Shown here: positions 1 through 58,087 of the stretch, one piece after another | Numbering within the stretch: position 1 is the first letter of the stretch | How the letters are laid out: each line of letters starts with the position of its first letter | Assembly: GCF_001194135.2 (NCBI RefSeq) | Contig: NC_068998.1 | Span: 48,665,095-48,723,181 of the forward strand | DNA from: Octopus bimaculoides | Lineage: Eukaryota | Length of the DNA: 58,087 bases | Direction: 5' to 3' | The notes under the pieces: generated by a model | The model's input: the letters and a program-made list of their open reading frames with translations, nothing else | The model's database searches: none | What the model was told of the DNA's origin: nothing | Position numbers and translations under genes: made by a program

Positions 1-292
1 ATTGAGCGAAAACACCTAAAGCTCCTCGAGGCTCCGGCAGGAGATGGTGGCGAACCCTGCTGTACTCTTTCACCACAACTTTCTCTCACTCTTACTTCCT
101 GTTTCTGTTGTGCCTGTAATTCAAAGGGTCAGCCTTGTCACACTGTGTCACGCTGAATATCCCCGAGAACTACGTTAAGGGTACACGTGTCTGTGGAGTC
201 CTCAGCCACTTGCACGTTAATTTCACGAGCAGGCTGTTCCGTTGATCGGATCAACTGGAACCCTCGACGTCGTAAGCGACGGAGTGCCAACA
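1..292 (+). mobile_element. tRNA-derived SINE (family A), 5'-truncated by the window edge
   Basis: Near-identical to minus-strand copies at 8586-8866 and 13290-13488, whose 5' ends show tRNA-like A/B boxes (TGGCCCAGTGG...GGTTTCGATTCC). Ends in an A-rich tail. Confidence 0.8.
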
Positions 293-512
293 AAAAAACA
301 ACAAAAGAGAAAGTAAACGAAAACCTAGCGGTAATTGCAATTAACTCTCATAGAAAATAAGATAATTTCATGAAATTAAGAATTAATGATTCTAATGAGA
401 AATTGTAAAGGTCATAAGTTAGATAAAGGAAAAAATCTGATTAAAGAACTTTAGAAACTAAAACTTCATTGTAGTTACTAACCTTATCGTTCCTAATTTT
501 CTAGACACAGCC

Positions 513-1420
513 TTGATACTGGGCAATAGCCGCTTCACACATACACAAGCAGTCGATTCACCCACACAAGGTGATTCCCACTCGAGTATCTCGAGAACAG
601 TCGACAACGTTATTAATCGGGTATCCTCGATATCTTCCGATGACGATGCTTTTATAGAGACTTCTGTGTATTATAATGAAGCGCTTAGAAACTCAAGATT
701 CTCCGATAAGATTAAATACGTAAATAGCACCGAGACTATACAGCGTAAGAGCAGGAATATTTTATTGTATAACATAATGCTTCGTTTAGCGGTAAGAAAT
801 GATATAGCTAGGAAATTTCTAAATTTAACAGACTACAATTTTCCACCAGGAACATAAATATAAGATATTAAATAAGGACTATGTTAAGGTTAGCTATCCA
901 TTTTGTAAGCAATTTATTGTTATATCAGAGGAAATAATGCTACAAGGTTAAAGAAAAAAGAAAACAGTTGGCCAATTTTAATCATGCAACTTTAAAATTC
1001 GTGAGAGTTGCCCAACAGACACAAACTGATTGGAAAAATCGATAGTATAGAGCACTAAAGTAGAAATAAAGAGGAAAGATAAACCTAAAATATATATTGG
1101 AGCAACCAAAGTGACATTCTAAAATCGATTTTATCAGTACAAACATTCATTTGTCAACGTTACAACTTTGTCGGGATATTTATGGTTCCTACGTGAAACA
1201 AGTCTTCTCAAATTCAAAATTATCAGGTTGACGCAGATAAAGTACAACCTTACAGAAACGGCAGCTTCAAATCATAAATGCGGTGTGACCTTTGAGCAAA
1301 ATATTAAGAATTTGTTTCAAGGAAGTAACAGCTTGAACAAAAGAACTGAACTGTTGGCTCTTTGTATGCATGGTGTTAAGCAGTTTTTGTGTAAATACTA
1401 TTTCAACTTAGTTCGGAGAA
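513..1420 (+). pseudogene. Degenerate Penelope-like element: RT C-terminus/linker plus GIY-YIG endonuclease
   Basis: Translations VYYNEALRNSRFSDKIKY...RKSRNILLYN, KIYIGAT..F*NRF, LSGYLWFLRE and NSLNKRTELLALCMH match recalled PLE (Neptune-like) thumb/GIY-YIG motifs. Stops and frameshifts present. Confidence 0.75.
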
Positions 1421-1843
1421 AAATATTGATTTCGAAGCTTTTAAAGTGTTGCTCAAACATCGCAATTTCACAATAGAACAGTTTTAGAATGATCTGCCTT
1501 GAATGAGATTTACAAGTTGAATGCAACGGTAAATTAAAATGGAAAGATGTTCAGAGTATTCCCACGAGAACCAGAAATGATAAGAAAAGTTTGAGCTTGG
1601 AACAGCTACCTTTGCGCGGGTCACAAGCACAATTCTTCAAAATGTATAAAAATAGTGTTTTCTTCATTGTTCTTGAAAAGTATTTCAAAATATATTCAAA
1701 CAATAGCTAATTCTACAGAAAAGAGGCTTGGGTTACCATCAGAAATGAGGAAACTCAGAGCCCTTTAGCTGTAATGTATTAAAGAGAACTCCACATTTTC
1801 ACATTGAATTCTGTAACTTACCGCTTCGCTTCGTGGTGAATCA

Positions 1844-1877
<34 letters not shown>

Positions 1878-2479
1878 TGAGAAAAAAGGTCACCAGCATG
1901 TTTTCGAAAACAATCTTTTTATTTATTCATTCATTATTATTAACGCTTTCGTTCGTTTCTCGGCCTTGTCAAATAGAATTTTGTGAATGTACAAAAAAGC
2001 TTGTTCATTTATATAAAACAGATGTTTGTTTTTGTAGGTGGGGGGGGGGGGGTTAGAAGAGGAGAGCATTGTTTTTGTTTTTTGGGGTGAGGTTCCATGA
2101 CAATAGAGATAGATAGACAGATAGAGAGAGAGGAGGGGAAAGGGGATCCCCCCTTCCTATTCACCATTCATTCATTTAGTAATTTACCCTTGTATTTAAA
2201 TGAGTTTTAGGATGGTGACCTCTTCAAGAAAAAAAAAAAAACAGGTGTGCTGTGGTCATCACTGACAGTCTTTCTGCTTTCTTTCTTTTCTCCTCCTTCC
2301 CTTCTTTCCTTTTCTTTTTCCTTTTTTCCCTTTTTTCTTCTCTTTCTTCTTTCTTTCTTCGTTCTTTTTCTCCTCTTTGAGTTATATTTAGAATCAAAAA
2401 TGTACTGTGTCCGCTTTTCTTTCAAACATTTAATTTTGGAGAGAATAAAAGCGGCTGAAATGAGATCCCGGTAAAGGAT

Positions 2480-2832
2480 TTCCGAAATGACGCAGTTCGG
2501 AGATCGTGAGTCTCCCCAGTTCAAGCCTCTACTTCTCTGCATTGAGGGGTCACGGTTCAGGTACTACGGACATGTGATTAGAACACCAAAGGAAAGAATT
2601 GGAAGGCGGATTCTTCAAGCTGAACCAGTCAGCGGGGCGATCTAGAGGTAGACCAAGAACGAGATGGTCTGATAATATCCAGAGTTTCAGCTGATCACGT
2701 TTGGGTAGCAATCGACAAAGTGTAACGACGGTTGCTTTTGATGGGACCCTATACAAGAAGTGTCTGAGGACTCTACCCCAACAACCATCATAAGAATAGT
2801 GGACGGAGAAGATGGATGGATGGATGGATGGA
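2480..2832 (+). mobile_element. RTE-clade LINE 3' end fragment
   Basis: Translates to RFRYYGHVIRTPKERIGRRIL...SRGRPRTRWSDNI, a typical RTE ORF C-terminus, followed by a (GATG)n tail. Confidence 0.7.
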
Positions 2833-3410
2833 ATTTAGAATAATTCTTATTCTAATGTTGATTGTTTGTAAAGTTTTAATACACACATGGGGCTGGAATA
2901 AAAAGAAAAGAAAAGCGAGGTCTGAAAGGCACAAAAATTAGTTAAGGACAAAATGAATAAAGGAAGACGTTGATAATCACTACCGGATGCATTGTACCTG
3001 TTGATCTAGGGAGATGGCATAGGTATTTATTCATATATGATCAATGGAATACAACTTTATATACACATGCATACCTATCTAAATGTGTGTGACTGTTCGC
3101 TAGATTATAGGCAGTACAAATACATGCATGGAACCTACTAATGCACTACTAGTACTTCACTGTACCACAGTACAGACATGCGTGCAGAATAAGTGTGTGT
3201 GTATGTGTGTGTGTGAGCATGTGTGTTAATGATGTGTGTGTGTGTATGTGTGTAGTAATGAATTATTTTATAATATTACACAGATTTTTCGGTGAAATTA
3301 GTCTGTCTTCACAGCAAAAATATCGATCCGAACAGTTATTTATAGAATAAATATTTGTGTAGAACCAAAATACTTTATAGCCACTATATTTCCATAGCCT
3401 CGGAAGTATT

Positions 3411-3482
3411 TCCCATGTGGTCTAGTGGTTAGGATTCCTGGCTCTCACCCAGGTGGCCCGGGTTCGATTCCCGGCGTGGGAA
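3411..3482 (+). tRNA. tRNA-Glu (anticodon CTC)
   Basis: 72-nt cloverleaf TCCCATGTGGTCTAGTGGTTAGGATTCCTGGCTCTCACCCAGGTGGCCCGGGTTCGATTCCCGGCGTGGGAA. Acceptor stem TCCCATG/CGTGGGA, anticodon loop CT-CTC-AC, intact A/B boxes, TTTTT terminator at 3493-3497. Confidence 0.97.
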
Positions 3483-3619
3483 CTTATTTAAATTTTTAAC
3501 TCAACCACCCATTTATTATTTACACACGCGACAGCGTATATAAATGTATATATTCATATATAGAGAGGGGAGAAAGATATTTAAGGACAACTATCCTTAA
3601 ATTACTCCCTTCGACCAAT

Positions 3620-4410
3620 GAGAAGGTTTTTATTTCGTTCAGATCCTCCAAGCAATCACAATTCATCAAAACATTATCTATGACGATGCCGGAAAGTCAA
3701 TGGTGGCCATCGCCAAAGAACTTCTAGTATTGGAGAGGACTGGCAGAACTGTGGTACATTACGACATTTGATGCAAGTCGTATGCACTGAGTGGAGGTCA
3801 ACTATTTGATCCGTGCGGAGCAGTTACTTATCAAGGTTAAAAATCATCATGAACATGACACGCTTTGTTTCTTCTCTGATGAAAAAGAGACTTCGACCAA
3901 GGCCGAAGGTCAAACAGAAGAAATGGCAGTTGATTACGTAAAGATCCTTCCGATACCCCAAGAGTATCCATCAGCTTTTACGGTTTTAGGAGTAACGAAG
4001 GTTATGTCATTCTACATCACATCTCTCCACAGGGTCTTAGAATCAATGCTATTGGATACGTTGAGGTATTGGAGGCAGTTGGTAGACCCTGATGGATGAA
4101 GTACGCATTGGAAAGCCATACTTGTTTCAACAAGACACAGCAGCTTCTCTTAACCCAAGAATGAATGTCAGACAATCTTTACGATCATGTGATATCGAAC
4201 TGATCGATTCTAAATTCACCAGATTTAAATCCCATGGACTACTACTTTCGGAGCGTTGTTGAAAGTTAGACTAATCGACGTCCTTACAATACTATAGTTT
4301 TACTGACGGCTATCATTGTCCAGGTGATGTCCGAAATAATTAATGACCATTTAATGCAGGTTTTGCATTGAAGCAGTCATCGAAGCTGAAGGCAAATTCA
4401 TTGAATAATC
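3620..4410 (+). pseudogene. Degenerate Tc1/mariner (maT/DD37D-like) transposase
   Basis: Motifs RAEQLLIKVKN..CFFSDEK, PQGLRINA..YVEVLE, PYLFQQD, NSPDLNPMDY and C-terminal EAVIEAEGKFIE* across shifted frames. Confidence 0.8.
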
Positions 4411-4487
4411 TCATAAAAAAGTTCATCGAGAACATGTGCACAAATTTTTATTAAAATACATGTTTTCTGCTAGATTTGAGTGGTCTA

Positions 4488-4745
4488 TTAAATTACCAAA
4501 TAGAAGGGGAAAGCTGTGAAATTTGATTTGATGTTACTTGTGCATCTGTCTTTCTGTTCACTTAAAAGAATCTGTCTGTATTGCGGGAACCGGATCTGCT
4601 CTTTATGTAGAGTGGTTCCCTGTCTCAATGTCATACTCGTCTGTCCTATATAATGGTGTCCACAACCCGAGCAAGTTATTACATAAATTAGATTCTTAGA
4701 GGCACAAGTGAAGCTGGTTTTAATTGTGAGCCTCTCTCCTTGTTT
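4488..4745 (-). pseudogene. Penelope-like element GIY-YIG endonuclease fragment
   Basis: FTCASKNLIYVITCSGCGHHYIGQTSMTLR matches the PLE GIY-YIG pattern (xIYxIxCxxC...YIGQT). Confidence 0.8.
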
Positions 4746-4776
4746 GAAAAGGAAATTCGAGCCTTCAAGTATATGC

Positions 4777-4831
<55 letters not shown>

Positions 4832-5674
4832 TATCTATCTATCTATCTATCTATCTATATATATNNNNNNNNNNNNNNNNNNNNNNNNNNNNNNNNNNNN
4901 NNNNNNNNNNNNNNNNNNNNNNNNNNNNNNNNNNNNNNNNNNNNNNNNNNNNNNNNNNNNNNNNNNNNNNNNNNNNNNNNNTATATATATACACATACAT
5001 GTATGTATGTATTTATTTCAGTTTCCATCCACCAAATCTCCTCACAAGGCTTTAGTCGGTGCCACGCAGTGGGACTGAATCTGGAACCATGAGGTTGAGA
5101 AGGAAGAATAACAATGTTGAGAAATTATGTACAACAACCAAATCGATCAGAAACTAATGGAAAAATAATGACGACCTAAAGAAACTGGACGTAATATGGA
5201 AATCGAACATTACTTATCAGACAACACCCAAGATGATGCATTTAGCGACTTGCCAACGAATTATAATTTAGATTAACGAGATACGATAATGAAATAGACT
5301 AACAATAAAAAAAATACTGTTGTATACTGGGAGAGTCATTACATACACACTCTTTCAATTTCGCGTCTTTATTACTAAATTGGTTAGTTGTTTAGCCAAC
5401 TAACTAATCGATTGCTCGGTTAATCAATAAATCAATTGTCTGTTGATTAGTAAGCTGATTAAATAATTAACCAATTGATTTATAATTTAGAAGTGAGACA
5501 GAACCAGGGCGTGTGTTTATTATTGGCGTAATGACCCTCTCGAGATACAACAAAATCTGCTTCACATGAGTTGACATCAAGAATCTTGCAAACCAAATAC
5601 AAAAACGGAATAAAAATATACAACACCCTAATGCGGTATTTAGTTACTTGCCAATAAGAATAACGCGCGCGCGC

Positions 5675-5716
<42 letters not shown>

Positions 5717-5974
5717 GAGACTGCTGTGGTAGAATTTAATCTTAAAATTTTTCCATATCTCTTGATGAGCTCTTTATGTTATTTTTCAATGGCGCTCCTA
5801 ACTCCATTAGGATTAACTCCATTGGCCAATTCACGTCTCAAGACCTTCTCTGCTTCATCATCACTGTGCAATGACGGTCGTCGTGGTGTCTTGCTCGATC
5901 ACTTTGTGGTAATTCGCAGAGTATTATGGGAATACTGCTGTAACCATCAAAGTCGGTGTGTCCATTAGATGAAA

Positions 5975-6340
5975 CAATCAGCTCATATTGGGATTCGAAA
6001 TCTGAATCTGTCCCGCAAAATCGGCGAAGCCGACGAAATTGGGAAAATGACAGAACAGATTTAGGGTGTTTGGGATAAGAGGGAAAATAGTGAAGACAGA
6101 AAAGGAGTCGGTAGGCTTGCGGTAGGCGAGAGGGATTAGGGGGTTGGTGGATATTGCTAATAGTGATAGAGATATGGAGAATATAGTAACGGAGATGTTG
6201 GATACGGTGGTGGTGGTGGTGGGGAATTCCAAGGTATGAGGAAAAGAGTTAATAAAAGAGATGAACTTATCGATCTGTTGTCTGGTGAGGATGGTTGCAC
6301 CAACACAGTTATCTATAGAGTCGTTCGATCTGCTAAAAAT
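5975..6340 (-). pseudogene. Penelope-like element RT fragment (probably same element as 4488-4745)
   Basis: SIDNCVGA (decayed YIDD), FISFINSFPHTLEF, AYRKPTDS and, after a frameshift, HPKSVLSFSQFRRLRRFCGTDSDFES: PLE RT domain 5 to thumb. Confidence 0.75.
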
Positions 6341-6374
6341 AGCAGCGAAATTCTTCAAAACCTCTTCACCTTAG

Positions 6375-6765
6375 GAAAAAAGAAGGATACATTGATGCAG
6401 GTATAGCTGTGTGGTTAAGAAGCTAACTCTGCAACTATATGGCTTGGGGTTCAATCCCACTGCGTGGTACTCCCCAAGGCAGATACCTTCTACTATAACC
6501 CTTGGAAGTGAATTTAGTAAACGGAAACTGTGTAGAAGCCCGTCATATGTACGAGTGCGTGTGTATGTGTGTGTGAGTTTGAGTTTATGCTATGCTTATC
6601 CCCTACTACCATTTATCAATCGGTGTTTGTTTGTTTACGTCCCCCGTAACTTAGCAGTTCTGCAATGGAGCACGATAAAATAAATACCAGGCATTATGAA
6701 AGTAAGTAACAGAGCCGATTTATTCGACTAAAACTCTCCAGTACGGCCGCAGACCAACATAAAAC
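6375..6765 (+). mobile_element. CORE-type tRNA SINE (family B), diverged copy
   Basis: Same head/core/internal microsatellite/tail layout as the copy at 32907-33408. Confidence 0.7.
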
Positions 6766-7366
6766 TGCTCAATCAGACAAAATAAGGATTAGACAGCAAC
6801 AAACCTCCTTAATCCTCTTCATACGCCCTTTTCTGATTATAATATTTCGTGGGTGGGTCCATATGTGATTATACTGTCCCCGACTGAAATATATATATAN
6901 NNNNNNNNNNNNNNNNNNNNNNNNNNNNNNNNNNNNNNNNNNNNNNNNNNNNNNNNNNNNNNNNNNNNNNNNNNNNNNNNNNNNNNNNNNNNNNNNNNNN
7001 NNNNNNNNNNNNNNNNNNNNNNNNNNNNNNNNNNNNNNNNNNNNNNNNNNNNNNNNNNNNNNNNNNNNNNNNNNNNNNNNNNNNNNNNNNNNNNNNNNNN
7101 NNNNNNNNNNNNNNNNNNNNNNNNNNNNNNNNNNNNNNNNNNNNNNNNNNNNNNNNNNNNNNNNNNNNNNNNNNNNNNNNNNNNNNNNNNNNNNNNNNNN
7201 NNNNNNNNNNNNNNNNNNNNNNNNNNNNNNNNNNNNNNNNNNNNNNNNNNNNNNNNNNNNNNNNNNNNNNNNNNNNNNNNNNNNNNNNNNNNNNNNNNNN
7301 NNNNNNNNNNNNNNNNNNNNNNNNNNNNNNNNNNNNNNNNNNNNNNNNNNNNNNNNNNNNNNNNNN

Positions 7367-7367
<1 letters not shown>

Positions 7368-7401
<34 letters not shown>

Positions 7402-7501
7402 GGTGGTGGTGGTGGTGGTAGTAGTAGTAGTAACAATGGTGGTGGTGGTAGTAGTAGTAGTGGTAGTAGTAGTAGTAGTAGTAGTGGTGGTAGTAATGGT
7501 G

Positions 7502-7553
<52 letters not shown>

Positions 7554-7645
7554 CAACATCAGTAGAGATTGTTCTTGTATATTGATTGTTGCTGCTGTTG
7601 ATGCCGTTGCTGTTGTGGTGGCTGTCGTCGTCGTCGTCGTCGTCG
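7368..7645. repeat. Compound (GTA)n/(GGT)n/(GTC)n microsatellite next to an assembly gap
   Basis: Direct reading. Explains the poly-T/V/S/L ORFs in the track. Confidence 0.95.
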
Positions 7646-8585
7646 CTGTTATTGATTCGAGTCCTTAACTCCAGAGAAGAACTGACGAGCAACACTCAGA
7701 GACGCACTCTGCATGAAAACCAAATGCTAAAGTTGGTGTGAAGATACTTAATGGTGTAAACGAAGAAACTTCTTTAATTTATTAAAATCTCACTCGTAAC
7801 GAGAGGAAGTAATCGTTAGATTAATTACTAATTCTGATTAAGAAAGCCAGGGGAAACAACCCTGAAATCTTAATTAATTAAAAATATTTAAAAATAGAAT
7901 GTGTGCCATGCAGGAGGAAATATGCCTGACTTTGATAGAGAGGGGAGAAAACTCCAAGCATATTTCGGTCTTATTAGACTTCTTCAGTGTTGTTAAATGA
8001 AAATGAAGATGTATCTTCTTTTACTTGTTTATACATACATACATACATATATATATACGATAGGCTTCTTTTAGTTTCCGTCTACCAAATCCACTCACAA
8101 AGCTTTAGTTGGACCGAGGCTATAATAGAAGACACTTGCCCAAGGTGTCACGCAGTGGAACTCAACCCGGAAACATGTGAGATTTCCTTTTTTTCCCGTT
8201 TTTTTTTTTGCAAATGAACACCGAGTGGTGTTATAAAATCAACGAATTATTTTTTTTTAGGGGGGGTGGGGAACATAACCGCATAAAAGTTCCTTCGTTG
8301 ATTTGTGTTGTCCTTATGTTTCTGACAGGAAGATGTATTTGATACAAGGAGTGAAGAAGACGTTTTTCCCAGCTAATATTGATTCTTNNNNNNNNNNNNN
8401 NNNNNNNNNNNNNNNNNNNNNNNNNNNNNNNNNNNNNNNNNNNNNNNNNNNNNNNNNNNNNNNNNNNNNNNNNNNNNNNNNNNNNNNNNNNNNNNNNNNN
8501 NNNNNNNNNNNNNNNNNNNNNNNNNNNNNNNNNNNNNNNNNNNNNNNNNNNNNNNNNNNNNNNNNNNNNNNNNNNNNNNNNNNNN

Positions 8586-8866
8586 TGAGCACTCCACAGA
8601 CACGTGTACCCTTAACGTAGTTCTCGGGGATATTCAGCGTGACACACAGTGTGACAAGGTTGACCCTTTGAATTACAGGCACAACAGAAACAGGAAGTAA
8701 GAGTGAGAGAAAGTTGTGGTGGAAGAGTACAGCAGGGTTCGCCACCATCCCCTGCCGGAGCCTCGTGGAGCTTTAGGTGTTTTCGCTCAATAAACACTCA
8801 CAACGCCCGGTCTGGGAAACGAAACCGCGAGTCCGCTGCCCTAACCACTGGGCCATTGCGCCTCCA
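8586..8866 (-). mobile_element. tRNA-derived SINE family A
   Basis: Reverse complement matches 1-292 and includes the tRNA-like head; 3' end lost in the gap. Confidence 0.8.
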
Positions 8867-9224
8867 CAAAGACAATCTTTAATCTCTGCAGATTAAGAGA
8901 AACTTTTTTTTTTTTTTTTTATGAAGTGAATGCTTCAATAATCACGGGTTCGGATTCGAAATAGGACTTAGGAGATTGTTCAAATAAAATAATAGACATT
9001 CTTTCATACAATTTCTTTCGGTCTTTCTGCCTTATTAGTTTCTAAATTTGGCAAATTTAGAAATGAATCGAGTGGATTTCAGATTTTTTAAAATGATTAA
9101 TTTAAATATTTTATCATTACAATCTCGTTTTCTTAAGCTTCTGGACAACGAGGTGATCGAACCTTGCAAGCTGTATTTGAAGGATTTCATTTTCCTAGCA
9201 TTAACATAGGATAAAATAATCTTA

Positions 9225-9830
9225 TCCGATATCAAGGCTGAGCCATCGGCGTAATCTGGATCTGTTATTGTAAAAGCTCGGTATTTGGAACTTCTTTTTG
9301 TAAGGGCAAAACCGTGTTATATTTGTTGGGATCTCCTTAAGTGCAAAGAAAGGATCAACATAAAGTAAGAATGGAAAATGTACAAGTGTGTCTCCTTGTA
9401 AAACAACAGAAAGAATGAAATAATTCTGTGTCTCCTTCAGATAAACCTGCTTTTTATCAAGTATTTTCGTAGAGCATCATTATTACACCTATTATTTCTT
9501 GAGGGATTTCAGAAGCTGGTATAATTTGTAGCATCTTAAAATTCACCAGTAACAGAATGGCAGGGAGACTTTTTGGCCCCAACGACATCTATAATTCGTC
9601 TGAGAGTTAATATTTACCCAGTTGTCGAAAGATTCTTTTCGAATTTATTCTGGTTTCTAATAAAAACTCTTAACGAGTTCCAGCCATATACGATCGTATA
9701 TCATTATGTCACCATTCTTTGCAGCAACAGCTGTTAAAGTAATACTCCGATAATTCCGTCCAAAGTCTAAATAACTTTTTATAGGGAAAAGGATGATACA
9801 ACCTTCAGTCCATTTCCTGGATGGGTTACG
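9225..9830 (-). pseudogene. Degenerate RTE-clade LINE reverse transcriptase
   Basis: NYRSITLTAVAAK, ILTLRRII, VLQGDTL and TITDPDYADG (decayed YADD) in RTE order. Confidence 0.75.
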
Positions 9831-10529
9831 ATCGTAGATAGAGTTGCACAGTTGGAGAAGTACAGCAATAAATACTCCAGCTTTCCGGACCGCGTGGCGG
9901 TATGTTACCTAAGACAGGAACTCTTTCTGTTTTCGATTTTAGTCAGAGCTTCTGTTAATTTATAAGCTTAATTTATCCAGTTTGATATTCAGTTTGTTTT
10001 ATGATTATTACTAAATATTATTGCTGCTGACTGATGTTTTCCCCAAAAAAATTCTGACTTTGTAAGATTGTCTCATTAATTCGGATTAATTTGGTGCGCG
10101 AGCAAAACTGAAGTTTATTTACATTAAATTAAAAGAAGTTGTTACTAAATACATAGGAAACCACACACGGTGCATTCAGTTTTTGTATGCGTTCGTTTAA
10201 TTATTATTTTGACTTTAAAAAAAAAATTATTGTTGATCTTCATGCATGAAAGACTGTCTTCCATTTGCAGATTGTTGATCGATCACGACTGCTTTTAACT
10301 GAAAAACAAATCAACCACATCTGGATATATTTACTCTAATCCAGTCAATTACAGGAAGTTTTAGTAATGATTATCCGTTTATAGATTGTCTTCTGATGTG
10401 GCCACACTTCTTCACTGGCAGCAAACCACCGTTCATTAACAATTATGACGCTAACAACATTGACGACACACTATGATGCGAAAAGAGATTACCAATCAGT
10501 CTGTAGCTAAAAGCTTCTTCGAGATACTA

Positions 10530-11080
10530 TACGGGGTCTGATCAAAATGTATCGGGACTGGTGCTTTAAAAAGAAAACTGTAAAAAGAAAACTACAACAC
10601 ATATTAATTCGGCATTCAATCTCCTTCGAACTAGTTCTCTTTTTATGTCACACATTTTATCCAGCGTCGTTTCCGTAGATAGCAGCATTCCTGAAACTCC
10701 GTTTTTTTTTTGGGGGGGGGGGGGGAGGACAGCGAGCAGTTTCCTCCTAGCATTCTCTTGGATTTCCTCCGTGTCTTGAAATCTTGTTGAGGTCTTCCAC
10801 TATGAAGATTGAGGCTTGGTTTCGGGGTCACAAACACAGACCCACAATGTGTCACCTGTTATGACCGTTTCCAAAAAGTTTTCCTCTTCCTCAACACAAT
10901 CAATAACATCCTGCGCAACTGAAACCCGATCTTCTTTTTAAAACGACCACACTCTACACACTTTTCAGGCTTTTCTTCGAAGCACTGCTGTGAACAACGG
11001 AAGTGAATGAGAACGTTATAACTTTGTGTGCGTACGTGTCAGCATTCATGGCCAAACGCCTTCACTCTGAGCACTTTGGC
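10530..11080 (-). mobile_element. Internally deleted mariner element
   Basis: FLETVITGDTLWV..DPETKPQSS*W joined directly to RFQDTEEIQENA...RWIKCV. TIR-like TACGGGGTCTGATCAAAATGTATCGGGACT at ~10530. Confidence 0.75.
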
Positions 11081-11499
11081 TTCATTACCATAGCAACAGT
11101 TCCGATACATTCTTTTATCAGTAACTAAAAATATAACCAGTGAGTTTAGGTTCAGAGAGGAATAACGCTTGAACTGACATTAAAGAATGACTCGAACCTT
11201 CGACCCTTTTAGACACATCCTTTCATCGTTCATTCATTCATCTCTTTCAATCAAACTACAACCCAATGTGTTCTTATCAAAATGCAATGTGTTGCTTGAT
11301 CTTTTCTTCGAGTGTTTAATACAAGAAATTGAGTAAAACACAGCAGGAATTAGAAGTGACGGAGATCTAGGTTCACTGACTGGGTTTGGAGAGAGTGGCA
11401 CATGGGTTTCTGGCTCATGAGGAGACAGGCTTTTGTCTGTATGAAACGTATTAATGAGCGAAAGTTTACATGTCAGGCTGATGATCTTCTTTTGGATAC

Positions 11500-11543
<44 letters not shown>

Positions 11544-12279
11544 GGGGGCAGCATTACTATCGTGGGTATGTGAGCAGTAAGCTAATGGAAGATGCACTTC
11601 TGCCCTTATAGGCATTGACAACTGCAGAATTTACAGACGCTGAAGGTGAAACCTAACGTTTGTTGCCAGTTACAGTGACTGTTAAAGATCATCAGAAATT
11701 GTGAAAAGTGCTTACATTTGTAGCATTTTACGTTCAAGAAGAAGAAGAAGAAGAAGAAGAAGAAGAAGAAGAAGAAGAGGAAGAGGAAGAAGAAGAAGAA
11801 GATGATGATGATGATGATTTCGGTAAATAGCCTAATGTAGCAAAGATGGATGGTTGGGTGACCAAAGTTCAAATCTGAAACCATTTACTTCAAAACTTCC
11901 ACAATTAAGTTCTTCAGTCACCAACTTCCCTGTGGTACGAATACTGGGCTGTAAGACATGTATCCTTAAAGTCTATTTTAAATAAACTTAAATCAGTTTA
12001 TTAGTATCCATGATGTAACAGCCTTATTTTATTTTTCTTGAAGTTAAATTCCGAGTACATAATGTTTATATCAATTTTAGAATATTTATGTTTTTTCTGA
12101 ACTATATATAGTTTTAACCTATTCCAAGATACAACGTGTTGAGAGATTACAAACTCAATCTGTTGGATTTTCAATACTGCCAATAAAATCAAAACAAAAA
12201 CGTTATATCTTAAATTTTAATTAAAATTACCATATTTTTGTTAAATGTAATGTATTTTGATATTTACTACGAAGTTTAA

Positions 12280-12860
12280 GGCGGCGAGCTGGCAGAGTCG
12301 GTAGCACGCCGGACGAAATGCTTAGCGGTATTTCGTCTGCCGTTACGTTCTGAGTTCAAATTCCGCCGAGGTCGACTTTGCCTTGCATCCTTTCGGAGTC
12401 GATTAAATAAGTACCAGTTACGTGCTGGGAATTGATGTAATCGACTTAATCCCTTTGCCTGTCCTTGTTTGTCCCCTCTATGTTTAGCCCCTTGTGGGCA
12501 ATAAAGAAATGAATATTAACCTAGTGGAGGGTGGCGAGCTGGCAGAAACGTTAGCACGCCGAGCGAAATGCTTAGCGGCATTTCGCCTGTCTTTACGTTC
12601 GAGATCAAATTCCGCCGAAGTCGACTTTGTCTTTCATCCTTTCGAGGTCGATAAATTAAGTACCAGTTGCGTGCTGGGTCGATCTAATCGACTGGCTCAT
12701 TTCCCAAAAATTTCGAGCCTTGTGCTTAGAGTAGAAAAGAATATCTTTAAAGCGGCGAGCTATCAGAAACGTTAGCGGGCGAAATGCCTAGCGGTATTTC
12801 ATCTGCCGAAGTCGACTTTGCCTTTTATCCTTTTGAGGTCGATAAATTAAGTACCAGTTA
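12280..12860 (+). mobile_element. Three tandem tRNA-derived SINEs (family C, Meta-domain-like core)
   Basis: Each begins GGCGGCGAGCTGGCAGA and has the core GTCGACTTTGCCTTTCATCCTTTCGGGGTCGAT..AAGTACCAG. Further copies at ~13495-13680, 23676-23880, 28745-29122 and 41492-41706. Confidence 0.75.
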
Positions 12861-13289
12861 NNNNNNNNNNNNNNNNNNNNNNNNNNNNNNNNNNNNNNNN
12901 NNNNNNNNNNNNNNNNNNNNNNNNNNNNNNNNNNNNNNNNNNNNNNNNNNNNNNNNNNNNNNNNNNNNNNNNNNNNNNNNNNNNNNNNNNNNNNNNNNNN
13001 NNNNNNNNNNNNNNNNNNNNNNNNNNNNNNNNNNNNNNNNNNNNNNNNNNNNNNNNNNNNNNNNNNNNNNNNNNNNNNNNNNNNNNNNNNNNNNNNNNNN
13101 NNNNNNNNNNNNNNNNNNNNNNNNNNNNNNNNNNNNNNNNNNNNNNNNNNNNNNNNNNNNNNNNNNNNNNNNNNNNNNNNNNNNNNNNNNNNNNNNNNNN
13201 NNNNNNNNNNNNNNNNNNNNNNNNNNNNNNNNNNNNNNNNNNNNNNNNNNNNNNNNNNNNNNNNNNNNNNNNNNNNNNNNNNNNNNNNN

Positions 13290-13488
13290 CAGAAACAGGA
13301 AATAAGAGTGAGAGAACGTTGTGGTGAAAGAGTACAGCAGGGTTCGCCACCATCCCCTGCCGGAGCCTTGTGGAGCTTTTAGGTGTTTTCGCTCAATAAA
13401 CACTCACAACGCCCGGTCTGGGAATCGAAACCGCGATCCTATGACCGCGAGTCCGCTGCCCTAACCACTGGGCCATTGCGCCTCCACA
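13290..13488 (-). mobile_element. tRNA-derived SINE family A (5' half)
   Basis: Matches 8700-8866; complete tRNA-like head; rest in the gap. Confidence 0.8.
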
Positions 13489-13724
13489 GAATGGTTATAA
13501 GACCGGGAAAAAATACCTGGCGGCATTTTGTCTGTCTTTGCATTCTGAGTTCGAATTCTGCTAAGGTCAACTTAACATTTCACCCTTAAAATAAGTACCA
13601 GTTGAGCACTAGGGTCGATGTAATCGACTTGTACCCTCCCTTGAAGTAGCTGGTCTTGGGTCAAAATTTGAAATCAATATTTACCATAAAGCCATTGTAG
13701 GAAATGAAAAATAAATGTTTCAAA

Positions 13725-13940
13725 TATAATTTAACAGTAGGTGAACCAGTTCTACGTAGACATCTACGTCTACCTTATGTAGGTACCTCAAAACCTTCAG
13801 AAGGATATTAAAGAGCTGTGAGCCCTTGATTCTCATGCTATTACAGTATCTAATCCTGTATTTTGATGGGATTTTTGGAACAATGCGATGGCACCCTGTC
13901 CTTGTGTTAGTGTAACTTTCAACGTCAAAGTCTGGGAGCA
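13725..13940 (-). pseudogene. CR1/L2-group LINE ORF2 3' fragment
   Basis: ESYTNTRTGCHRIVPKI...CNSMRIKGSQLFNIL overlaps in sequence with the fragment at 26138-26422. Confidence 0.65.
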
Positions 13941-16533
13941 AACGAAAAAGAAAATATCTGTCCTATCGTCGCATTTAGAATTTCTGCGAAATGCCGAAAC
14001 AATGCTATAAAGTATGGCGAAAGTTACGTCCCTTATAACTGAAACTTAACACACGTATCTTTAACAAGACGAGTCGGTGCCAGACCATTTAACTCGCTAG
14101 AAATAACAACGGCACCAATGAGACATTGGGTAAAGTAGTTCTACCTATTCCTGCTGAATTAGGTTTGACCTGAAGTTTCATAACAGTAGAGGTGGGATGT
14201 GAGGAAGGTTGAGATTATTCAAATTTAAATCAACCAAACGTATTTAACTCGATATTAAAGATAGTTTAGTTGTGAATACCCGTTTTTTTTTTTATTTTAT
14301 ATTTGTTTGTTTACCTTTTTTGTAGAAACATGAACTTTGTACTTCGTTATCCAAATTGTAATTTCGTTTATTGACCATCGAGTGTGATTTCAGAGACATC
14401 TAGGGGCAAGTGTAGTTTTAGATAATAGAATGGGAGTTACCTCCCTTGAATCCTTCAACAACGAATGGTTCTAACGGTTCGCGACAAAATTTTCAGATCA
14501 GAGTAAATTGATTAAATCGACCCCAGCACTTGATTGATACTCATACTGTGTAATATCTCTCTTTCATCAATAGTAAGGTTACCAAGTATAAGACAGAAAA
14601 AGAACATGGAAGAAGGAAAAAGCCTCCACAACTAAGAAGAGAATTTGAGGAGGGGAAGTGGCTTTATGCTTGTATAAGGGATAATAGGGGGACAAACACT
14701 GGTCTCTTGCTATAAAGGAGATGCATGGATACCCTACATTTTATAAAGATGGGAGTAGTTAGGAACGAGATAAAAAGGGTAGTAATACCAGAAGAAATTC
14801 TCCAAGTACAAGAAGGGGAGCCTTAAAGAAGATACAGACAGGAGATCCGGAGAGGAGGAAGGAGAGGGTGGTTAGTTTCATAGGTTTTATTATCAGTTTT
14901 AGCCAGAGGCTGTGACCATGCTGGAGTATTGCCATTAAATGCTGGGGCACCACTATTGAATGCTGGAGCACTGTGATTAAAATGTTGAGGGTTGCTCATA
15001 GGAATTGAACTCATATCTTCTGTGAAAATAACAGATGTGCTACCGTTACACCAAAGGACATGATAAGAAAAAAATAATCCAAATAAAGCTTTATTTCATT
15101 ACTGATATATTATATGTCTTAATAAATGACACTGAATATTCATAGCATGGCACCAAAATTACAAAATCAAAACAAGGGTTTTTTTTTATATATATATATA
15201 TATATAATCCATTATGTTTGTTCAATCAATATTTACATACACCCAAACACACACACACTGTCAGTTCTAATTATGAATATTCCAACTATTTGATCAACTG
15301 AACTATCAACTTGTATTAACAGGTATTTACTACCAACTTCTTGTACCAACATGTATGTAACGAGTGAAACTTGGACCCTTAAGTCAGACAGAGTATGACA
15401 AGGCTGGCTTTTTGAATTACAGGGCCCAACTGAGAGGGCCTCCATTCAAATTTCTACCTCCCTAATTTCACTCAGAATGCTCGTGTCAAACCAAGGCTTT
15501 TGATATTTTCTCAAGAAGCTTTTGAAGTCAGATCAAACCCAGTACATGATGATTTCAGAGTGAGTTTCTTAAGCATCTGAACATGACTGCAATTTTGTGT
15601 ACATCGTTGTTGTGGTCATCATCTTCGTCATCATTTTACATCCATTTTACTTCTCAGCATAGATTCAATGGGTCATTGCTGCTCCTTTAACTTTAGATGG
15701 GTCAGAGAAACACGTGCATTATTTAGATGTGTGTATACACACGTATCTGTGTATGTACGTGTATGTATGTGTGTGTGTATATGTGTACGTGTGTGTGTGT
15801 GTGCATATATGTGTATGTGTGTGTGTGCACGTGTGTGTGTACATGTGTGTGTGTGTATGTGTGCGTATGTGTATGTATGTGTGTATATGTGCGTGTGTGT
15901 GTGTGTGATGTCTCTGTTGTTAAGAAGATCACTTTGCAACCATGTTGATCCAGGTTCAGTCCCACTGCACAGCACCTTAGACAAATGTGGTCTATTGTAA
16001 CCCAGGGCCAACCAAAGCTTTGAGTGGATTTTCCAGGCAAAAAATGAAAAGAAGCCAGTTGTGTAACCATGTATGTATGTATGTGTCTTAGTCAGGGGTG
16101 TATATTCTGGGTGTGCTAGGTGCCATCGCAAATGGCAAATTCATTATACTCATTAATTTAATCACAAATCTTAATGGAAAACTTTTGTTACACCCCTGCT
16201 TGAAATTTGGTGGCATTGGGGGTGACAGCACACCCAACACAATAACCATCATACACCACTGGTCTCAGTGTGTGTGTGTCTGGACAGTGAGAAATACTGA
16301 GTCAATTTTTAAACTAATAAAACATCATGAAAGCAGTGTCATTTGTTTGCAGTCTTCCAAGAAAATGTCTGAAGGGAAGAGAATATTACCATGCTTGGGA
16401 CCAGGTGGGGTGGGGAGTGGGGCAACAGGGAGAGCATTCAGCCAGAAAAAAAAATCTGCCAAAAAAATCTGACTGATGCAAACATGGAAAAACAGACATT
16501 AAAACAATGATGATGATGATATATATAAAACAT

Positions 16534-16564
<31 letters not shown>

Positions 16565-16694
16565 GATGTAAATGAGATCTGTTTGTGTGTGTTCATGTGG
16601 AGTGTCAGACATATAGAAATAGAAACAGGAGATAAAAAAAATAAATATTTCTCTGTGATATTTGAATGAAAAAAAAGAAAAAGAAAAAAAAACT

Positions 16695-19600
16695 CTACAA
16701 AATATAATCATCTAGAAGAGAATCAGGGATTTCATTTTGGATTTCATCAAAATCACTGCCAGACAATACTGTTGGCGATGTTTCGTTTGAGTCCTTGTTT
16801 TTAACGTTCAAGGTTTCTTCATTAAGTTTCTGTTCAGTGTGTTGTTTGGCAAATTCAGGAATAGTGACCAGTTGTTCAATTTCTTCTAATAAAGCTTCTC
16901 TTTTTTCGTCTAGAAGCAGCTACAAGATAAAGCAATAAACAATGATTAGATGGGAGAGGGTTGTAGTTTGCTTGAAGCATTGTACATTGTTTGTAAAGAA
17001 TAAAAAGTTTTGAATGATACAACAATATTGTACCATATCCGGCCCAGAATATTCTACCTGTTTAATGTTCAAATGAGCCAGATCTGGCCTCTTACACTTA
17101 CCCTACAATGTCATTCTAAAAATAAACAATCACATCATTGAAATTTCATAGCTACGAGATAAAGCACGATTAATTCGAACCAATGTGAATAAATAATCAT
17201 TGCAATCAAGAGAATAAGCTGAAGTAGTGGTGTTGCAGTGTTTGTAATAGTATGGCAGTGGTTGTACTTGTGTAGCAGTCAATGTAGTTGTATTGAAGTG
17301 GACGTGGTGGGGTAACAGTTTAAGTAATAGTGTGACAGTGGAGGTATTGGAGAATGCAACGGTATAGCACCACTGTTGCAGTATAGGCTACAGTGGTGTG
17401 GCAATAATGGACATAATGTAAATGGCTGTAGTACCTGTAGAGGTATGACATTAGCTGTAGAAGTGTAACTGGGAAAAAAGGTGAAAGCTGGACGATAGAG
17501 ACAACTGGATAAGAATAGAAGAACCAAAGAATGAGTAAGAGAAAGAGCGAGGAAAAAAATCATCTCATGGTCATTTGGTAACTTATTTACCTGCGCTGAA
17601 GCGATAATCTGTCGAGCAAGTTTCTTGGACATGTGTTCTATATCCTTCACCAAATCCTTCACACTAGCTTTGGCTACGAGTGCTAGAGTTTTATAGCCAG
17701 CATTATAAAGCTGGTGAGCACGGCCCTGAAACAGAAACAATGCAAGATATTGGTCAGTTAATGAGAATACTTACATATATACACACATATATACATTTGG
17801 TGTTAGGAAGGGCATCCAGCCGTAGAAACCATGCCAAATCAGATGAAATAAACGAGTACCCTGTTCAAGCCTGTGTTCTTGTTTTTCTTATTATTGATGT
17901 GCTCTTTATATTATGTTATGGCCCTCCTCAGGATGCATAGGATCTTATATGATCACACAATGGTGAGTGTTTAATCTTTTAGCATTTAATCCAACCATAT
18001 CCGGCTCAAATATTCTACCGGCTTTATGCTAAAACTGGCCAGATCCAACCTCTCACACCTACCCTACTATGTTATTCTAAAAATTTTACAAGTACACCAT
18101 TGAAATCTGGAAGCTGTAAGAAAATGCATGATTAATTCAAAGCAATGTGAATAATAAGGATTACATTTGACGAAGAAATCAGAATGCTGTAGGGTTAACG
18201 TGATTAACAACATCTGGCATTAGGAAGGGCATCCAGCTGTAGAAACTCTGCCAAATCAGATTGAAGCCTGGTGTAGCCACCTGGTGTAGCCACCTGGTTC
18301 ACCAGTCCTCAGTCAAATCGTCCAACCCATGCTAGCATGGAAAGCGGACATTAAACGCTGATGATGATGATGATGATTATGAGGTGAAACCTGAAGGGTA
18401 AAATTTTTGCATACTGAGCACAGCCATTCCTCTGTGTGTTTGCACATGTGTGTGTGTGTGTATGTGTGTGTGTGTGAATGTGTGTGTGTGTGTTTATGTG
18501 TGTGTTACTGTCTCCTTGCTTTGATATTTTGTGATAGTCGTAAGCAAGTGTCAACCTCACTCAAACAGTGTCTTTCATTTCCAATCTTCTGAGAGATGTC
18601 TGGACGGGGAGTGGTGGTGGGGGGCGCAGATATTACCTTGCCTGGAAACAGGTGAATGTTGGTGACAGGAAGGGTACCTCAGCAAATTTCATCAGAAGCA
18701 ATGATACAGAGAAACGGTGGGGGACATTAAACAATGACGATGATGACGACGACGAAGAACTATCACCATAACCACCTCTATGTCAACTGACGATAAAACT
18801 TAACCCAGACACGGAAAACAAGATGAGATGGTGCTTACCTTTTTCACTCCAGGTATCTCTATCAGTGGAATAAGATCAAGAATGGTGCTGTATGACAGTT
18901 GCTGAATGAACAGCTCAAACAAGGCACTGAGGCCCCAGAATTCTTTTATTTCCTGCAATATTTACAAAGATTCTTTCACAATATGTCAACAACACATTAT
19001 TACCTGTTTTATAAATTGCAAAATTCTAACTGATTAGCATTTTAATTACATCATCAAATGCAATGCTTATTATTTCCATTGTTTTTAATTAATAATGCAT
19101 TATCCCATAGCTTTAAGGTTTCGATGTTGTGATTACTTTTAGAATAAATATATTTGATTTCTCTTTTCATAACGAGTTTCTTTTGTGAGGTAATTACTTA
19201 CATGACACATGAATATACACCTTGAGAAGAAGACCCATCAAACCGAGCAAAATCGCAGTTGTAGCAGATACCGGTGTCACACAAATTGGTACCTCTGTCA
19301 GTGGCACATAAACACACCCTGGTGTCATGCAAATGGCACCCATGTTAGTGGCACGTAAAAGTACCTATGATACTCTCGGAGTGGTTGGCATTAGGAAGGG
19401 CATCCAGCCACAGAAAAACCATGCCAATTCAGATTGGAGTCTGGTACAGCCTTCCAGCATCCCAACCCAGGCAAACCATCCAACCCATCCCAAAGTGGAC
19501 TACAGATGTTAAATGATGATGAAGATGATGATGATGATGACGTGCAAGAATTAAAACGAACATTGTTTACACATATGTAACATGCACAAACCTTGCAGAA

Positions 19601-20118
19601 GTAAGAAACGCATGTAGCAAAACTCAAAGCACTGCTGACGAGATTCTGCACAAAACCTCTTGGTTGTTGAAAGATTTTAGCCACTTCCCAGATGGTCTTC
19701 TGTTTCCACACTTCAAACAACATCAAGGTTAGATAAAATCGGTTCACAGCAAATTCATCAACAGGCTACAAGATAAACAAACAGAGAAAAAGAAAAATGA
19801 AGGCAAAGAGTCTTACAGTCTTCAGATGTTGAAATTTTGATAGAGATATTATTTATATTATTTGCATTATTTACATTTGACGGATATTTGTCCTCATCTT
19901 GTTTGTTGTTAACACAACGTTTCGGCTGATATACCCTCCAGCCTTCATCAGGTGTCTTGGGGAAATTTCAAACCTGGGTTAAGACCAATACACCATATGC
20001 CCAAGGCATGAATTTATAAAATATTTTCAGACGGTCAATTCATTAATAATTGCTTTCTGTTAGTAACCGTTACATACTAAATTAATAAGCATCTTTCTCC
20101 ATTATAATATAGATATAT

Positions 20119-20151
<33 letters not shown>

Positions 20152-23100
20152 CATATACACTTCCCAAAATTGCTGGCCCTACACCAAAATTTGAAACCAA
20201 TATTAAAATACCTTATTAACAGTTCTTACCTGTTTCACCACTTGACCAGAAGCTTTTCGAGCTACATAGTTCTCAGTGATCCCCATGTAATTAGCAACAG
20301 AGAGTTCATCTGATTTTAGACTACTCAGCTGAAAATATATACATACAACAGACAGTCATACATTAATACACATATATATACAGTTAAAACTGAACTGTGA
20401 AAAAACAATTTCTTAGCAAATTCTTTTGGCATTAAGCATTTTTAATAAATTACTTTTTTTCATCAAGAGATGCCCGTTGAATTGCCAACAAAATTCAATT
20501 GATATCATCACCATCATCGTCATTTAATGCCCTCTTTCCATACCGGATTGGGTTGGTCAGTTTGACAAAGAGCTAGTCAGCCAGAGGAGAGTGCCAAGTC
20601 CCACTCTCTGCTTTGGCATGGTTTTCTCAACTGGATACTCTTCCTAATACCAACCACTTTCCAGAGTGTGTTGGATGCTTTGTTTACATGGCACATAGAC
20701 CAGTGTGGTCACAAAGTAACTCACAATACTACTTCTTCCTGACTCAACTGGGGAATAGTTCTGATGGAGGTGGCTTTGTGCCAGGTGATGAGAGGTTAAT
20801 GCATGACAGGGGGACAAAAAGAGGTGGAAGGGATTTTACGGTTGGATGCCCTTCCTAACACCAACCTCTCTGCAGAGTGAACTCAGTGCTTTTTATGTGG
20901 CACTAACACAAGCGAAATTAGTTTTGGCATGACTTTTTACAGCTGGATGCTCTTCCAGATGCCAACCATGTTACAGTGTGGGCTGGATGCTTTTAACATG
21001 GCACCAGCACTGGCAGAGCAACCAAGTAATTCACAAGACAAGGAATTATGATAGGGGCAACTTGTGTCAGAGCATGAAAGGTTAGAGGGTGACAAAGAGA
21101 CAGAAGCAGGTGTTTTGCCACAACAGAGGTGGGCATTAGAGGAGGAGATCCAATATCAAATGATGAAAGGATAGAGTGTAACAGAGAAATAGAGAGGCAG
21201 AAATAGGTGTCTTGCTATAGAGGAGGTACATGGGGGAGAGAGAGAGGAACAGGAAAGGGGCCAGAAACAAGTATAAGTCTAATGAAAATATATGATGCTA
21301 GAAACTAAAGCACCTGATCCCAACTAATAAGCCATACCTGTTTGAAATAAATTATCCAAGAAGGTGTTACGGTAGAGACAATGTCATAGGGTGTTGTAAG
21401 GGCCAGCATGTGTAAATAGTTGGACACAACTAACATCTCAGTGGACTTCTTTAAATCATTATACAGCTTGTCACTGATATCAATATCAATGGACCCTGAA
21501 ATAAAAAGGTTACACAATGTACGTGTATTTATGGAGGGCAGTGTGAAGCAGGAATGATATTACTATTGTACAGGTAATGAGAAAAAGTAAACGAGGTTAA
21601 GTTCTTGCTAATTAAAATCAATAAACCAATTTCAAATCTTAAAACTCTTTACATTTCACACTTATTCCATAACATGCTAATTTACCCACAGCCAAGACTG
21701 GACAAATGTAACTACTCCAGGTCAGTGAAGACCGGGGAACAACAGTGGCCAAAAGATGGTTCCAAACCCCTCATAACCTTTGAACTCCTGAATCAGGGGC
21801 CGCTACAGGATGCAGTTTAAAGTTAAACAAAGGACAAATATTGAAAATTAGATCAGCATTAACCTACCTTTATATACTGCCCTTCCTAAATCACTGATAG
21901 CCAAATTAAAATTAGCAGAAATGGAACTGTTTTCTGTTTTATCATCAGCATTTTCTACATGTGAAGCAGTATTTTGTTTTTGTTTAACAAGGCCCAAGTC
22001 CAGCAAGGACTGAAGGCAGTTTTTCGTTAGTTCATTGATATCACATTCCAGTTCTTTACTTTGGACATTCAACAAGCTATTAGAGATTATCACAAAGAGA
22101 CTTGAAACATCTGTAGCAATCTGTGAAGAGAATCAAGAAAAATTCTTCTATATTTTTGTATAAAACTTCCACAAATAGTGTCACATGTTTAAATTGATCA
22201 TTACCATCATCATCATATTTTAAAAACATCGAATGACTATGAAGGTGCAGCTGAATAAAATAGGGATCATAAGGGTCCATAGTTAAAAGAATTGGTTGAG
22301 AATTGTTGCTCTAATTCCACTGCCAATATTTTACTGCAAAACAGTATTCTATTTTCCCTTATACGGGCCTACCTCAACTTAGCAACTTCAGTTGTTTTGA
22401 GTTTTATCTTTTTTGATCTTCTGTCATTTTTTTAATGAAATTAGTGGAAAAAAAAAAAAAGCTGGGGTATGCCTGTTCTGCTTTTCACTCAAAGAGTGAA
22501 AGATTTTGTTTCCCAGTCAGTCAACAGGTTGTCATCATCATGTTTGATTTTTTTATTTTACTTGACTCAATTAGAATAAACCAACAGGATAGCAAATCTT
22601 TAGCTGAAAGCTTATGGTGAAAGTGAAATTGTGATTACCTGAAGACCAACAAGAGACAGGATTAGCAATCGAATCCCTTTACCATCATCATATGCCAGAC
22701 TGCTGTGACAGCTTTCCATTGGCTTACTGATCAGTTCTTTAACCTGAAGGAAGACAAAATAGAAAAAGTAAAAACAAAAACAAAAAAACATTATAGACTT
22801 AATAAATGAATTTCATCTTCATCATCATCATCATTATTGTTTTAATATCCATTTTTCTATGCTCATATGGGTCAAATGAAATTTTCTCTAGTTGGATGCC
22901 TTTCTTGCCATCAACCCTTGTCTCCAAGCAAGGAGAAATATATCTGGCCCCCGTTTTTCCCACAGAAGACCGGAAATGTACACCCTCACTTACTACTAAG
23001 TTATGAGAATGTTAACAAACTAATTAATACAGGTTGTGAAGCAGTGCTGGGGGTAAAAACACAACACAAACGTAAATATGCACTCTCACACATAGACTCA

Positions 23101-26100
23101 TATACATACAAAGGGTTTCTTTCAGTTTCCGTCCACCAAATCCACTGACAAAAATCTGATCAGCCTGGAACAAAACTTGAAGACGTTTCCCCCCAGGTAA
23201 CACACAGTAAACCTGAAGCCAGCGAAGGAAATTACACCACTTTACAACTACCTTTACAACTACCTTGTTCATACATCTTCATAAATAAATATGTACACAT
23301 CTTCACACCAAAGTAAATTTAAGGTGAACATCTGAATGAATTGTGGAATAATATTTTTTTTACATCTTTAAGAATCCATGGAAATTTAGTTTGCGAAACC
23401 TTAACAAAACTCGTTACCTTTTCTTTGTCCTTTGGTGCAACTATCAGAATGCTTTCTCCCGATTTATCAATACCTGCTCTACCAGCTCTTCCGATCATTT
23501 GTAAATACCTACATCTGCTGATGAAGTACTTACCAACATAAGGGCTGCGCAATATAACTCTAAGCAAAAAAAAACAAAAATAAATAAATATTTGAATTTT
23601 GTAACAGTAGCTGCTCTATAGTAAAAACTTAATTAATATAATATATTTAATATTAATATAATATATTTAATATAAGGGGGCAACCTGGCAGAATCGTTAG
23701 CACGCCAGGAAAAAAGCTTAGCAGTATTTCATCCGTCTTCGCTTTCTGAGTCCAAATGCCACCGACATCAACTTTGCTTTTCATCCTTTCTGGGTCAATA
23801 AAATAAGTACCAGTTATGCACTGGGGTCGATGTAATCGACTTACACCCTCCCCAAAATTACTGTGAATTTGAAACCAATGCAACATACTTAATGTATGTC
23901 TGTGTTTGCAAAGTGAGAAGCTGTGGTTTTTGTCTGAGAAAAATCTTTTTATAGATGTATTATGTTAAAAAACATGAGATGCTTCAGAGCTCATAAAAAT
24001 GAAACTGCCCCAGAAATGACTGCGACAGTGACAGATATGTATTTCGCCATTGTTGTGGCTTTTCAATGTCACACACTTGTGTCACTTCTGAAATGAAATC
24101 AATCAAATCTCTGAGGTATATATAGAGATGGTATACAAACTATACACTGATTTGAAATAGTGCTGCATGAGCAAGATAAAATTCGAATTATGCAATAGGA
24201 ACAGCTCTATAGTGAAAACTTTATCATATAACTTGCTTAATTTCTGTATGCAGCAAAAGAACCCAAAGCTGCAGTTTTCATCTACAAAGGGATTTATTTT
24301 TCTCAGACAAAAATCACAAATTCTGGCTTTTCAACTGTACATGTGTGTTCAGTATGCTATATTGATCAACTTTTTAATAAATAGATAAACTGAACAGAAT
24401 GAGTGTCAAATACAATTGAGTTAAAAGAGTTTGTGGCATTCAACTGAAGAATTCCTCATTTTCCTTGCTGGCATGGACCACGTGGCTTTTCAAGGACTAG
24501 GTGAGATTTTAATCTAAATTATTGCTCTCTTAGACGTAGTATGTACGTAGAGAGGCAGGCTATTGCATAAACAGGTAGATTGAGATGAAGATGTACAATT
24601 ATAAATTTACAAAGGAAAGTTTGAAATTTCTTACTTTCATTTTGAATGAATATATAATTCAAAACAAACCGTTTAGCAGGAAGATTGACACCTGCCGCCA
24701 ATGTTGAGGTACAAGCTAATAAGCACAAAATGTTAGACGAGTATGCATCTTCTATCGACCTCCGTTCATCACTTGTAAGCCCACTGTGGTGGTAAGCAAG
24801 ACCAAAAGGAATTGTTTGTGCTAAAACCGGGCACAAATAGCCATTGTTGTCAGCTTTTAAATCTTTCAGCAGTTGTTTTTTTTGAGATTTGTGAATATCT
24901 AAGAAGTTCCTGCAAATAGAAATGGTCAAGATATAGAAGAAAGAAAAAGACATTAGCTGCATTTAACAAAAAGATGTTCCTTTAACCAATGAGGGTATTT
25001 TAGCTACTTCACTGTCTCTAGAATGAAAACTGCATGCTTATAGCACCAAACCAGAAGACTAACTTAGCTAGAAATACCAATAAAATGAATCATTTGAAGA
25101 GTATGGAAGAAAATGATCATGAACAAAAGTGGCTGAAATGGGGTCCCTCAAAAGGATCTTTGGAGTAACATTACTTGACAGAGATCGGGGAGCAGCTACT
25201 TCTCCACACTGAAAGGTCACAGCTCTGGCACTATAGACACATGATGAGAATATCACAGAAAAGAATTGCAGGTTCTTTTCTGTTTGGCTGCCACTTTTCA
25301 ATTTCTGTTCCAATTCATTTCATATTAGGTGTAATGATGTAGTTTTATATGCTAATCATTGACATGAAATTCCAGGCAGTGCACAACATAGTCATGTTAT
25401 TATGAAGAATTTATAAGAAGACTAATGCTGAAAGATACATGAATCATGAGAGATGAGAGGTCTTCAAACATTTAGAAAATTATGACTTGAGTATGGCCCA
25501 TGAGATGTCCAACTTAAATCTAAAACAAGTGAGTTGAGAAAGAAAGCAGACATGTGGAATACCAGTCACTGTGTGCAAGAGAGATTACTCAGATGTTTAA
25601 TAAAGTATAAATGAAGAACTCCCATCAATGAGTAAACAGTCGAAGGTCTCAAGGTGGAGCAGAGACTCAGAGAAAGTGGAAAAAATCTATGGCTTTCACA
25701 GAAGAGGTGGACATCAAATTGGAGATTACACTGTTTAAAAAACACCTATGGTTGTGTGGTTGAGGAGGTCTCTTTGCAATCACATGGTTTGGGTTCAGTT
25801 ATGAGGGTAAGTATCTTCTATTATAGCCCTGGGATGACCAGTGCCTTGTGAGTGGATTTGGTTGTCAGAAACTGTGTGGAAGTTTGCCGTGTGTTGTGTG
25901 TGCATGTGTGTGTGTATACACACATAACACACACACACATATAGTAAATCCAAACAAAATGATGACACAAACACAATAAATAACAATGCGAGGATGTGGT
26001 ACGTGTGAAGTATTAGCAGACGCTCAGGGAAAGAAAGAAAGGAGGTTGAATATGTTTTCAGCAAAGCTCTTCTTCAGAAACAGAGGTAAATCCAATAGAA

Positions 26101-29100
26101 AAGGAAGACAAAGGAAAAATAAAAATATATTCGTCCTCAGCCGCCTGGATTACTGCTCACAGCTGTGGTCACCCACCAGTCTGAAATTAACAGCAGACCT
26201 TGAAGCAATCCAGAGGAGATTCACAAAGAAGATTGTCTCTTTGCAACTGGTCAGCTACTGGGAAAGGCTGAAACAGCTAAGACTCTACTCCCTGGAGAGA
26301 AGGCGGGAGAGGTATGCAGTAATATACATCTGGAAGATCCTGGAAGGAATTGTGCCAAATTTTGGCATTGAAAGCTACACCAATGCCAGAACGGGACGGC
26401 ACTGCATAGTGCCAAAGATCCCNNNNNNNNNNNNNNNNNNNNNNNNNNNNNNNNNNNNNNNNNNNNNNNNNNNNNNNNNNNNNNNNNNNNNNNNNNNNNN
26501 NNNNNNNNNNNNNNNNNNNNNNNNNNNNNNNNNNNNNNNNNNNNNNNNNNNNNNNNNNNNNNNNNNNNNNNNNNNNNNNNNNNNNNNNNNNNNNNNNNNN
26601 NNNNNNNNNNNNNNNNNNNNNNNNNNNNNNNNNNNNNNNNNNNNNNNNNNNNNNNNNNNNNNNNNNNNNNNNNNNNNNNNNNNNNNNNNNNNNNNNNNNN
26701 NNNNNNNNNNNNNNNNNNNNNNNNNNNNNNNNNNNNNNNNNNNNNNNNNNNNNNNNNNNNNNNNNNNNNNNNNNNNNNNNNNNNNNNNNNNNNNNNNNNN
26801 NNNNNNNNNNNNNNNNNNNNNNNNNNNNNNNNNNNNNNNNNNNNNNNNNNNNNNNNNNNNNNNNNNNNNNNNNNNNNNNNNNNNNNNNNTATATACACAC
26901 ATATATACATACACACACGCACACATACACATATATGCATTTATGCATGTATGTGTATCTTTGTGTTTGTCCCTCCAACATCACTTGAATACCAGTGATG
27001 GTTTATTTATGTCCCTGCAACTGAACAGTTTGAGAAAAGAGTCCAACTGAATGAGCACCAGACTTAAAACTCAAGCACCGGGGCCGATTTGTTCAACTAA
27101 ACACTGCAAGGCTGTATCCCAGCATGGCCACAGCCGAATGACTAAAACAAGCAAAACAAACGGAAAATATGAATCAAAATGGTATAAAGACATTCCATAC
27201 CTTTTATATTTGGCCAACATTTTGGTCAGCATGGTTGCCACATTTTCACAGTTTTTCTTTGTGGAACAAAATACCAAACATGAGTTGTCAGGAATGACTT
27301 CCAATACGAGACCCAGCAGATGGTCAGGATCTATTTTGCACATTTCCTTTTTGTACTGAAATAAGAAACAATACAAGAATCTTTAACCCTTCAGCATTCG
27401 GATTATTGCATCAATGTGTAATGCTTATTTATTATTCATTGCTTTGAAATTAATGATACATCACCTTATATACTCTTTTACTTGTTTCAGACATTTGACT
27501 GTAGCCATGCTGGAGCACCGCTTTAGTTGAGCAAATCGATCCCAGGACTTATTCTTTGTAAGCCTAGTACTTATTCTATCAGTCTCTTTTTGCCAAACCG
27601 CTAAGTTATGGGGACGTAAACACACCAGCATTGGTTGTCAAGCGATGATGGGGGGACAAACACAGACACACAAACATATATATATATACATATGCATATA
27701 TATACGACGGGCTTCTTTCAGTTTCCATCTACCAAATCCACTCACAAGGCTTTGGTCGGCCTGAGGCTATAGTAGAAGACACTTGCCCAAGGTGCCATGC
27801 AGTGGGACTGAACCCGGAACCATGTGGTTGGTAAGCAAGCTACTTACCACACAGCCACTCCTGCACCNNNNNNNNNNNNNNNNNNNNNNNNNNNNNNNNN
27901 NNNNNNNNNNNNNNNNNNNNNNNNNNNNNNNNNNNNNNNNNNNNNNNNNNNNNNNNNNNNNNNNNNNNNNNNNNNNNNNNNNNNNNNNNNNNNNNNNNNN
28001 NNNNNNNNNNNNNNNNNNNNNNNNNNNNNNNNCAAGGGTCTTCTACTATAGCCTCGGGCCAACCAAAGCCTTGTGAGTGGATTTGGTAGAGGGAAACTGA
28101 AAGAAGCCCATCGTATATGTGTGTGGGGGGGGGGATCCCTGCAACACTGCTTGACAATTAATGCTGGTGTGTTTACGTCCCCATAACTTAGCGGTTTGGC
28201 AAAAAGAGACTGATAGAATAAGTACTGGGCTTACAAAGAATACGTCCTGGGGTCGATTTGCTCGACTAAAAGTTGACTGAAACAAATAAAAGAATAGTCC
28301 ACCTCTTAAGAGATCAGAGAAATCGTTTAAAAATCAGTTACCAAATTTTTTTTTTTTTTTGTTAAATGTGTAAAACAAAATACAAAAATTAATAACAAAC
28401 CTGAAATGTGGCCACTCTGTTATGAACTAGGATCTCTTCTGAAAATTTTGGACATACACGATAGATATTGTCGTCAAGCTTGATGTATTCAGTGAGTGTA
28501 ACCTTTTTTTAAAAACAAAATATAGCAGATCAAAGAATAAATGAGAAAAGATTAAGTTTAGAGACCATTGCTCCTCCACTCCCCCTCTACACACACATAA
28601 ACAAAAAGTCAAATCTTAACAGTAAAACCATAATGATGTGTCCCTGGACAATAACCGGTATGTAACCCAGGCTATATTTTCTTAATGTATGTTTAAGCAA
28701 CATTAATCATGGACTCAAATCAACGCTTTTACTGGACCATACTCATTTATCTCAGTTCTGAGTTCAAATTCCAACGAGGTCGATTTTGCCTTTCATCCTT
28801 TCAGGGGTCGATAAATTAAGTACCAGTTGCATACTGGTGTAGATCTAATCAACTGGGCCTCCTCCCAAAAAATTTCGGGTCTTGTGCCTAGAGTAGAAAA
28901 GAATCGTTAGCATGCCAGGCGAAATGCTTAGCGGTATTTCGTCTACCGTTACGTTCTGAGTTCAAATTCTGCCGAGGTCAACTTTGCTTTTCATCCTTTT
29001 GGGTTTTGGGGTTGATTAAATAAGTACCAGTTACACACTGGGGTTGATGTAATTGACTTAATCCCTCTGTCTGTCCTTGTTTTTCCCCTCTATGTTTAGC

Positions 29101-29998
29101 CCCCTGTGAGCAATAAAGAAAAGAATATATAAATATGATATCTGGGTGTGCCTCTTTCTGCCCCAACATAGGCATATGTACGCATGGGAATGTGTACACC
29201 TTGCTCAGAGTTGCACTAAACACTAATTGAGATGTTGTAGCCTTATTTACACTGCCCTAACTTTAGTGGTTTGGCAAAAGTGACCGATACAATAAGCACC
29301 AGGCCTTAAAATAAATACCAGGATCAATTGTTCAGCTAAACCCTTCCTAAACCCTTCAAGGCAGGGCTCCAGTATGGCCACAGTCTAGAGAATGAAACGA
29401 GTAAAAGATGAAAGATATTACTCACAGGTCGAAAATCATTTATGTAAAGCTCTGCCTTCAGGAATGTCTTCAGGTCGTTGATGTTACTTAATGTGGCACT
29501 CATACCAATTATTTGGCAGGAATCTGTAAGAAGGGAAAAACCAACCATCAACAACAATATTTAGCAGATGACAAACGACAACAGCAAAATTTCTTTCAAC
29601 TAGAAGCATTCAAATCATTTTCCTACTTTAGATGTTTTTGCAAACAACTTGCACATGCAAGTGCTACCAGTCGAGAACTCCACATACCGGAAGCCAGCAA
29701 GTGTAGGGGGTCATCAAGAGAGAATGTGCGCTGTTTCAGGGCCTACCTCTCGATGGCATCATTGCGCACAGGTTCCTCTCACTGATATGAGGCCCCACTT
29801 GCTAGATCAACTGGTTATCAAATAAAGCTCAATAGAGATGCAGGAGTGACTGTGTGGTAAGTAGCTTGCTTACCAACCATGTGGTTCTGAGTTCAGTCCC
29901 ACTGCGTGGCGCCTTGGACAAGTGTCTTCTACTATAGCCTCGGGCCGACCAAAGCCTTGTGAGTGGATTTGGTAGACAGAAACTGAAAGAAGCCTGTC

Positions 29999-30036
<38 letters not shown>

Positions 30037-33000
30037 GTGTGTGTGTGTGTGTGTGTGTGTATTGCTGTTTGTCCCCCCACCATCGCTTGACAACCGATGT
30101 TGGTGTATTTATGTCCCTGTAACATAGCGGTTACAGGGACATGATCTCCTTAATGTATAATAATGCCATAAAACATAAGACTGTACTTCAGTAGTTCAAG
30201 TCGAAGTTACTTACATCCATAACTTAAAGTTTTAATTAAAGTTGCTTCCAGCACAGCACCTCTGCGCCCTCCTTCACCCAACATGTGCAGCTGAAACAGA
30301 AAGTTGAAATTCTCTTATATTAAATATATTTTACAGAAAATTCTAGATTAAAATCTACATATTTTGAATCAGTGCTTCATTGAAATAGTTACAGTAGTTG
30401 ACATCAAACCAAGAGGTCAATAGTTCATATTTCATCATCAACTTTTTCATGCTTGCATGGGTCTGTTGTGGTGGATTTTCTATGGCTGAATGCCCTTCCT
30501 GTCAGATGGAATTTGAGCCAGCTTTTATCTACAAATGCCGTTCCTGTCACCAATCCTCACCTGTTTCCAAGCAAGGCAATATTCTCCGATGACCATTCAT
30601 GTCTCAAAAGATTCGAAAAAACAAAAGGACACTGCTGTATGACCACGTTTGGATGGGGCTTTTTACATACCACTGTCACGAGGAGCCAGTCAGGCAGCTC
30701 TGGCAGTGACCCACGCATGAATGAATGGTGCTTACCGCGTGCCACCAGCACTGGTAACAGCCACAACTACAATTTCCTCATGTCTTTTCTAAAAGATATT
30801 AGAGTCAAAGTTGAATAAAATTGTTCCAACTGGCAATAGACACACACACACACACACATAAATGAAAAGAAAGATCACTGGCGTCCGTCCAAGTTTCTGT
30901 ATAAGACTACAATAGAGATGTAATGTTACCGTGCTCTCTCTCTCTCTCTCTACATATATGCAAACATCCATAAGCATTTTTTTTTTAGAGATGAGGAATA
31001 ATGTACATTATTTACATTTGACGGATATTTGTCCTCATTTTCTTTGTTGTTAACACAAGGTTTTAGTTGATATACATTCCAGCCCTCATCAGGTGTCTTG
31101 GGGAAATTTCGAATCTGGATTCTCATTCCCACAGGCATATGGTACAGTGGTTAAGAGCGTTGGCTATTAACCTCAAGATTTCGAGTTCGATTCCAGGCAG
31201 TGACCTGAATAATAATAATAACATCGAAAAATACCTTAGGAATGAGAACCCAAGACACCTGATGAAGGCTGGAGGGTATATCAGCCGAAACTCTGTGTTA
31301 ACAACAAACAAGATGAGGACAAATATCCGTCAAATGTAAATAATATCCATAAGCATGTCTAAGCATTTTTATGTTTTGTCAAATATAATCAAGAGCATAT
31401 ACATCATGATTACTATTGCTTAAATAAATTTTTAAAAAATTAACAACAAACAAAAGCCTTACTTCATCAACAACCATCAATCCCAGTTTGCCCATTCGAT
31501 TCAGTTCAATAAATTGATTAATCAAACTGTGAGCCTTCTCAATGGTTGCAATATACAGGGTTCCCTTCTGGGGACGATTAATTGGTGGGTAACGACCTTT
31601 GCTCCCTGCATACTCTTCTACATGGAAGTTCAATTCAACAGCCAGTTCTGCAATGGCCTTCACCTTGGTTGAAAGACAACAAATGACGATTATGGATTTA
31701 TTTTTATCATTAGATAGCTGAAACAATAGACTTCTAGATTTTAAAAGCATTATTTACAGCAACATTGAGTGCACCCATCTCCTTTATTTTATTATATTCT
31801 ATAATAAGTAATTAATTACTGACATGTCAGCATTAATATTCATTTATTTATGCGCCCTTTTCAAGCCTAGCCAGGCTCATGGGCCCGATTTCCCAGTTTC
31901 TATGGCGTATGTGTTCTCCCCAGCTGGACGGGACATCAGTCTATCGTAGCATTACTCAAGAAACAGGAAGAAAGAGTGAAAGAAAGTTGGGGCGAAAGAG
32001 TACCACAGGGGTCGCCACCACCCTCTGCTGGAGCCTTGTGGAGCTTTTAAGTTTTCCATGCTAGCATGGGTTGGACGATTTGACTGAAGACTGGCGAACC
32101 AGATGGCTGCACCAGGCTCCAATCTGATCTGGCAGAGTTTCTACAGCTGGATGCCCTTCCTAACGCCAAATACTCCAAGAGTGTAGTGGGTTCTTTTACG
32201 TGCCACCGACACAAGGGCCAGTCAGGCGGTACTGGCAACGTGTGTGTAGTAAATATAAAGCAAACAAGATATGCTGATGATAAAGTGAGGGTCACTGTAT
32301 GACATCTAAAATACAAAAGTGATAATGATGATAGTGGAATCATCAGACCACTAGCATAGCTGGGGAGGGCGGTCCGCTCTGGGTGGCACTTTTGGGTCTG
32401 GTGTAGGCAATATGTGTTTTTTGTAGGATCTGGGAGCAGCAAATGGAAGAGCCACCCTGGGTGGTACACACTCTGGCTACACTAGTGCATTAGACATAAT
32501 ATGGGATGATTTTGATAATAAATATTTGTGGTCAGACTTTACCTTTTCTTGTACGATTGAAACGTAAGGTAGGACTAACATGGCGTTTTTCTTTTGGCAC
32601 AGCAACTGTCGAAGAATGAGTATTTCAGCAACAAGAGTCTTGCCACCACTTGTAGGCAAAGAGTAAATGAGATTCTGATTGGTTGATTGTTCAGCTAATG
32701 ATAAACACTCTTCCTGCCAATCTAAGATGAAGACATAAATAAACTGATTTTGATAAAACAATGTAGTTGATCAAAAAGTAATGTCGTTTACAATTGTTCA
32801 TCAACAAAACAGCCAATGCTTTGACAAACACACATGCAATCATTAACACACGCACACACACACATACTATTTGGTTTCTGTCAACTTTTTAAAAAAACAC
32901 AAAAAAGGTGGCTGAGTGATAAGTAGATTGTTTACCAACCACATGGTTCTGGGTTCAGCCCCACTGCGTCGCACCTTGGGCAAGTGTCTTCTACTATAGC

Positions 33001-33088
33001 CTCGAGCCGACCAAAGCCTTGTGAGTGGATTTGGTAGACGGAAACTGAAAGAAGCCCATCGTATATATATATATATATATATATTATA

Positions 33089-33166
<78 letters not shown>

Positions 33167-35488
33167 CATGTGTGTGTGTGTGTGTGTGTATATGCTTATG
33201 TGTCTGTTTTTGTCCCGCCAACATTGCTTGACAACCGATGCTGGATTGTTTACGTCCCCGTAACTTAGCGGTTCGGCAAAAGCGACACGATAGAATAAGT
33301 ACTTGGCTTACAAAGAATAAGATCCTCGGGTTGATTTGCTCGACTGAAGGCGGTGCTCCAGCATGGCCGCAGTCAAATGTGTGAAACAAGTAAAAGAGTA
33401 AAAAGAATAACAGAATATCAACAGAATCTTAACTCACCATAAAGTTTCTTGATGCCTCTCTGTTTCTCAAAGAGTTCTTTGACTTTCAAAGGAAGACCAT
33501 AGAATGGTCCAATATCAAAATTGCCAACGCCCATCTCCTTCTCTTTCTGCACAATTTCAAGACCTGCTTCTGCTTCAGCACGCCTATCATGTTGCATTTT
33601 CTCAACGTATTTAGCAATGTTTTGCGAAGTGTGCCCTTGAGCATTCTGGAATAGGCGCTGGTGGATGTGTTTCTTTAGAAAAGATGTACCCATGGTCTTT
33701 GGATTTGAAGAGGTTTTCGAATTTGTATCATCTTCCTTAGAAAGGACACTTTCTTCCTAAACAAGTTGAAAACAAAGGTTATGATTCAAACATGAAGTGG
33801 ACAAATATCCGTCAAATGTAAATAATGTAAATAATTTAAATAATGTGCAAAGAATATGAGTTGAGAAAAAATATCATCATCATCATCAGCCTTAACAAAT
33901 TCCATCTAACCCATGGAAATGTGGAGAAATGAATATTAAACAAAGAAGATAATCACATTAGACACACCAGATAATGCATTCTATAGATAACCTTACTCAC
34001 TTTCGAAGAATTTTTGACTTGTTTCTCCTCCTGGTTCTTGAAATGATTCAGAGATTTCTTTTTGATTTCAAAATCATCATTTCCAAAGATTGAATCTAAC
34101 ATTGTTGAGATTGATGAGGAGAACATATCACTCTGGGAACTACGAGTTGGTGAAAAATGGTCGGCATCTACCGACTCTTTAGAAAGCTTTCTTCGGAAAG
34201 GGCTGGATTCTGAGACTTTTGCACTGCTGGTTTTAGTCGAATCTTTTGCTGGTTTGTGAAGTGGAGACAGACTGAAAAGTTCGGTCGAATAAGTTTTGAC
34301 TGAGTGAGGTAGATGCTGACCAGAAAAGAGATCAGCGCTTTCAGATTGTACAATAATTTCATCTGGTGGTGTTTCATATAATCCAGTAACTGTTTTATTT
34401 CCTTGAAATTCTTCTGTTCTGTCATTACAGAATTTTTTCTGTTGCTGGACGGCACCAACAAAATGTGTGAGCTGAGCTGTTTGTGGGGCATTTTGCTGCC
34501 TGTCATACTGAATAGCAATTCCAGAAATATCAAGCTCTGCTAGATCAGCATCACTGTTCTCAAATAAATCTCCCTCATCATCACAATCACCATCATCTAT
34601 TAAAATATCCTGAAAATAAAATAAGAAGTGCCAGAGAAAGGTATGTAATGCACCACTCCACAATTCCATCCTGGTAATCAACAACTTGACTGAAATAGGC
34701 ATCAAATCTGTCCCTCACCCTCCCTCCAGTCCTAACCATGCTCCCTGTAACTTTTGGTCGTTTCCCCAAGCTGAAGCAGATGAGACACCTTTAGGCAGAG
34801 GACTTCAGTTTGGAGGACTTCCATGGGGCCTTCATGAAGTAGCCAGAGCACTACAACAAATGCAATGAAGTCATCATATCTTACTTTGAAGGAGATTAGA
34901 GTTTGGTACTTCTTTGAAATTAATAAAAGTCTTTCCTGAAAAAGTCTCAAAACTTCTGGGACATAATACAGGTACACTATAAAGTAGTAATAAGTTTGAG
35001 GAATCATGTCCTTCATTTCTTTTGCAGAGAAACCAACTTTAACCCACCTCTAAATGTTGAACCAGAGGTAAAAATTAATGAAAGCAAATAAATCAAATAT
35101 CATTTTTCACAGTGTCAATAAAGGAAAACTTTTTTTTAAGAAATACCTGAGATAAATGTGTTGATGACAGTTTTTTAGATTCTTTTCTACAGTGGCCACT
35201 TGTTTTTATTGGACGTATCATCTGTTCTGAATTTTTGGGATTCGAGATGTTTGCATAACCTTCCTCTGCAAATGTGCTCTTAAACCAAATTTGTTTTTTC
35301 TGAGGGGAAATTTTTGATGATGAGGCTTTAGTGGCAACTCCAGATGAACGTTGTGAGGAGTTTTCCGTTTGATTATCTTCAGTCTTCCTTCTGCTTGCTG
35401 ACGGAAACTGAAGGCTATAATGAGACAATGCTCTTTTCTGTACTCTCGCCTTACGGCATGGGCCTTCTTCAATAACATCATCATTCAT
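16695..35488 (-). CDS. HELQ: Helicase POLQ-like (HELQ/HEL308), Ski2-like SF2 helicase, 19 coding exons, 1241 aa
   Basis: Exons (minus): 35488-35147, 34609-34001, 33756-33438, 32721-32543, 31663-31463, 30290-30215, 29523-29426, 28502-28401, 27355-27201, 24909-24670, 23559-23418, 22743-22639, 22120-21868, 21495-21338, 20328-20230, 19765-19592, 18952-18839, 17725-17591, 16919-16695. All introns GT-AG with consistent phases; total 3726 nt. Motifs: [69 protein letters not shown], Hh[12 protein letters not shown]. No polymerase domain, so not POLQ. Confidence 0.96.
17973..18197 (+). mobile_element. piggyBac-like MITE (diverged)
   Basis: TTAA at both ends with imperfect TIRs (TTAATCTTTTAGCATT ... 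AATGCTGTAGGGTTAA). Related pieces at ~17035-17210, 19035-19130 and 27383-27460. Confidence 0.6.
19863..19982 (-). mobile_element. 3' part of tRNA-headed hammerhead-bearing element (family D)
   Basis: Matches the 3' halves of the elements at 31134-31345, 38620-39050 and 40694-41098. Confidence 0.8.
19911..19956 (-). ncRNA. Minimal type I hammerhead ribozyme motif (intact core)
   Basis: GACAC-CUGAUGA-A-GGCUG-gagggtatat-CAGCC-GAA-AC-GU-U-GUGUU: stem I GACAC/GUGUU, stem II GGCUG/CAGCC, loopless palindromic stem III ACGU, GUU cleavage triplet. Confidence 0.75.
26138..26422 (+). pseudogene. CR1/L2-group LINE ORF2 C-terminal fragment in a HELQ intron
   Basis: [12 protein letters not shown]...[12 protein letters not shown]...[21 protein letters not shown]; runs into a gap. 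Confidence 0.8.
27472..27866 (-). mobile_element. CORE-type SINE family B (full length)
   Basis: tRNA head, CACCTTGGGCAAGTGTCTT core (CORE-like), internal (TA/CA)n, tail CTCCAGCATGGCTACAGTCAAATG. Confidence 0.8.
28033..28294 (+). mobile_element. CORE-type SINE family B, inverted relative to 27472-27866
   Basis: Direct sequence match; head lost in the gap. Confidence 0.75.
29840..30130 (+). mobile_element. CORE-type SINE family B (3'-truncated)
   Basis: Head and core match 32907-33408. Confidence 0.8.
31000..31345. mobile_element. Family D inverted dimer: minus 3' part (31000-31129) plus full plus-strand element (31134-31345)
   Basis: tRNA-like head with A box TGGTACAGTGG and B box GAGTTCGATTCC, (AAT)n, then the hammerhead segment at 31254-31299 (stem III mutated). 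Confidence 0.8.
31842..32048 (-). mobile_element. SINE with family A core but a different 3' tail
   Basis: AAGCTCCACAAGGCTCC...GGTGGCGACCCCTGTGGTACTCTTTC...CTTCCTGTTTCT as in family A, then an unrelated tail ending (TAAA)n. Confidence 0.6.
32907..33408 (+). mobile_element. CORE-type SINE family B (full length, representative)
   Basis: tRNA head GGTGGCTGAGTGATAAG...GGGTTCAGCCCC, CORE-like CACCTTGGGCAAGTGTCTT, internal (TA)n(TG)n, tail GGCGGTGCTCCAGCATGGCCGCAGTCAAATG...(AAAAGA)n. Other copies at ~8040-8180, 23090-23240, 39311-39710, 44980-45065, 51950-52045, 53410-53690, 54800-55130, 56157-56370 and 56985-57290. Confidence 0.85.
34687..34965 (+). pseudogene. Mariner transposase 3' remnant in a HELQ intron
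   Basis: [25 protein letters not shown] corresponds to the decayed HPPYSPDLAPCDF motif. Confidence 0.7.
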
Positions 35489-36089
35489 AGCAGTCCCTAT
35501 CAAGGGTGCATGAACTAACAGCAGGCTGACAGATCTGAAATAAGTTGTGCACATATATTAGCTAAACATACAAAACAAATGGGATACAATGCAATGTTTG
35601 CAGTAAACTCTATCGAAAACTGTTTTGAGTTCAAATCCCATCAGAGGTGACTTCACGTTTCCTCACTGCACCCATCTGGAAAAGTAACTGCAACTTACAG
35701 ACTAGTTTCTTTGAGATTTGCCTCTAAACTTTCATACTGTACCGATCCCTCCTGTCTGAACTTGGATTCATGGACAGGCTAACATTACGCAACATGGTAA
35801 CATAAACCTATAAGAATTGGATGAGATATGATGGCTCGGCCGTCTCTCCCCAGTTCTTATATTAATCATTAAAATTCAGAAATACAACAACACGAGGGAT
35901 AACGGTAACAACAGATCAATAGTTTATTCTAGGTTGGTGTAGAGCCGTTTCGTTCCTGGGTAAATAGGCATGCCACTAGAATACCAAAGGAAGCTTCGAC
36001 CACATGTCGGTATCGAGCTGAGAGAATACGTGTTGTCACCACCGCTGCTGGAGAGAAAAGAGATCGGACGCTATAGCTTTCTCTCCACC

Positions 36090-36190
36090 TGTTGCATTGC
36101 GCATGCGTGCTCGGGTACTTCCGCTGACGGCAAGTCCCTTGCACATGCGCAATGGCACTTCCCAAGATGGCGGCCAATGGCGGCCACACG
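36090..36190. promoter_or_regulatory. Probable bidirectional promoter between HELQ and the CYREN-like gene
   Basis: CpG-rich patch with NRF1 TGCGCATGCG (36098-36107), ETS/GABP ACTTCCG (36117-36123), a second NRF1-like site (36140-36151) and YY1 CAAGATGGCGGC (36163-36174), lying between divergent genes. Confidence 0.7.
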
Positions 36191-37864
36191 CGCAACTACA
36201 AACCAAATCACGAACCCAAATCCTAATAGAGAATTTTAGAACAGCAGACCCATCCAGTCAGATAATCAACACATCTTCTGGCACATTACAATTACATTTT
36301 GTGGCAGCTGTCAAAAATGTCAGTAAATATCAAAGGATCAGCTTTGGTCTTTGTGCCAAAATGCAAATATTCCAAAACATTCACCATTCTGTTATAGAAG
36401 ACTGCAACTCGATCTCTCATCAGAGATATCTTAAGAGCGAAGGCAGGCAGTTAAAAGGCATTCTCTTTCATTACATTCTCACATATCACTAATGTTTTGA
36501 CTAAAAACATTCATTATTTTCTTCAAACATCGATACAGACCTCGAAGCTTTCCTCATCGTCGCTCATTCACCACACCACTAAACCTTATACTCAGGCTCG
36601 TCTTAACAGTATCATTAACTGTATCATAGATCCCTGGCAAATCAATGCACTGGCCCCTATAATATATATTCACTGACAGCAAGCCACAGTAGATACAAAT
36701 GAGAATTGAGTCCCTAGATCTGTGTCCCACCTCACTAGCGGACAGATGTGCTTTAAGACGGTAGTAATTACAATCGGAATAAAGGAAGAAAAAAAAATAA
36801 CTATCTCTCGTTACTTTACTCTTTTTTCTGTTTGATTAACTTCGGATTAACATCAGACACACAGACACACAGAAAACTCCGACTAGAAAAGCTGTCAAAA
36901 CTTTAAACAAGTAAACTTATCAATTAAAATATATCTTTAAGAAAACTTTTATACGAATATAAAAGAAAAGCATCCAGCAAAAAAAAATACAACGAACAGA
37001 CTTGAAATATTAGAAAACTAACCTTTTCTTGTTTTGTTTTCTTTTGTTTTACATTAAAATCTGGTGAATTGTTGGATCACATCTGCTAAAAATTGAAAAG
37101 GTAAATAAAAACTTTCTGCTAAAGAAAGATGTTTGTTTCGTTATTCAACGCTTTAATTAACGCGGGTCACTTATATCAATGACAAAATTAAATGAAAACT
37201 GATTACACACTTTTCATTCATGATATTTATATGTGTTCATTGCACACAATTTGTATCCGTGCGTGCGTGCGTGTGTGTCACACACTGATAGTGAGTGGGG
37301 TCGACTTTATTTTTATTGTTCTAAGCGGTTCCCGCGAAACGATATTTAAGCAAATGTTATTCTGATTGATGAATCTGTCAGGTAATACGACTTATTTATT
37401 GTCTTTGCTTTGTTTTTTCCACCCAGCTCTTCTTCCCTCCGACGATGAAATCCCAAACAAGATACACTCGAGAAAAGCTTCATTACAATTATCGTTAAAA
37501 AACGTACGAACGTCACACGATCCTGTCTCTAATTATTGTTGTTTAGCACCGTGTCAGCCACGTATCCGCTCTCTATATTTAGTGTGATTGAAGGAAATTT
37601 TTTTGCTGTTTACATTTTGTCCAGTGATCGTGGAGAAGAGGGTCACTTAATTTGTTCTTCACAAATTTTAGTTGTCATGATGATACCTGCTCTGAGGCCT
37701 ATGCAAAGTTGCAGGAAGTGTATGGAAAGGAGTGTATGGGCCACTTGGTCAGAATTATCTTTTACATATGTCTATTAATCTATCTGTCTCCATTCATTTA
37801 TATCTTTCTCAGTTGATTTTTTTTTTTGTGTGTATGTCCACTTGTCTGATTTATATATTCATAC

Positions 37865-38140
37865 TGCCAGTGCCTCTGGACTGTCTCTTGTGAAGGTGGC
37901 ACGTAAAATACACCATTTTGAGCGTGGCCGTTGCCAGTACCACGTGACTGGCCTTCGTGCCGGTGGCACATAAAAAGCACCCACTACACTCTCGGAGTGG
38001 TTGGCGTTAGGAAGGGCATCCAGCTGTAGAAACTACCAAATCAGATTGGAGCCTGGTGTAGCCATTTGGTTTTACCAGTCCTCAGTCAAATCGTCCAACC
38101 CATGCTAGCATGGAAAGCGGACGTTAAACGATGATGATGA
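37865..38140 (+). mobile_element. RTE-related short element (family E), representative copy
   Basis: GGCACATAAAAAGCACCCACTACACTCTCGGAGTGGTTGGCGTTAGGAAGGGCATCCAGC...GGAAAGCGGACGTTAAACG(ATG)n. Copies at ~18215-18372, 19255-19540, 20515-21010(-), 30430-30760(-), 32055-32240(-), 41870-42110, 42250-42400, 44590-44700(-), 53985-54146, 55200-55515, 56395-56960 and 57910-58087. The RTE link is inferred. Confidence 0.7.
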
Positions 38141-38619
38141 TTATACTCATACTTTATCAAGGTCAATCTGTGCCAGGTGGCTTCACTTTTTGTGCTTTAC
38201 CATGGCAACAGTCCAGATACTTATTGGTCAGACCACGTATCTGGTCTGTTGGCTTGAACAGCTTAATCAGTTTGAATACTAAAGTTCCTAAGAAAAATGA
38301 TGTCTTTATTTTCTATTATTTTTGCAGGCTTTTGTTCCCATCAATACTCATTTGGGAGTCCAGACTTACAGCATGTGATCCAGTGCAAACACCAATTAGG
38401 GACAATTGGTATACTCAGTTGAGTCTAACACAGAACAGCCAGAGATGAGGTAGTTAATCGTTTCTCAAATGGTACCACAAAAGTGGCAGGTAGGATCAGC
38501 AAATATTTTTAAGAATGTTACTTTGGTAATTTCTAGCGAGTAGACATGTATCCCGTCTTCAGCAAACCACCTGTTCTTATCCCTTTATCATACTTTCACC
38601 TTTCTCAATACTACACTCC

Positions 38620-39050
38620 AATTATTTACATTATTTACATTTGGATATTTTTCCTCATCTTGTTTCTTGTTAACGCAACATTTTGGCTAATATACCCTCC
38701 AGCCTTCATCAGGTTTCTTGGGGAAATTTAGAACCTGGGTTCTCATTCCTAAGGTATTTTTCAATGTTGTTGTTATTATTACTATTATTATTATTATTTA
38801 GGTCACTGCCTGGAATTGAACTCAGAATCTTGAGGTTAGTAGCCCGCACTCTCAACCCAAATGTAAATAATAATAACATTGAAAAATACCTTAGGAATGA
38901 GAACCCAGGTTTGAAATTTCTCCAAGACACCTGATGAAGGCTGGAGGGTATATCAGCCGAAACGTTGTGTTAGCAACAAACAAAATGAGGACAAATATCC
39001 ATCAAATGTAAATAATGTACGTAATTCCTCATCTCTTAAATATAGAACTG
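38620..39050. mobile_element. Family D inverted dimer (minus element with clipped head plus plus-strand 3' part)
   Basis: Matches 31000-31345 and 40694-41098. Confidence 0.8.
38926..38971 (+). ncRNA. Minimal type I hammerhead ribozyme motif (intact core)
   Basis: Identical to the reverse complement of 19911-19956. Confidence 0.75.
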
Positions 39051-40316
39051 TTCTATACTCCAACTCACTTGAGAGGCTCTTGTCTTGCAAGTTACTTGGG
39101 GACTTCCCTAATACAGGTACCATAAAAAAAAGCACCCAGTACATGCTGTAAACTGGTAGATGTTAGGAAGTATATCAAGCTGTAGAAACCACACCAAAGC
39201 ACGACGTTGGAACTTGGCACAGTCCTCTGGTTCTTTGTTTCCTGTCGATCCATCCAACTCAAACTGGAATGGAAAAAGGGATGTTAACTTACGGTGATAC
39301 ACACACACATTCTTTTATTCTTTTATTTGTTTCAGTCATTTGACTGCGGCCATGCTGGAGCACCGCCTTTAGTCGAACAAATCGACCCCAGAACTTATTC
39401 TTTGTAGGCCTAATACTTATTCTATCGGTCTCTTTTGCCAAACCGTTAAGTTACAGGGACGTAAACACACCAGCATCGGTTGTCAAGCGATGGGGAGGGG
39501 ACAAACACAGATGCACAAATGCACACAGACACACACATATATATATATATATATATGACGGGCTTCTTTCAGTTTCCGTCAGCCAAATCCATTCACAAGG
39601 CTTTGGTTGGTCTGAGGCTATAGTAGAAGACACTTGCCCAAGTTGCCATGCAGTGGGACTGAACCTGGAACCACGTAGTTGGGAAGCAAGCTACTTAACA
39701 CACAGCCACTCATATGCCTATACATAATATACACATGCATTGTGTGCGTGTGTGTTGATAAGTGACAAAAGAACAGGTGTTACATAATCACTCTCATTAG
39801 CTTACAGCTGTTTCTGCTGTGAGAAATATTGCATGCTTATAGCTTTCTTAAAGCCATTTGAAAAGCCATTTATAGTGCAAAGCAATTAGATGCATAGAGT
39901 TGGTTACATACAGAACAATATATTTAATGATATAATGATGCAGTTTGAGGGTGAAAAGCCTGTCCAGAGATACACACACATATATATATTTATATAATTG
40001 AGATTCAGTTGAATTAAGTACAAAGCACAAAGTCAGTCCAGTATTACTGCACAAACACACACATACACACACACACATGAATATACATAAATACATGCAA
40101 ATAGATAATACATACACATAGATAGACATGTACTTATACAGATGTACATCTATGATTTTTTTCAAAGAATCTATATTAAAATATAAAAAAAATAAACAAC
40201 TTTTTTTTTTATTTTATTTTTAAAATTTTTATTTGAGTTGGTTTTGTTCTTTCAGGAACAAACTAATTTCTTAACTTGTTCTGTCTTGGGACCATACCAC
40301 TAAACATTCCAACACA

Positions 40317-43021
40317 ATGTCAGAGAGGTCTAATAGAAGGCGAAAACTTCCACAGTGGATGCTGTCTTTGGTCAGTTCCAATACTGAAACTACAAGAGAT
40401 TCTGATAATAATCAGTTTGATGCCAATTGTGATGTTGAGTCAGAAGATAATGACATAGAAGAGCTCTCTAAGTATTGGTTTATCTTTTATTAAATATTTT
40501 TGGTTATCTCTAATCCTATGCCTGTCCAAAGCATTTTCATAAGTTTGTCTTAAATGTTCATATTTAAATGTCATGTATGACCTATAGACACTAGGAAAAT
40601 CTGTTTTGTATATCACATGTAATACTAAGGACAGACAAAGAGTTAATAACTCGTCAAACATAAAGATTCAAAGTTTTACAAAACAATTTAGCATGTACAT
40701 TATTTACATTATTTACATTTGACAGATATTTGTCCTCATCTTGTTTGTTGTTAACACGTTTCGACTGATACACCCTCCAGCCTTCATCAGGTGTCTTGGG
40801 AAAATTTCGAACGTGAGTTCTCATTCCTAAGGTATTTTTCAGTGTTGTTATTATTATTATTATTATTATTATTGTTATTATAATTCAAGTTATTGCCTAG
40901 AATCGAACACAGAATCTTGGGGTTAGTAGACCCTGCTATTAACCACTGCGCCATATGCCCGTGGGCACCTGATGAAGGCTGGAGGGTATATCAGCCAAGA
41001 CGTTGTGTTAACAGCAAACAAGATGAGGACAAATATCCGTCAAACATAAATAATGTATATAATGTACATAATTCCTCATCTCTTAAATATAGAACTAAAT
41101 TAGCATGTATTAGCACATGGTTGGGAAGCAAGCTTCTTAACTTCAATGCCTTGTCTGCACCAAATTTTGCCGAATTACAGTCACCATAATTAATTGGTTA
41201 CTTGCTGCCTTATTGCATTATTTTTGAGATAATGATTGTACATTATTAAGAAATGTAGTTGGTTTATCATATTTCCAACAGCCTTGACCGAGCCAATACA
41301 GTAATGTATATGATGAGTGAACAAGAGCTGCTACATATTGCCATGAAAACACTTCATACGGTAAGACTAAAGTTGCATATGATGCTTGTCCTAATTCAGC
41401 ATGAATCACCATTTCCACCACTAATGAGGGTTGGACAATCCCCACATTATCTCACCACTCATTTCCCATTGGTCACATTATTATTATTATTGGTGAGCTG
41501 GCAGAATCGTTAGCACGCCAGGCAAAATGTTTAACTGCATTTCGCTCGTCTTCACTTTTTGAGTTCAAATTCCGCCGAGGTCGACTTTGCCTTTCATCCT
41601 TTCGGGGTCGATTAAATAAGTACCCGTTACGCACTGGGGTCGATGTAATCGACTGAAACCCTTTGTCTGTCCTTGTTTAGCCCCCTGTGGGCAATAAAGA
41701 AATAAGTTGTTCATAGTTGATAATCCAGCCTGAGAGTCTAACAACAGTTAGAGAAAATCTTCCATTTCTAACCCTAAATTCCATAAGCCTTCATATATTT
41801 GACCAACAGTGCTACATAATAGTGCTACATGTACCCTGAATGCAGAGGATATGAAGACTGGAAAGGAAGCTGGTTGTACAATGCCAGTGTGCATGTGCAA
41901 CAAAGTGCAAATGTGTTGGGAGAAAAATTTAGCAGAACACGAAAAGCTGGTGGCATGCCAAAACACACCCAGTACTCTCTGTGAAGTGGCTGGTTTTAGG
42001 AAGGGCGTCCAACCATAGAAACCATGCCAAAGATAATACTGAAGCTCAACCCAGCTTGCCGGTCCTGTCAAACCGTCTGACCCATGCCAGCATGAAAAAC
42101 ATGTTAAATAATGAAATAAGCAACAGATATATGCAAGGTAAAATACTGTGCTGGTATGGTTATGTGATGCATACGGATAGACTCCTGCGTAACAAGGTGC
42201 CTGATGATATGTATTTTTGTTGGTCTTTTTATGTGTGTGTGTGTGTGTGTGTAAAAGCACCCATTACACATTACACTCTCAGAGTGGTTGGCATTAGGAA
42301 GGGCATCCAGCTGCTGAAAATTATGCCAAATCACACTGGAGTCTGGTGCAGCATGCCAGCATAGACAACAAACGTTAAATGATGATGATGATGATGTGTG
42401 TACGCATGAATTTTAATTGCATATATTATCCTTAGTTCTTTCCTATTTTTGATTTGATTTTAGGAAAATGAAGATCTTCGCTCTGATGAAACACTCACCA
42501 CAAAACCTACAAAAATATGTTTCAGAAACAAAACTCTTGTTAACTTTCAATCATCCAGTCATTGGAACCAAGTAAATTCTGTTGCTATTAATGATAACAG
42601 CATTGATGATAATGACAGTGAAGACAACCAAAGAAGGGTTGATACGAGGCGTCCTCACATGAAAATCGAATCTCATAAGAAAATTAATGATTCTGTTAAA
42701 AACAAGAAATTAAAAACAAAGACACCAAAGACTTCTGTAAATATTCATCAAATAAGGAAAGATACTGAACCAGTTCCTCCAGATACATTGTCTGGTCACA
42801 GCCATCAAAAAACCACAGGTACAATATTGACTAATCGAGATATTGAGACAGATCAGATGGCAACAAACAAAGACATTCATATTAATAACAAACAGTGGAC
42901 AGATGAAAATATTCAAAAGGATAAAAATGGCTCCACTTTACCCTTCACTATATTCAGCTCCAGAGAAACAATCTCTCGTCAAAAACCCGATCTGTCAATT
43001 TTAGATGAAATATTTTTGTAA
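40317..43021 (+). CDS. CYREN: CYREN/MRI (C7orf49)-like NHEJ regulator, 3 coding exons, 263 aa
   Basis: Exons 40317-40471, 41282-41360 and 42464-43021 with GT-AG junctions and matching phases (2, 0). Protein MSERSNRRRKLPQWM... (R-x-L-P-x-W Ku-binding motif), NTVMYMMSEQELLHIAMKTL (aligns ungapped with human TRTVYCMNEAEIVDVALGIL as I recall it), C-terminus PDLSILDEIFL* (human VLKYVREIFFS*). Confidence 0.78.
40694..41098. mobile_element. Family D inverted dimer (full minus element 40694-40965 plus plus-strand hammerhead/3' part)
   Basis: Minus-strand tRNA-like head (TGGCGCAGTGG...GTTCGATTC) abuts CACCTGATGAAGG; both hammerheads carry core mutations. Confidence 0.8.
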
Positions 43022-43140
43022 TAAATTTGAAAATCTGATTAAATTTTCTTCTTTCCTTTTAACTGATTTTACATCCAGTTTTCCTTTTCTTCATTTTTCT
43101 GTGAGATGGATGAGCCAATCTAATCTATTTATATATATAT

Positions 43141-44161
43141 AATATAATATAGGATAAAATCTTTATAAGAATTTATCAAGTAGTCAGCGTGAAAAAAACC
43201 CCATAAGGAAAAAAACTCATCGTCTTTTTCCCATAAATATATAATTTATATAAGGGCATTAACTATATAGTTATGCCTCACGCTTAGAGGGACTAAAAAA
43301 GTAAAAAAACTACCAAAAAATAAGCAACATATTTATTGAAAGCGAGGGAATGCAACTTTCAAAAATTAATCTCCTAAAAACATTTAACTTAATGGCAAAT
43401 CACTGGTTTCTCAATTAGTACAGCAACAACTGTGAAGTAAGCTGCATCTTTTGTTCATCAGTACACGTATGGTCGAGACATATAAAAAATAAACAAAAAT
43501 CAACATACCACGATGTGCCCAACAATAGTACGATGACTTCTGTTCATTATATATCCATGAAAGAGGTTAGAATTTATCCGGTTGCATCTCAGTAACACGT
43601 GCTTATACAGAATAATATTCAGCACTGAATATATTCTAATTATTTATAATATAATATAGGATAAAATCTTTATAAGAATTTATAAAGTAGTCAGCGTGAA
43701 AAAACCCCATAAGGAAAAAAACTCCATGCTGACTACTTGATAAATTCTTATAAAGATTTTATCCTATATTATATTATAAATAATTAGAATATATTCAGTG
43801 CTGAATATTATTCTGTATAAGCACGTATTACTGAGATGCAACCGGATAAATTCTAACCTCTTTCATGGATATATAATGATGAACAGAAGTCATCGTGGTA
43901 TGTTGATTTTTGTTTATTTTTTATATGTCTCGACCATACGTGTACTGATAAACAAAAGATGCAGCTTACTTCACAGTTTTTGCTGTATTAATTGAGAAAC
44001 CAGTGGTTTGCCGTTAAGTTAAATGTTTTTAGGAGATTAATTTTTTAAAGTTGCATTCCCTCGCTTTCGGTAAATATGTTGCTTATTCTTTGGTAGTTTT
44101 TGACTTTCTTAGTCCCTCTAAGCGTGAGGCATTACTATATAGTTAATGCCCTTATATAAAT

Positions 44162-44164
<3 letters not shown>
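43141..44164. repeat. Large imperfect palindrome with a 507-bp-period direct repeat
   Basis: Arms 43241-43698 and 43725-44164, 26-nt spacer. 43141-43218 is repeated at 43648-43724. Confidence 0.9.
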
Positions 44165-44201
<37 letters not shown>

Positions 44202-45140
44202 TGTATATATATACACACACATGTAGAGCAAAAGTCTAAGGTCCTGGTAGGGTGTAAAGTAAGGGGGTTTCCTGAGAAGCACTCAACTCAAATACAGAGC
44301 ACTGTTGGGTTCCAGACCAATACCAGAATTCTTCAGGTGTAGAAATTCCAAGTTTTATGACAATCACACCGTAAAGTGGATTTGGCAAAGAGTAATTAAT
44401 CCAAATAATAATAATAACAAGACAAAGAAAATTCTTCAACACAACTTTAATGATTCGTTACAATTGTTTCTGTACCAACTCTATTCACAACGCCAGTTTA
44501 CACAAATATTCAAAGCAAAAATTTACATAAAGTTTGTGGTTTTAAACATTAGAGAAGCATTTCATCAGACTTGCAACACACAAATGCACATCATCATCAT
44601 CATCATCATCATCGTTTAACGTCCGCTTTCCATGCTAGCATGGGTTGGACGATTTGACTGAGGACTGGTGAAACCGGATGGCAACACCAGGCTCCATCCA
44701 TATTTATATATATATATATATATANNNNNNNNNNNNNNNNNNNNNNNNNNNNNNNNNNNNNNNNNNNNNNNNNNNNNNNNNNNNNNNNNNNNNNNNNNNN
44801 NNNNNNNNNNNNNNNNNNNNNNNNNNNNNNNNNNNNNNNNNNNNNNNNNNNNNNNNNNNNNNNNNNNNNNNNNNNNNNNNNNNNNNNNNNNNNNNNNNNN
44901 NNNNNNNNNNNNNNNNNNNNNNNNNNNNNNNNNTGTTACCCAAATTTACTCAACGTATTGTTTGGCTCCAAGCTATCACAGAAGACACTTGTCCAAGGTG
45001 CAGTGCAACAGGACTGAATCTGAAATCACGACTGTAAGGCAAGTTTCTTAACCACACAGCCATCACTAATAAACTTCTTATAATTAGTTTGTTGTTGTCC
45101 AATAAACTTCAATTTGCAAGAGAAGGGTTTCTTCCACACT

Positions 45141-46388
45141 TCAGTTTAAGGGCTTCCCTCCAGAATGTATTCGTTCATGTCTTTTTAAAAGAGTGCTTGT
45201 GATAAATGATTTCTCACAGATGTCACAGTGATAGGGCTTCTCTCCAGTGTGAATCAGTTTGTGTCTGTTTAAATCGCTATTATTGACAAAGGATTTCCCA
45301 CAAACTTCACAAGGACAGGGTTTTTCCCCGGTGTGTCTACGTTTGTGACTTACAAGATCAGAATTCCGATTGAAGGATTTGCCACACATCTCACAAAGAT
45401 AAGACTTTTCTCCTGTATGTATCTGCTTGTGGACGACGAGAGTTGAATTTTTACAGAATGCATTGCCACATATATCACAGCGATATGGCTTTTCTCCCGT
45501 ATGTATTTGCGTGTGGCGTTTTAAATCATGATTTTTAAGGAAAGCTTTCCCACATATTTCACAAGGATACGGCTTCACTCCGGTGTGTATTTTTTTGTGC
45601 GTATTCAAGTGGCCATTGGTGAGAAAGGCTTTTCCACATACCTCACAACAGTAAGGTTTCTCACCAGAGTGCATCAGTACGTGTATTGTAAGTTGTGAAT
45701 TCACATAGAACGACTTGCCGCATATCTCACAGTGATAAGGTTTTTCTCCAGTGTGAACTCGCTCATGACTTTTTAAATCACTACTATTCACAAAAGTCTT
45801 CCCACACAGTTCACAGTGATAGGGCTGTTCTCCTGTATGTCTACGTATGTGAATTGTAAGCTTGGAATTTTCAATGAAAGACTTACCACATATTTCGCAA
45901 TGAAATGGGTTTTCTCCTGTGTGTATTCGTTTATGTCTTGTTAAATTACTACTATCAACAAAAGATTTTCCACAAACTCCACAATGATATGGCTTCTCTC
46001 CTGTGTGACTACGTATATGGATAACAAGAGCCGAATTATTAAGAAAAGATTTTCCACAAATTTCACAGTGAAATTGTTTTTCTCCTGTATGTATTCTCAT
46101 GTGATTCGTTAAAACACTGTTATACACAAAAGACTTTCCACATATATCACAGTGGTACGGTTTCTTCTTATTGTGTATTTCTTGGTGTGTGAAAAATTCA
46201 CGTTCTGAAGAGAACGTTTTCTTGCAATTCTCACACTTATATTCCGGAATTTTTCTTTCCACTGAACTTTGATTCGTGAACGTTTTAGTAAGTAAAACTT
46301 TCTCTCCGCTGCATGTCTGTGTAATTGAACCTATACCGTTGAAAACAGGTGTCTCGTTACGAGACTCCAAGTAATTCACATCTTCCAT
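45141..46388 (-). CDS. C2H2 zinc-finger protein, 13 tandem fingers, 415 aa, single coding exon
   Basis: 13 CxxC-x12-HxxxH repeats with TGEKP-type linkers; short N-terminus without a recognisable effector domain; splice acceptor at 46585-46587 upstream of the ATG. Confidence 0.92.
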   Translation of the reverse strand: MEDVNYLESRNETPVFNGIGSITQTCSGEKVLLTKTFTNQSSVERKIPEYKCENCKKTFSSEREFFTHQEIHNKKKPYHCDICGKSFVYNSVLTNHMRIHTGEKQFHCEICGKSFLNNSALVIHIRSHTGEKPYHCGVCGKSFVDSSNLTRHKRIHTGENPFHCEICGKSFIENSKLTIHIRRHTGEQPYHCELCGKTFVNSSDLKSHERVHTGEKPYHCEICGKSFYVNSQLTIHVLMHSGEKPYCCEVCGKAFLTNGHLNTHKKIHTGVKPYPCEICGKAFLKNHDLKRHTQIHTGEKPYRCDICGNAFCKNSTLVVHKQIHTGEKSYLCEMCGKSFNRNSDLVSHKRRHTGEKPCPCEVCGKSFVNNSDLNRHKLIHTGEKPYHCDICEKSFITSTLLKRHERIHSGGKPLN

Positions 46389-47931
46389 ATTAATTCTAAT
46401 GGAATTCTTAGAAACTGAGAGATGTCAACGAGCGTAATCTGGATCAGCTTCCTCGTCTTGGTATCACAGAATTGCGTTTACATGTCTAGAAATGCTTGTG
46501 AGTGACTTGGTCCTTTCCAAGTAGCACAAGTATTGTAGACCAAAATATTGCGATTTCTTGGTTTAAAATTGTGGTTATTGTTAACTGTGGAGTAAAATAA
46601 AATATTTTGTCTATAGTGTGCACAATCATGTGAAATGCGTGTGTGTGTGTGAGTTTTTGTTTCTTTTTTTTGACTGTTTAAAACCGACGACTAAGAGAGA
46701 CAGGCCAGTTTACACACAAACTCCATATATATAGTCTTGTAGTCCTAATAAATGAGGGTTATTCACAACGTATGGTAGAAAAGTGTACAATGAGTGGATG
46801 ATCACAATTCAGCAATATTCTGGATTTCAACTTGAAGGCTGTTGAAGCAGTTTTGTCCATGTTCAGCAAATTCGTGCGAAACCAATTCACGGTGTGATGT
46901 AATCTGGGGAGAAACTAAATATATAAGTAATGGAACATCGACCGAAAAACATGTTATCCACAAACATTAAACCTCAACATGAGACAATCATAATACATGT
47001 TACAGTCTAAATAAATTAGCAGTTAAATACAGATAAAAGGCGGTGCTCCAGCATGGCCACAGTCAAACGACTGAAACAAGTAAAAGAGTAGATGCTCTAT
47101 AGGCGGTGCCATTTAGAATTTTCCCCACTAGAATGACACCGGTGGCATATGCTACATGTCCCTGTTAAAATTTATTGCATTCAGAAACACTTCGTTATTT
47201 AAATTTCTTCTATTACAATCATCTGCCTGTGTAAATCAAAAGCGTGACCGAGCAAAATAACTCTTGCATATCTACATGATCGTTTGACCCGTAAGAAATA
47301 GTTGTCAAACACCCTTCGAACCAGAAGCTATGTGAACTTATTCGATAGACGAGTGTTTGGTGGGGACAAAATGTAATAAATTAAATATTATTTTTAAAAG
47401 TATGGATAGCAAAACGACCCATTTTTGGTAATTTAGAGGTATTTAATTAAGAACAACGTTAGGAAAAACATAAATCGTAAGATGAATCGCTGTTTGAGTC
47501 TGCAGTAATACAATTATCTTAAGTAACAATGAAACAAGTAATGATTCTTTCGTTTCGCTATTTCAGGAAAACATGATGTGTTTATACAATCTCAATTTCT
47601 GCTGGACAGGTCGCGATTCTCTGTATTTACCGACATTTCTTACTTAAATTAACTCAATTCAAAAACTAAACACATCTACGATTATTTCAAAGTTTCCGCT
47701 GGAGATATTTTAGAAAGGGGATAGACGTCTTCTTTGACATAAAGTTAAATATACATTACAATGTAGAAATGCATGATAGTCAAAATAAATTTCGAATAAG
47801 ACGTAAGTATTTCGTTTCGGTTATTCTGTATAGCCAAATTATTTTTGTATATTCCCCATTATTGTTGGTTTCATTTTAATTGACGCCGCTTTTTGCCAGG
47901 ATTACCATTTTTCTTTTAAATTTTTAGCATC

Positions 47932-50900
47932 ATGTCACCACGCGGGAGGCGATTGAGCCCCAAAACTTTATGCACCGATATCGTTGACGATGAAAGAATT
48001 ATTCGCGAGTCCTGGACATTTTGTGATCTCGTTCAACATATTTCGACAAATGATAAGGCAATTGCCTGGTTGGCGAAATATAAGCTTATAAGCAATTCTG
48101 TTACATGTCCAGCTTGTGGGAACCCGTGTACAATCATCGGCTATAAGCAAGGAATTGACGGAAAACGATGGAGATGCCCAAATCATAATTTCTCTCGATC
48201 GATTCGTAAAGGATCCGTTTTCGAGAACAGTCGTCTCTCGTTGACAACATTTACATGGCTTATGTATATGTGGTCGAGGGATTATCTGCTTTTCGAAATG
48301 GGCCATGAGACAAACGTTTGTATGAAGTCGATTATCGATCTGATCCGACTGGTCCGAGAATTATTAGAACGGTTCCTAGAAGATCATCCGGCTGAATTAG
48401 GTGATGTCCCACCCGAGATTGGAGGGTTCGATTTAGAGACAGGTGAACCAAAAATCGTTGAAATAGATGTAACTAAATTTGTTAAATCTAAACGTAATGA
48501 AAAGAAACATGCGAAAGAATTTTGGATTTTTGGTGGAATCGAACGGGGAACTGAGAAATGCTTTCTAGTACCTATTGAGTATCAAAATAAAGAAGCTTTC
48601 GAAGCTGCAATTATCCGATGGATTTTACCAGGTATGGTTTATAAAATCCGGTTTCTCTTTTATTTGTATCATCTTCAATCTGCTTTTAAATTTAGTTTCG
48701 CTGGGACCATTCTTTACCCCATCCCCTCTAATCACGCCTGTCGTTCTTTAGTTTTAACGCCAATGGCTCGTTAGAATTTGTGGTGTGTTAAACTTAAAGG
48801 AAGTTAGTATCATTAAAGCGAATGGTCATCTCTGGCGGATTGGTACTAAGTATCAACGCGCCTTCTAAGATACAAACTTCTTGTTTTAAAGATATCTAAA
48901 TTCTTCCATCAAAATTTCTTGTTAATTTATGTTCCTTACATCAGCTTAATAATGTCAAGTTTTTTGCTGAATATGTTATTTTCGAAATTATTTAAAGCAA
49001 AGGAAATTTATTTCCACATAAATAACAAGAGGATTTTTAGCATAAGTACAGATTAGTGCCACAGCTTTTCGTATAACTTTCTGAAAAGGGCAATTTTTTT
49101 AATGAAACTCTGTAGAAGTATGTTTGGGAGGGTATAGATTACAATTGTGTTCACATGAAACGAGATATATACATGTATGAGTGTGTATATATATATATGT
49201 GTGTGTGTGTGGCAGGCTTCTTTCAGTGACTGTTTATCAAATCCACTCCCAAGGCTTTGTCAGAGCTGTACAAGCCATGTACAGTGGTGTTGTCAGTAGG
49301 GTGCGCATCAGCCATGAGTACAGTGATGAATTTAGTGTACAGGTAGGGGTTCACCAGGACTCAGTTCTCACTCCACTCTTATTCGTCATAGTCCCCCAGG
49401 CCATAACAGAGGAACTCAAAACTGGATGCCCATGCGAACTACTATATGCTGAGGACCTTGCGCTTATTGGAGAAGATATTCCAGGTATGGAAGTAAAACC
49501 TGGAATCAAAGGACTTTAAAGTTAAGCTTCCAAAGACCAAAGTTGTTAACAAGTAAGAAGATAAGAACTCTTTCCGTTAGGTAAACGGCCCTGCTCAATA
49601 TGTAGGAAAGGAGTTGAAAGTAATTCCATTCGCTGCATCCAGTGTAAGCAGGTAGATTAACAAATAAGGTCATCTTTGTATGTGGCAGATGTGCAGGAAC
49701 AATAAGCACGAAGAGCACACAGGAATTAGAGTCTCTCAAATGCCCAAGAGGCTCTCTTGAGGTTGTAGATAGTTTCTCTTACCTAGGTGACCAAATTAGC
49801 AATGATGGAGGGTGTTCTGAAGGTATTGTTTCTAGAATAAGAATAGGATGGAGGAAGTTCAGAGAGCTATTACCTCCGTTGACAACAAAAGGACTCTGAG
49901 AGTGAAAGGTAGATTGTATGATACTTGTGTACAAACAGCTGTACTTTATAATAGTAAGACATGGGCTCTGAATGTAGAAGATATGCGTAGACTAGAGAGG
50001 AATAAAGGTAGTATGTATTGATGGATGTGCAACATCAGTGTGCTTGAACGACAAAGTGCAGATGTGTTGAGAGAAAAGTTGGGCATGCAAGAGAGAAGAC
50101 TATGTTGGTTTGGACATGTGATGCATATGAATGAAGATAACTGTATAAAGAAATATGCCTATCACTGAAAGTGGGTGGCACCTGTGGAGGAGAGAAGCCC
50201 TGGAAGACATGGGATGAAGTGGTGAGGACCAATCTCAGGATGTTGGGCCTCACAGAGGAGATGACGATGGAGTGAAATGTCTGACGAGATGAGGTTCTGG
50301 AGAAGACCCACCCACTTCAACGAAACTGAGTTCTAGTCTCCGTTTTTAGGCCATCATATGTAATTTGAGAGAGATTCGGCTGCTAAATTTAACAGGTCAA
50401 GAGGCCAAGTAGTGGCCTTCTCATTTATTTACATACATATACTCTCACTGTGCGTGTCCACAATATGTCTTAGTTAAAGGACTGACTTGAGAAAACCTGG
50501 AATGTTCCGTCCATTCTGAGAAACTGTTAAGTTTATATTAAATTTCTAAGTTACCTCCCTTGGTACGAATTTATCCTCAGCAAACCGAACACTTTATTTG
50601 AAATATTTTGCCTCTTTTTTTTTTTTTTTACCCCCCAAAGAACCAACTCTGGAACTACTTTCCTGCCCATTATACTTTTTTCAACAGTCGTCACCTTTCA
50701 ACAAATTCAAGCTGAAAGTCAATCACATTGACTTCCAGTGTTTCAGGCTACAGGAGAAATTTTATGGTTAGACATGGAATCAATGAAAACCAATATTAAA
50801 GAAATGACTAAAATTGACTGCGATTGCTGTGTGATAGAAATATATTTTTTATGATATTGAATCATTTTGCTAAAATAACACTTACGCTAACTTCAATATA

Positions 50901-51457
50901 GCCATGCTGAAGGCATATAGCCTAGTGGTTTGCGTGCTGCATTCATGATTGCTTGATCATGGTTTCAATTCTCTTCTGGGTGGTGCATTGTGTAGTGAGT
51001 GTTAATAGCCAAGTTTATGAACAAGATTTGATTATTTTTTTAATCAGAATCCATTTTCATTTTTGAGTTCTTGGAAAATGTAGGAATGACACAAACCTTC
51101 ACTTCACGTCCTCTATAAATATAAAGGTTCACGACAGCTTTTTTTTTTTTTTTTTTTTTTTTTTGTCTTGTAGGTACCCACATTGTGTCTGATATTTGGG
51201 CAGAATATCTGGAAATTGATCAAATCCAACAAGGCATATATACTCATGAATTAATAGATTATGATTCAGAAGACACAGAAATCCACACCAGAAATATAGA
51301 CAAGTTGTGGATAAGATTAAAAAAACAATTTCAAAGAAAACATATTAAATTTCTATTTCAGTCTTTCTTAACGGAATTTACATGGAGGGCTCACTTTAAA
51401 AATACTGACAAATTTGCTGCTCTAATCTATTGTATAAAACACTTGTATAAAGTTTAA
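47932..51457 (+). CDS. Merlin/IS1595 (ISXO2-like) transposase-derived protein, 2 coding exons, 327 aa
   Basis: Exons 47932-48631 and 51174-51457, phase-1 GT-AG intron, no internal stops. Merlin motifs: CPACG..DGKRWRC..SIRKGSVFE, VEIDVTKF, WIFGGIER, ILPGTHIVSDIWAEY, HTRNIDKLW. Confidence 0.85.
49262..50325 (+). pseudogene. Degenerate RTE LINE 3' portion inside the intron of the Merlin-derived gene
   Basis: VGVHQDSVLTPLLFVIV...ELLYAEDLALI (decayed YADD), later RIRIGWRKFRELLP and LCWFGHVM with frameshifts. Confidence 0.8.
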
Positions 51458-51496
51458 TAAAGTTCTTGTTTTATTTTTACTTGTAATTACTTTTAA

Positions 51497-51715
51497 CCCA
51501 TATATACCCCTGGTTGCGTTTTTGCAACGCAAAACCTACTCCTACTTGTTTGGACATAAACTCGCCAGGAAGCACCAGATGTTCGGTAGGGAGTCGACAC
51601 CCGTAGCTAACAGTTGTTATTGTCCTTCTCTTCCAGATTGTAAAAGCTTACCATAACGTTTAATCTAAATACAGTGAAATTTTAAGGCTTCATTTTTTTT
51701 ATGAGCACATATGGG
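51497..51715. mobile_element. piggyBac-like MITE, 219 bp
   Basis: TTAA|CCCATAT ... ATATGGG|TTAA: TTAA target duplication and CCC-start TIR; no coding sequence. Confidence 0.6.
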
Positions 51716-52469
51716 TTAATTGTAGTTAAGTATCGAGTCTCAGGTCACTTGTGAGATCTCTGATGAGTGCTACATGTAACATGGGATCCAGTACAATCTG
51801 CTACATGATCAACTCACTGGCAACTTAACTGGTGTGTATGCATGTGATTAGGGACCACATGTGAACTTGTATCCTCACTCATAGGTTGGAGATAACTCAA
51901 CCCACCCCAGGTGAATGCCACCACAAGTACAAGCAAGTTGAACCTCAGAAGCAATTTACCCACTGCATGGTACCTTGGGCAAGTGTCTTCTGCTGTAGCC
52001 CCAGACCATCCAAAACCTTGTGACAGAAACTGAAAGAAGCCCACAATTTTTTTTTTTTTTTTTTTTGAAGGGTAGACACGTTTATGGGTGATATGCTGTA
52101 CTCTGTCCCTGAATGCAGGGGTCGATGTCCCATAATGCAATGAAGCAGTTCTGTAGGTGTTGATGCTGAAATTCCAGTGAAGGAGCCTTGGATCTAGGTT
52201 AGAAACCGGCTCTTCGAGAAGCTAAAATGCAAGTGGTGATATTACTGTTTGTAGTTGGGCTGCAACTAATAAAATTTGTTGATATTTCCTGTCACCAATT
52301 TCTCCTCTTTAATCTGCATTTTCAAATTCGACTGGAATCAAAATCTCTTTATTTTGAAAGCAGGTTAGCCTTGGTGACAGGAAGAGCATCTGGCTATGAA
52401 AATCCTGCCTCTAGTACCTCCCTGTCTAACCTTTACTAGCAGGAGAAAAGGTTAAACAAATGCACAAGG

Positions 52470-52620
52470 TGGGTGCTGAAAAGTTTCTGGCTTTAAGGGT
52501 ATCGTGAAAGGCCTGGCTGGAGGCCCAAAATTCCAACTTCTTTTACGGGGCTTAAGAAACCTGAAAAACCGCTGCAATAAGTGTGTGAATCTGAGGGGGG
52601 AAATACATTGAATAAAATCA
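52470..52620 (+). mobile_element. Mariner-derived non-autonomous fragment
   Basis: TIR-like GGGTGCTGAAAAGTTTCTGGCT followed by the transposase end ...KCVNLRGKYIE*. Confidence 0.55.
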
Positions 52621-54160
52621 CATTTATATGTAAATAAGAAACTTGTAAATTTTAAATTAAAATTTAAAAACTATACTGTATTTTGGTGAGTAGTATTTTC
52701 TAGACTGTCCAGTTAATCTTTTTTCAAGATTGATTCACCACTGAAAAACTATTTCACATTTCTAAAATTCATTACAAAATATTGTTTAATAAAAATTGTT
52801 TCTAGACATAACTTTTAATGTATCTCCTTTGTTATCCTCTGGGACAACACGATTTCTGTTTTGTCCGCTAGGACCGTGAGACATACTTACAAGCCTTCTT
52901 AGATATTTCTTTGTTGCGAGGAAGAGGAAAAAGGGAAAGATATGATGAAACAGGCAGGGCCCTTCATCAAATTTAGAAAACTATTTCATTAAGAGACATC
53001 CACAAATCTAAAATTAATGGCTGCCACATCTTTAAGCAAATAAGCAGAGTATCCATTAGCTTACAGTGTCACAGGTAAATATAACATTTGATAGGCTTTT
53101 GGTTGTAAATCATAAAACACGTTGAATCCATATTTATTCTAAGCTATAGAAGTAAATGAATTACAATGATAAATAAAAGATATGTTCATCACTGTCAATC
53201 TTTGGTGAGGAGAACAACTACTGTAGCCATTTTATCTGCTTTTTTTTAATTTTCAACCAACTTTATATTATCATTATGTTACCTGAAACAAACAGCTGCA
53301 GCCATTTTATTGTCATAACAATAAGTGGAAATGTTATAAATCACCTCTCTCCTTCTCTTGCTTTTCTCTCTGACCAGGTAACCAAGTATCTCCTTTTCAT
53401 CAGCACACCTGGTAGACGAAAACTGAAAGAAGCCTGTCGTATATATGTATATGTATATATATATGTGTGTGTGTCGGTGTTCTCTCCACCCCCCATCCCC
53501 CCAACATTCCATGACAACCGATGCTGGTGTGTTCATGTCCCCGTAACTTAGCGGTCCGGCAAAAGAGAACCAATAGAATAAGTACTGGGCTTACAAAGAA
53601 TAAGTCCTGGGGTCGATTTGCCTGACTAAAGGCGGTGCTCCAGCATGGCCGCAGTCAAATGACTGAAACAAGTAAAAGAGTAAAGAGTAAAGGTGTTACA
53701 CAGTGGAACTGAACTCGAAACTACATGGTTGGAAAGCTAGCTTCTTAATAGCACAGCCATGCCTGCACCCATACATACTGAATAAAATATTGCCAGAGAT
53801 AAAAAGAGAGGATGGTTAGAGTTTCATTTCTAGTTACATGATATTTATTTGCAAAACAGCAAAATTTGTTCCACATGTGGACTACATTTGAAAAAAATTT
53901 GATCTGCATGAAAGAAACTTTGAAGACTCTTCTAAGGTTTTTCTAAAAGTACTGAAATACAGTCAAACGATAGCTTTTACTAAAAGCACCCACTACACTC
54001 TTGGAGTGGTTGGCGTTAGGAAGGGCCTCCAGCTGTAGAAACCCTGCCAGATCAGATTAAGCCTGGTGCAGCCTTCTGGCTCACCAGTCCTCAGTCAAAC
54101 CGTCCAACCCATGCCAGCATGGAAAACAGACGTTAAACAATGATGATATATATATGTATG

Positions 54161-54207
<47 letters not shown>

Positions 54208-57200
54208 NNNNNNNNNNNNNNNNNNNNNNNNNNNNNNNNNNNNNNNNNNNNNNNNNNNNNNNNNNNNNNNNNNNNNNNNNNNNNNNNNNNNNNNNNNNNN
54301 NNNNNNNNNNNNNNNNNNNNNNNNNNNNNNNNNNNNNNNNNNNNNNNNNNNNNNNNNNNNNNNNNNNNNNNNNNNNNNNNNNATATATATATATATATGT
54401 ATGTTGGTATATATATATGTATATATATATATATGTATGTATATCAATAGATACATACGTACATGTATACATAAACAGACGGACAGACAGATAGATAGAT
54501 ACGTGGTGGGTGTTGACTCATCAGACAAGTAAGACCATTGATGACAAGTTAACTTGTTTTGTCAGTGACCATGACAAAATGGATTTTTAAAGCCAGAATA
54601 TGACTTGCATTTTTCTTGTAGCAAAAATGTAATATTCATAATCATGAGTTGCAATTAGTAACTCATTCTGCATAGCACCTTGATTGTTTACTTTTGTGCA
54701 CCTTGTGAGTCAAGATTGGCTGGAAAATACCCTGCCACAGTAGATCACATGTCAGCTAGAACATAGATAGAAAGATTGAAAGATAGATAGATAGTGAAAC
54801 AAATCAACCCCAGGACTTATTCTCTGTAAGCCTAGTACTTATTCTATCGGTCTTTTTGCTGAACTGGTAAGTTACAGGGACATAAACACACCAACATCGG
54901 TTGTCAAGCGATGGTGGGGGACAAACACAGATACACAAATACATACTACACACACACACACACACATATACACAACAGGCTTCTTTCAATTTTCCATCTC
55001 CCAAATCCACTCACAAGGCTTTAGTCAGCCCAGGGCTACAGTAGACAATACTTGACCAAGGTGCCACACAGTGGGACTGAACCCAGAACCATGTTGTTGG
55101 GAAGCAAGCTTCTTACCATACAGCCACTCTTGGACTGTGACTGACACCACTGTTGCATAACCAGCCCATTTAAAATTAGCCTTGAACCTCTGGGCAACAT
55201 GTTGTGCTTGAGAAGACCTGTTCAGTCAAGTGAAGTCATAATAGTGGCTGATGCCAGTGCCACCTGACTGGCACTCGTATTGGTGGCACGTAAAAAGCAC
55301 CATTGAAGCATGGGCCAATGCCAGTGCTGCCTGACTGGCTTCCATGTTGGTGGCACATAAATAGCACCCACTACGTGTAAGGAAGGGCATCCAGCTGTAG
55401 AAACCTCGTCAGATCAGATTGGAGTCTGGTGCAGCCGACTGGCATACTAGTCCTCACTCAAACCGTCCAACCCATGCCAGCATGGAAAATGGATGTTAAA
55501 CAATGATGATGATATATATTTATTCAGTGTTGTAATCTTTATTTTTAGAGTCTACCTTTACAATATATACATCATCATCATCATCATCATCATCATACAT
55601 GCCTATATATTTATATGTGTGTTTGTGTGTGTGAGTGAAAGAAAGACATTTCTTACAGAAATTGAGATTCTCTGAAGAATGAAATAATCCGGCACACCCA
55701 CTCTTAAAATGAATTCTGAACCGGATTACAAAAAAAGAAAAAAAACAGAGAGTTACCAATACATTCCCATTTGTTTATTTTCTGATAATATTGTATAAAA
55801 TGAGGTGTCAAAATATTTCATCACTGATGTAAAAACTGTTCACTAACTTCCCTCTCATTGTATCTCTGGTTTTGGTTCTGGAAGTGTGTCAACAGCCAGG
55901 CTGTAGGAAGATGATGAAATTTTCTCATGTTTTATCAAATACAGTCCATAAAGGAAAAACTGTTACACCTGACATTAAGTGTGTGGTGTCCATGGTCAAC
56001 ATGAATCTTGCATAATGCAAGCATAGTGTGTGTATACTCATCTATATCTATGGTGCAGCTTCCTAGGGCTAAATAGCAGCAGTATGATTCCCTTATTGGG
56101 ACTGTCACATTGAGTTGACAGTGTACAACTGCTGTATATATATATATATATATATATCCTTTTATTGGTTTCAGTCATTTGACTACGGCCATGCTGGAGC
56201 ACCACCTTCAGTCGAACAAATTAACCCCAGAACTTATTCTATGTAAGCCTAGTACTTATTCTGTTGGTCGCTTTTGCTGAACCGCTAAGTTATGGGAATG
56301 TAAACAAACCAACATCAGTTGTCAAGTGGTGGTGGTGGTAGTGGGGAGAAACACACACACATAAATATATATATCATCATCATCATATATATCCGGCAAG
56401 CCAAGTAAGATCGTTGCCAGTGCCCCTGGACTGGTTCTTGTGCGGGTGGCACATGAGATGCACCATTTTGAGCGTGGCCGTTGCCAGTACCGCCTGACTG
56501 GCTCCTGTAGGATTTTCGAGCGAGATCGTTGCCAGTGCCCCTGGACTGGCTTGTGCGGGTGGCACATAAAAGACACCATTTCGAGCGTGGCCGTTTTCGT
56601 GCGGGTGACACGTAAAAGCACCCACTACACTCTCTGAGTGGTTGGCGTTAGGAAGGGCATCCAGCTGTAGAANNNNNNNNNNTTTTCGAGCGAGATCGTT
56701 GCCAGTGCCCCTGGACTGGCTTGTGCGGGTGGCACATAAAAGACACCATTTCGAGCGTGGCCGTTTTCGTGCGGGTGACACGTAAAAGCACCCACTACAC
56801 TCTCTGAGTGGTTGGCGTTAGGAAGGGCATCCAGCTGTAGAAACTCTGCCAAATTAGATTGGAGCCTGGTGTTGCCATCCGGTTTCACCAGTCCTCAGTC
56901 AAATCGTCCAACCCATGCTAGCATGGAAAGCGGACGTTAAACGATGATGATGATGATGATATATACATGATGATATATATGGATATATATGATGGTCTTC
57001 TTTCAGTTTCTGTTTACCAAATCCACTCACAAGGTTTTGGTCGGCCCTAGGCTATAGTAGAAGACACTTGCCCAAGGTGCCACCTAGTGAGACTGAACCT
57101 GGAACCATGTGGTTGGGAAGCAAGCTACTTACCACACGGCCATGCCTGCACCTATGTATATATCTATATTTATATTTATGTTTTATTCTATCTTTTGTTT

Positions 57201-57444
57201 TCAGTCATTTCACTGTGGCCATGCTGGGACATCTACCTTGAAGAATCTTTAGTTGAACGAATCGACCCCAGCACTTGGTATCCTTTTAAGTCTGGTATTT
57301 ATTTTGTCAGTTTCTTTTGCTGAAATGATGATGTATGGGGACAAACAGACGTAAAGACACCCATACACATACACACATATATCCATACCAACATGGGGAA
57401 TGGACGTTAAATGATGATGCATACATACATACATACATAGAATG

Positions 57445-57812
57445 GTGGAATGTGGTTGTCCAGGAATAGGAGCAGTTTCCACTGATGTCCGACCACATCT
57501 GAACTGGTGGTGCCAGCGCTTGACTGCATTGTATGCTGGTGCATCGTCACAATAAATTTCTTTCATCTCATCGATTGTCTCTTTTGCTGTATGACCTTTC
57601 AAGTATAAGAACTTGATCACCGATCTGCATTCAACTGCCTCCATTATAACACTTTAGTACACTTCATCAGCCATAAAAGACAAACGAATGCTAGAGGGAA
57701 GCTGTAATTTACAATGTGACATATAAAGAAATGTATGGTTATACCTGTACAAGTTCCGTTTTCTGCAATAACCAGAAGTGGGTCAGGGGAAAACTTTAAT
57801 GAACACCCCTCG
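57445..57812 (-). pseudogene. Mariner element 5' part (TIR plus HTH), truncated
   Basis: TIR TACGAGGGGTGTTCATTAAAGTTTT at ~57812; ORF MEAVECRSVIKFLYLKG...AVKRWHHQFRCGRTSVETAPIPGQP is the mariner HTH region. Confidence 0.8.
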
Positions 57813-57829
57813 TATGTGTGTGTGTGTGA

Positions 57830-57864
<35 letters not shown>

Positions 57865-58087
57865 GGCGATGACTACTGACCGAGACCTTTCGAAATGTGC
57901 TGTGCGTGAGAAGACCTGGCAAGCCAAGTGAGATCGTTGCCAGTGCCCCTGGACTGGCTCTTGTGCGGGTGGCACATAAAAGACACCATTTCGAGCGTGG
58001 CCGTTTTCGTGCGGGTGACACGTAAAAGCACCCACTACACTCTCTGAGTGGTTGGCGTTAGGAAGGGCATCCAGCTGTAGAAACTCT

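Follow-up and report, generated by a model that had tools for sequence, protein, structure and literature searches.

How does a short, non-coding repeat come to be joined to an inverted partial copy of itself at several loci, and which enzyme would have inserted it? This question is raised by a stretch of 58,087 nucleotides of the Octopus bimaculoides genome (contig NC_068998.1, positions 48,665,095 to 48,723,181; hereafter the window, within which all positions are counted), where the first-pass annotation had described three inverted dimers of one repeat family, here called family D, with outward-pointing tails and distinct breakpoints, and had proposed that they were mobilised in the manner of Penelope-like elements (PLEs). 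No class of retrotransposons is less well understood than PLEs: how their complex inverted and tandem insertions arise and what their hammerhead motifs do remain to be explained, and the first in vitro system dates only from 2024. If inserted by this route, family D would be a compact natural reporter of the PLE mechanism, with junctions, start sites and duplications contained within a few hundred bases, and such dimers are likely to be split by repeat annotators or labelled as MITEs.

Architecture of family D and its inverted dimers

Family D is a short, non-coding element of ~270 nt composed of a head, an internal (TAA)n stretch, a core and a 3' module, the last of which comprises a hammerhead motif of the minimal, dimer type, an AC-rich stretch, 9-nt repeats (GTAAATAAT)n and, optionally, a further 33 nt. 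As judged by eye, the head holds an A-box-like TGGCGCAGTGG and a B-box-like AGTTCGATTCC at tRNA-like spacing; no tRNA was scored in it by ARAGORN or by the Rfam tRNA model. Copies end in the 9-nt repeats or in the extension, with A9 at only one of eight ends, and no LINE sharing the family D tail was found in the window. Neither kind of 3' end by which a SINE is recognised, a tail in common with a LINE partner or a poly-A tract, characterises family D in the window.

Searches with blastn placed family D at five locations in the 58-kb window, namely three dimers and two solitary copies. An alignment of all eight arms showed that in each dimer the 5' end of a longer copy meets an inverted copy that is truncated at its own 5' end, and that the two 3' termini face outward at 3/3 loci; accordingly, there are eight terminal motifs for five events, each dimer arm having the element's 3' terminus at its outer end. 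Together with the inverted repeats detected at the three loci, this alignment confirms the three dimers as first described, including their outward tails and the distinct point at which each partial arm begins. That the element is joined at its 5' end also holds at all loci, with the qualification that the longer arm of the second dimer is itself 5'-truncated by ~25 nt, while the spans initially given (31000-31345, 38620-39050 and 40694-41098) are corrected here to 30987-31344, 38622-39049 and 40698-41096. The arms are spaced by 0-6 nt, no assembly gap falls inside any of the three dimers, and on either side of each dimer the duplication lies in unique sequence.

The first dimer contains an inverted repeat of 102 nt (31001-31102 and 31249-31350, 88%). 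Its left target-site duplication (30966-30977, ATCCATAAGCAT) agrees with the right one (31345-31356) at 12/12 positions and is followed by an A9 run on the minus strand (T9 on the plus strand, 30978-30986), read from the sequence between this duplication and the end of the partial arm, which is regarded as part of the inserted material because it is located inside the duplication. The inverted partial arm (30987-31129, minus strand) is 5'-truncated at GGAATGAGAA, ends with a shortened 3' extension (30987-31006, terminating in GTACATTATTCCTCATCTCT) and has a hammerhead motif broken by a G12 to A change, plus other changes. The full-length copy (31128-31344, plus strand), which runs from CCCACAGGCATATGG to AAATGTAAATAAT and overlaps the partial arm by 2 nt (CC), presents in order the A/B-box-like head, (TAA)n, the core and the hammerhead region.

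In the second dimer the inverted repeat measures 136 nt (38642-38777 and 38866-39001, 90%), and the duplications (38611-38621, CTACACTCCAA; 39053-39063, CTATACTCCAA) agree at 10/11 positions. The longer arm (38622-38858, minus strand) starts at GGGTTGAGAG; its terminus is (GTAAATAAT)2 and lacks the extension. Between the arms lie six filler bases, AAATGT (38859-38864, plus strand), which together with the next 7 nt read AAATGTAAATAAT, the same as the 3'-terminal motif of the element, and which may stem from a template jump. The partial arm (38865-39049, plus strand) starts within the internal (TAA)n, carries a 33-nt extension (39017-39049) and retains an intact minimal hammerhead motif at 38926-38971, with predicted cleavage between 38966 and 38967. 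Two inverted repeats were detected at the third dimer (40693-40757 with 41005-41069, and 40733-40793 with 40966-41026), which is bordered by duplications at 40685-40697 (AATTTAGCATGTA, the last 10 nt perfect) and 41097-41109 (AAATTAGCATGTA); the segment TTAGCATGTA matches 41100-41109 at 10/10 positions and extends by eye to 12/13. Here the full-length copy (40698-40965, minus strand) starts at CCCACGGGCATATGG, ends in (GTAAATAAT)2 without the extension and lacks 3 nt at helix III of the hammerhead, and the partial arm (40966-41096, plus strand) starts at CACCTGATGA in the 5' strand of helix I, has its GAAA box mutated to AAGA and carries a 33-nt extension (41064-41096).

One solitary copy (19840-20008, minus strand; blastn match 19851 to ~20008) has most of its head internally deleted, agrees with the family consensus at every position of the 89 nt that the two share, holds an intact minimal hammerhead motif at 19911-19956 and shows no clear target-site duplication. 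The other (33784-33847, plus strand; blastn match 33787-33841) is strongly 5'-truncated, consisting of the last ~60 nt with three GTAAATAAT-type units at its terminus, and its candidate duplication (CAAAGGTTATGA and CAAAGAATATGA, 10/12, seen by eye) was non-significant in a random-flank test. Exact-pattern scans of metagenome, viral and prokaryote genome contigs revealed no further family D copies, and a protein search for miscalled open reading frames on other copies, using a spurious 90-aa frame across the first dimer, returned no match.

The hammerhead motif

The consensus motif of family D consists of CUGAUGA, a bulged A before helix II, a 6-bp helix II with G10.1-C11.1, GAAA, CG, UU and a 5-bp helix I; at the position of helix III there is instead the palindrome A15.1-C-G-U16.1 (ACGU). 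An extra nucleotide before helix II, G10.1-C11.1 and a palindrome for helix III are the traits listed in the literature for the minimal hammerheads of PLEs, which in metazoans are of the dimer type, and the family D motif, having these traits, is considered a candidate PLE-type minimal hammerhead and a putative ribozyme. An intact type I core with the UU cleavage dinucleotide, a helix II of 6 bp and a helix I of 5 bp occurs at 38926-38971(+) and 19911-19956(-). No Rfam hammerhead was reported for the whole window at gathering thresholds, for 30.8-41.3 kb at E values up to 10 or for pieces of 91-96 nt, the 91-nt piece likewise at E values up to 10, and, Rfam being negative, the ribozyme was evaluated by a custom descriptor and by simulation. 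The descriptor, run over the 58 kb on both strands, retrieved only the two family D motifs, as compared to 0.04 expected per window, and simulation at the observed helix lengths produced 0 motifs in 300 runs. A fold containing helices I and II comes within 0.6 kcal/mol of the minimum-energy structure. The motif is kept in only 2/7 copies; the broken copies differ mostly at two CpGs, as is expected for decay after insertion.

It had been pointed out that the inverted part at 40965 starts almost exactly at hammerhead stem I. Position 40966 is indeed 5 nt before CUGAUGA, in the 5' strand of helix I, but this carries no mechanistic weight, the predicted cleavage site of the third dimer (between 41004 and 41005) being 39 nt beyond this breakpoint. 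A check of breakpoints against cleavage sites, which the first-pass annotation had put forward genome-wide, was made in the window and was negative. Ribozyme cleavage as the process that sets the breakpoints was rejected, since the predicted cleavage site is not the starting point of any arm or of either solitary copy.

Evidence for single insertion events and competing explanations

Each whole dimer lies within one target-site duplication, and the probability of finding such a match among random flank pairs is ~0.003, ~0.03 and ~0.005 for the first, second and third dimer, respectively. No duplication was found around a single arm alone at any of the three. Because a single duplication encloses both arms, each dimer is best read as the product of one insertion event, in a scenario of PLE-type insertion that, taken as a whole, we hold with moderate confidence. 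The duplications vary in length (12, 11 and 10-13 bp) and enclose both arms, as is expected of PLE insertions. Since both arms hold the same 3' region and terminus, two separate initiations on RNA 3' modules are indicated. Furthermore, the full-length copies of the first and third dimers have a common 5' end, beginning at the same base of CCCAC[A/G]GGCATATGG, which suggests that the cDNA reached a defined 5' end of the RNA. Snap-back self-priming of the cDNA was also considered and rejected, as it would duplicate the 5' end rather than the 3' end.

The two arms are not equivalent at their outer ends. An extra 3' extension of 20-33 nt, GTACATAAT-TCCTCATCTCTTAAATATAGAACT, is present on the shorter arm only at 3/3 dimers, being 33 nt long in the second and third, where 25/25 positions are identical, and 20 nt in the first. 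It is absent from the three long arms and from both solitary copies; the post-repeat sequence of the copy at 19840-20008 begins ATCTCT and might be a diverged version of it. A 3' stem formed by AGATGAGGA and TCCTCATCT, which would close the repeat region, is predicted in all three extended arms and is significant in one of them only (z = -3.6, -1.0 and -0.3).

Several other explanations have to be weighed against insertion by a PLE enzyme. The possibility that family D is an ordinary SINE, moved by a LINE with a repeat-type 3' end (e.g. L2, CR1 or RTE) and giving rise to dimers as by-products of second-strand priming, in a process related to twin priming, is unlikely, yet has several observations in its favour: the terminus is a variable number of 9-nt units, and short tandem repeats are typical of SINEs driven by some LINE clades; one end shows A9; duplications of 11-13 bp are within the LINE range; and LINE reverse-transcriptase fragments occur in the window (open reading frames 49181-49519 and 25986-26420, recognised by eye and negative in Pfam). 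In addition, the main SINE family, which is devoid of a hammerhead, contains a possible head-to-head pair at 27460-28290, broken by an assembly gap; the dimeric architecture may therefore not be specific to family D. However, classical twin priming, reportedly described by Ostertag and Kazazian in 2001, yields an inversion of the 5' portion of a single RNA and leaves the 3' terminus unduplicated, whereas both arms of the family D dimers carry the same 100-190 nt plus the terminus. Dimers account for 3/5 family D events, a sample of five insertions from one window, which far exceeds the frequency in the main SINE family of the same window, with at most 1 in ~22 copies (Fisher p = 0.013). Furthermore, a LINE-driven SINE leaves no place for the one-sided 33-nt extension or for a PLE-type minimal hammerhead motif, and none of the LINEs in the window has a matching 3' module.

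The remaining alternatives concern the origin of the paired arms. The arms within a dimer differ at 8-12% of positions, with indels, and the differences from the consensus are unequally distributed between the two arms (2 versus 9 in the first dimer, 10 versus 3 in the second), as if they were of different age. This would suit two independent events, in which a second copy landed beside an earlier one or within its 5' end, or the two were joined by a later local rearrangement, but such a history is quite improbable, given that the duplications enclose whole dimers while no arm has its own, that the arms abut (0-6 nt) in three of only five family D loci in the 58 kb, and that it is invariably the shorter arm that has the extension. 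Foldback or MITE-type DNA transposons, with long terminal inverted repeats recognised by a transposase, would likewise show long inverted termini and flanking duplications, and mariner-type remnants are present in the window; this origin is nevertheless very improbable, as the repeats have different inner ends at each locus, the outer termini are non-equivalent (one with the 20-33 nt extension), the length of the duplication is not fixed (11-13 bp), an asymmetric head whose 5' end is defined occupies the centre, and solitary 5'-truncated copies are present. That the dimers are artefacts of a gapped draft assembly might be supposed from the many N gaps in the window, several of them inside SINEs; the chance of this is close to negligible, since the divergence of the arms excludes an assembly fold-back and the dimers are gap-free, with unique flanks and a duplication. 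The unequal divergence of the arms is unexpected for co-inserted copies of a single RNA and counts against the PLE reading. A consistently greater divergence of the partial arms was considered as well and rejected, the direction being opposite in the first and second dimers.

Relation to PLEs and a proposed mechanism

It has been reported (Craig et al. 2021, PMC8557442) that PLE insertions often have an inverted, 5'-truncated copy adjoining their 5' end and that only one of their ends bears a 'tail' of 30-40 bp, which the one-sided extension of family D matches. In vitro, both target strands are nicked and extended by a purified PLE protein, which starts reverse transcription at two adjacent sites that delimit the tail (Frangieh et al. 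2024, PMC11167929). By comparison with these systems, the inverted partners, the single duplications, the one-sided extension and the hammerhead motif lend support to the PLE-type mobilisation proposed initially, and family D is probably, in our assessment, a SINE-like non-autonomous element inserted by a PLE reverse transcriptase-endonuclease. No autonomous PLE, an element encoding a reverse transcriptase and a GIY-YIG endonuclease, with the family D 3' module was found in the window. PLE-like coding remnants at 4488-4778 and 5978-6358 (minus strand), recognised by eye and negative in Pfam, have no similarity to family D; the first of these, a GIY-YIG-like fragment, gave one 78-aa match, from a sequencing-run assembly, on a 1.6-kb contig that has no similarity to family D either.

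The anatomy of the insertions, their duplications, the one-sided extension and the presence and specificity of the hammerhead motif are shown by the sequence; the enzyme, two-sided priming and an order of events are inferred, as follows. The PLE enzyme would nick the two target strands with a stagger of 11-13 bp, and each free 3' end would then prime reverse transcription within the 3' module of a family D transcript, one starting in the 9-nt repeats and the other ~33 nt further downstream. One cDNA would end at or near the RNA 5' end and the other would stop early, at a variable point, after which the cDNA ends, overlapping by 0-2 nt or linked through a few filler bases, would be joined and filled in. 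The product would be a copy and an inverted partial copy fused at the 5' end, tails outward, within one flanking duplication; if only one strand primed productively, a solitary 5'-truncated copy would result. A more speculative extension, which we regard as distinctly doubtful, is that the helix-III-less hammerhead serves chiefly to pair one RNA with another by way of its ACGU palindrome, rather than to cut, and loads two SINE RNAs symmetrically onto a dimeric PLE enzyme. Were this the case, it would explain priming on both strands and the high frequency of inverted dimers, the extension on the aborted arm would record the order and the start sites of priming in vivo, and family D would be a polymerase III-driven SINE with a PLE partner, an arrangement that to date has merely been suggested, for schistosome elements and retrozymes.

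Comparison with known systems places these features in context. PLEs (Penelope/Poseidon, Neptune, Naiad, Chlamys) and family D have in common that the main copy adjoins, at its 5' end, a second copy that is inverted and 5'-truncated, that inverted repeats flank the whole unit, that an extension of ~30 nt is present at one end only, that the terminal module contains a hammerhead (in family D, the motif only), and that 5' truncation is frequent. Unlike PLEs, family D measures ~270 nt, has no reading frame, possesses a putative polymerase III-type head and shows, among its five events, no direct partial tandem (pseudo-LTR), which is another PLE hallmark. Sm-alpha and Sj-alpha of schistosomes are, like family D, short and SINE-like, with a polymerase III-type head and a hammerhead (both putative in family D); they are tRNA-related, dispersed in high copy number and often in tandem arrays, with a canonical hammerhead found by Rfam-type searches, whereas family D has the minimal helix-III-less form missed by Rfam and a head without a tRNA score, and the descriptions of these schistosome elements consulted here do not include inverted dimers in a shared duplication. 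Animal non-LTR retrozymes and other PLE derivatives (e.g. MRC1 of Chlamydomonas) are also non-coding, have PLE-type terminal modules or type I hammerheads and have been suggested to rely on the enzymes of PLEs; tandem arrays and circular RNAs are the defining features of retrozymes, whereas the family D copies are dispersed in the window, never in direct tandem, and have a SINE-like head. In LINE-1 twin priming, both target strands prime in one event and an inverted 5' segment is left inside one duplication; an internal site of the same RNA is used and no 3' end is duplicated, whereas both family D arms start at the 3' module.

It had also been anticipated that the dimers would fold into a long hairpin when transcribed, and this is borne out for the first dimer by a predicted hairpin of ~110 bp (-173.6 kcal/mol, z = -16). 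Intronic dimers, of which the window has one in a Pol-theta-like helicase gene, would form roughly 100 bp of double-stranded RNA in the pre-mRNA.

Inverted dimers of family D and their enclosing duplications

With three candidate monomers as blastn queries, family D, a short non-coding SINE-like element, was located in the window at only 5 sites, namely the inverted dimers L1, L2 and L3 and the solitary copies S1 (19851-~20008, minus) and S2 (33787-33841, plus; short and 5'-truncated), and self-comparison of the window showed these five segments to be a repeat family of their own, apart from the large SINE family that forms the bulk of the remaining repeats; no further copies outside the window were recovered from public collections. 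As read from an alignment of all eight arms, the full element measures ~270 nt. Its 5' end, CCCAC(A/G)GGCATATGG, is common to two independent copies and is followed by a head whose motifs resemble the A box (TGGCGCAGTGG) and the B box (AGTTCGATTCC); then come an internal (TAA)n, a core with GGAATGAGAACCCAGGTTTGAAATTTCCCCAAG, a hammerhead-like segment, an AC-rich stretch AACAACAAACAAGATGAGGACAAATATCCGTCAAAT and, at the terminus, the 9-nt unit GTAAATAAT in one to three copies. The head received no score from ARAGORN or the Rfam tRNA model, and thus a "tRNA-derived" label draws on the box motifs alone.

The first-pass annotation described three loci at which one copy adjoins an inverted partial copy, with tails outward and a different breakpoint each time, and this is borne out by long inverted repeats at all three and by the eight-arm alignment. 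In L1 (inverted repeats 31001-31102 / 31249-31350; 102 nt, 88%), the full-length longer copy (31128-31344, plus) overlaps by 2 nt an inverted partial copy (30987-31129, minus) that starts at GGAATGAGAA. In L2 (38642-38777 / 38866-39001; 136 nt, 90%), the longer copy (38622-38858, minus) lacks ~25 nt of the head and is parted by six filler bases from a partial copy that runs from about 38865 (plus) and starts inside (TAA)n; the filler and the next seven bases (38859-38871) read AAATGTAAATAAT, the same as the family D terminal motif, which suggests that synthesis jumped briefly, at AATAAT homology, to the tail of a second RNA. L3 carries inverted repeats at 40693-40757 / 41005-41069 and 40733-40793 / 40966-41026, and joins a full-length longer copy (40698-40965, minus) to a partial copy (40966-41096, plus) starting at CACCTGATGA. 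The 3' termini point outward in 3/3 dimers, so that the 3' region is present twice in each, and the window holds eight terminal motifs as against five insertion sites. Breakpoints differ and flanks are unrelated among the three dimers.

Duplications were sought as the best ungapped match in the 30 nt beyond each boundary, and 3000 flank pairs drawn at random from the window served as comparison. L1 is enclosed by ATCCATAAGCAT at 30966-30977 / 31345-31356 (12/12, chance ~0.003), L3 by TTAGCATGTA at 40688-40697 / 41100-41109 (10/10, extended 12/13, chance ~0.005) and L2 by CTACACTCCAA at 38611-38621 and CTATACTCCAA at 39053-39063 (10/11, chance ~0.03). These duplications span both arms and none belongs to either arm alone; each dimer is one insertion event, and two independent insertions are ruled out as the usual origin. 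An assembly fold-back is likewise ruled out by the enclosing duplications in combination with an arm-to-arm divergence of 8-12%. Differences from the consensus are unequally distributed between the arms (2 vs 9 in L1, 10 vs 3 in L2, 6 vs 5 in L3), an unexplained feature that suggests either two different template RNAs or chance.

A candidate minimal hammerhead

The family D consensus, read directly, contains GACAC-CUGAUGA-A-GGCUGG-(8 nt)-UCAGCC-GAAA-CG-UU|GUGUU, in which the core is intact, an unpaired nucleotide lies between A9 and G10.1, helix II has 6 bp with G10.1-C11.1 at its base, helix I has 5 bp, and helix III is replaced by a self-complementary A15.1-C-G-U16.1. Recurrent traits listed for the minimal hammerheads of metazoan Penelope-like elements (PLEs) are a G10.1-C11.1 pair, a palindrome at positions 15.2-16.2, and a long helix II combined with a short helix I; such hammerheads have been argued to act as dimers (Cervera and de la Pena, PMC4209133). 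The Rfam hammerhead models gave no match at any usable threshold, even when a 91-nt piece was searched with E up to 10. When both window strands were scanned with a descriptor, two matches only were returned, both in family D (38931 plus, 19951 minus), while 300 first-order Markov simulations yielded 0.04 chance matches per window at relaxed helix lengths and zero at the observed lengths; a structure with helices I and II is at most 0.6 kcal/mol above the minimum-energy fold of the 56-nt segment. In the remaining five copies the motif is disrupted, in most cases by changes at the two CpGs of CCGAAACG or by loss of 3 nt, as would be expected from decay after insertion. The motif is a candidate minimal PLE-type hammerhead with a predicted cleavage site. 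As for the earlier proposal that the L3 breakpoint coincides with stem I, the inverted arm does start inside the 5' strand of helix I, although the predicted cleavage (41004|41005) lies 39 nt downstream. None of the arms or solitary copies starts at the predicted cleavage site, and a link between breakpoints and ribozyme cleavage is therefore rejected.

One-sided extension and the origin of the dimers

Absent from the first-pass account is a one-sided 3' extension, by which the shorter arm of each dimer continues beyond the 9-nt repeats into GTACATAAT-TCCTCATCTCTTAAATATAGAACT. It measures 33 nt in both L2 (39017-39049) and L3 (41064-41096), where its final 25 nt are identical and absent elsewhere in the window, and 20 nt in L1 (30987-31006), followed by A9 at 30978-30986. 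The three long arms end within the repeats, right at the duplication, and neither S1 nor S2 carries the extension; past the S1 repeats comes ATCTCT, the start of what might be a diverged form of it. Were three extensions to fall randomly on eight ends, the probability that each dimer had one and that its shorter arm bore it would be 1/56, a post hoc figure. At the outer end of the full L3 copy (40692-40703), the target bases TACAT (element strand) match GUACAU, the start of the extension and the RNA sequence expected directly after the short terminus; this target-RNA homology of a few bases may have served for priming at that end.

Octopus genomes are rich in both PLEs and SINEs. 5' truncation is frequent in PLE insertions, which often have an inverted 5'-truncated copy beside the 5' end and hence inverted repeats on both sides of the unit; a tail of 30-40 bp is often present, and only at one of the two ends (Craig et al., PMC8557442). 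In vitro, purified PLE protein cleaves and extends both target strands; two neighbouring internal RNA sites serve as starts for reverse transcription, and the genomic tail is the sequence between them (Frangieh et al., PMC11167929). Family D shares this insertion architecture point by point, with two initiations per event, one per strand, a pair of alternative termini that differ by 33 nt in position, a candidate hammerhead located 50-90 nt before these termini and a single duplication around the whole unit; the dimers are thus read as two-sided priming by a PLE enzyme, a mechanism in which we have moderate confidence, and the earlier suggestion of PLE-type mobilization gains support from this match. 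The enzyme would take a SINE-like passenger RNA as template for two-sided target-primed reverse transcription; one cDNA would extend to the 5' end of this RNA, its counterpart would abort, and the two would then be joined with little or no homology. Non-autonomous PLE derivatives have already been proposed for Chlamydomonas elements (PMC8557442) and for animal retrozymes, and minimal hammerhead pairs 100-700 bp apart on opposite strands occur in the schistosome genome (Cervera and de la Pena, PMC4209133). The value of family D is that a complete PLE insertion signature can be read in a very small element.

Classical LINE twin priming leaves the duplicated 3' ends unaccounted for, with snap-back synthesis the duplicated end would be the 5' one, and a foldback DNA transposon would require equivalent termini, with inner boundaries and duplication length both fixed. 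Family D could also be a LINE-driven SINE, as repeat-type termini are known from such elements too, and against the PLE-type reading stand the lack of any direct partial tandem among the five insertion sites and the failure to find an autonomous partner in the window remnants and one related contig. These degenerate coding remnants (minus; 4488-4778, with NLIYVITCSGCGHHYIGQT, and 5978-6358, with YRKPTDS) adjoin an assembly gap and, judged by eye, look like the PLE GIY-YIG endonuclease and YRKPTD region; they are unrecognized by Pfam, have one relative (78 aa, 71% identical) from a sequencing-run assembly, and neither they nor the related contig resemble family D.

Other repeats and neighbouring genes

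Among about 22 copies of the main SINE family in the window, there is only one head-to-head pair, a full-length copy at 27460-27867 (minus) and a 5'-truncated one at 28033-28290 (plus), whose arms are 81% alike; an assembly gap (27868-28032) lies between them, and the flanking duplication is weak at best. It may represent the same architecture in a hammerhead-less family. With dimers at 3/5 sites in family D vs 1/22 in the main SINE family (Fisher p = 0.013), the architecture is enriched in family D within this small sample, but other families may have it as well.

A very large young palindrome at 43122-44172 (arms 43233-43698 / 43725-44172, 93-98% complementary) has an asymmetric 26-nt centre, a 97-nt direct copy of its inner end at 43122-43218 and a right outer end adjoining a (TA)n microsatellite. 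It shows no sequence kinship to family D and no hammerhead motif, and could be a complex tandem/inverted PLE-style insertion or a foldback element.

Exons at ~17279-35554 (minus) with DEAD, Helicase_C and helix-hairpin-helix matches belong to a Pol-theta-like / Hel308-type helicase gene, the best solved relatives being DNA polymerase theta helicase domains. L1, S1 and S2 all lie within its introns, and a ~110-bp hairpin is therefore expected from L1 in the helicase pre-mRNA. The window also contains a genuine tRNA-Glu(CTC) gene at 3411-3483 (Rfam 63.8 bits; ARAGORN) adjoined by mariner-like remnants, a multi-C2H2 zinc-finger reading frame of 415 aa at 45141-46388 (minus) and a Mos1-type transposase HTH fragment at 57249-57644 (minus).

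What the first reader, a model, noticed from the sequence alone, without database searches (positions are those of the whole stretch)
40317..43021. Invertebrate CYREN/MRI orthologue hidden in three short exons
Not visible as a whole in the ORF track. Manual splicing gives 263 aa with three separate motifs in the same order as vertebrate CYREN: KBM RKLPQWM at residues 9-15, central YMMSEQELLHIAM, and terminal LSILDEIFL*. Each lies in a different exon with compatible phases, which is unlikely by chance. CYREN has been studied almost only in vertebrates, and the disordered linkers make it hard to detect by BLAST, so this may be unannotated and would imply a bilaterian-age NHEJ adaptor.
Basis: partly seen in the sequence, partly recalled or inferred. 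Interest (0 to 1): 0.8.

Follow-up and report, generated by a model that had tools for sequence, protein, structure and literature searches.

The report
Octopus orthologue of CYREN/MRI
A small three-exon octopus gene, so far listed only as "uncharacterized", encodes a very divergent counterpart of the vertebrate DNA-break-repair adaptor CYREN/MRI, so this supposedly vertebrate-restricted Ku-binding factor is probably much older.

Summary
Exons 40317-40471, 41282-41360 and 42464-43021 (+) splice through GT..AG introns into a 263-aa ORF with the three motifs at the stated residues. The product is identical to NCBI "uncharacterized protein LOC106877878 [Octopus bimaculoides]", so the gene model exists but has no function assigned.

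The CYREN/MRI reading is supported by four lines of evidence:
- **Profile match:** a vertebrate-only profile of 147 CYRENs scores the octopus proteins 27.6-29.9 bits (E about 1e-6 at proteome scale; best of 5000 shuffles 10.4). hhalign gives 93.8% probability, P = 1.7e-7, over the Ku-binding motif plus the central domain.
- **C-terminal motif:** the C-terminal 9-mer matches the vertebrate C-terminal motif (p about 1e-3).
- **Gene structure:** there are three coding exons with intron phases 2 and 0. Intron 2 lies exactly 17 codons after the invariant Tyr in gibbon, bichir and octopus.
- **Bridging sequences:** marine-metagenome miniproteins match both the vertebrate-only and the octopus-only profiles.

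Pfam MRI does not detect the protein, but it also misses most fish CYRENs tested.

Inferred function: a disordered adaptor that binds Ku80 and probably multimerises and binds ERCC6L2. This is a new, first non-vertebrate member of a known family. Binding is untested.

The parts
40317..40471 (+). Coding exon 1 (155 nt; Met1 to the first two bases of codon 52). [quoted passage not shown]
   Evidence: ATG at 40317, donor AA|gtattg at 40471/40472. Identical to the RefSeq product P0001. 91% nt identity to O. sinensis exon 1.
40335..40367 (+). APLF-type Ku-binding motif (A-KBM), residues R7-S17: RRRKLPQWMLS. R9, L11, P12, W14 and M15 align with human MRI R11, L13, P14, W16 and L17.
   Evidence: These columns are invariant in alignment A1. 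Human MRI-A peptide SETKTRVLPSWLTA and the W-dependence of binding are from PMC4831024. Met at the +1 position after Trp is the dominant, higher-affinity state (bioRxiv 10.64898/2026.07.22.740027).
40472..41281 (+). Intron 1 (810 nt, GT..AG, phase 2, inside codon N52). It contains a hairpin-type repeat element.
   Evidence: Phase 2 also in gibbon, bichir, teleost and O. sinensis.
41282..41360 (+). Coding exon 2 (79 nt; codons 52-78). This is the small middle exon that encodes the conserved central domain. In vertebrates this exon is 64-97 nt (76 nt in gibbon).
   Evidence: 97.5% nt identity to O. sinensis, the best conserved segment of the locus.
41298..41360 (+). Central domain core T58-T78: TVMYMMSEQELLHIAMKTLHT. 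It corresponds to the human MRI 52-71 beta-strand TVY plus an amphipathic helix. In human this region is the multimerisation domain (MuD) and carries the ERCC6L2-HEBO-binding strand.
   Evidence: T58, V59, Y61, M63, E65, E67, A72 and L76 are invariant in A1. HMM and hhalign alignments cover it. AF2 predicts a helix at 65-81 with pLDDT 75-84.
41361..42463 (+). Intron 2 (1103 nt, GTAAGA..AG, phase 0, between T78 and E79). It contains a SINE-like repeat.
   Evidence: It has the same position (17 codons after the invariant Tyr) and the same phase as in gibbon (E71|S72) and bichir (K69|R70).
42464..43021 (+). Coding exon 3 (558 nt including the TAA stop). It encodes a long disordered, low-complexity linker (about 175 aa, roughly twice the vertebrate length) and the C-terminal motif.
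   Evidence: AF2 pLDDT is mostly below 50 across the linker. dN/dS for the linkers is 0.54.
42992..43018 (+). C-terminal XLF-like motif candidate L255-L263: LSILDEIFL, followed directly by the stop codon. It aligns with vertebrate L[KQ][YL]V[RQ][ED]IFF(S/T)*.
   Evidence: E260, I261 and F262 are invariant in A1. The PSSM score is 5.0 bits, with p of about 1e-3 for a random C-terminus, and this is the best window in the protein. AF2 predicts a short helix at 256-262. The last 60 residues are identical in the three octopus species.

Best explanation
The locus is the Octopus bimaculoides orthologue of vertebrate CYREN/MRI. It encodes a 263-aa, mostly disordered 'beads-on-a-string' adaptor of non-homologous end joining.

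Shown here:
- The gene model and its conservation within Octopus.
- Statistically supported homology of the N-terminal KBM plus the central domain to vertebrate CYREN.
- A C-terminal EIF-type motif at the very end of the protein.
- The same three-coding-exon layout, with intron phases 2 and 0.

Inferred from the vertebrate literature:
- The N-terminal RRRKLPQWM peptide docks into the hydrophobic pocket of the Ku80 vWA domain at DNA ends.
- The central TV(M)Y strand plus amphipathic helix drives self-association and/or pairs with the HEBO domain of ERCC6L2, so the protein bridges Ku to other factors.
- The C-terminal ...LDEIFL acts as a second, XLF-like contact.
- The long linkers serve only as flexible tethers and evolve fast. 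This explains why BLAST and Pfam miss the relationship.
For: 1. Gene model: exact RefSeq match and O. sinensis/O. vulgaris orthologues. Exons are more conserved than introns. dN/dS is 0.25 in the motif segments against 0.54 in the linkers.
2. Homology: a vertebrate-only HMM of 147 sequences, with no octopus rows, scores P0002 at 29.9 bits (E = 1.3e-6) and P0001 at 27.6 bits (E = 6.5e-6) at Z = 30000. The best of 5000 shuffles scores 10.4 bits. hhalign local gives Prob 93.8%, P = 1.7e-7, over residues 2-103. MAFFT aligns all three motifs unaided.
3. C-terminal motif: p of about 1e-3, at the true C-terminus.
4. Gene structure: gibbon exons are 137/76/261 nt and octopus exons 155/79/558 nt, both with phases 2 and 0. 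Intron 2 is at the identical aligned codon boundary in gibbon, bichir and octopus. Intron 1 is phase 2 in all five genes examined.
5. Bridging: Tara/ENA miniproteins P0260, P0270 and P0272 score 32-48 bits against the vertebrate-only HMM and 22-31 bits against the octopus-only HMM.
6. Functional residues: residues reported as important in human MRI are largely kept. For Ku binding these are R11, P14 and W16. For ERCC6L2 binding they are T52, V53 and Y54. Of the eight residues mutated in the multimerisation-defective 4A4D construct, Y54, M56 and L69 are identical in octopus. C55M, N57S, V64I and L66M are conservative changes. I68 is replaced by T75.
7. Order/disorder: AF2 shows order only at 13-16, 65-81 and 256-262, mirroring human MRI.
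8. Other domains: none are detected.
Against: - Pfam PF15325 gives no hit even at E <= 10.
- At whole-database scale (1.8e9 sequences) 28-30 bits would not be significant.
- The octopus query alone recovered only Octopus proteins, so no squid or other mollusc orthologue supports continuity.
- The rep-search profile that ranked the octopus protein highly contained octopus rows and is circular for that point.
- The C-terminal motif lacks the adjacent basic residue (D259 where vertebrates have R/Q) and ends in Leu instead of Phe-Ser.
- Intron 1 sits 8-9 codons before the Tyr in gibbon and octopus but 4 codons before it in bichir and teleost. The teleost intron 2 is shifted by 10 codons, so positions are not absolutely fixed.
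- No binding or expression data were available.
Confidence: 0.8

Rival explanations
1. A lineage-specific cephalopod disordered protein has independently acquired Ku-binding-type short linear motifs. It works like CYREN, APLF or WRN tails but does not descend from the CYREN gene.
For: Short linear motifs arise easily. The minimal KBM R-x-x-P-x-W occurs in more than 600 human proteins (PMC4831024). The octopus KBM is as close to APLF's as to MRI's. No hits were found outside Octopus with the octopus query. Pfam MRI is negative.
Against: Convergence would have to reproduce four things together. These are a roughly 20-residue strand-helix domain (eight invariant columns), the motif order, the terminal position of the third motif, and the three-exon structure with phases 2 and 0 and an identically placed intron 2. 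Metagenomic intermediates link the two groups.
Confidence: 0.1
2. The resemblance is chance in a low-complexity, fast-evolving protein of unrelated function, and there is no link to NHEJ.
For: The protein is rich in N, D, K, S and T. HMMER bias terms are high (11-17 bits). The mammal-only profile gave only 9-14 bits.
Against: The octopus scores lie 17-20 bits above the best of 5000 composition-matched shuffles. hhalign gives P = 1.7e-7. The matches fall in the non-low-complexity, most conserved segments (exon 2 is 97.5% identical between species). The C-terminal p-value and the intron evidence are independent of these.
Confidence: 0.05
3. It is a fragment or derivative of another KBM-bearing repair protein (APLF, WRN, XLF/PAXX, or a PNKP-like fusion as reported for sea urchin) rather than CYREN.
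For: The KBM RKRKLPxWML resembles the APLF and WRN KBMs. A sea-urchin PNKP-like protein fused to an MRI-like KBM is reported (bioRxiv 10.1101/2023.05.26.542399).
Against: Pfam finds no FHA, PBZ, exonuclease, helicase, XRCC4-like head or kinase/phosphatase domain, and PDB sequence search finds no match. The ORF is complete from ATG to stop in three exons and is conserved as such in O. sinensis. The central domain is CYREN-specific.
Confidence: 0.03

Closest known systems
Vertebrate CYREN / MRI (C7orf49; human isoform CYREN-1/MRI-1, 157 aa)
   Same: - N-terminal A-KBM with the R, L-P and W-M residues.
- Central TVY strand plus amphipathic helix, which in human is the multimerisation domain and the ERCC6L2-binding strand.
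- C-terminal ...EIF(F/L) motif at the extreme end.
- Intrinsically disordered linkers.
- Three coding exons with the central domain on a small middle exon.
- Intron phases 2 and 0, with intron 2 at the identical codon boundary.
   Different: - 263 aa against about 130-200 aa.
- The second linker is about twice as long and N/D/K-rich rather than S/P/E-rich.
- The first linker is acidic, whereas in vertebrates it is basic (KRRR).
- YMMS replaces YCMN.
- There is one extra residue before the Tyr. This is also seen in lungfish, bichir and several other, mostly unidentified, hits (TVVYCL, SIVYCM, SVFYCM).
- The C-terminus is LDEIFL* rather than V(R/Q)EIFFS*.
- It falls below Pfam PF15325 detection.
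APLF (and the WRN N- and C-terminal tails): other A-KBM carriers
   Same: The same type of Ku80-vWA-binding peptide (basic patch, L-P-x-W-M) embedded in disordered sequence. WRN also pairs a KBM with an XLF-like motif (PMC4831024).
   Different: APLF has FHA and PBZ domains, and WRN has exonuclease and helicase domains. The octopus protein has none of these. It has the CYREN-specific central domain and places the KBM at the extreme N-terminus.
Marine-metagenome KBM+central-domain miniproteins (P0260/P0270, P0272; Tara Oceans/ENA contigs L003-L006)
   Same: The KBM is nearly identical (RKRKLPEWMLSP against RRRKLPQWMLSL), and the same central motif follows (V(V/T)(Y/F)IMSPKEL..VALE(M/I)L). They match both the vertebrate and the octopus profiles.
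   Different: - Only 75-92 aa, stopping straight after the helix, so there is no second linker and no C-terminal motif.
- Intronless.
- Packed 14 nt upstream of a GH20 hexosaminidase gene in an operon-like array.
- The organism is unknown. Its uL11 is closest to mammalian mitoribosomal uL11m.

Membership tests
CYREN/MRI | N-terminal APLF-type Ku-binding motif (basic residues, L-P-x-W-[ML]) within the first ~20 residues | tested here: met
   RRRKLPQWM at residues 7-15. R9, L11, P12 and W14 are invariant with 14 mammalian CYRENs and are covered by the HMM and hhalign alignments.
CYREN/MRI | Conserved central domain (human residues 49-81: TVYCMNE strand plus amphipathic helix; MuD and ERCC6L2-binding strand) | tested here: met
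   TVMYMMSEQELLHIAMKTLHTE aligns with it. T58, V59, Y61, M63, E65, E67, A72 and L76 are invariant. It contributes most of the 27.6-29.9-bit profile score. AF2 predicts a helix at 65-81.
CYREN/MRI | C-terminal XLF-like motif (basic patch, then a conserved aromatic residue at the extreme C-terminus) | tested here: inconclusive
   LSILDEIFL* shares L..(V/L).EIF and the terminal position (p of about 1e-3). D259 replaces the vertebrate R/Q, and the nearest basic residues are R250 and K252. HMMER local alignments did not extend to it.
CYREN/MRI | Match to Pfam PF15325 (MRI) at or above the 27-bit gathering score | tested here: not met
   No hit at E <= 10 for P0001, P0002 or P0003. Calibration: recalled human CYREN scores 170.9 bits. 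Five of eight fish proteins that carry all three CYREN motifs score only 14.6-23.8 bits, and NCBI names two of those five CYREN or CYREN-like. The model lacks the KBM and is mammal-centred.
CYREN/MRI | Gene structure: three coding exons, central domain on a small middle exon, intron phases 2 and 0 | tested here: met
   Octopus exons are 155/79/558 nt and gibbon exons 137/76/261 nt. The bichir and teleost middle exons are 64 and 97 nt. Phases are 2 and 0 in all. Intron 2 lies 17 codons after the Tyr in octopus, gibbon and bichir.
CYREN/MRI | Largely intrinsically disordered small protein | tested here: met
   AF2 mean pLDDT is 52, with ordered segments only at the three motifs. It is longer (263 aa) than vertebrate members.
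CYREN/MRI | Physical binding to the Ku80 vWA domain / Ku70-Ku80 and an effect on NHEJ | not testable with these tools
APLF | FHA domain and PBZ zinc fingers flanking the KBM | tested here: not met
   Pfam scan shows no FHA or PBZ domain, only noise hits at E > 2.
XLF / PAXX / XRCC4 superfamily | N-terminal head domain plus coiled coil | tested here: not met
   No Pfam hit and no PDB sequence hit. AF2 shows no globular domain.

The most novel reading that the evidence does not exclude
CYREN/MRI is not a vertebrate invention. It is an ancient (at least bilaterian) Ku-tethered bridging adaptor whose indispensable core is KBM plus the central strand-helix domain. That core is conserved from octopus to human and is present alone in compact-genome marine animals. 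[quoted passage not shown]
Probability: 0.5. Interest if true: 0.65.

Novelty: new member of a known kind. Interest (0 to 1): 0.58.

Why it matters
In the literature held here, CYREN/MRI is described as the least conserved NHEJ factor (bioRxiv 10.1101/2023.05.26.542399), and its KBM conservation is reported only among vertebrates (PMC4831024). Its role is disputed, as either an NHEJ stimulator or an S/G2 inhibitor.

A protostome orthologue moves its origin back to the protostome-deuterostome ancestor. About 550 Myr of divergence (my estimate, not computed here) also works as a natural mutagenesis screen. Only about 40 residues survive: the Ku80-binding peptide, the TVY strand plus helix recently implicated in multimerisation and ERCC6L2 binding, and the terminal EIF motif. 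This points to which interactions are the ancestral, essential ones.

The case also shows that exon-phase conservation can recover orthologues of disordered microprotein-like adaptors that BLAST and Pfam miss. It gives LOC106877878 and LOC115219763 a testable function.

Tried and rejected
- **Pfam scan** of the three octopus proteins: no MRI hit, only noise. It was kept as a failed membership criterion but shown to be uninformative.
- **PDB sequence search:** nothing.
- **Mammal-only HMM:** only 9-14 bits, not significant on its own. It was superseded by the broader vertebrate profile.
- **Word-indexed database search with the octopus protein:** only Octopus spp..
- **The same search with an octopus-plus-metagenome N-terminal profile:** only the metagenomic miniproteins.
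- **Exhaustive representative search with a mixed profile:** the 150 listed hits were almost all vertebrate-type CYRENs, so 39 weaker hits stayed unseen and no further invertebrate was recovered.
- **JGI metagenome scan** for KBM and central-domain patterns: 157 pattern matches, none confirmed.
- **Naming the Tara organism** through cluster names: no names available. Oikopleura was considered from memory and judged unlikely, because it is reported to lack Ku; this was not tested.
- **hhalign in global mode** mis-aligns the C-terminus because of the linker length difference (Prob 72%). The local mode was used instead.
- **Synteny with vertebrates:** the gibbon neighbour is TMEM140 and the octopus neighbours are a HELQ/POLQ-like helicase and a C2H2 ZNF. 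There is no shared synteny.
Full report
**1. What is in the sequence**

The window is AT-rich, repeat-laden animal DNA. Joining 40317-40471, 41282-41360 and 42464-43021 on the + strand gives a 792-nt ORF of 263 codons plus TAA. Both introns are canonical: AA|gtattg...ccaacag|CC and ACG|gtaaga...gattttag|GA. Their phases are 2 and 0.

- RKLPQWM at 9-15.
- YMMSEQELLHIAM at 61-73.
- LSILDEIFL directly before the stop codon.

The product is 100% identical, end to end, to NCBI "uncharacterized protein LOC106877878 [Octopus bimaculoides]". O. sinensis has an 83%-identical 265-aa orthologue, LOC115219763. O. vulgaris has an N-terminally truncated model. So the manual splicing is correct and the gene model already exists. 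What is missing is a name and a function.

The O. sinensis gene has the same three exons of 155, 79 and 564 nt. Between the two species the exons are 91%, 97.5% and 93% identical, against 53-85% for introns and flanks. Nei-Gojobori dN/dS is 0.50 overall, 0.25 in the three motif segments and 0.54 in the linkers; the counts are small. This is a real, constrained coding gene.

**2. Is it CYREN/MRI?**

*Standard tools are negative.* Pfam MRI (PF15325) gives no hit even at E <= 10, and no PDB chain matches.

It scores 170.9 bits on PF15325 and retrieves 295 database proteins named CYREN/MRI. Its KBM and C-terminal peptides are exactly those printed in Grundy et al. 2016: SETKTRVLPSWLTA and VLKYVREIFFS (PMC4831024).

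*Profile tests.*
- MAFFT of two octopus and 14 mammalian proteins aligns all three motifs without help. Invariant columns are R9, L11, P12 and W14; T58, V59, Y61, M63, E65, E67, A72 and L76; and E260, I261 and F262.
- A mammal-only HMM is weak, at 9-14 bits.
- An exhaustive search of 1.84 billion representatives with the mixed alignment supplied the wider vertebrate family. Look-ups of ten divergent hits identified teleosts, bichir, lungfish and paddlefish.
- From those I built a vertebrate-only HMM of 147 full-length sequences with no octopus rows. It scores O. sinensis at 29.9 bits (E = 1.3e-6) and O. bimaculoides at 27.6 bits (E = 6.5e-6) for a proteome-sized search (Z = 30000). The best of 5000 composition-matched shuffles reaches 10.4 bits.
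- Profile-profile comparison (hhalign, local mode) gives 93.8% probability, P = 1.7e-7, over residues 2-103, that is KBM plus central domain.

*C-terminal motif.* It lies outside those alignments, so I tested it separately. Against a PSSM of the vertebrate C-terminal 9-mers, LSILDEIFL scores 5.0 bits. This is reached by 0.07-0.15% of random C-termini. It is by far the best of the 255 windows in the protein; the next best scores -3.8.

*Why the Pfam negative is uninformative.* The model begins after the KBM and the TVY strand. Five of eight fish CYRENs tested score only 14.6-23.8 bits, below the 27-bit cut-off.

**3. Independent evidence: gene structure**

I solved the exon structures by exact protein-to-genome threading.

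| Gene | Coding exons (nt) | Intron phases |
|---|---|---|
| Gibbon CYREN | 137 / 76 / 261 | 2, 0 |
| Octopus | 155 / 79 / 558 | 2, 0 |

- The 3-nt difference in exon 2 is the one extra residue before the Tyr (TVMY against TV-Y). The same extra residue is present in lungfish, bichir and several other, mostly unidentified, hits (TVVYCL, SIVYCM, SVFYCM).
- Intron 2 falls exactly 17 codons after the invariant Tyr in gibbon (E71|S72), bichir (K69|R70) and octopus (T78|E79).
- Intron 1 is phase 2 in all five genes examined. It splits the aligned codon in gibbon (R46) and octopus (N52), and sits 4-5 codons closer to the motif in bichir and a teleost.
- The teleost intron 2 is shifted by 10 codons, so the positions are conserved but not immutable.

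Matching both phases and one exact position by chance is improbable. My rough estimate is 1e-3 to 1e-4; this is inference, not a computed value. This evidence is independent of the sequence scores.

**4. Bridging sequences**

The searches also returned 75-92-aa proteins from ENA and Tara Oceans metagenomes (P0260, P0270, P0272):
- MDSNSRKRKLPEWMLSPV...KPVVYIMSPKELKEVALEMLAESEEEETA*
- MEARKRKLPEWMLSPQ...KPVTFIMSPKELEEVALEILSESN*

They score 32-48 bits against the vertebrate-only HMM and 22-31 bits against an octopus-only HMM, so they link the two groups transitively.

They are intronless and lack a C-terminal motif. In L005 and L006 they sit between a mitochondrial-type uL11 gene and a GH20 hexosaminidase gene, with a 14-nt spacer before the latter. 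The shorter contig L003 shows a related arrangement. The uL11 is most similar to mammalian mitoribosomal uL11m, at 94 bits against 62 bits or less for bacterial, plant and fungal L11. This suggests an animal with a compact genome, but the organism could not be named.

**5. How it most likely works**

*Shown here:*
- The protein is predicted to be disordered (AF2 mean pLDDT 52).
- Only three local elements are ordered, and they coincide with the motifs: a turn at 13-16, a helix at 65-81 (pLDDT 75-84) and a short helix at 256-262.

*Inferred from vertebrate work:*
- **KBM.** The A-KBM binds the hydrophobic pocket of the Ku80 vWA domain and depends on the Trp (PMC4831024). Met after the Trp, as in octopus, is the common state and raises affinity about 30-fold relative to human Leu (bioRxiv 10.64898/2026.07.22.740027).
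- **Central domain.** Human residues 49-81 form a multimerisation domain made of strand 54-YCMN-57 and helix 58-81, with V64, L66, I68 and L69 mutated in the non-multimerising construct. Strand residues T52, V53 and Y54 pair with the HEBO domain of ERCC6L2, so that MRI bridges ERCC6L2 to Ku (bioRxiv 10.1101/2025.11.28.691009).
- **Octopus counterparts.** Octopus keeps T58, V59 and Y61. It has I71, M73, T75 and L76 at the four helix positions.
- **C-terminus.** The C-terminal motif would be a second, weaker contact. In human it is an X-KBM for Ku80 and has also been reported as an ATM/MRN and SF3B1 contact.

I therefore propose a Ku-anchored, self-associating tether that recruits partners to DNA ends. 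None of the binding steps has been tested for octopus.

**6. Rivals**

- Convergent assembly of short motifs, about 0.10.
- Pure chance, about 0.05.
- A fragment of APLF, WRN, XLF or a PNKP-like protein, about 0.03.

All three are disfavoured by the combination of the 20-residue central domain, the motif order and terminal placement, the intron evidence, the bridging sequences and the absence of any other domain.

The main weaknesses of the preferred reading:
- No orthologue from another mollusc was retrieved.
- Significance holds at proteome scale, not at whole-database scale.
- The basic patch in the C-terminal motif is weak.

**7. Novelty and verdict**

In the literature held here, KBM conservation in MRI is reported among vertebrates (PMC4831024). 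A eukaryote-wide survey calls CYREN/MRI the least conserved NHEJ factor; outside vertebrates it cites only a sea-urchin PNKP-like protein with an MRI-like KBM (bioRxiv 10.1101/2023.05.26.542399). I found no paper describing an invertebrate CYREN.

The finding is therefore a new, highly divergent member of a known family, and not a new kind of system. It pushes the family back to the protostome-deuterostome ancestor and pinpoints its conserved core. Interest is moderate to high for the NHEJ field and modest beyond it.

The gene model is already in RefSeq as "uncharacterized". The suggested Pfam test is negative for understandable reasons.

Noticed in passing
window ~17280-35560, minus strand: Exons of a HELQ/POLQ-like DNA-repair helicase lie head-to-head with the CYREN-like gene, about 4.8 kb between the presumed starts. 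Pfam hits are DEAD at 32480-32761, Helicase_C at 24522-24962, POLQ_helical at 19394-19747 and HHH_5 at 17282-17740 (weak, 25 bits, below its 27-bit cut-off). The same neighbour and orientation occur in O. sinensis (L002). This could be a shared bidirectional regulatory region of two DSB-repair genes, or coincidence.
   Followed up: partly
L003-L006 (ENA ERZ27288711, ERZ17092181, ERZ17293919; TARA_SAMEA2730915_METAG-scaffold_13628): Intronless 75-92-aa 'mini-CYREN' ORFs (KBM plus central domain, no C-terminal motif) occur in marine metagenome contigs. In L005 and L006 the ORF is packed between a mitochondrial-type uL11 gene and a GH20 hexosaminidase gene, with a 14-nt spacer before the latter; this looks operon-like. 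The uL11 is closest to mammalian uL11m, so the source is probably a compact-genome marine animal, but it is unidentified. In L003 the flanking ORFs look partly rearranged or chimeric.
   Followed up: partly
window 40693-41069 (intron 1): Hairpin-type repeat element. The inverted arms 40693-40757 and 41005-41069 are 92% complementary, with an (ATT)n microsatellite between them; it looks MITE-like. O. sinensis intron 1 is about 700 nt longer.
   Followed up: partly
window 41490-41700 (intron 2); also 12352, 12601, 28760, 28958: SINE-like repeat ('GAGTTCAAATTCCGCCGAGGTCGACTTTGCCTTTCATCC' core) with five copies on the + strand of the window, where none is expected by chance.
   Followed up: partly
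window 45141-46388 (-) and 47932-48774 (+): An intronless 415-aa protein with 12 C2H2 zinc fingers lies downstream on the opposite strand. It is followed by a 280-aa ORF whose O. sinensis counterpart carries a DDE_Tnp_IS1595 hit (a domesticated or decaying transposase). The window ORF itself has no Pfam hit.
   Followed up: partly
window, many sites (e.g. 4870-4990, 6900-7400, 12860-13290, 26430-26880): There are 2237 N bases in several assembly gaps, flanked by (TG/CA)n, (TA)n-like and (ACC/GGT)n microsatellites. The long 'ORFs' listed there are artefacts of the N runs.
   Followed up: no
L007 (Gouania willdenowi CYREN) versus L001 / L008: Within vertebrates the CYREN intron positions drift. 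The teleost intron 2 is 10 codons downstream of the mammal/bichir/octopus position. Fish intron 1 is 4-5 codons closer to the TVY strand than in mammals and octopus. The phases stay 2 and 0.
   Followed up: yes

What the first reader, a model, noticed from the sequence alone, without database searches (positions are those of the whole stretch)
47932..51457. Probably domesticated Merlin/IS1595 transposase gene
The 327-aa ORF is intact while every other transposon here is riddled with stops. It is split by a 2.5-kb intron that has itself accumulated an old RTE insertion, has a predicted 5'-UTR intron, and shows no TIRs that I can find. The first two catalytic Asp are kept (VEID, VSD), but EIDE became EIDV, the conserved VNH became IDY, and the third catalytic Glu (HTxxIE) appears to be Asp (HTRNIDKLW). 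This fits a host gene under purifying selection with lost or altered transposase activity. Merlin domestication is rarely reported.
Basis: partly seen in the sequence, partly recalled or inferred. Interest (0 to 1): 0.7.

Follow-up and report, generated by a model that had tools for sequence, protein, structure and literature searches.

The report
Octopus gene family from Merlin transposase
This is an intact, intron-containing octopus gene that descends from a Merlin/IS1595 "jumping gene" enzyme but now behaves as an ordinary conserved host gene, one of eight such paralogs kept in three octopus species, which appears to be an undescribed case of transposase domestication in an animal.

Summary
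Exons 47932-48631 and 51174-51457 (GT..AG, phase 1) give a 327-aa protein. It is identical to RefSeq XP_014782303.1 (LOC106877799, Octopus bimaculoides, uncharacterized) and passes the Pfam DDE_Tnp_IS1595 threshold.

The domestication reading is strongly supported.
- The O. sinensis ortholog lies in a collinear locus with the same C2H2 zinc-finger neighbour and the same intronic repeat.
- dN/dS is 0.065 (27 synonymous and 7 non-synonymous codon differences). The CDS diverges 3.6% against 8.3% for intron and flanks.
- No TIRs were found, whereas the same test finds 29-bp GG-TIRs around an intronless Hydra relative.
- The nearest paralog is only 79% identical.

The gene belongs to a monophyletic family of eight paralog lineages. 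Seven of them have an ortholog in at least one other Octopus species, partly in conserved tandem clusters. All six lineages with DNA share the intron position.

The clade has D-D-D instead of D-D-E. Three lineages lost a triad residue. The two of them I could test remain under purifying selection, so the conserved role probably does not need catalysis.

Two details are not supported. The proposed 5'-UTR acceptor is not conserved, and the RTE class of the intronic repeat could not be verified. Function is inferred, not shown.

The parts
47932..48631 (+). Exon 1 CDS (aa 1-233 plus the first base of codon 234). It encodes the N-terminal helix-turn-helix, the zinc ribbon (C59, C62, C82, H85), a second helical DNA-binding module and the first half of the RNase H-like core, including D179 (48466-48468).
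   Evidence: sequence and splice join. (exact match to XP_014782303.1). (AF2 model, pLDDT 87). (alignment).
48632..51173 (+). Intron of 2542 nt, GT..AG, phase 1, between ILP and G(234). All six paralog lineages with DNA (A, B, C, D1, F, G) have an intron at this same codon, with lengths of 2.5 to 9.3 kb.
   Evidence: same donor and acceptor codon in lineages A, B, C, D1, F and G. (alignable with the O. sinensis intron).
49184..50542 (+). Interspersed repeat inside the intron. It carries a reverse-transcriptase-like motif seen by eye only (..QDSVLTPLLF..LLYAEDLAL..) and many stops. It is shared with O. sinensis at the orthologous position, so it is older than the species split.
   Evidence: 86% identity to L005 11390-12753. 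(copies in other loci). (no Pfam RT hit, so the RTE class is unverified). (stops in all frames).
51174..51457 (+). Exon 2 CDS (rest of codon 234 to aa 327, plus the stop). It holds the second half of the RNase H-like core with D240 (51191-51193), D276 (51299-51301, the canonical Glu position), K283, and the clade-invariant C-terminal tail DKFAALIYCIKHLYKV.
46389..47931 (.). A 1.5-kb spacer between this gene and the divergently oriented 415-aa C2H2 zinc-finger ORF (45141-46388, minus strand). It is a possible shared promoter region; this is inference only.
   Evidence: ORF. (12 C2H2 fingers). (same head-to-head arrangement in O. sinensis). (88-92% identity, no more conserved than the intron).

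Best explanation
LOC106877799 is a host gene derived from a Merlin/IS1595-type DDE transposase. It is not a mobile element.

Inferred history:
- An ancestral element was immobilised in an octopod ancestor and lost its terminal inverted repeats.
- It acquired an intron at codon 234, or kept one already present.
- It changed its active site. The third residue went from E to D, the DE after the first Asp became DV, and four residues before the third residue were deleted.
- It was then duplicated by ordinary gene duplication into at least eight paralog lineages, partly in tandem arrays. The duplications are several-fold older than the O. bimaculoides / O. sinensis split.

What is shown: the origin, the orthology, the synteny, the purifying selection, the absence of TIRs and the fold prediction.

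What is inferred: the product is most likely a nuclear DNA-binding protein. It would use the retained transposase DNA-binding module (helix-turn-helix, CxxC..CxxH zinc ribbon, second helical domain) and keep the RNase H-like core as a structural or interaction scaffold. DNA cleavage is probably not the conserved function, because three paralog lineages lost one triad residue (G: D1 to G; F: D2 to G; E: third residue to N or S), and lineages G and F remain constrained between species (E was not tested).

My estimates are about 0.9 that it is a domesticated host gene, about 0.5 that its role is non-catalytic DNA binding or regulation, and about 0.25 that the D-D-D members still cut DNA.
For: **Identity and origin**
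- Pfam DDE_Tnp_IS1595 is above threshold.
- Canonical relatives are 33-42% identical and carry D-D-E plus a zinc ribbon.
- The AF2 model has pLDDT 87 and pTM 0.85. D179 is on strand 1, D240 is at the end of strand 4, and D276 is on the helix at 273-288.
- The best PDB fold matches are retroviral integrase N-terminal domain plus core.

**Host-gene behaviour**
- The protein matches an annotated single-copy gene exactly.
- The O. sinensis locus L005 is collinear with window 40118-52041. It includes the 415-aa ZNF neighbour and the intronic repeat.
- Ortholog dN/dS: A 0.065, C 0.139, G 0.114, F 0.235. All are below neutrality, with p from 4e-11 to 2e-3.
- The CDS is 3.6% diverged against 8.3% for non-coding DNA.
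- Paralog dN/dS is 0.12-0.25, with dS from 0.46 to above 1.5.
- Similarity to paralog loci is confined to the CDS, about 160 nt of intron and about 40 nt after the stop.

**Family structure**
- There are eight lineages. Seven have an ortholog in a second Octopus species; lineage B is intact only in O. bimaculoides.
- The order G<->C->B->DHHC is conserved in both species.
- The F and G loci are collinear between species.
- The intron codon is the same in all six lineages with DNA.

**No TIRs**
- None were found in six octopus loci. The same test finds a 29-bp GG-initiated TIR pair around the intronless 1.7-kb Hydra relative, whose 90% cluster has copies on six chromosomes.

**Triad losses**
- They are present in both species for lineages F and G.
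Against: - **No expression data were available.** The RefSeq model is a prediction, and the splice junction is supported only by conservation and by the identical annotated protein.
- **No functional data exist.** DNA binding and nuclear localisation are inferred from domain ancestry and an AF2 model.
- **The window gene keeps an acidic triad (D-D-D) and the K at +7.** From my own knowledge of ISfinder, bacterial IS1595 members tolerate N, E or H at the third position. Catalysis in lineage A is therefore not excluded.
- **Phylogenetic depth is modest.** It covers three Octopus species plus unidentified Logan contigs. Squid, cuttlefish and nautilus could not be searched.
- **One lineage (B) is a pseudogene in O. 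sinensis**. Individual members are therefore dispensable.
Confidence: 0.85

Rival explanations
1. It is a domesticated but still catalytic nuclease or recombinase. On this view the D-D-D members (lineages A, B, C, D1, D2) cut or rearrange host DNA. The triad-defective paralogs (E, F, G) would act as non-catalytic partners, as in the ciliate PiggyMac/PiggyMac-like system or as RAG-like co-option.
For: - Five of the eight lineages keep three acidic residues and K283 at the canonical structural positions.
- The most conserved segments among paralogs lie in the RNase H-like core: aa 153-262 at 77-84% mean identity, against 59-69% for the DNA-binding part.
- Intact-triad and broken-triad paralogs coexist under selection.
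- DDD triads are active in other superfamilies such as mariner and piggyBac (own knowledge).
Against: - The whole clade carries E to D at the third position, the loss of the nearly invariant Glu after D1, and a 4-residue deletion just upstream of the third residue. In mariner, swapping D and E at this position abolishes activity (own knowledge).
- Paralogs lacking D1 or D2 are as constrained as the others. This is more simply explained by a shared non-catalytic role.
- No target sequences or rearranged loci are known.
Confidence: 0.25
2. It is an ordinary Merlin transposon copy, active or recently immobilised, that happens to have an intact ORF.
For: - It has a DDE_Tnp_IS1595 domain.
- O. bimaculoides is reported to have 191 proteins with this domain (PMC8101967).
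- Canonical Merlin-like proteins exist in Octopus, for example P0308.
Against: - There are no TIRs and no near-identical copies.
- The unit is 3.5 kb because a 2.5-kb intron holds an older repeat shared with another species.
- The orthologous position is conserved, with dN/dS of 0.065.
- Paralogs are arranged in conserved tandem clusters.
Confidence: 0.03
3. It is a transposase-capture gene whose main products are fusion transcripts with neighbouring C2H2 zinc-finger exons. It would then be a new transcription factor of the host-transposase-fusion type.
For: - The O. vulgaris annotation contains a 386-aa isoform (P0172). It joins the Merlin-derived part, up to ..HTRNID, to C2H2 fingers that match the ZNF gene downstream in O. 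sinensis, L005 22965-25882.
- Both flanks of the ortholog locus carry C2H2 ZNF genes.
Against: - There is only one annotated model, in one species, and I could not check transcript evidence for it.
- The stand-alone 327/328-aa product is the one conserved in all three species and in all paralogs. Its C-terminal tail, which the fusion would remove, is the most invariant part of the family.
- No downstream plus-strand ZNF lies within the window.
Confidence: 0.1

Closest known systems
Merlin superfamily / IS1595-family DDE transposases (Feschotte 2004; PMC8101967). The example examined here is the Hydra vulgaris element that RefSeq names 'male abnormal protein mab-31(-like)', locus L010.
   Same: - Same DDE_Tnp_IS1595 domain, same length (about 330 aa) and same N-terminal CxxC..CxxC-type zinc ribbon.
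- Same RNase H-like core, with the two Asp and the K at +7.
- 33-42% identity over the full length.
   Different: - The Hydra element is intronless and 1.7 kb long. It is bounded by 29-bp TIRs starting with GG, it is multicopy on six chromosomes, and it carries D-D-E.
- The octopus gene has no TIRs and a 2.5-kb intron. It is single-copy per lineage and orthologous across species, and it carries D-D-D with a clade-specific insertion (ELGDxPPEI) and deletions.
Putatively domesticated Merlin/DDE_Tnp_IS1595 genes of protists: Stentor, Perkinsela, Perkinsus (PMC8101967) and ciliate macronuclear genomes (Oxytricha PMC3558436; Blepharisma PMC9942806).
   Same: They have intact Merlin-type ORFs without TIRs or TSDs. 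They are conserved between related species and were interpreted as domesticated.
   Different: - Those are in unicellular eukaryotes, and some are linked to programmed genome editing.
- This one is in a metazoan. It has an intron, an eight-lineage family and quantified purifying selection.
- I found no report of an animal case.
C. elegans MAB-31, a nuclear factor of the Sma/Mab TGF-beta pathway (PMC2921377).
   Same: NCBI names the Hydra relatives of this family after MAB-31. That implies sequence similarity. If true, MAB-31 would be an animal precedent for a nuclear, developmental role of a Merlin-derived protein.
   Different: - This was not tested. MAB-31 itself was not retrieved by either search.
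- The 2010 paper states that it resembles no protein outside worms.
- Treat this as a lead only.
Families of domesticated transposases with catalytic and non-catalytic paralogs (Paramecium PiggyMac/PgmL; vertebrate PGBD1-5) and DNA-binding domesticates (SETMAR, CENP-B, POGZ). This comparison rests on my own knowledge.
   Same: They are multi-paralog host gene families derived from one DDE/DDD transposase. Some members keep the triad and others lose it, and all are kept by selection.
   Different: They come from different superfamilies (piggyBac, mariner, pogo). No function, partner or target is known for the octopus family.

Membership tests
Merlin superfamily transposable element | Transposase with a DDE_Tnp_IS1595 domain | tested here: met
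   Pfam PF12762 scores 39.7 bits against a gathering score of 27, E 6e-10.
Merlin superfamily transposable element | Catalytic D-D-E triad | tested here: not met
   The triad is D179, D240 and D276. The third position is Asp where 35 canonical relatives have Glu. Three paralog lineages lack one triad residue.
Merlin superfamily transposable element | Terminal inverted repeats, typically starting with GG | tested here: not met
   No TIRs were found within 3 kb of either end in the window or in five other octopus loci. The only inverted pairs are SINE fragments. The same test recovers the 29-bp GG-TIRs of the Hydra control.
Merlin superfamily transposable element | 8-9-bp target site duplications at the element ends | tested here: inconclusive
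   Without identifiable termini there is nothing to flank. Similarity among paralog loci stops at the CDS.
Merlin superfamily transposable element | Multiple dispersed copies of similar sequence | tested here: not met
   There is one copy in the window. The nearest paralog is 79% identical in protein. Each 90% cluster holds one gene per species per locus.
IS1595-family transposase (NCBIfam NF033547, equivalog domain) | Score at or above the curated cutoff | tested here: not met
   The score is 45.2 bits against a cutoff of 75. The protein is a related but divergent eukaryotic branch.
Domesticated (exapted) transposase host gene | Orthologs at syntenic positions in different species | tested here: met
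   Window 40118-52041 is collinear with O. sinensis L005 and has the same ZNF neighbour. The C/B/G cluster and the F locus are also syntenic.
Domesticated (exapted) transposase host gene | Purifying selection on the coding sequence at the fixed locus | tested here: met
   Ortholog dN/dS is 0.065, from 27 synonymous and 7 non-synonymous codon differences, p 4e-11. The CDS is 3.6% diverged against 8.3% for non-coding DNA, p 5e-8.
Domesticated (exapted) transposase host gene | Loss of the hallmarks of mobility (TIRs, recent copies) | tested here: met
Domesticated (exapted) transposase host gene | Expression and a host function or phenotype | not testable with these tools
   No RNA-seq or functional data were available. 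The only indirect evidence is annotated isoforms in O. sinensis and O. vulgaris.
MAB-31 family (C. elegans) | Significant sequence similarity to C. elegans MAB-31 | not tested
   Only the RefSeq naming of the Hydra relatives points to it. MAB-31 was not among the hits.

The most novel reading that the evidence does not exclude
The eight-lineage family could be a programmed DNA-cutting system of octopods. The D-D-D members, including this gene, would retain nuclease or recombinase activity. The triad-defective paralogs would serve as regulatory partners. The system would act on relic Merlin-type sites in somatic or neural genomes, as an animal analogue of the ciliate domesticated excisases or of RAG.
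Probability: 0.08. Interest if true: 0.9.

Novelty: new member of a known kind. Interest (0 to 1): 0.55.

Why it matters
Domesticated transposases are a recurrent source of new regulators and DNA-processing enzymes. Examples are RAG1, CENP-B, SETMAR and PiggyMac.

The Merlin/IS1595 superfamily has so far contributed almost no documented cases, and I could find none in the animal literature.

This locus offers a clean example. It has orthology across three Octopus species and quantified constraint. It has a fixed intron and an altered active site. It has expanded to eight paralogs, which form a natural series with intact and broken triads.

Cephalopods are known for lineage-specific gene-family expansions such as C2H2 zinc fingers and protocadherins. 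A Merlin-derived family sitting among zinc-finger genes is a concrete, testable candidate for lineage-specific regulation.

It also warns that part of the '191 Merlin sequences' reported for O. bimaculoides are host genes rather than transposons.

Tried and rejected
- **O. vulgaris loci.** Look-ups for P0001, P0003 and the O. sinensis isoform P0006 found nothing on record. I used the O. sinensis cluster members P0173 and P0177 instead.
- **Intronic repeat.** Pfam scans of its ORFs, and of frame translations with X at stops, gave no reverse-transcriptase hit. The RTE label stays unverified.
- **Inverted repeats.** The best pairs around the gene are 26 nt at 73% and 21 nt at 95%. They are AT-rich chance matches or oppositely oriented octopus SINE fragments, and they are not conserved in O. 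sinensis.
- **5'-UTR acceptor** at 47926-47927. I rejected it as a conserved feature because it is AA in O. sinensis.
- **C. elegans MAB-31.** Neither the single-sequence search nor the profile search returned it. My 1e-10 cutoff may have hidden it.
- **PDB by sequence.** The profile search found no solved relative. Only fold-level matches to retroviral integrases were found, with TM 0.3-0.5.
- **Synteny with paralog loci.** Synteny between the window and L001 or L002 was considered and rejected. Only the CDS and SINEs match.
- **Downstream plus-strand ZNF gene.** I looked for one in the window, as a partner for the O. vulgaris fusion isoform. It is not present within the 6.6 kb available.
Full report
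**1. The observation**

Exon 1 (47932-48631) ends ..TTACCAG|GTATGG. Exon 2 (51174-51457) begins after a long T-tract and ..TTGTAG|. Joining them gives 984 nt in frame, which is 327 aa plus a stop. The intron is 2542 nt.

The spliced protein is identical over its whole length to XP_014782303.1, 'uncharacterized protein LOC106877799 [Octopus bimaculoides]'. UniProt calls it an 'ISXO2-like transposase domain-containing protein'.

Pfam DDE_Tnp_IS1595 matches aa 186-306 at 39.7 bits against a gathering score of 27. The bacterial NCBIfam equivalog model scores 45 bits, below its cutoff of 75. tblastn finds no second copy in the window.

**2. Active-site residues**

I aligned the protein with 7 octopus relatives and 35 canonical relatives of 23-42% identity.
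- D179 (VEID) and D240 (VSD) fall in the two nearly invariant Asp columns.
- The Glu of the canonical HTQNIE motif is Asp here. It is D276, in HTRNIDKLW, and the conserved Lys follows seven residues later (K283).
- The nearly invariant Glu after the first Asp (EIDES) is Val.
- Four residues are deleted where the nearest relatives have V(V/I)HxxNF.
- There is a clade-specific insertion, ELGDxPPEI, before the GG motif.
- The zinc ribbon reads C59-x2-C62 ... C82-x2-H85. Its last ligand is His instead of Cys.

An AlphaFold2 model built from this alignment is confident (mean pLDDT 87, pTM 0.85). It shows an N-terminal helical module, a zinc-ribbon sheet and a second helical module. It then shows an RNase H-like core, with D179 on the first strand, D240 at the end of the fourth strand and D276 on the helix at 273-288.

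Foldseek against the PDB returns retroviral integrase N-terminal-plus-core fragments as best matches (E about 1e-5, TM 0.3-0.5). No solved structure is related by sequence.

**3. It is not a mobile element**

No terminal inverted repeats flank the gene. I also ran a blastn-short comparison of 3 kb upstream against the reverse complement of 3 kb downstream. In six octopus loci it found only chance 10-12-mers or oppositely oriented SINE fragments.

As a positive control I fetched a Hydra vulgaris relative, which RefSeq names 'male abnormal protein mab-31'.
- Its ORF is intronless.
- It is bounded by a 29-bp TIR pair, GGTAATGTTGCAGAATAGACACGTTAAAT, inserted in a (TA)n tract. The element is about 1.7 kb.
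- Its 90%-identity cluster has members on six different chromosomes.

The method therefore finds Merlin ends where they exist.

Similarity between the window and two paralog loci is limited to the CDS, about 160 nt at the 3' end of the intron and about 40 nt after the stop.

**4. Orthology and selection**

The O. sinensis ortholog is LOC115219899 (locus L005). It lies in a region collinear with window 40118-52041. That region includes the divergently oriented 415-aa C2H2 zinc-finger ORF (window 45141-46388, minus strand) and the repeat inside the intron. The intronic insertion therefore predates the species split.

Between the two species the CDS differs at 35 of 984 positions, or 3.6%. Intron and flanks differ at 8.3% of 3861 aligned positions (Fisher p 5e-8). 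The codon differences are 27 synonymous and 7 non-synonymous. dN is 0.0097, dS is 0.149 and dN/dS is 0.065. The binomial p against 75% non-synonymous is 4e-11.

This is constraint at a fixed locus. Selection among transposon lineages cannot produce it.

**5. A gene family, not a single gene**

Searches and cluster look-ups define eight paralog lineages, shown in the table.

| Lineage | O. bimaculoides | O. sinensis | O. vulgaris |
|---|---|---|---|
| A (this gene) | LOC106877799 | LOC115219899 | CAI9735744 |
| B | LOC106879049 | pseudogene in L006 | none found |
| C | LOC106879047 | LOC115214512 | CAI9726405 |
| G | LOC106879048 | LOC115214035 | CAI9726406 |
| F | LOC106879382 | LOC115214311 | none found |
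| D1 | LOC106868238 | LOC115219239 (X1) | CAI9732498 |
| D2 | LOC106868236 | LOC115218985 | CAI9732500 |
| E | LOC106868237 | LOC115219239 (X3) | CAI9732499 |

- **Tree.** A neighbour-joining tree makes the octopus clade monophyletic against canonical relatives. It groups sequences by lineage, not by species.
- **Divergence.** Paralogs are 59-80% identical in protein. The next relatives outside Octopus are at most 42% identical.
- **Synteny.** The order G <-> C -> B -> DHHC-gene is the same in O. bimaculoides and O. sinensis. The F and G loci are collinear between species well beyond the CDS. The consecutive locus numbers of D2, E and D1, and the read-through isoforms that join exon 1 of one paralog to exon 2 of the next (P0006, P0183), indicate a second tandem array.
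- **Intron.** All six lineages for which I obtained DNA have the intron at the same codon (ILP|G, phase 1). Intron lengths run from 2.5 to 9.3 kb.
- **Age of the duplications.** Pairwise dN/dS between paralogs is 0.12-0.25, with dS from 0.46 to above 1.5. Ortholog dS is 0.07-0.15. The duplications are therefore several-fold older than the species split.
- **Other species.** Logan contigs from unidentified further species carry exon 1 of lineage A (94% identity), lineage F (91%) and a more divergent member. All have the same donor site.
- **Turnover.** Lineage B has two in-frame stops and no start codon in O. sinensis. The family therefore shows birth-and-death turnover.

**6. What the triad pattern says**

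- Lineages A, B, C, D1 and D2 have D-D-D.
- Lineage G has Gly for the first Asp (VEVGMF), in O. bimaculoides and in O. sinensis/vulgaris.
- Lineage F has Gly for the second Asp (VSGVW), in both species.
- Lineage E has Asn or Ser at the third position.

G and F also lack the fourth zinc ligand. Even so, ortholog dN/dS is 0.114 for G and 0.235 for F, both significantly below neutrality. No ortholog DNA pair was obtained for E, so its constraint was not tested.

The simplest reading is that the family's conserved function does not need DNA cleavage. The caveat is that the most conserved segments among paralogs lie in the RNase H-like core and the C-terminal tail, DKFAALIYCIKHLYKV. The core clearly still matters, as a scaffold or as an enzyme in some members.

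**7. Mechanism (inferred)**

I favour a nuclear DNA-binding or regulatory protein. It would reuse the transposase's helix-turn-helix, zinc-ribbon and helical DNA-binding module. The core would serve for oligomerisation or partner binding.

The main rival is retained nuclease or recombinase activity in the D-D-D members, with the defective paralogs as partners. From my own knowledge, DDD triads work in mariner and piggyBac, and bacterial IS1595 members vary at the third position. Swapping D and E in mariner, however, inactivates it.

A third possibility is fusion transcripts with neighbouring C2H2 fingers. An annotated O. vulgaris isoform (P0172) suggests this. That fusion would remove the most conserved tail.

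**8. Comparison with what is known**

- Merlin elements are defined by the DDE_Tnp_IS1595 transposase, GG-initiated TIRs and 8-9-bp TSDs (PMC8101967). The octopus gene meets only the first criterion. It is Merlin-derived but is not a Merlin element.
- The same paper counts 191 such proteins in O. bimaculoides without separating host genes from transposons. It proposes domestication only for protist cases such as Stentor and Perkinsela.
- Ciliate genome papers report domesticated DDE_Tnp_IS1595 genes.
- I found no paper describing this family.
- RefSeq names the Hydra relatives after C. elegans MAB-31, a nuclear factor in the Sma/Mab pathway (PMC2921377). This is an untested lead to a possible animal precedent.

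**9. Verdict**

The finding is larger than stated, because it is an eight-lineage family with conserved clusters. It is also less unknown than stated, because the gene is already annotated, although it is uncharacterized.

Two minor claims fail or remain open. The 5'-UTR acceptor is not conserved. The RTE class of the intronic repeat is unverified.

I classify it as a new member of a known kind, the domesticated DDE transposases, from a superfamily with very few such cases. Interest is moderate to good. Function remains to be shown.

Noticed in passing
window 45141-46388 (minus strand); ortholog at L005 6508-7755: There is an intact 415-aa ORF with 12 C2H2 zinc fingers, head-to-head with the Merlin-derived gene and 1.5 kb away. 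It is conserved without indels in O. sinensis. Its dN/dS is 0.06, but its dS is 0.40. That is three to five times the dS of the neighbouring gene and well above the 8% non-coding divergence. Gene conversion among ZNF paralogs is a possible cause.
   Followed up: partly
window about 17279-35554, minus strand (ORFs 17279-17740, 19391-19747, 24519-24962, 31379-31750, 33953-34705, 35093-35554): These look like exons of a POLQ/HELQ-type helicase gene, with Pfam hits to HHH_5, POLQ_helical and Helicase_C. The window therefore carries at least three host genes.
   Followed up: partly
window 57249-57644, minus strand: This is a fragment of a mariner/Mos1-type transposase N-terminus (Pfam HTH_48, E 2e-9) that breaks off into unrelated sequence. 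It is a decayed transposon and contrasts with the intact Merlin-derived gene.
   Followed up: partly
O. vulgaris protein P0172 (CAI9735743.1); O. sinensis L005 22965-25882: An annotated 386-aa isoform joins the Merlin-derived protein, up to ..HTRNID, to C2H2 fingers of the ZNF gene about 7 kb downstream. It may be a host-transposase fusion transcript or an annotation artefact.
   Followed up: partly
L006 24830-25525 and 30149-30454 (O. sinensis CM016865.1): The O. sinensis copy of paralog lineage B has two in-frame stop codons and no start codon, while the O. bimaculoides copy (LOC106879049) is intact. RefSeq isoforms X3 and X4 of the upstream paralog splice into this pseudogene's exon 2.
   Followed up: yes
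L010 2706-4405 (Hydra vulgaris CP147930.1): This is a compact Merlin element with an intronless 334-aa ORF and 29-bp TIRs starting with GG, inserted in a (TA)n microsatellite. RefSeq labels it 'male abnormal protein mab-31', so a transposon carries a developmental-gene name.
   Followed up: yes
proteins P0017 and P0039 (Logan/other contigs, organisms unknown): Two more distant relatives also have degenerate triads. P0017 has VEIGEC and HTRNMDNLW. P0039 has VEIGVT, VTDSW and HIQNIKSLW. They may be independent domestications or decaying copies in other animals.
   Followed up: no
window 4865-4981, 6900-7366, 8388-8585, 12861-13289, 26423-26889, 27868-28032, 44725-44933, 54208-54382, 56673-56682: There are nine assembly gaps (runs of N, 2237 bases in all), mostly next to microsatellites. 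None lies inside the gene.
   Followed up: yes
window e.g. 27471-27867, 39313-39721, 33163-33403, 53410-53690, 56159-56373: An abundant SINE-like repeat of about 400 nt is present in many copies in the window and in every octopus locus fetched, at 80-93% identity. It accounts for all long inverted matches near the genes.
   Followed up: partly
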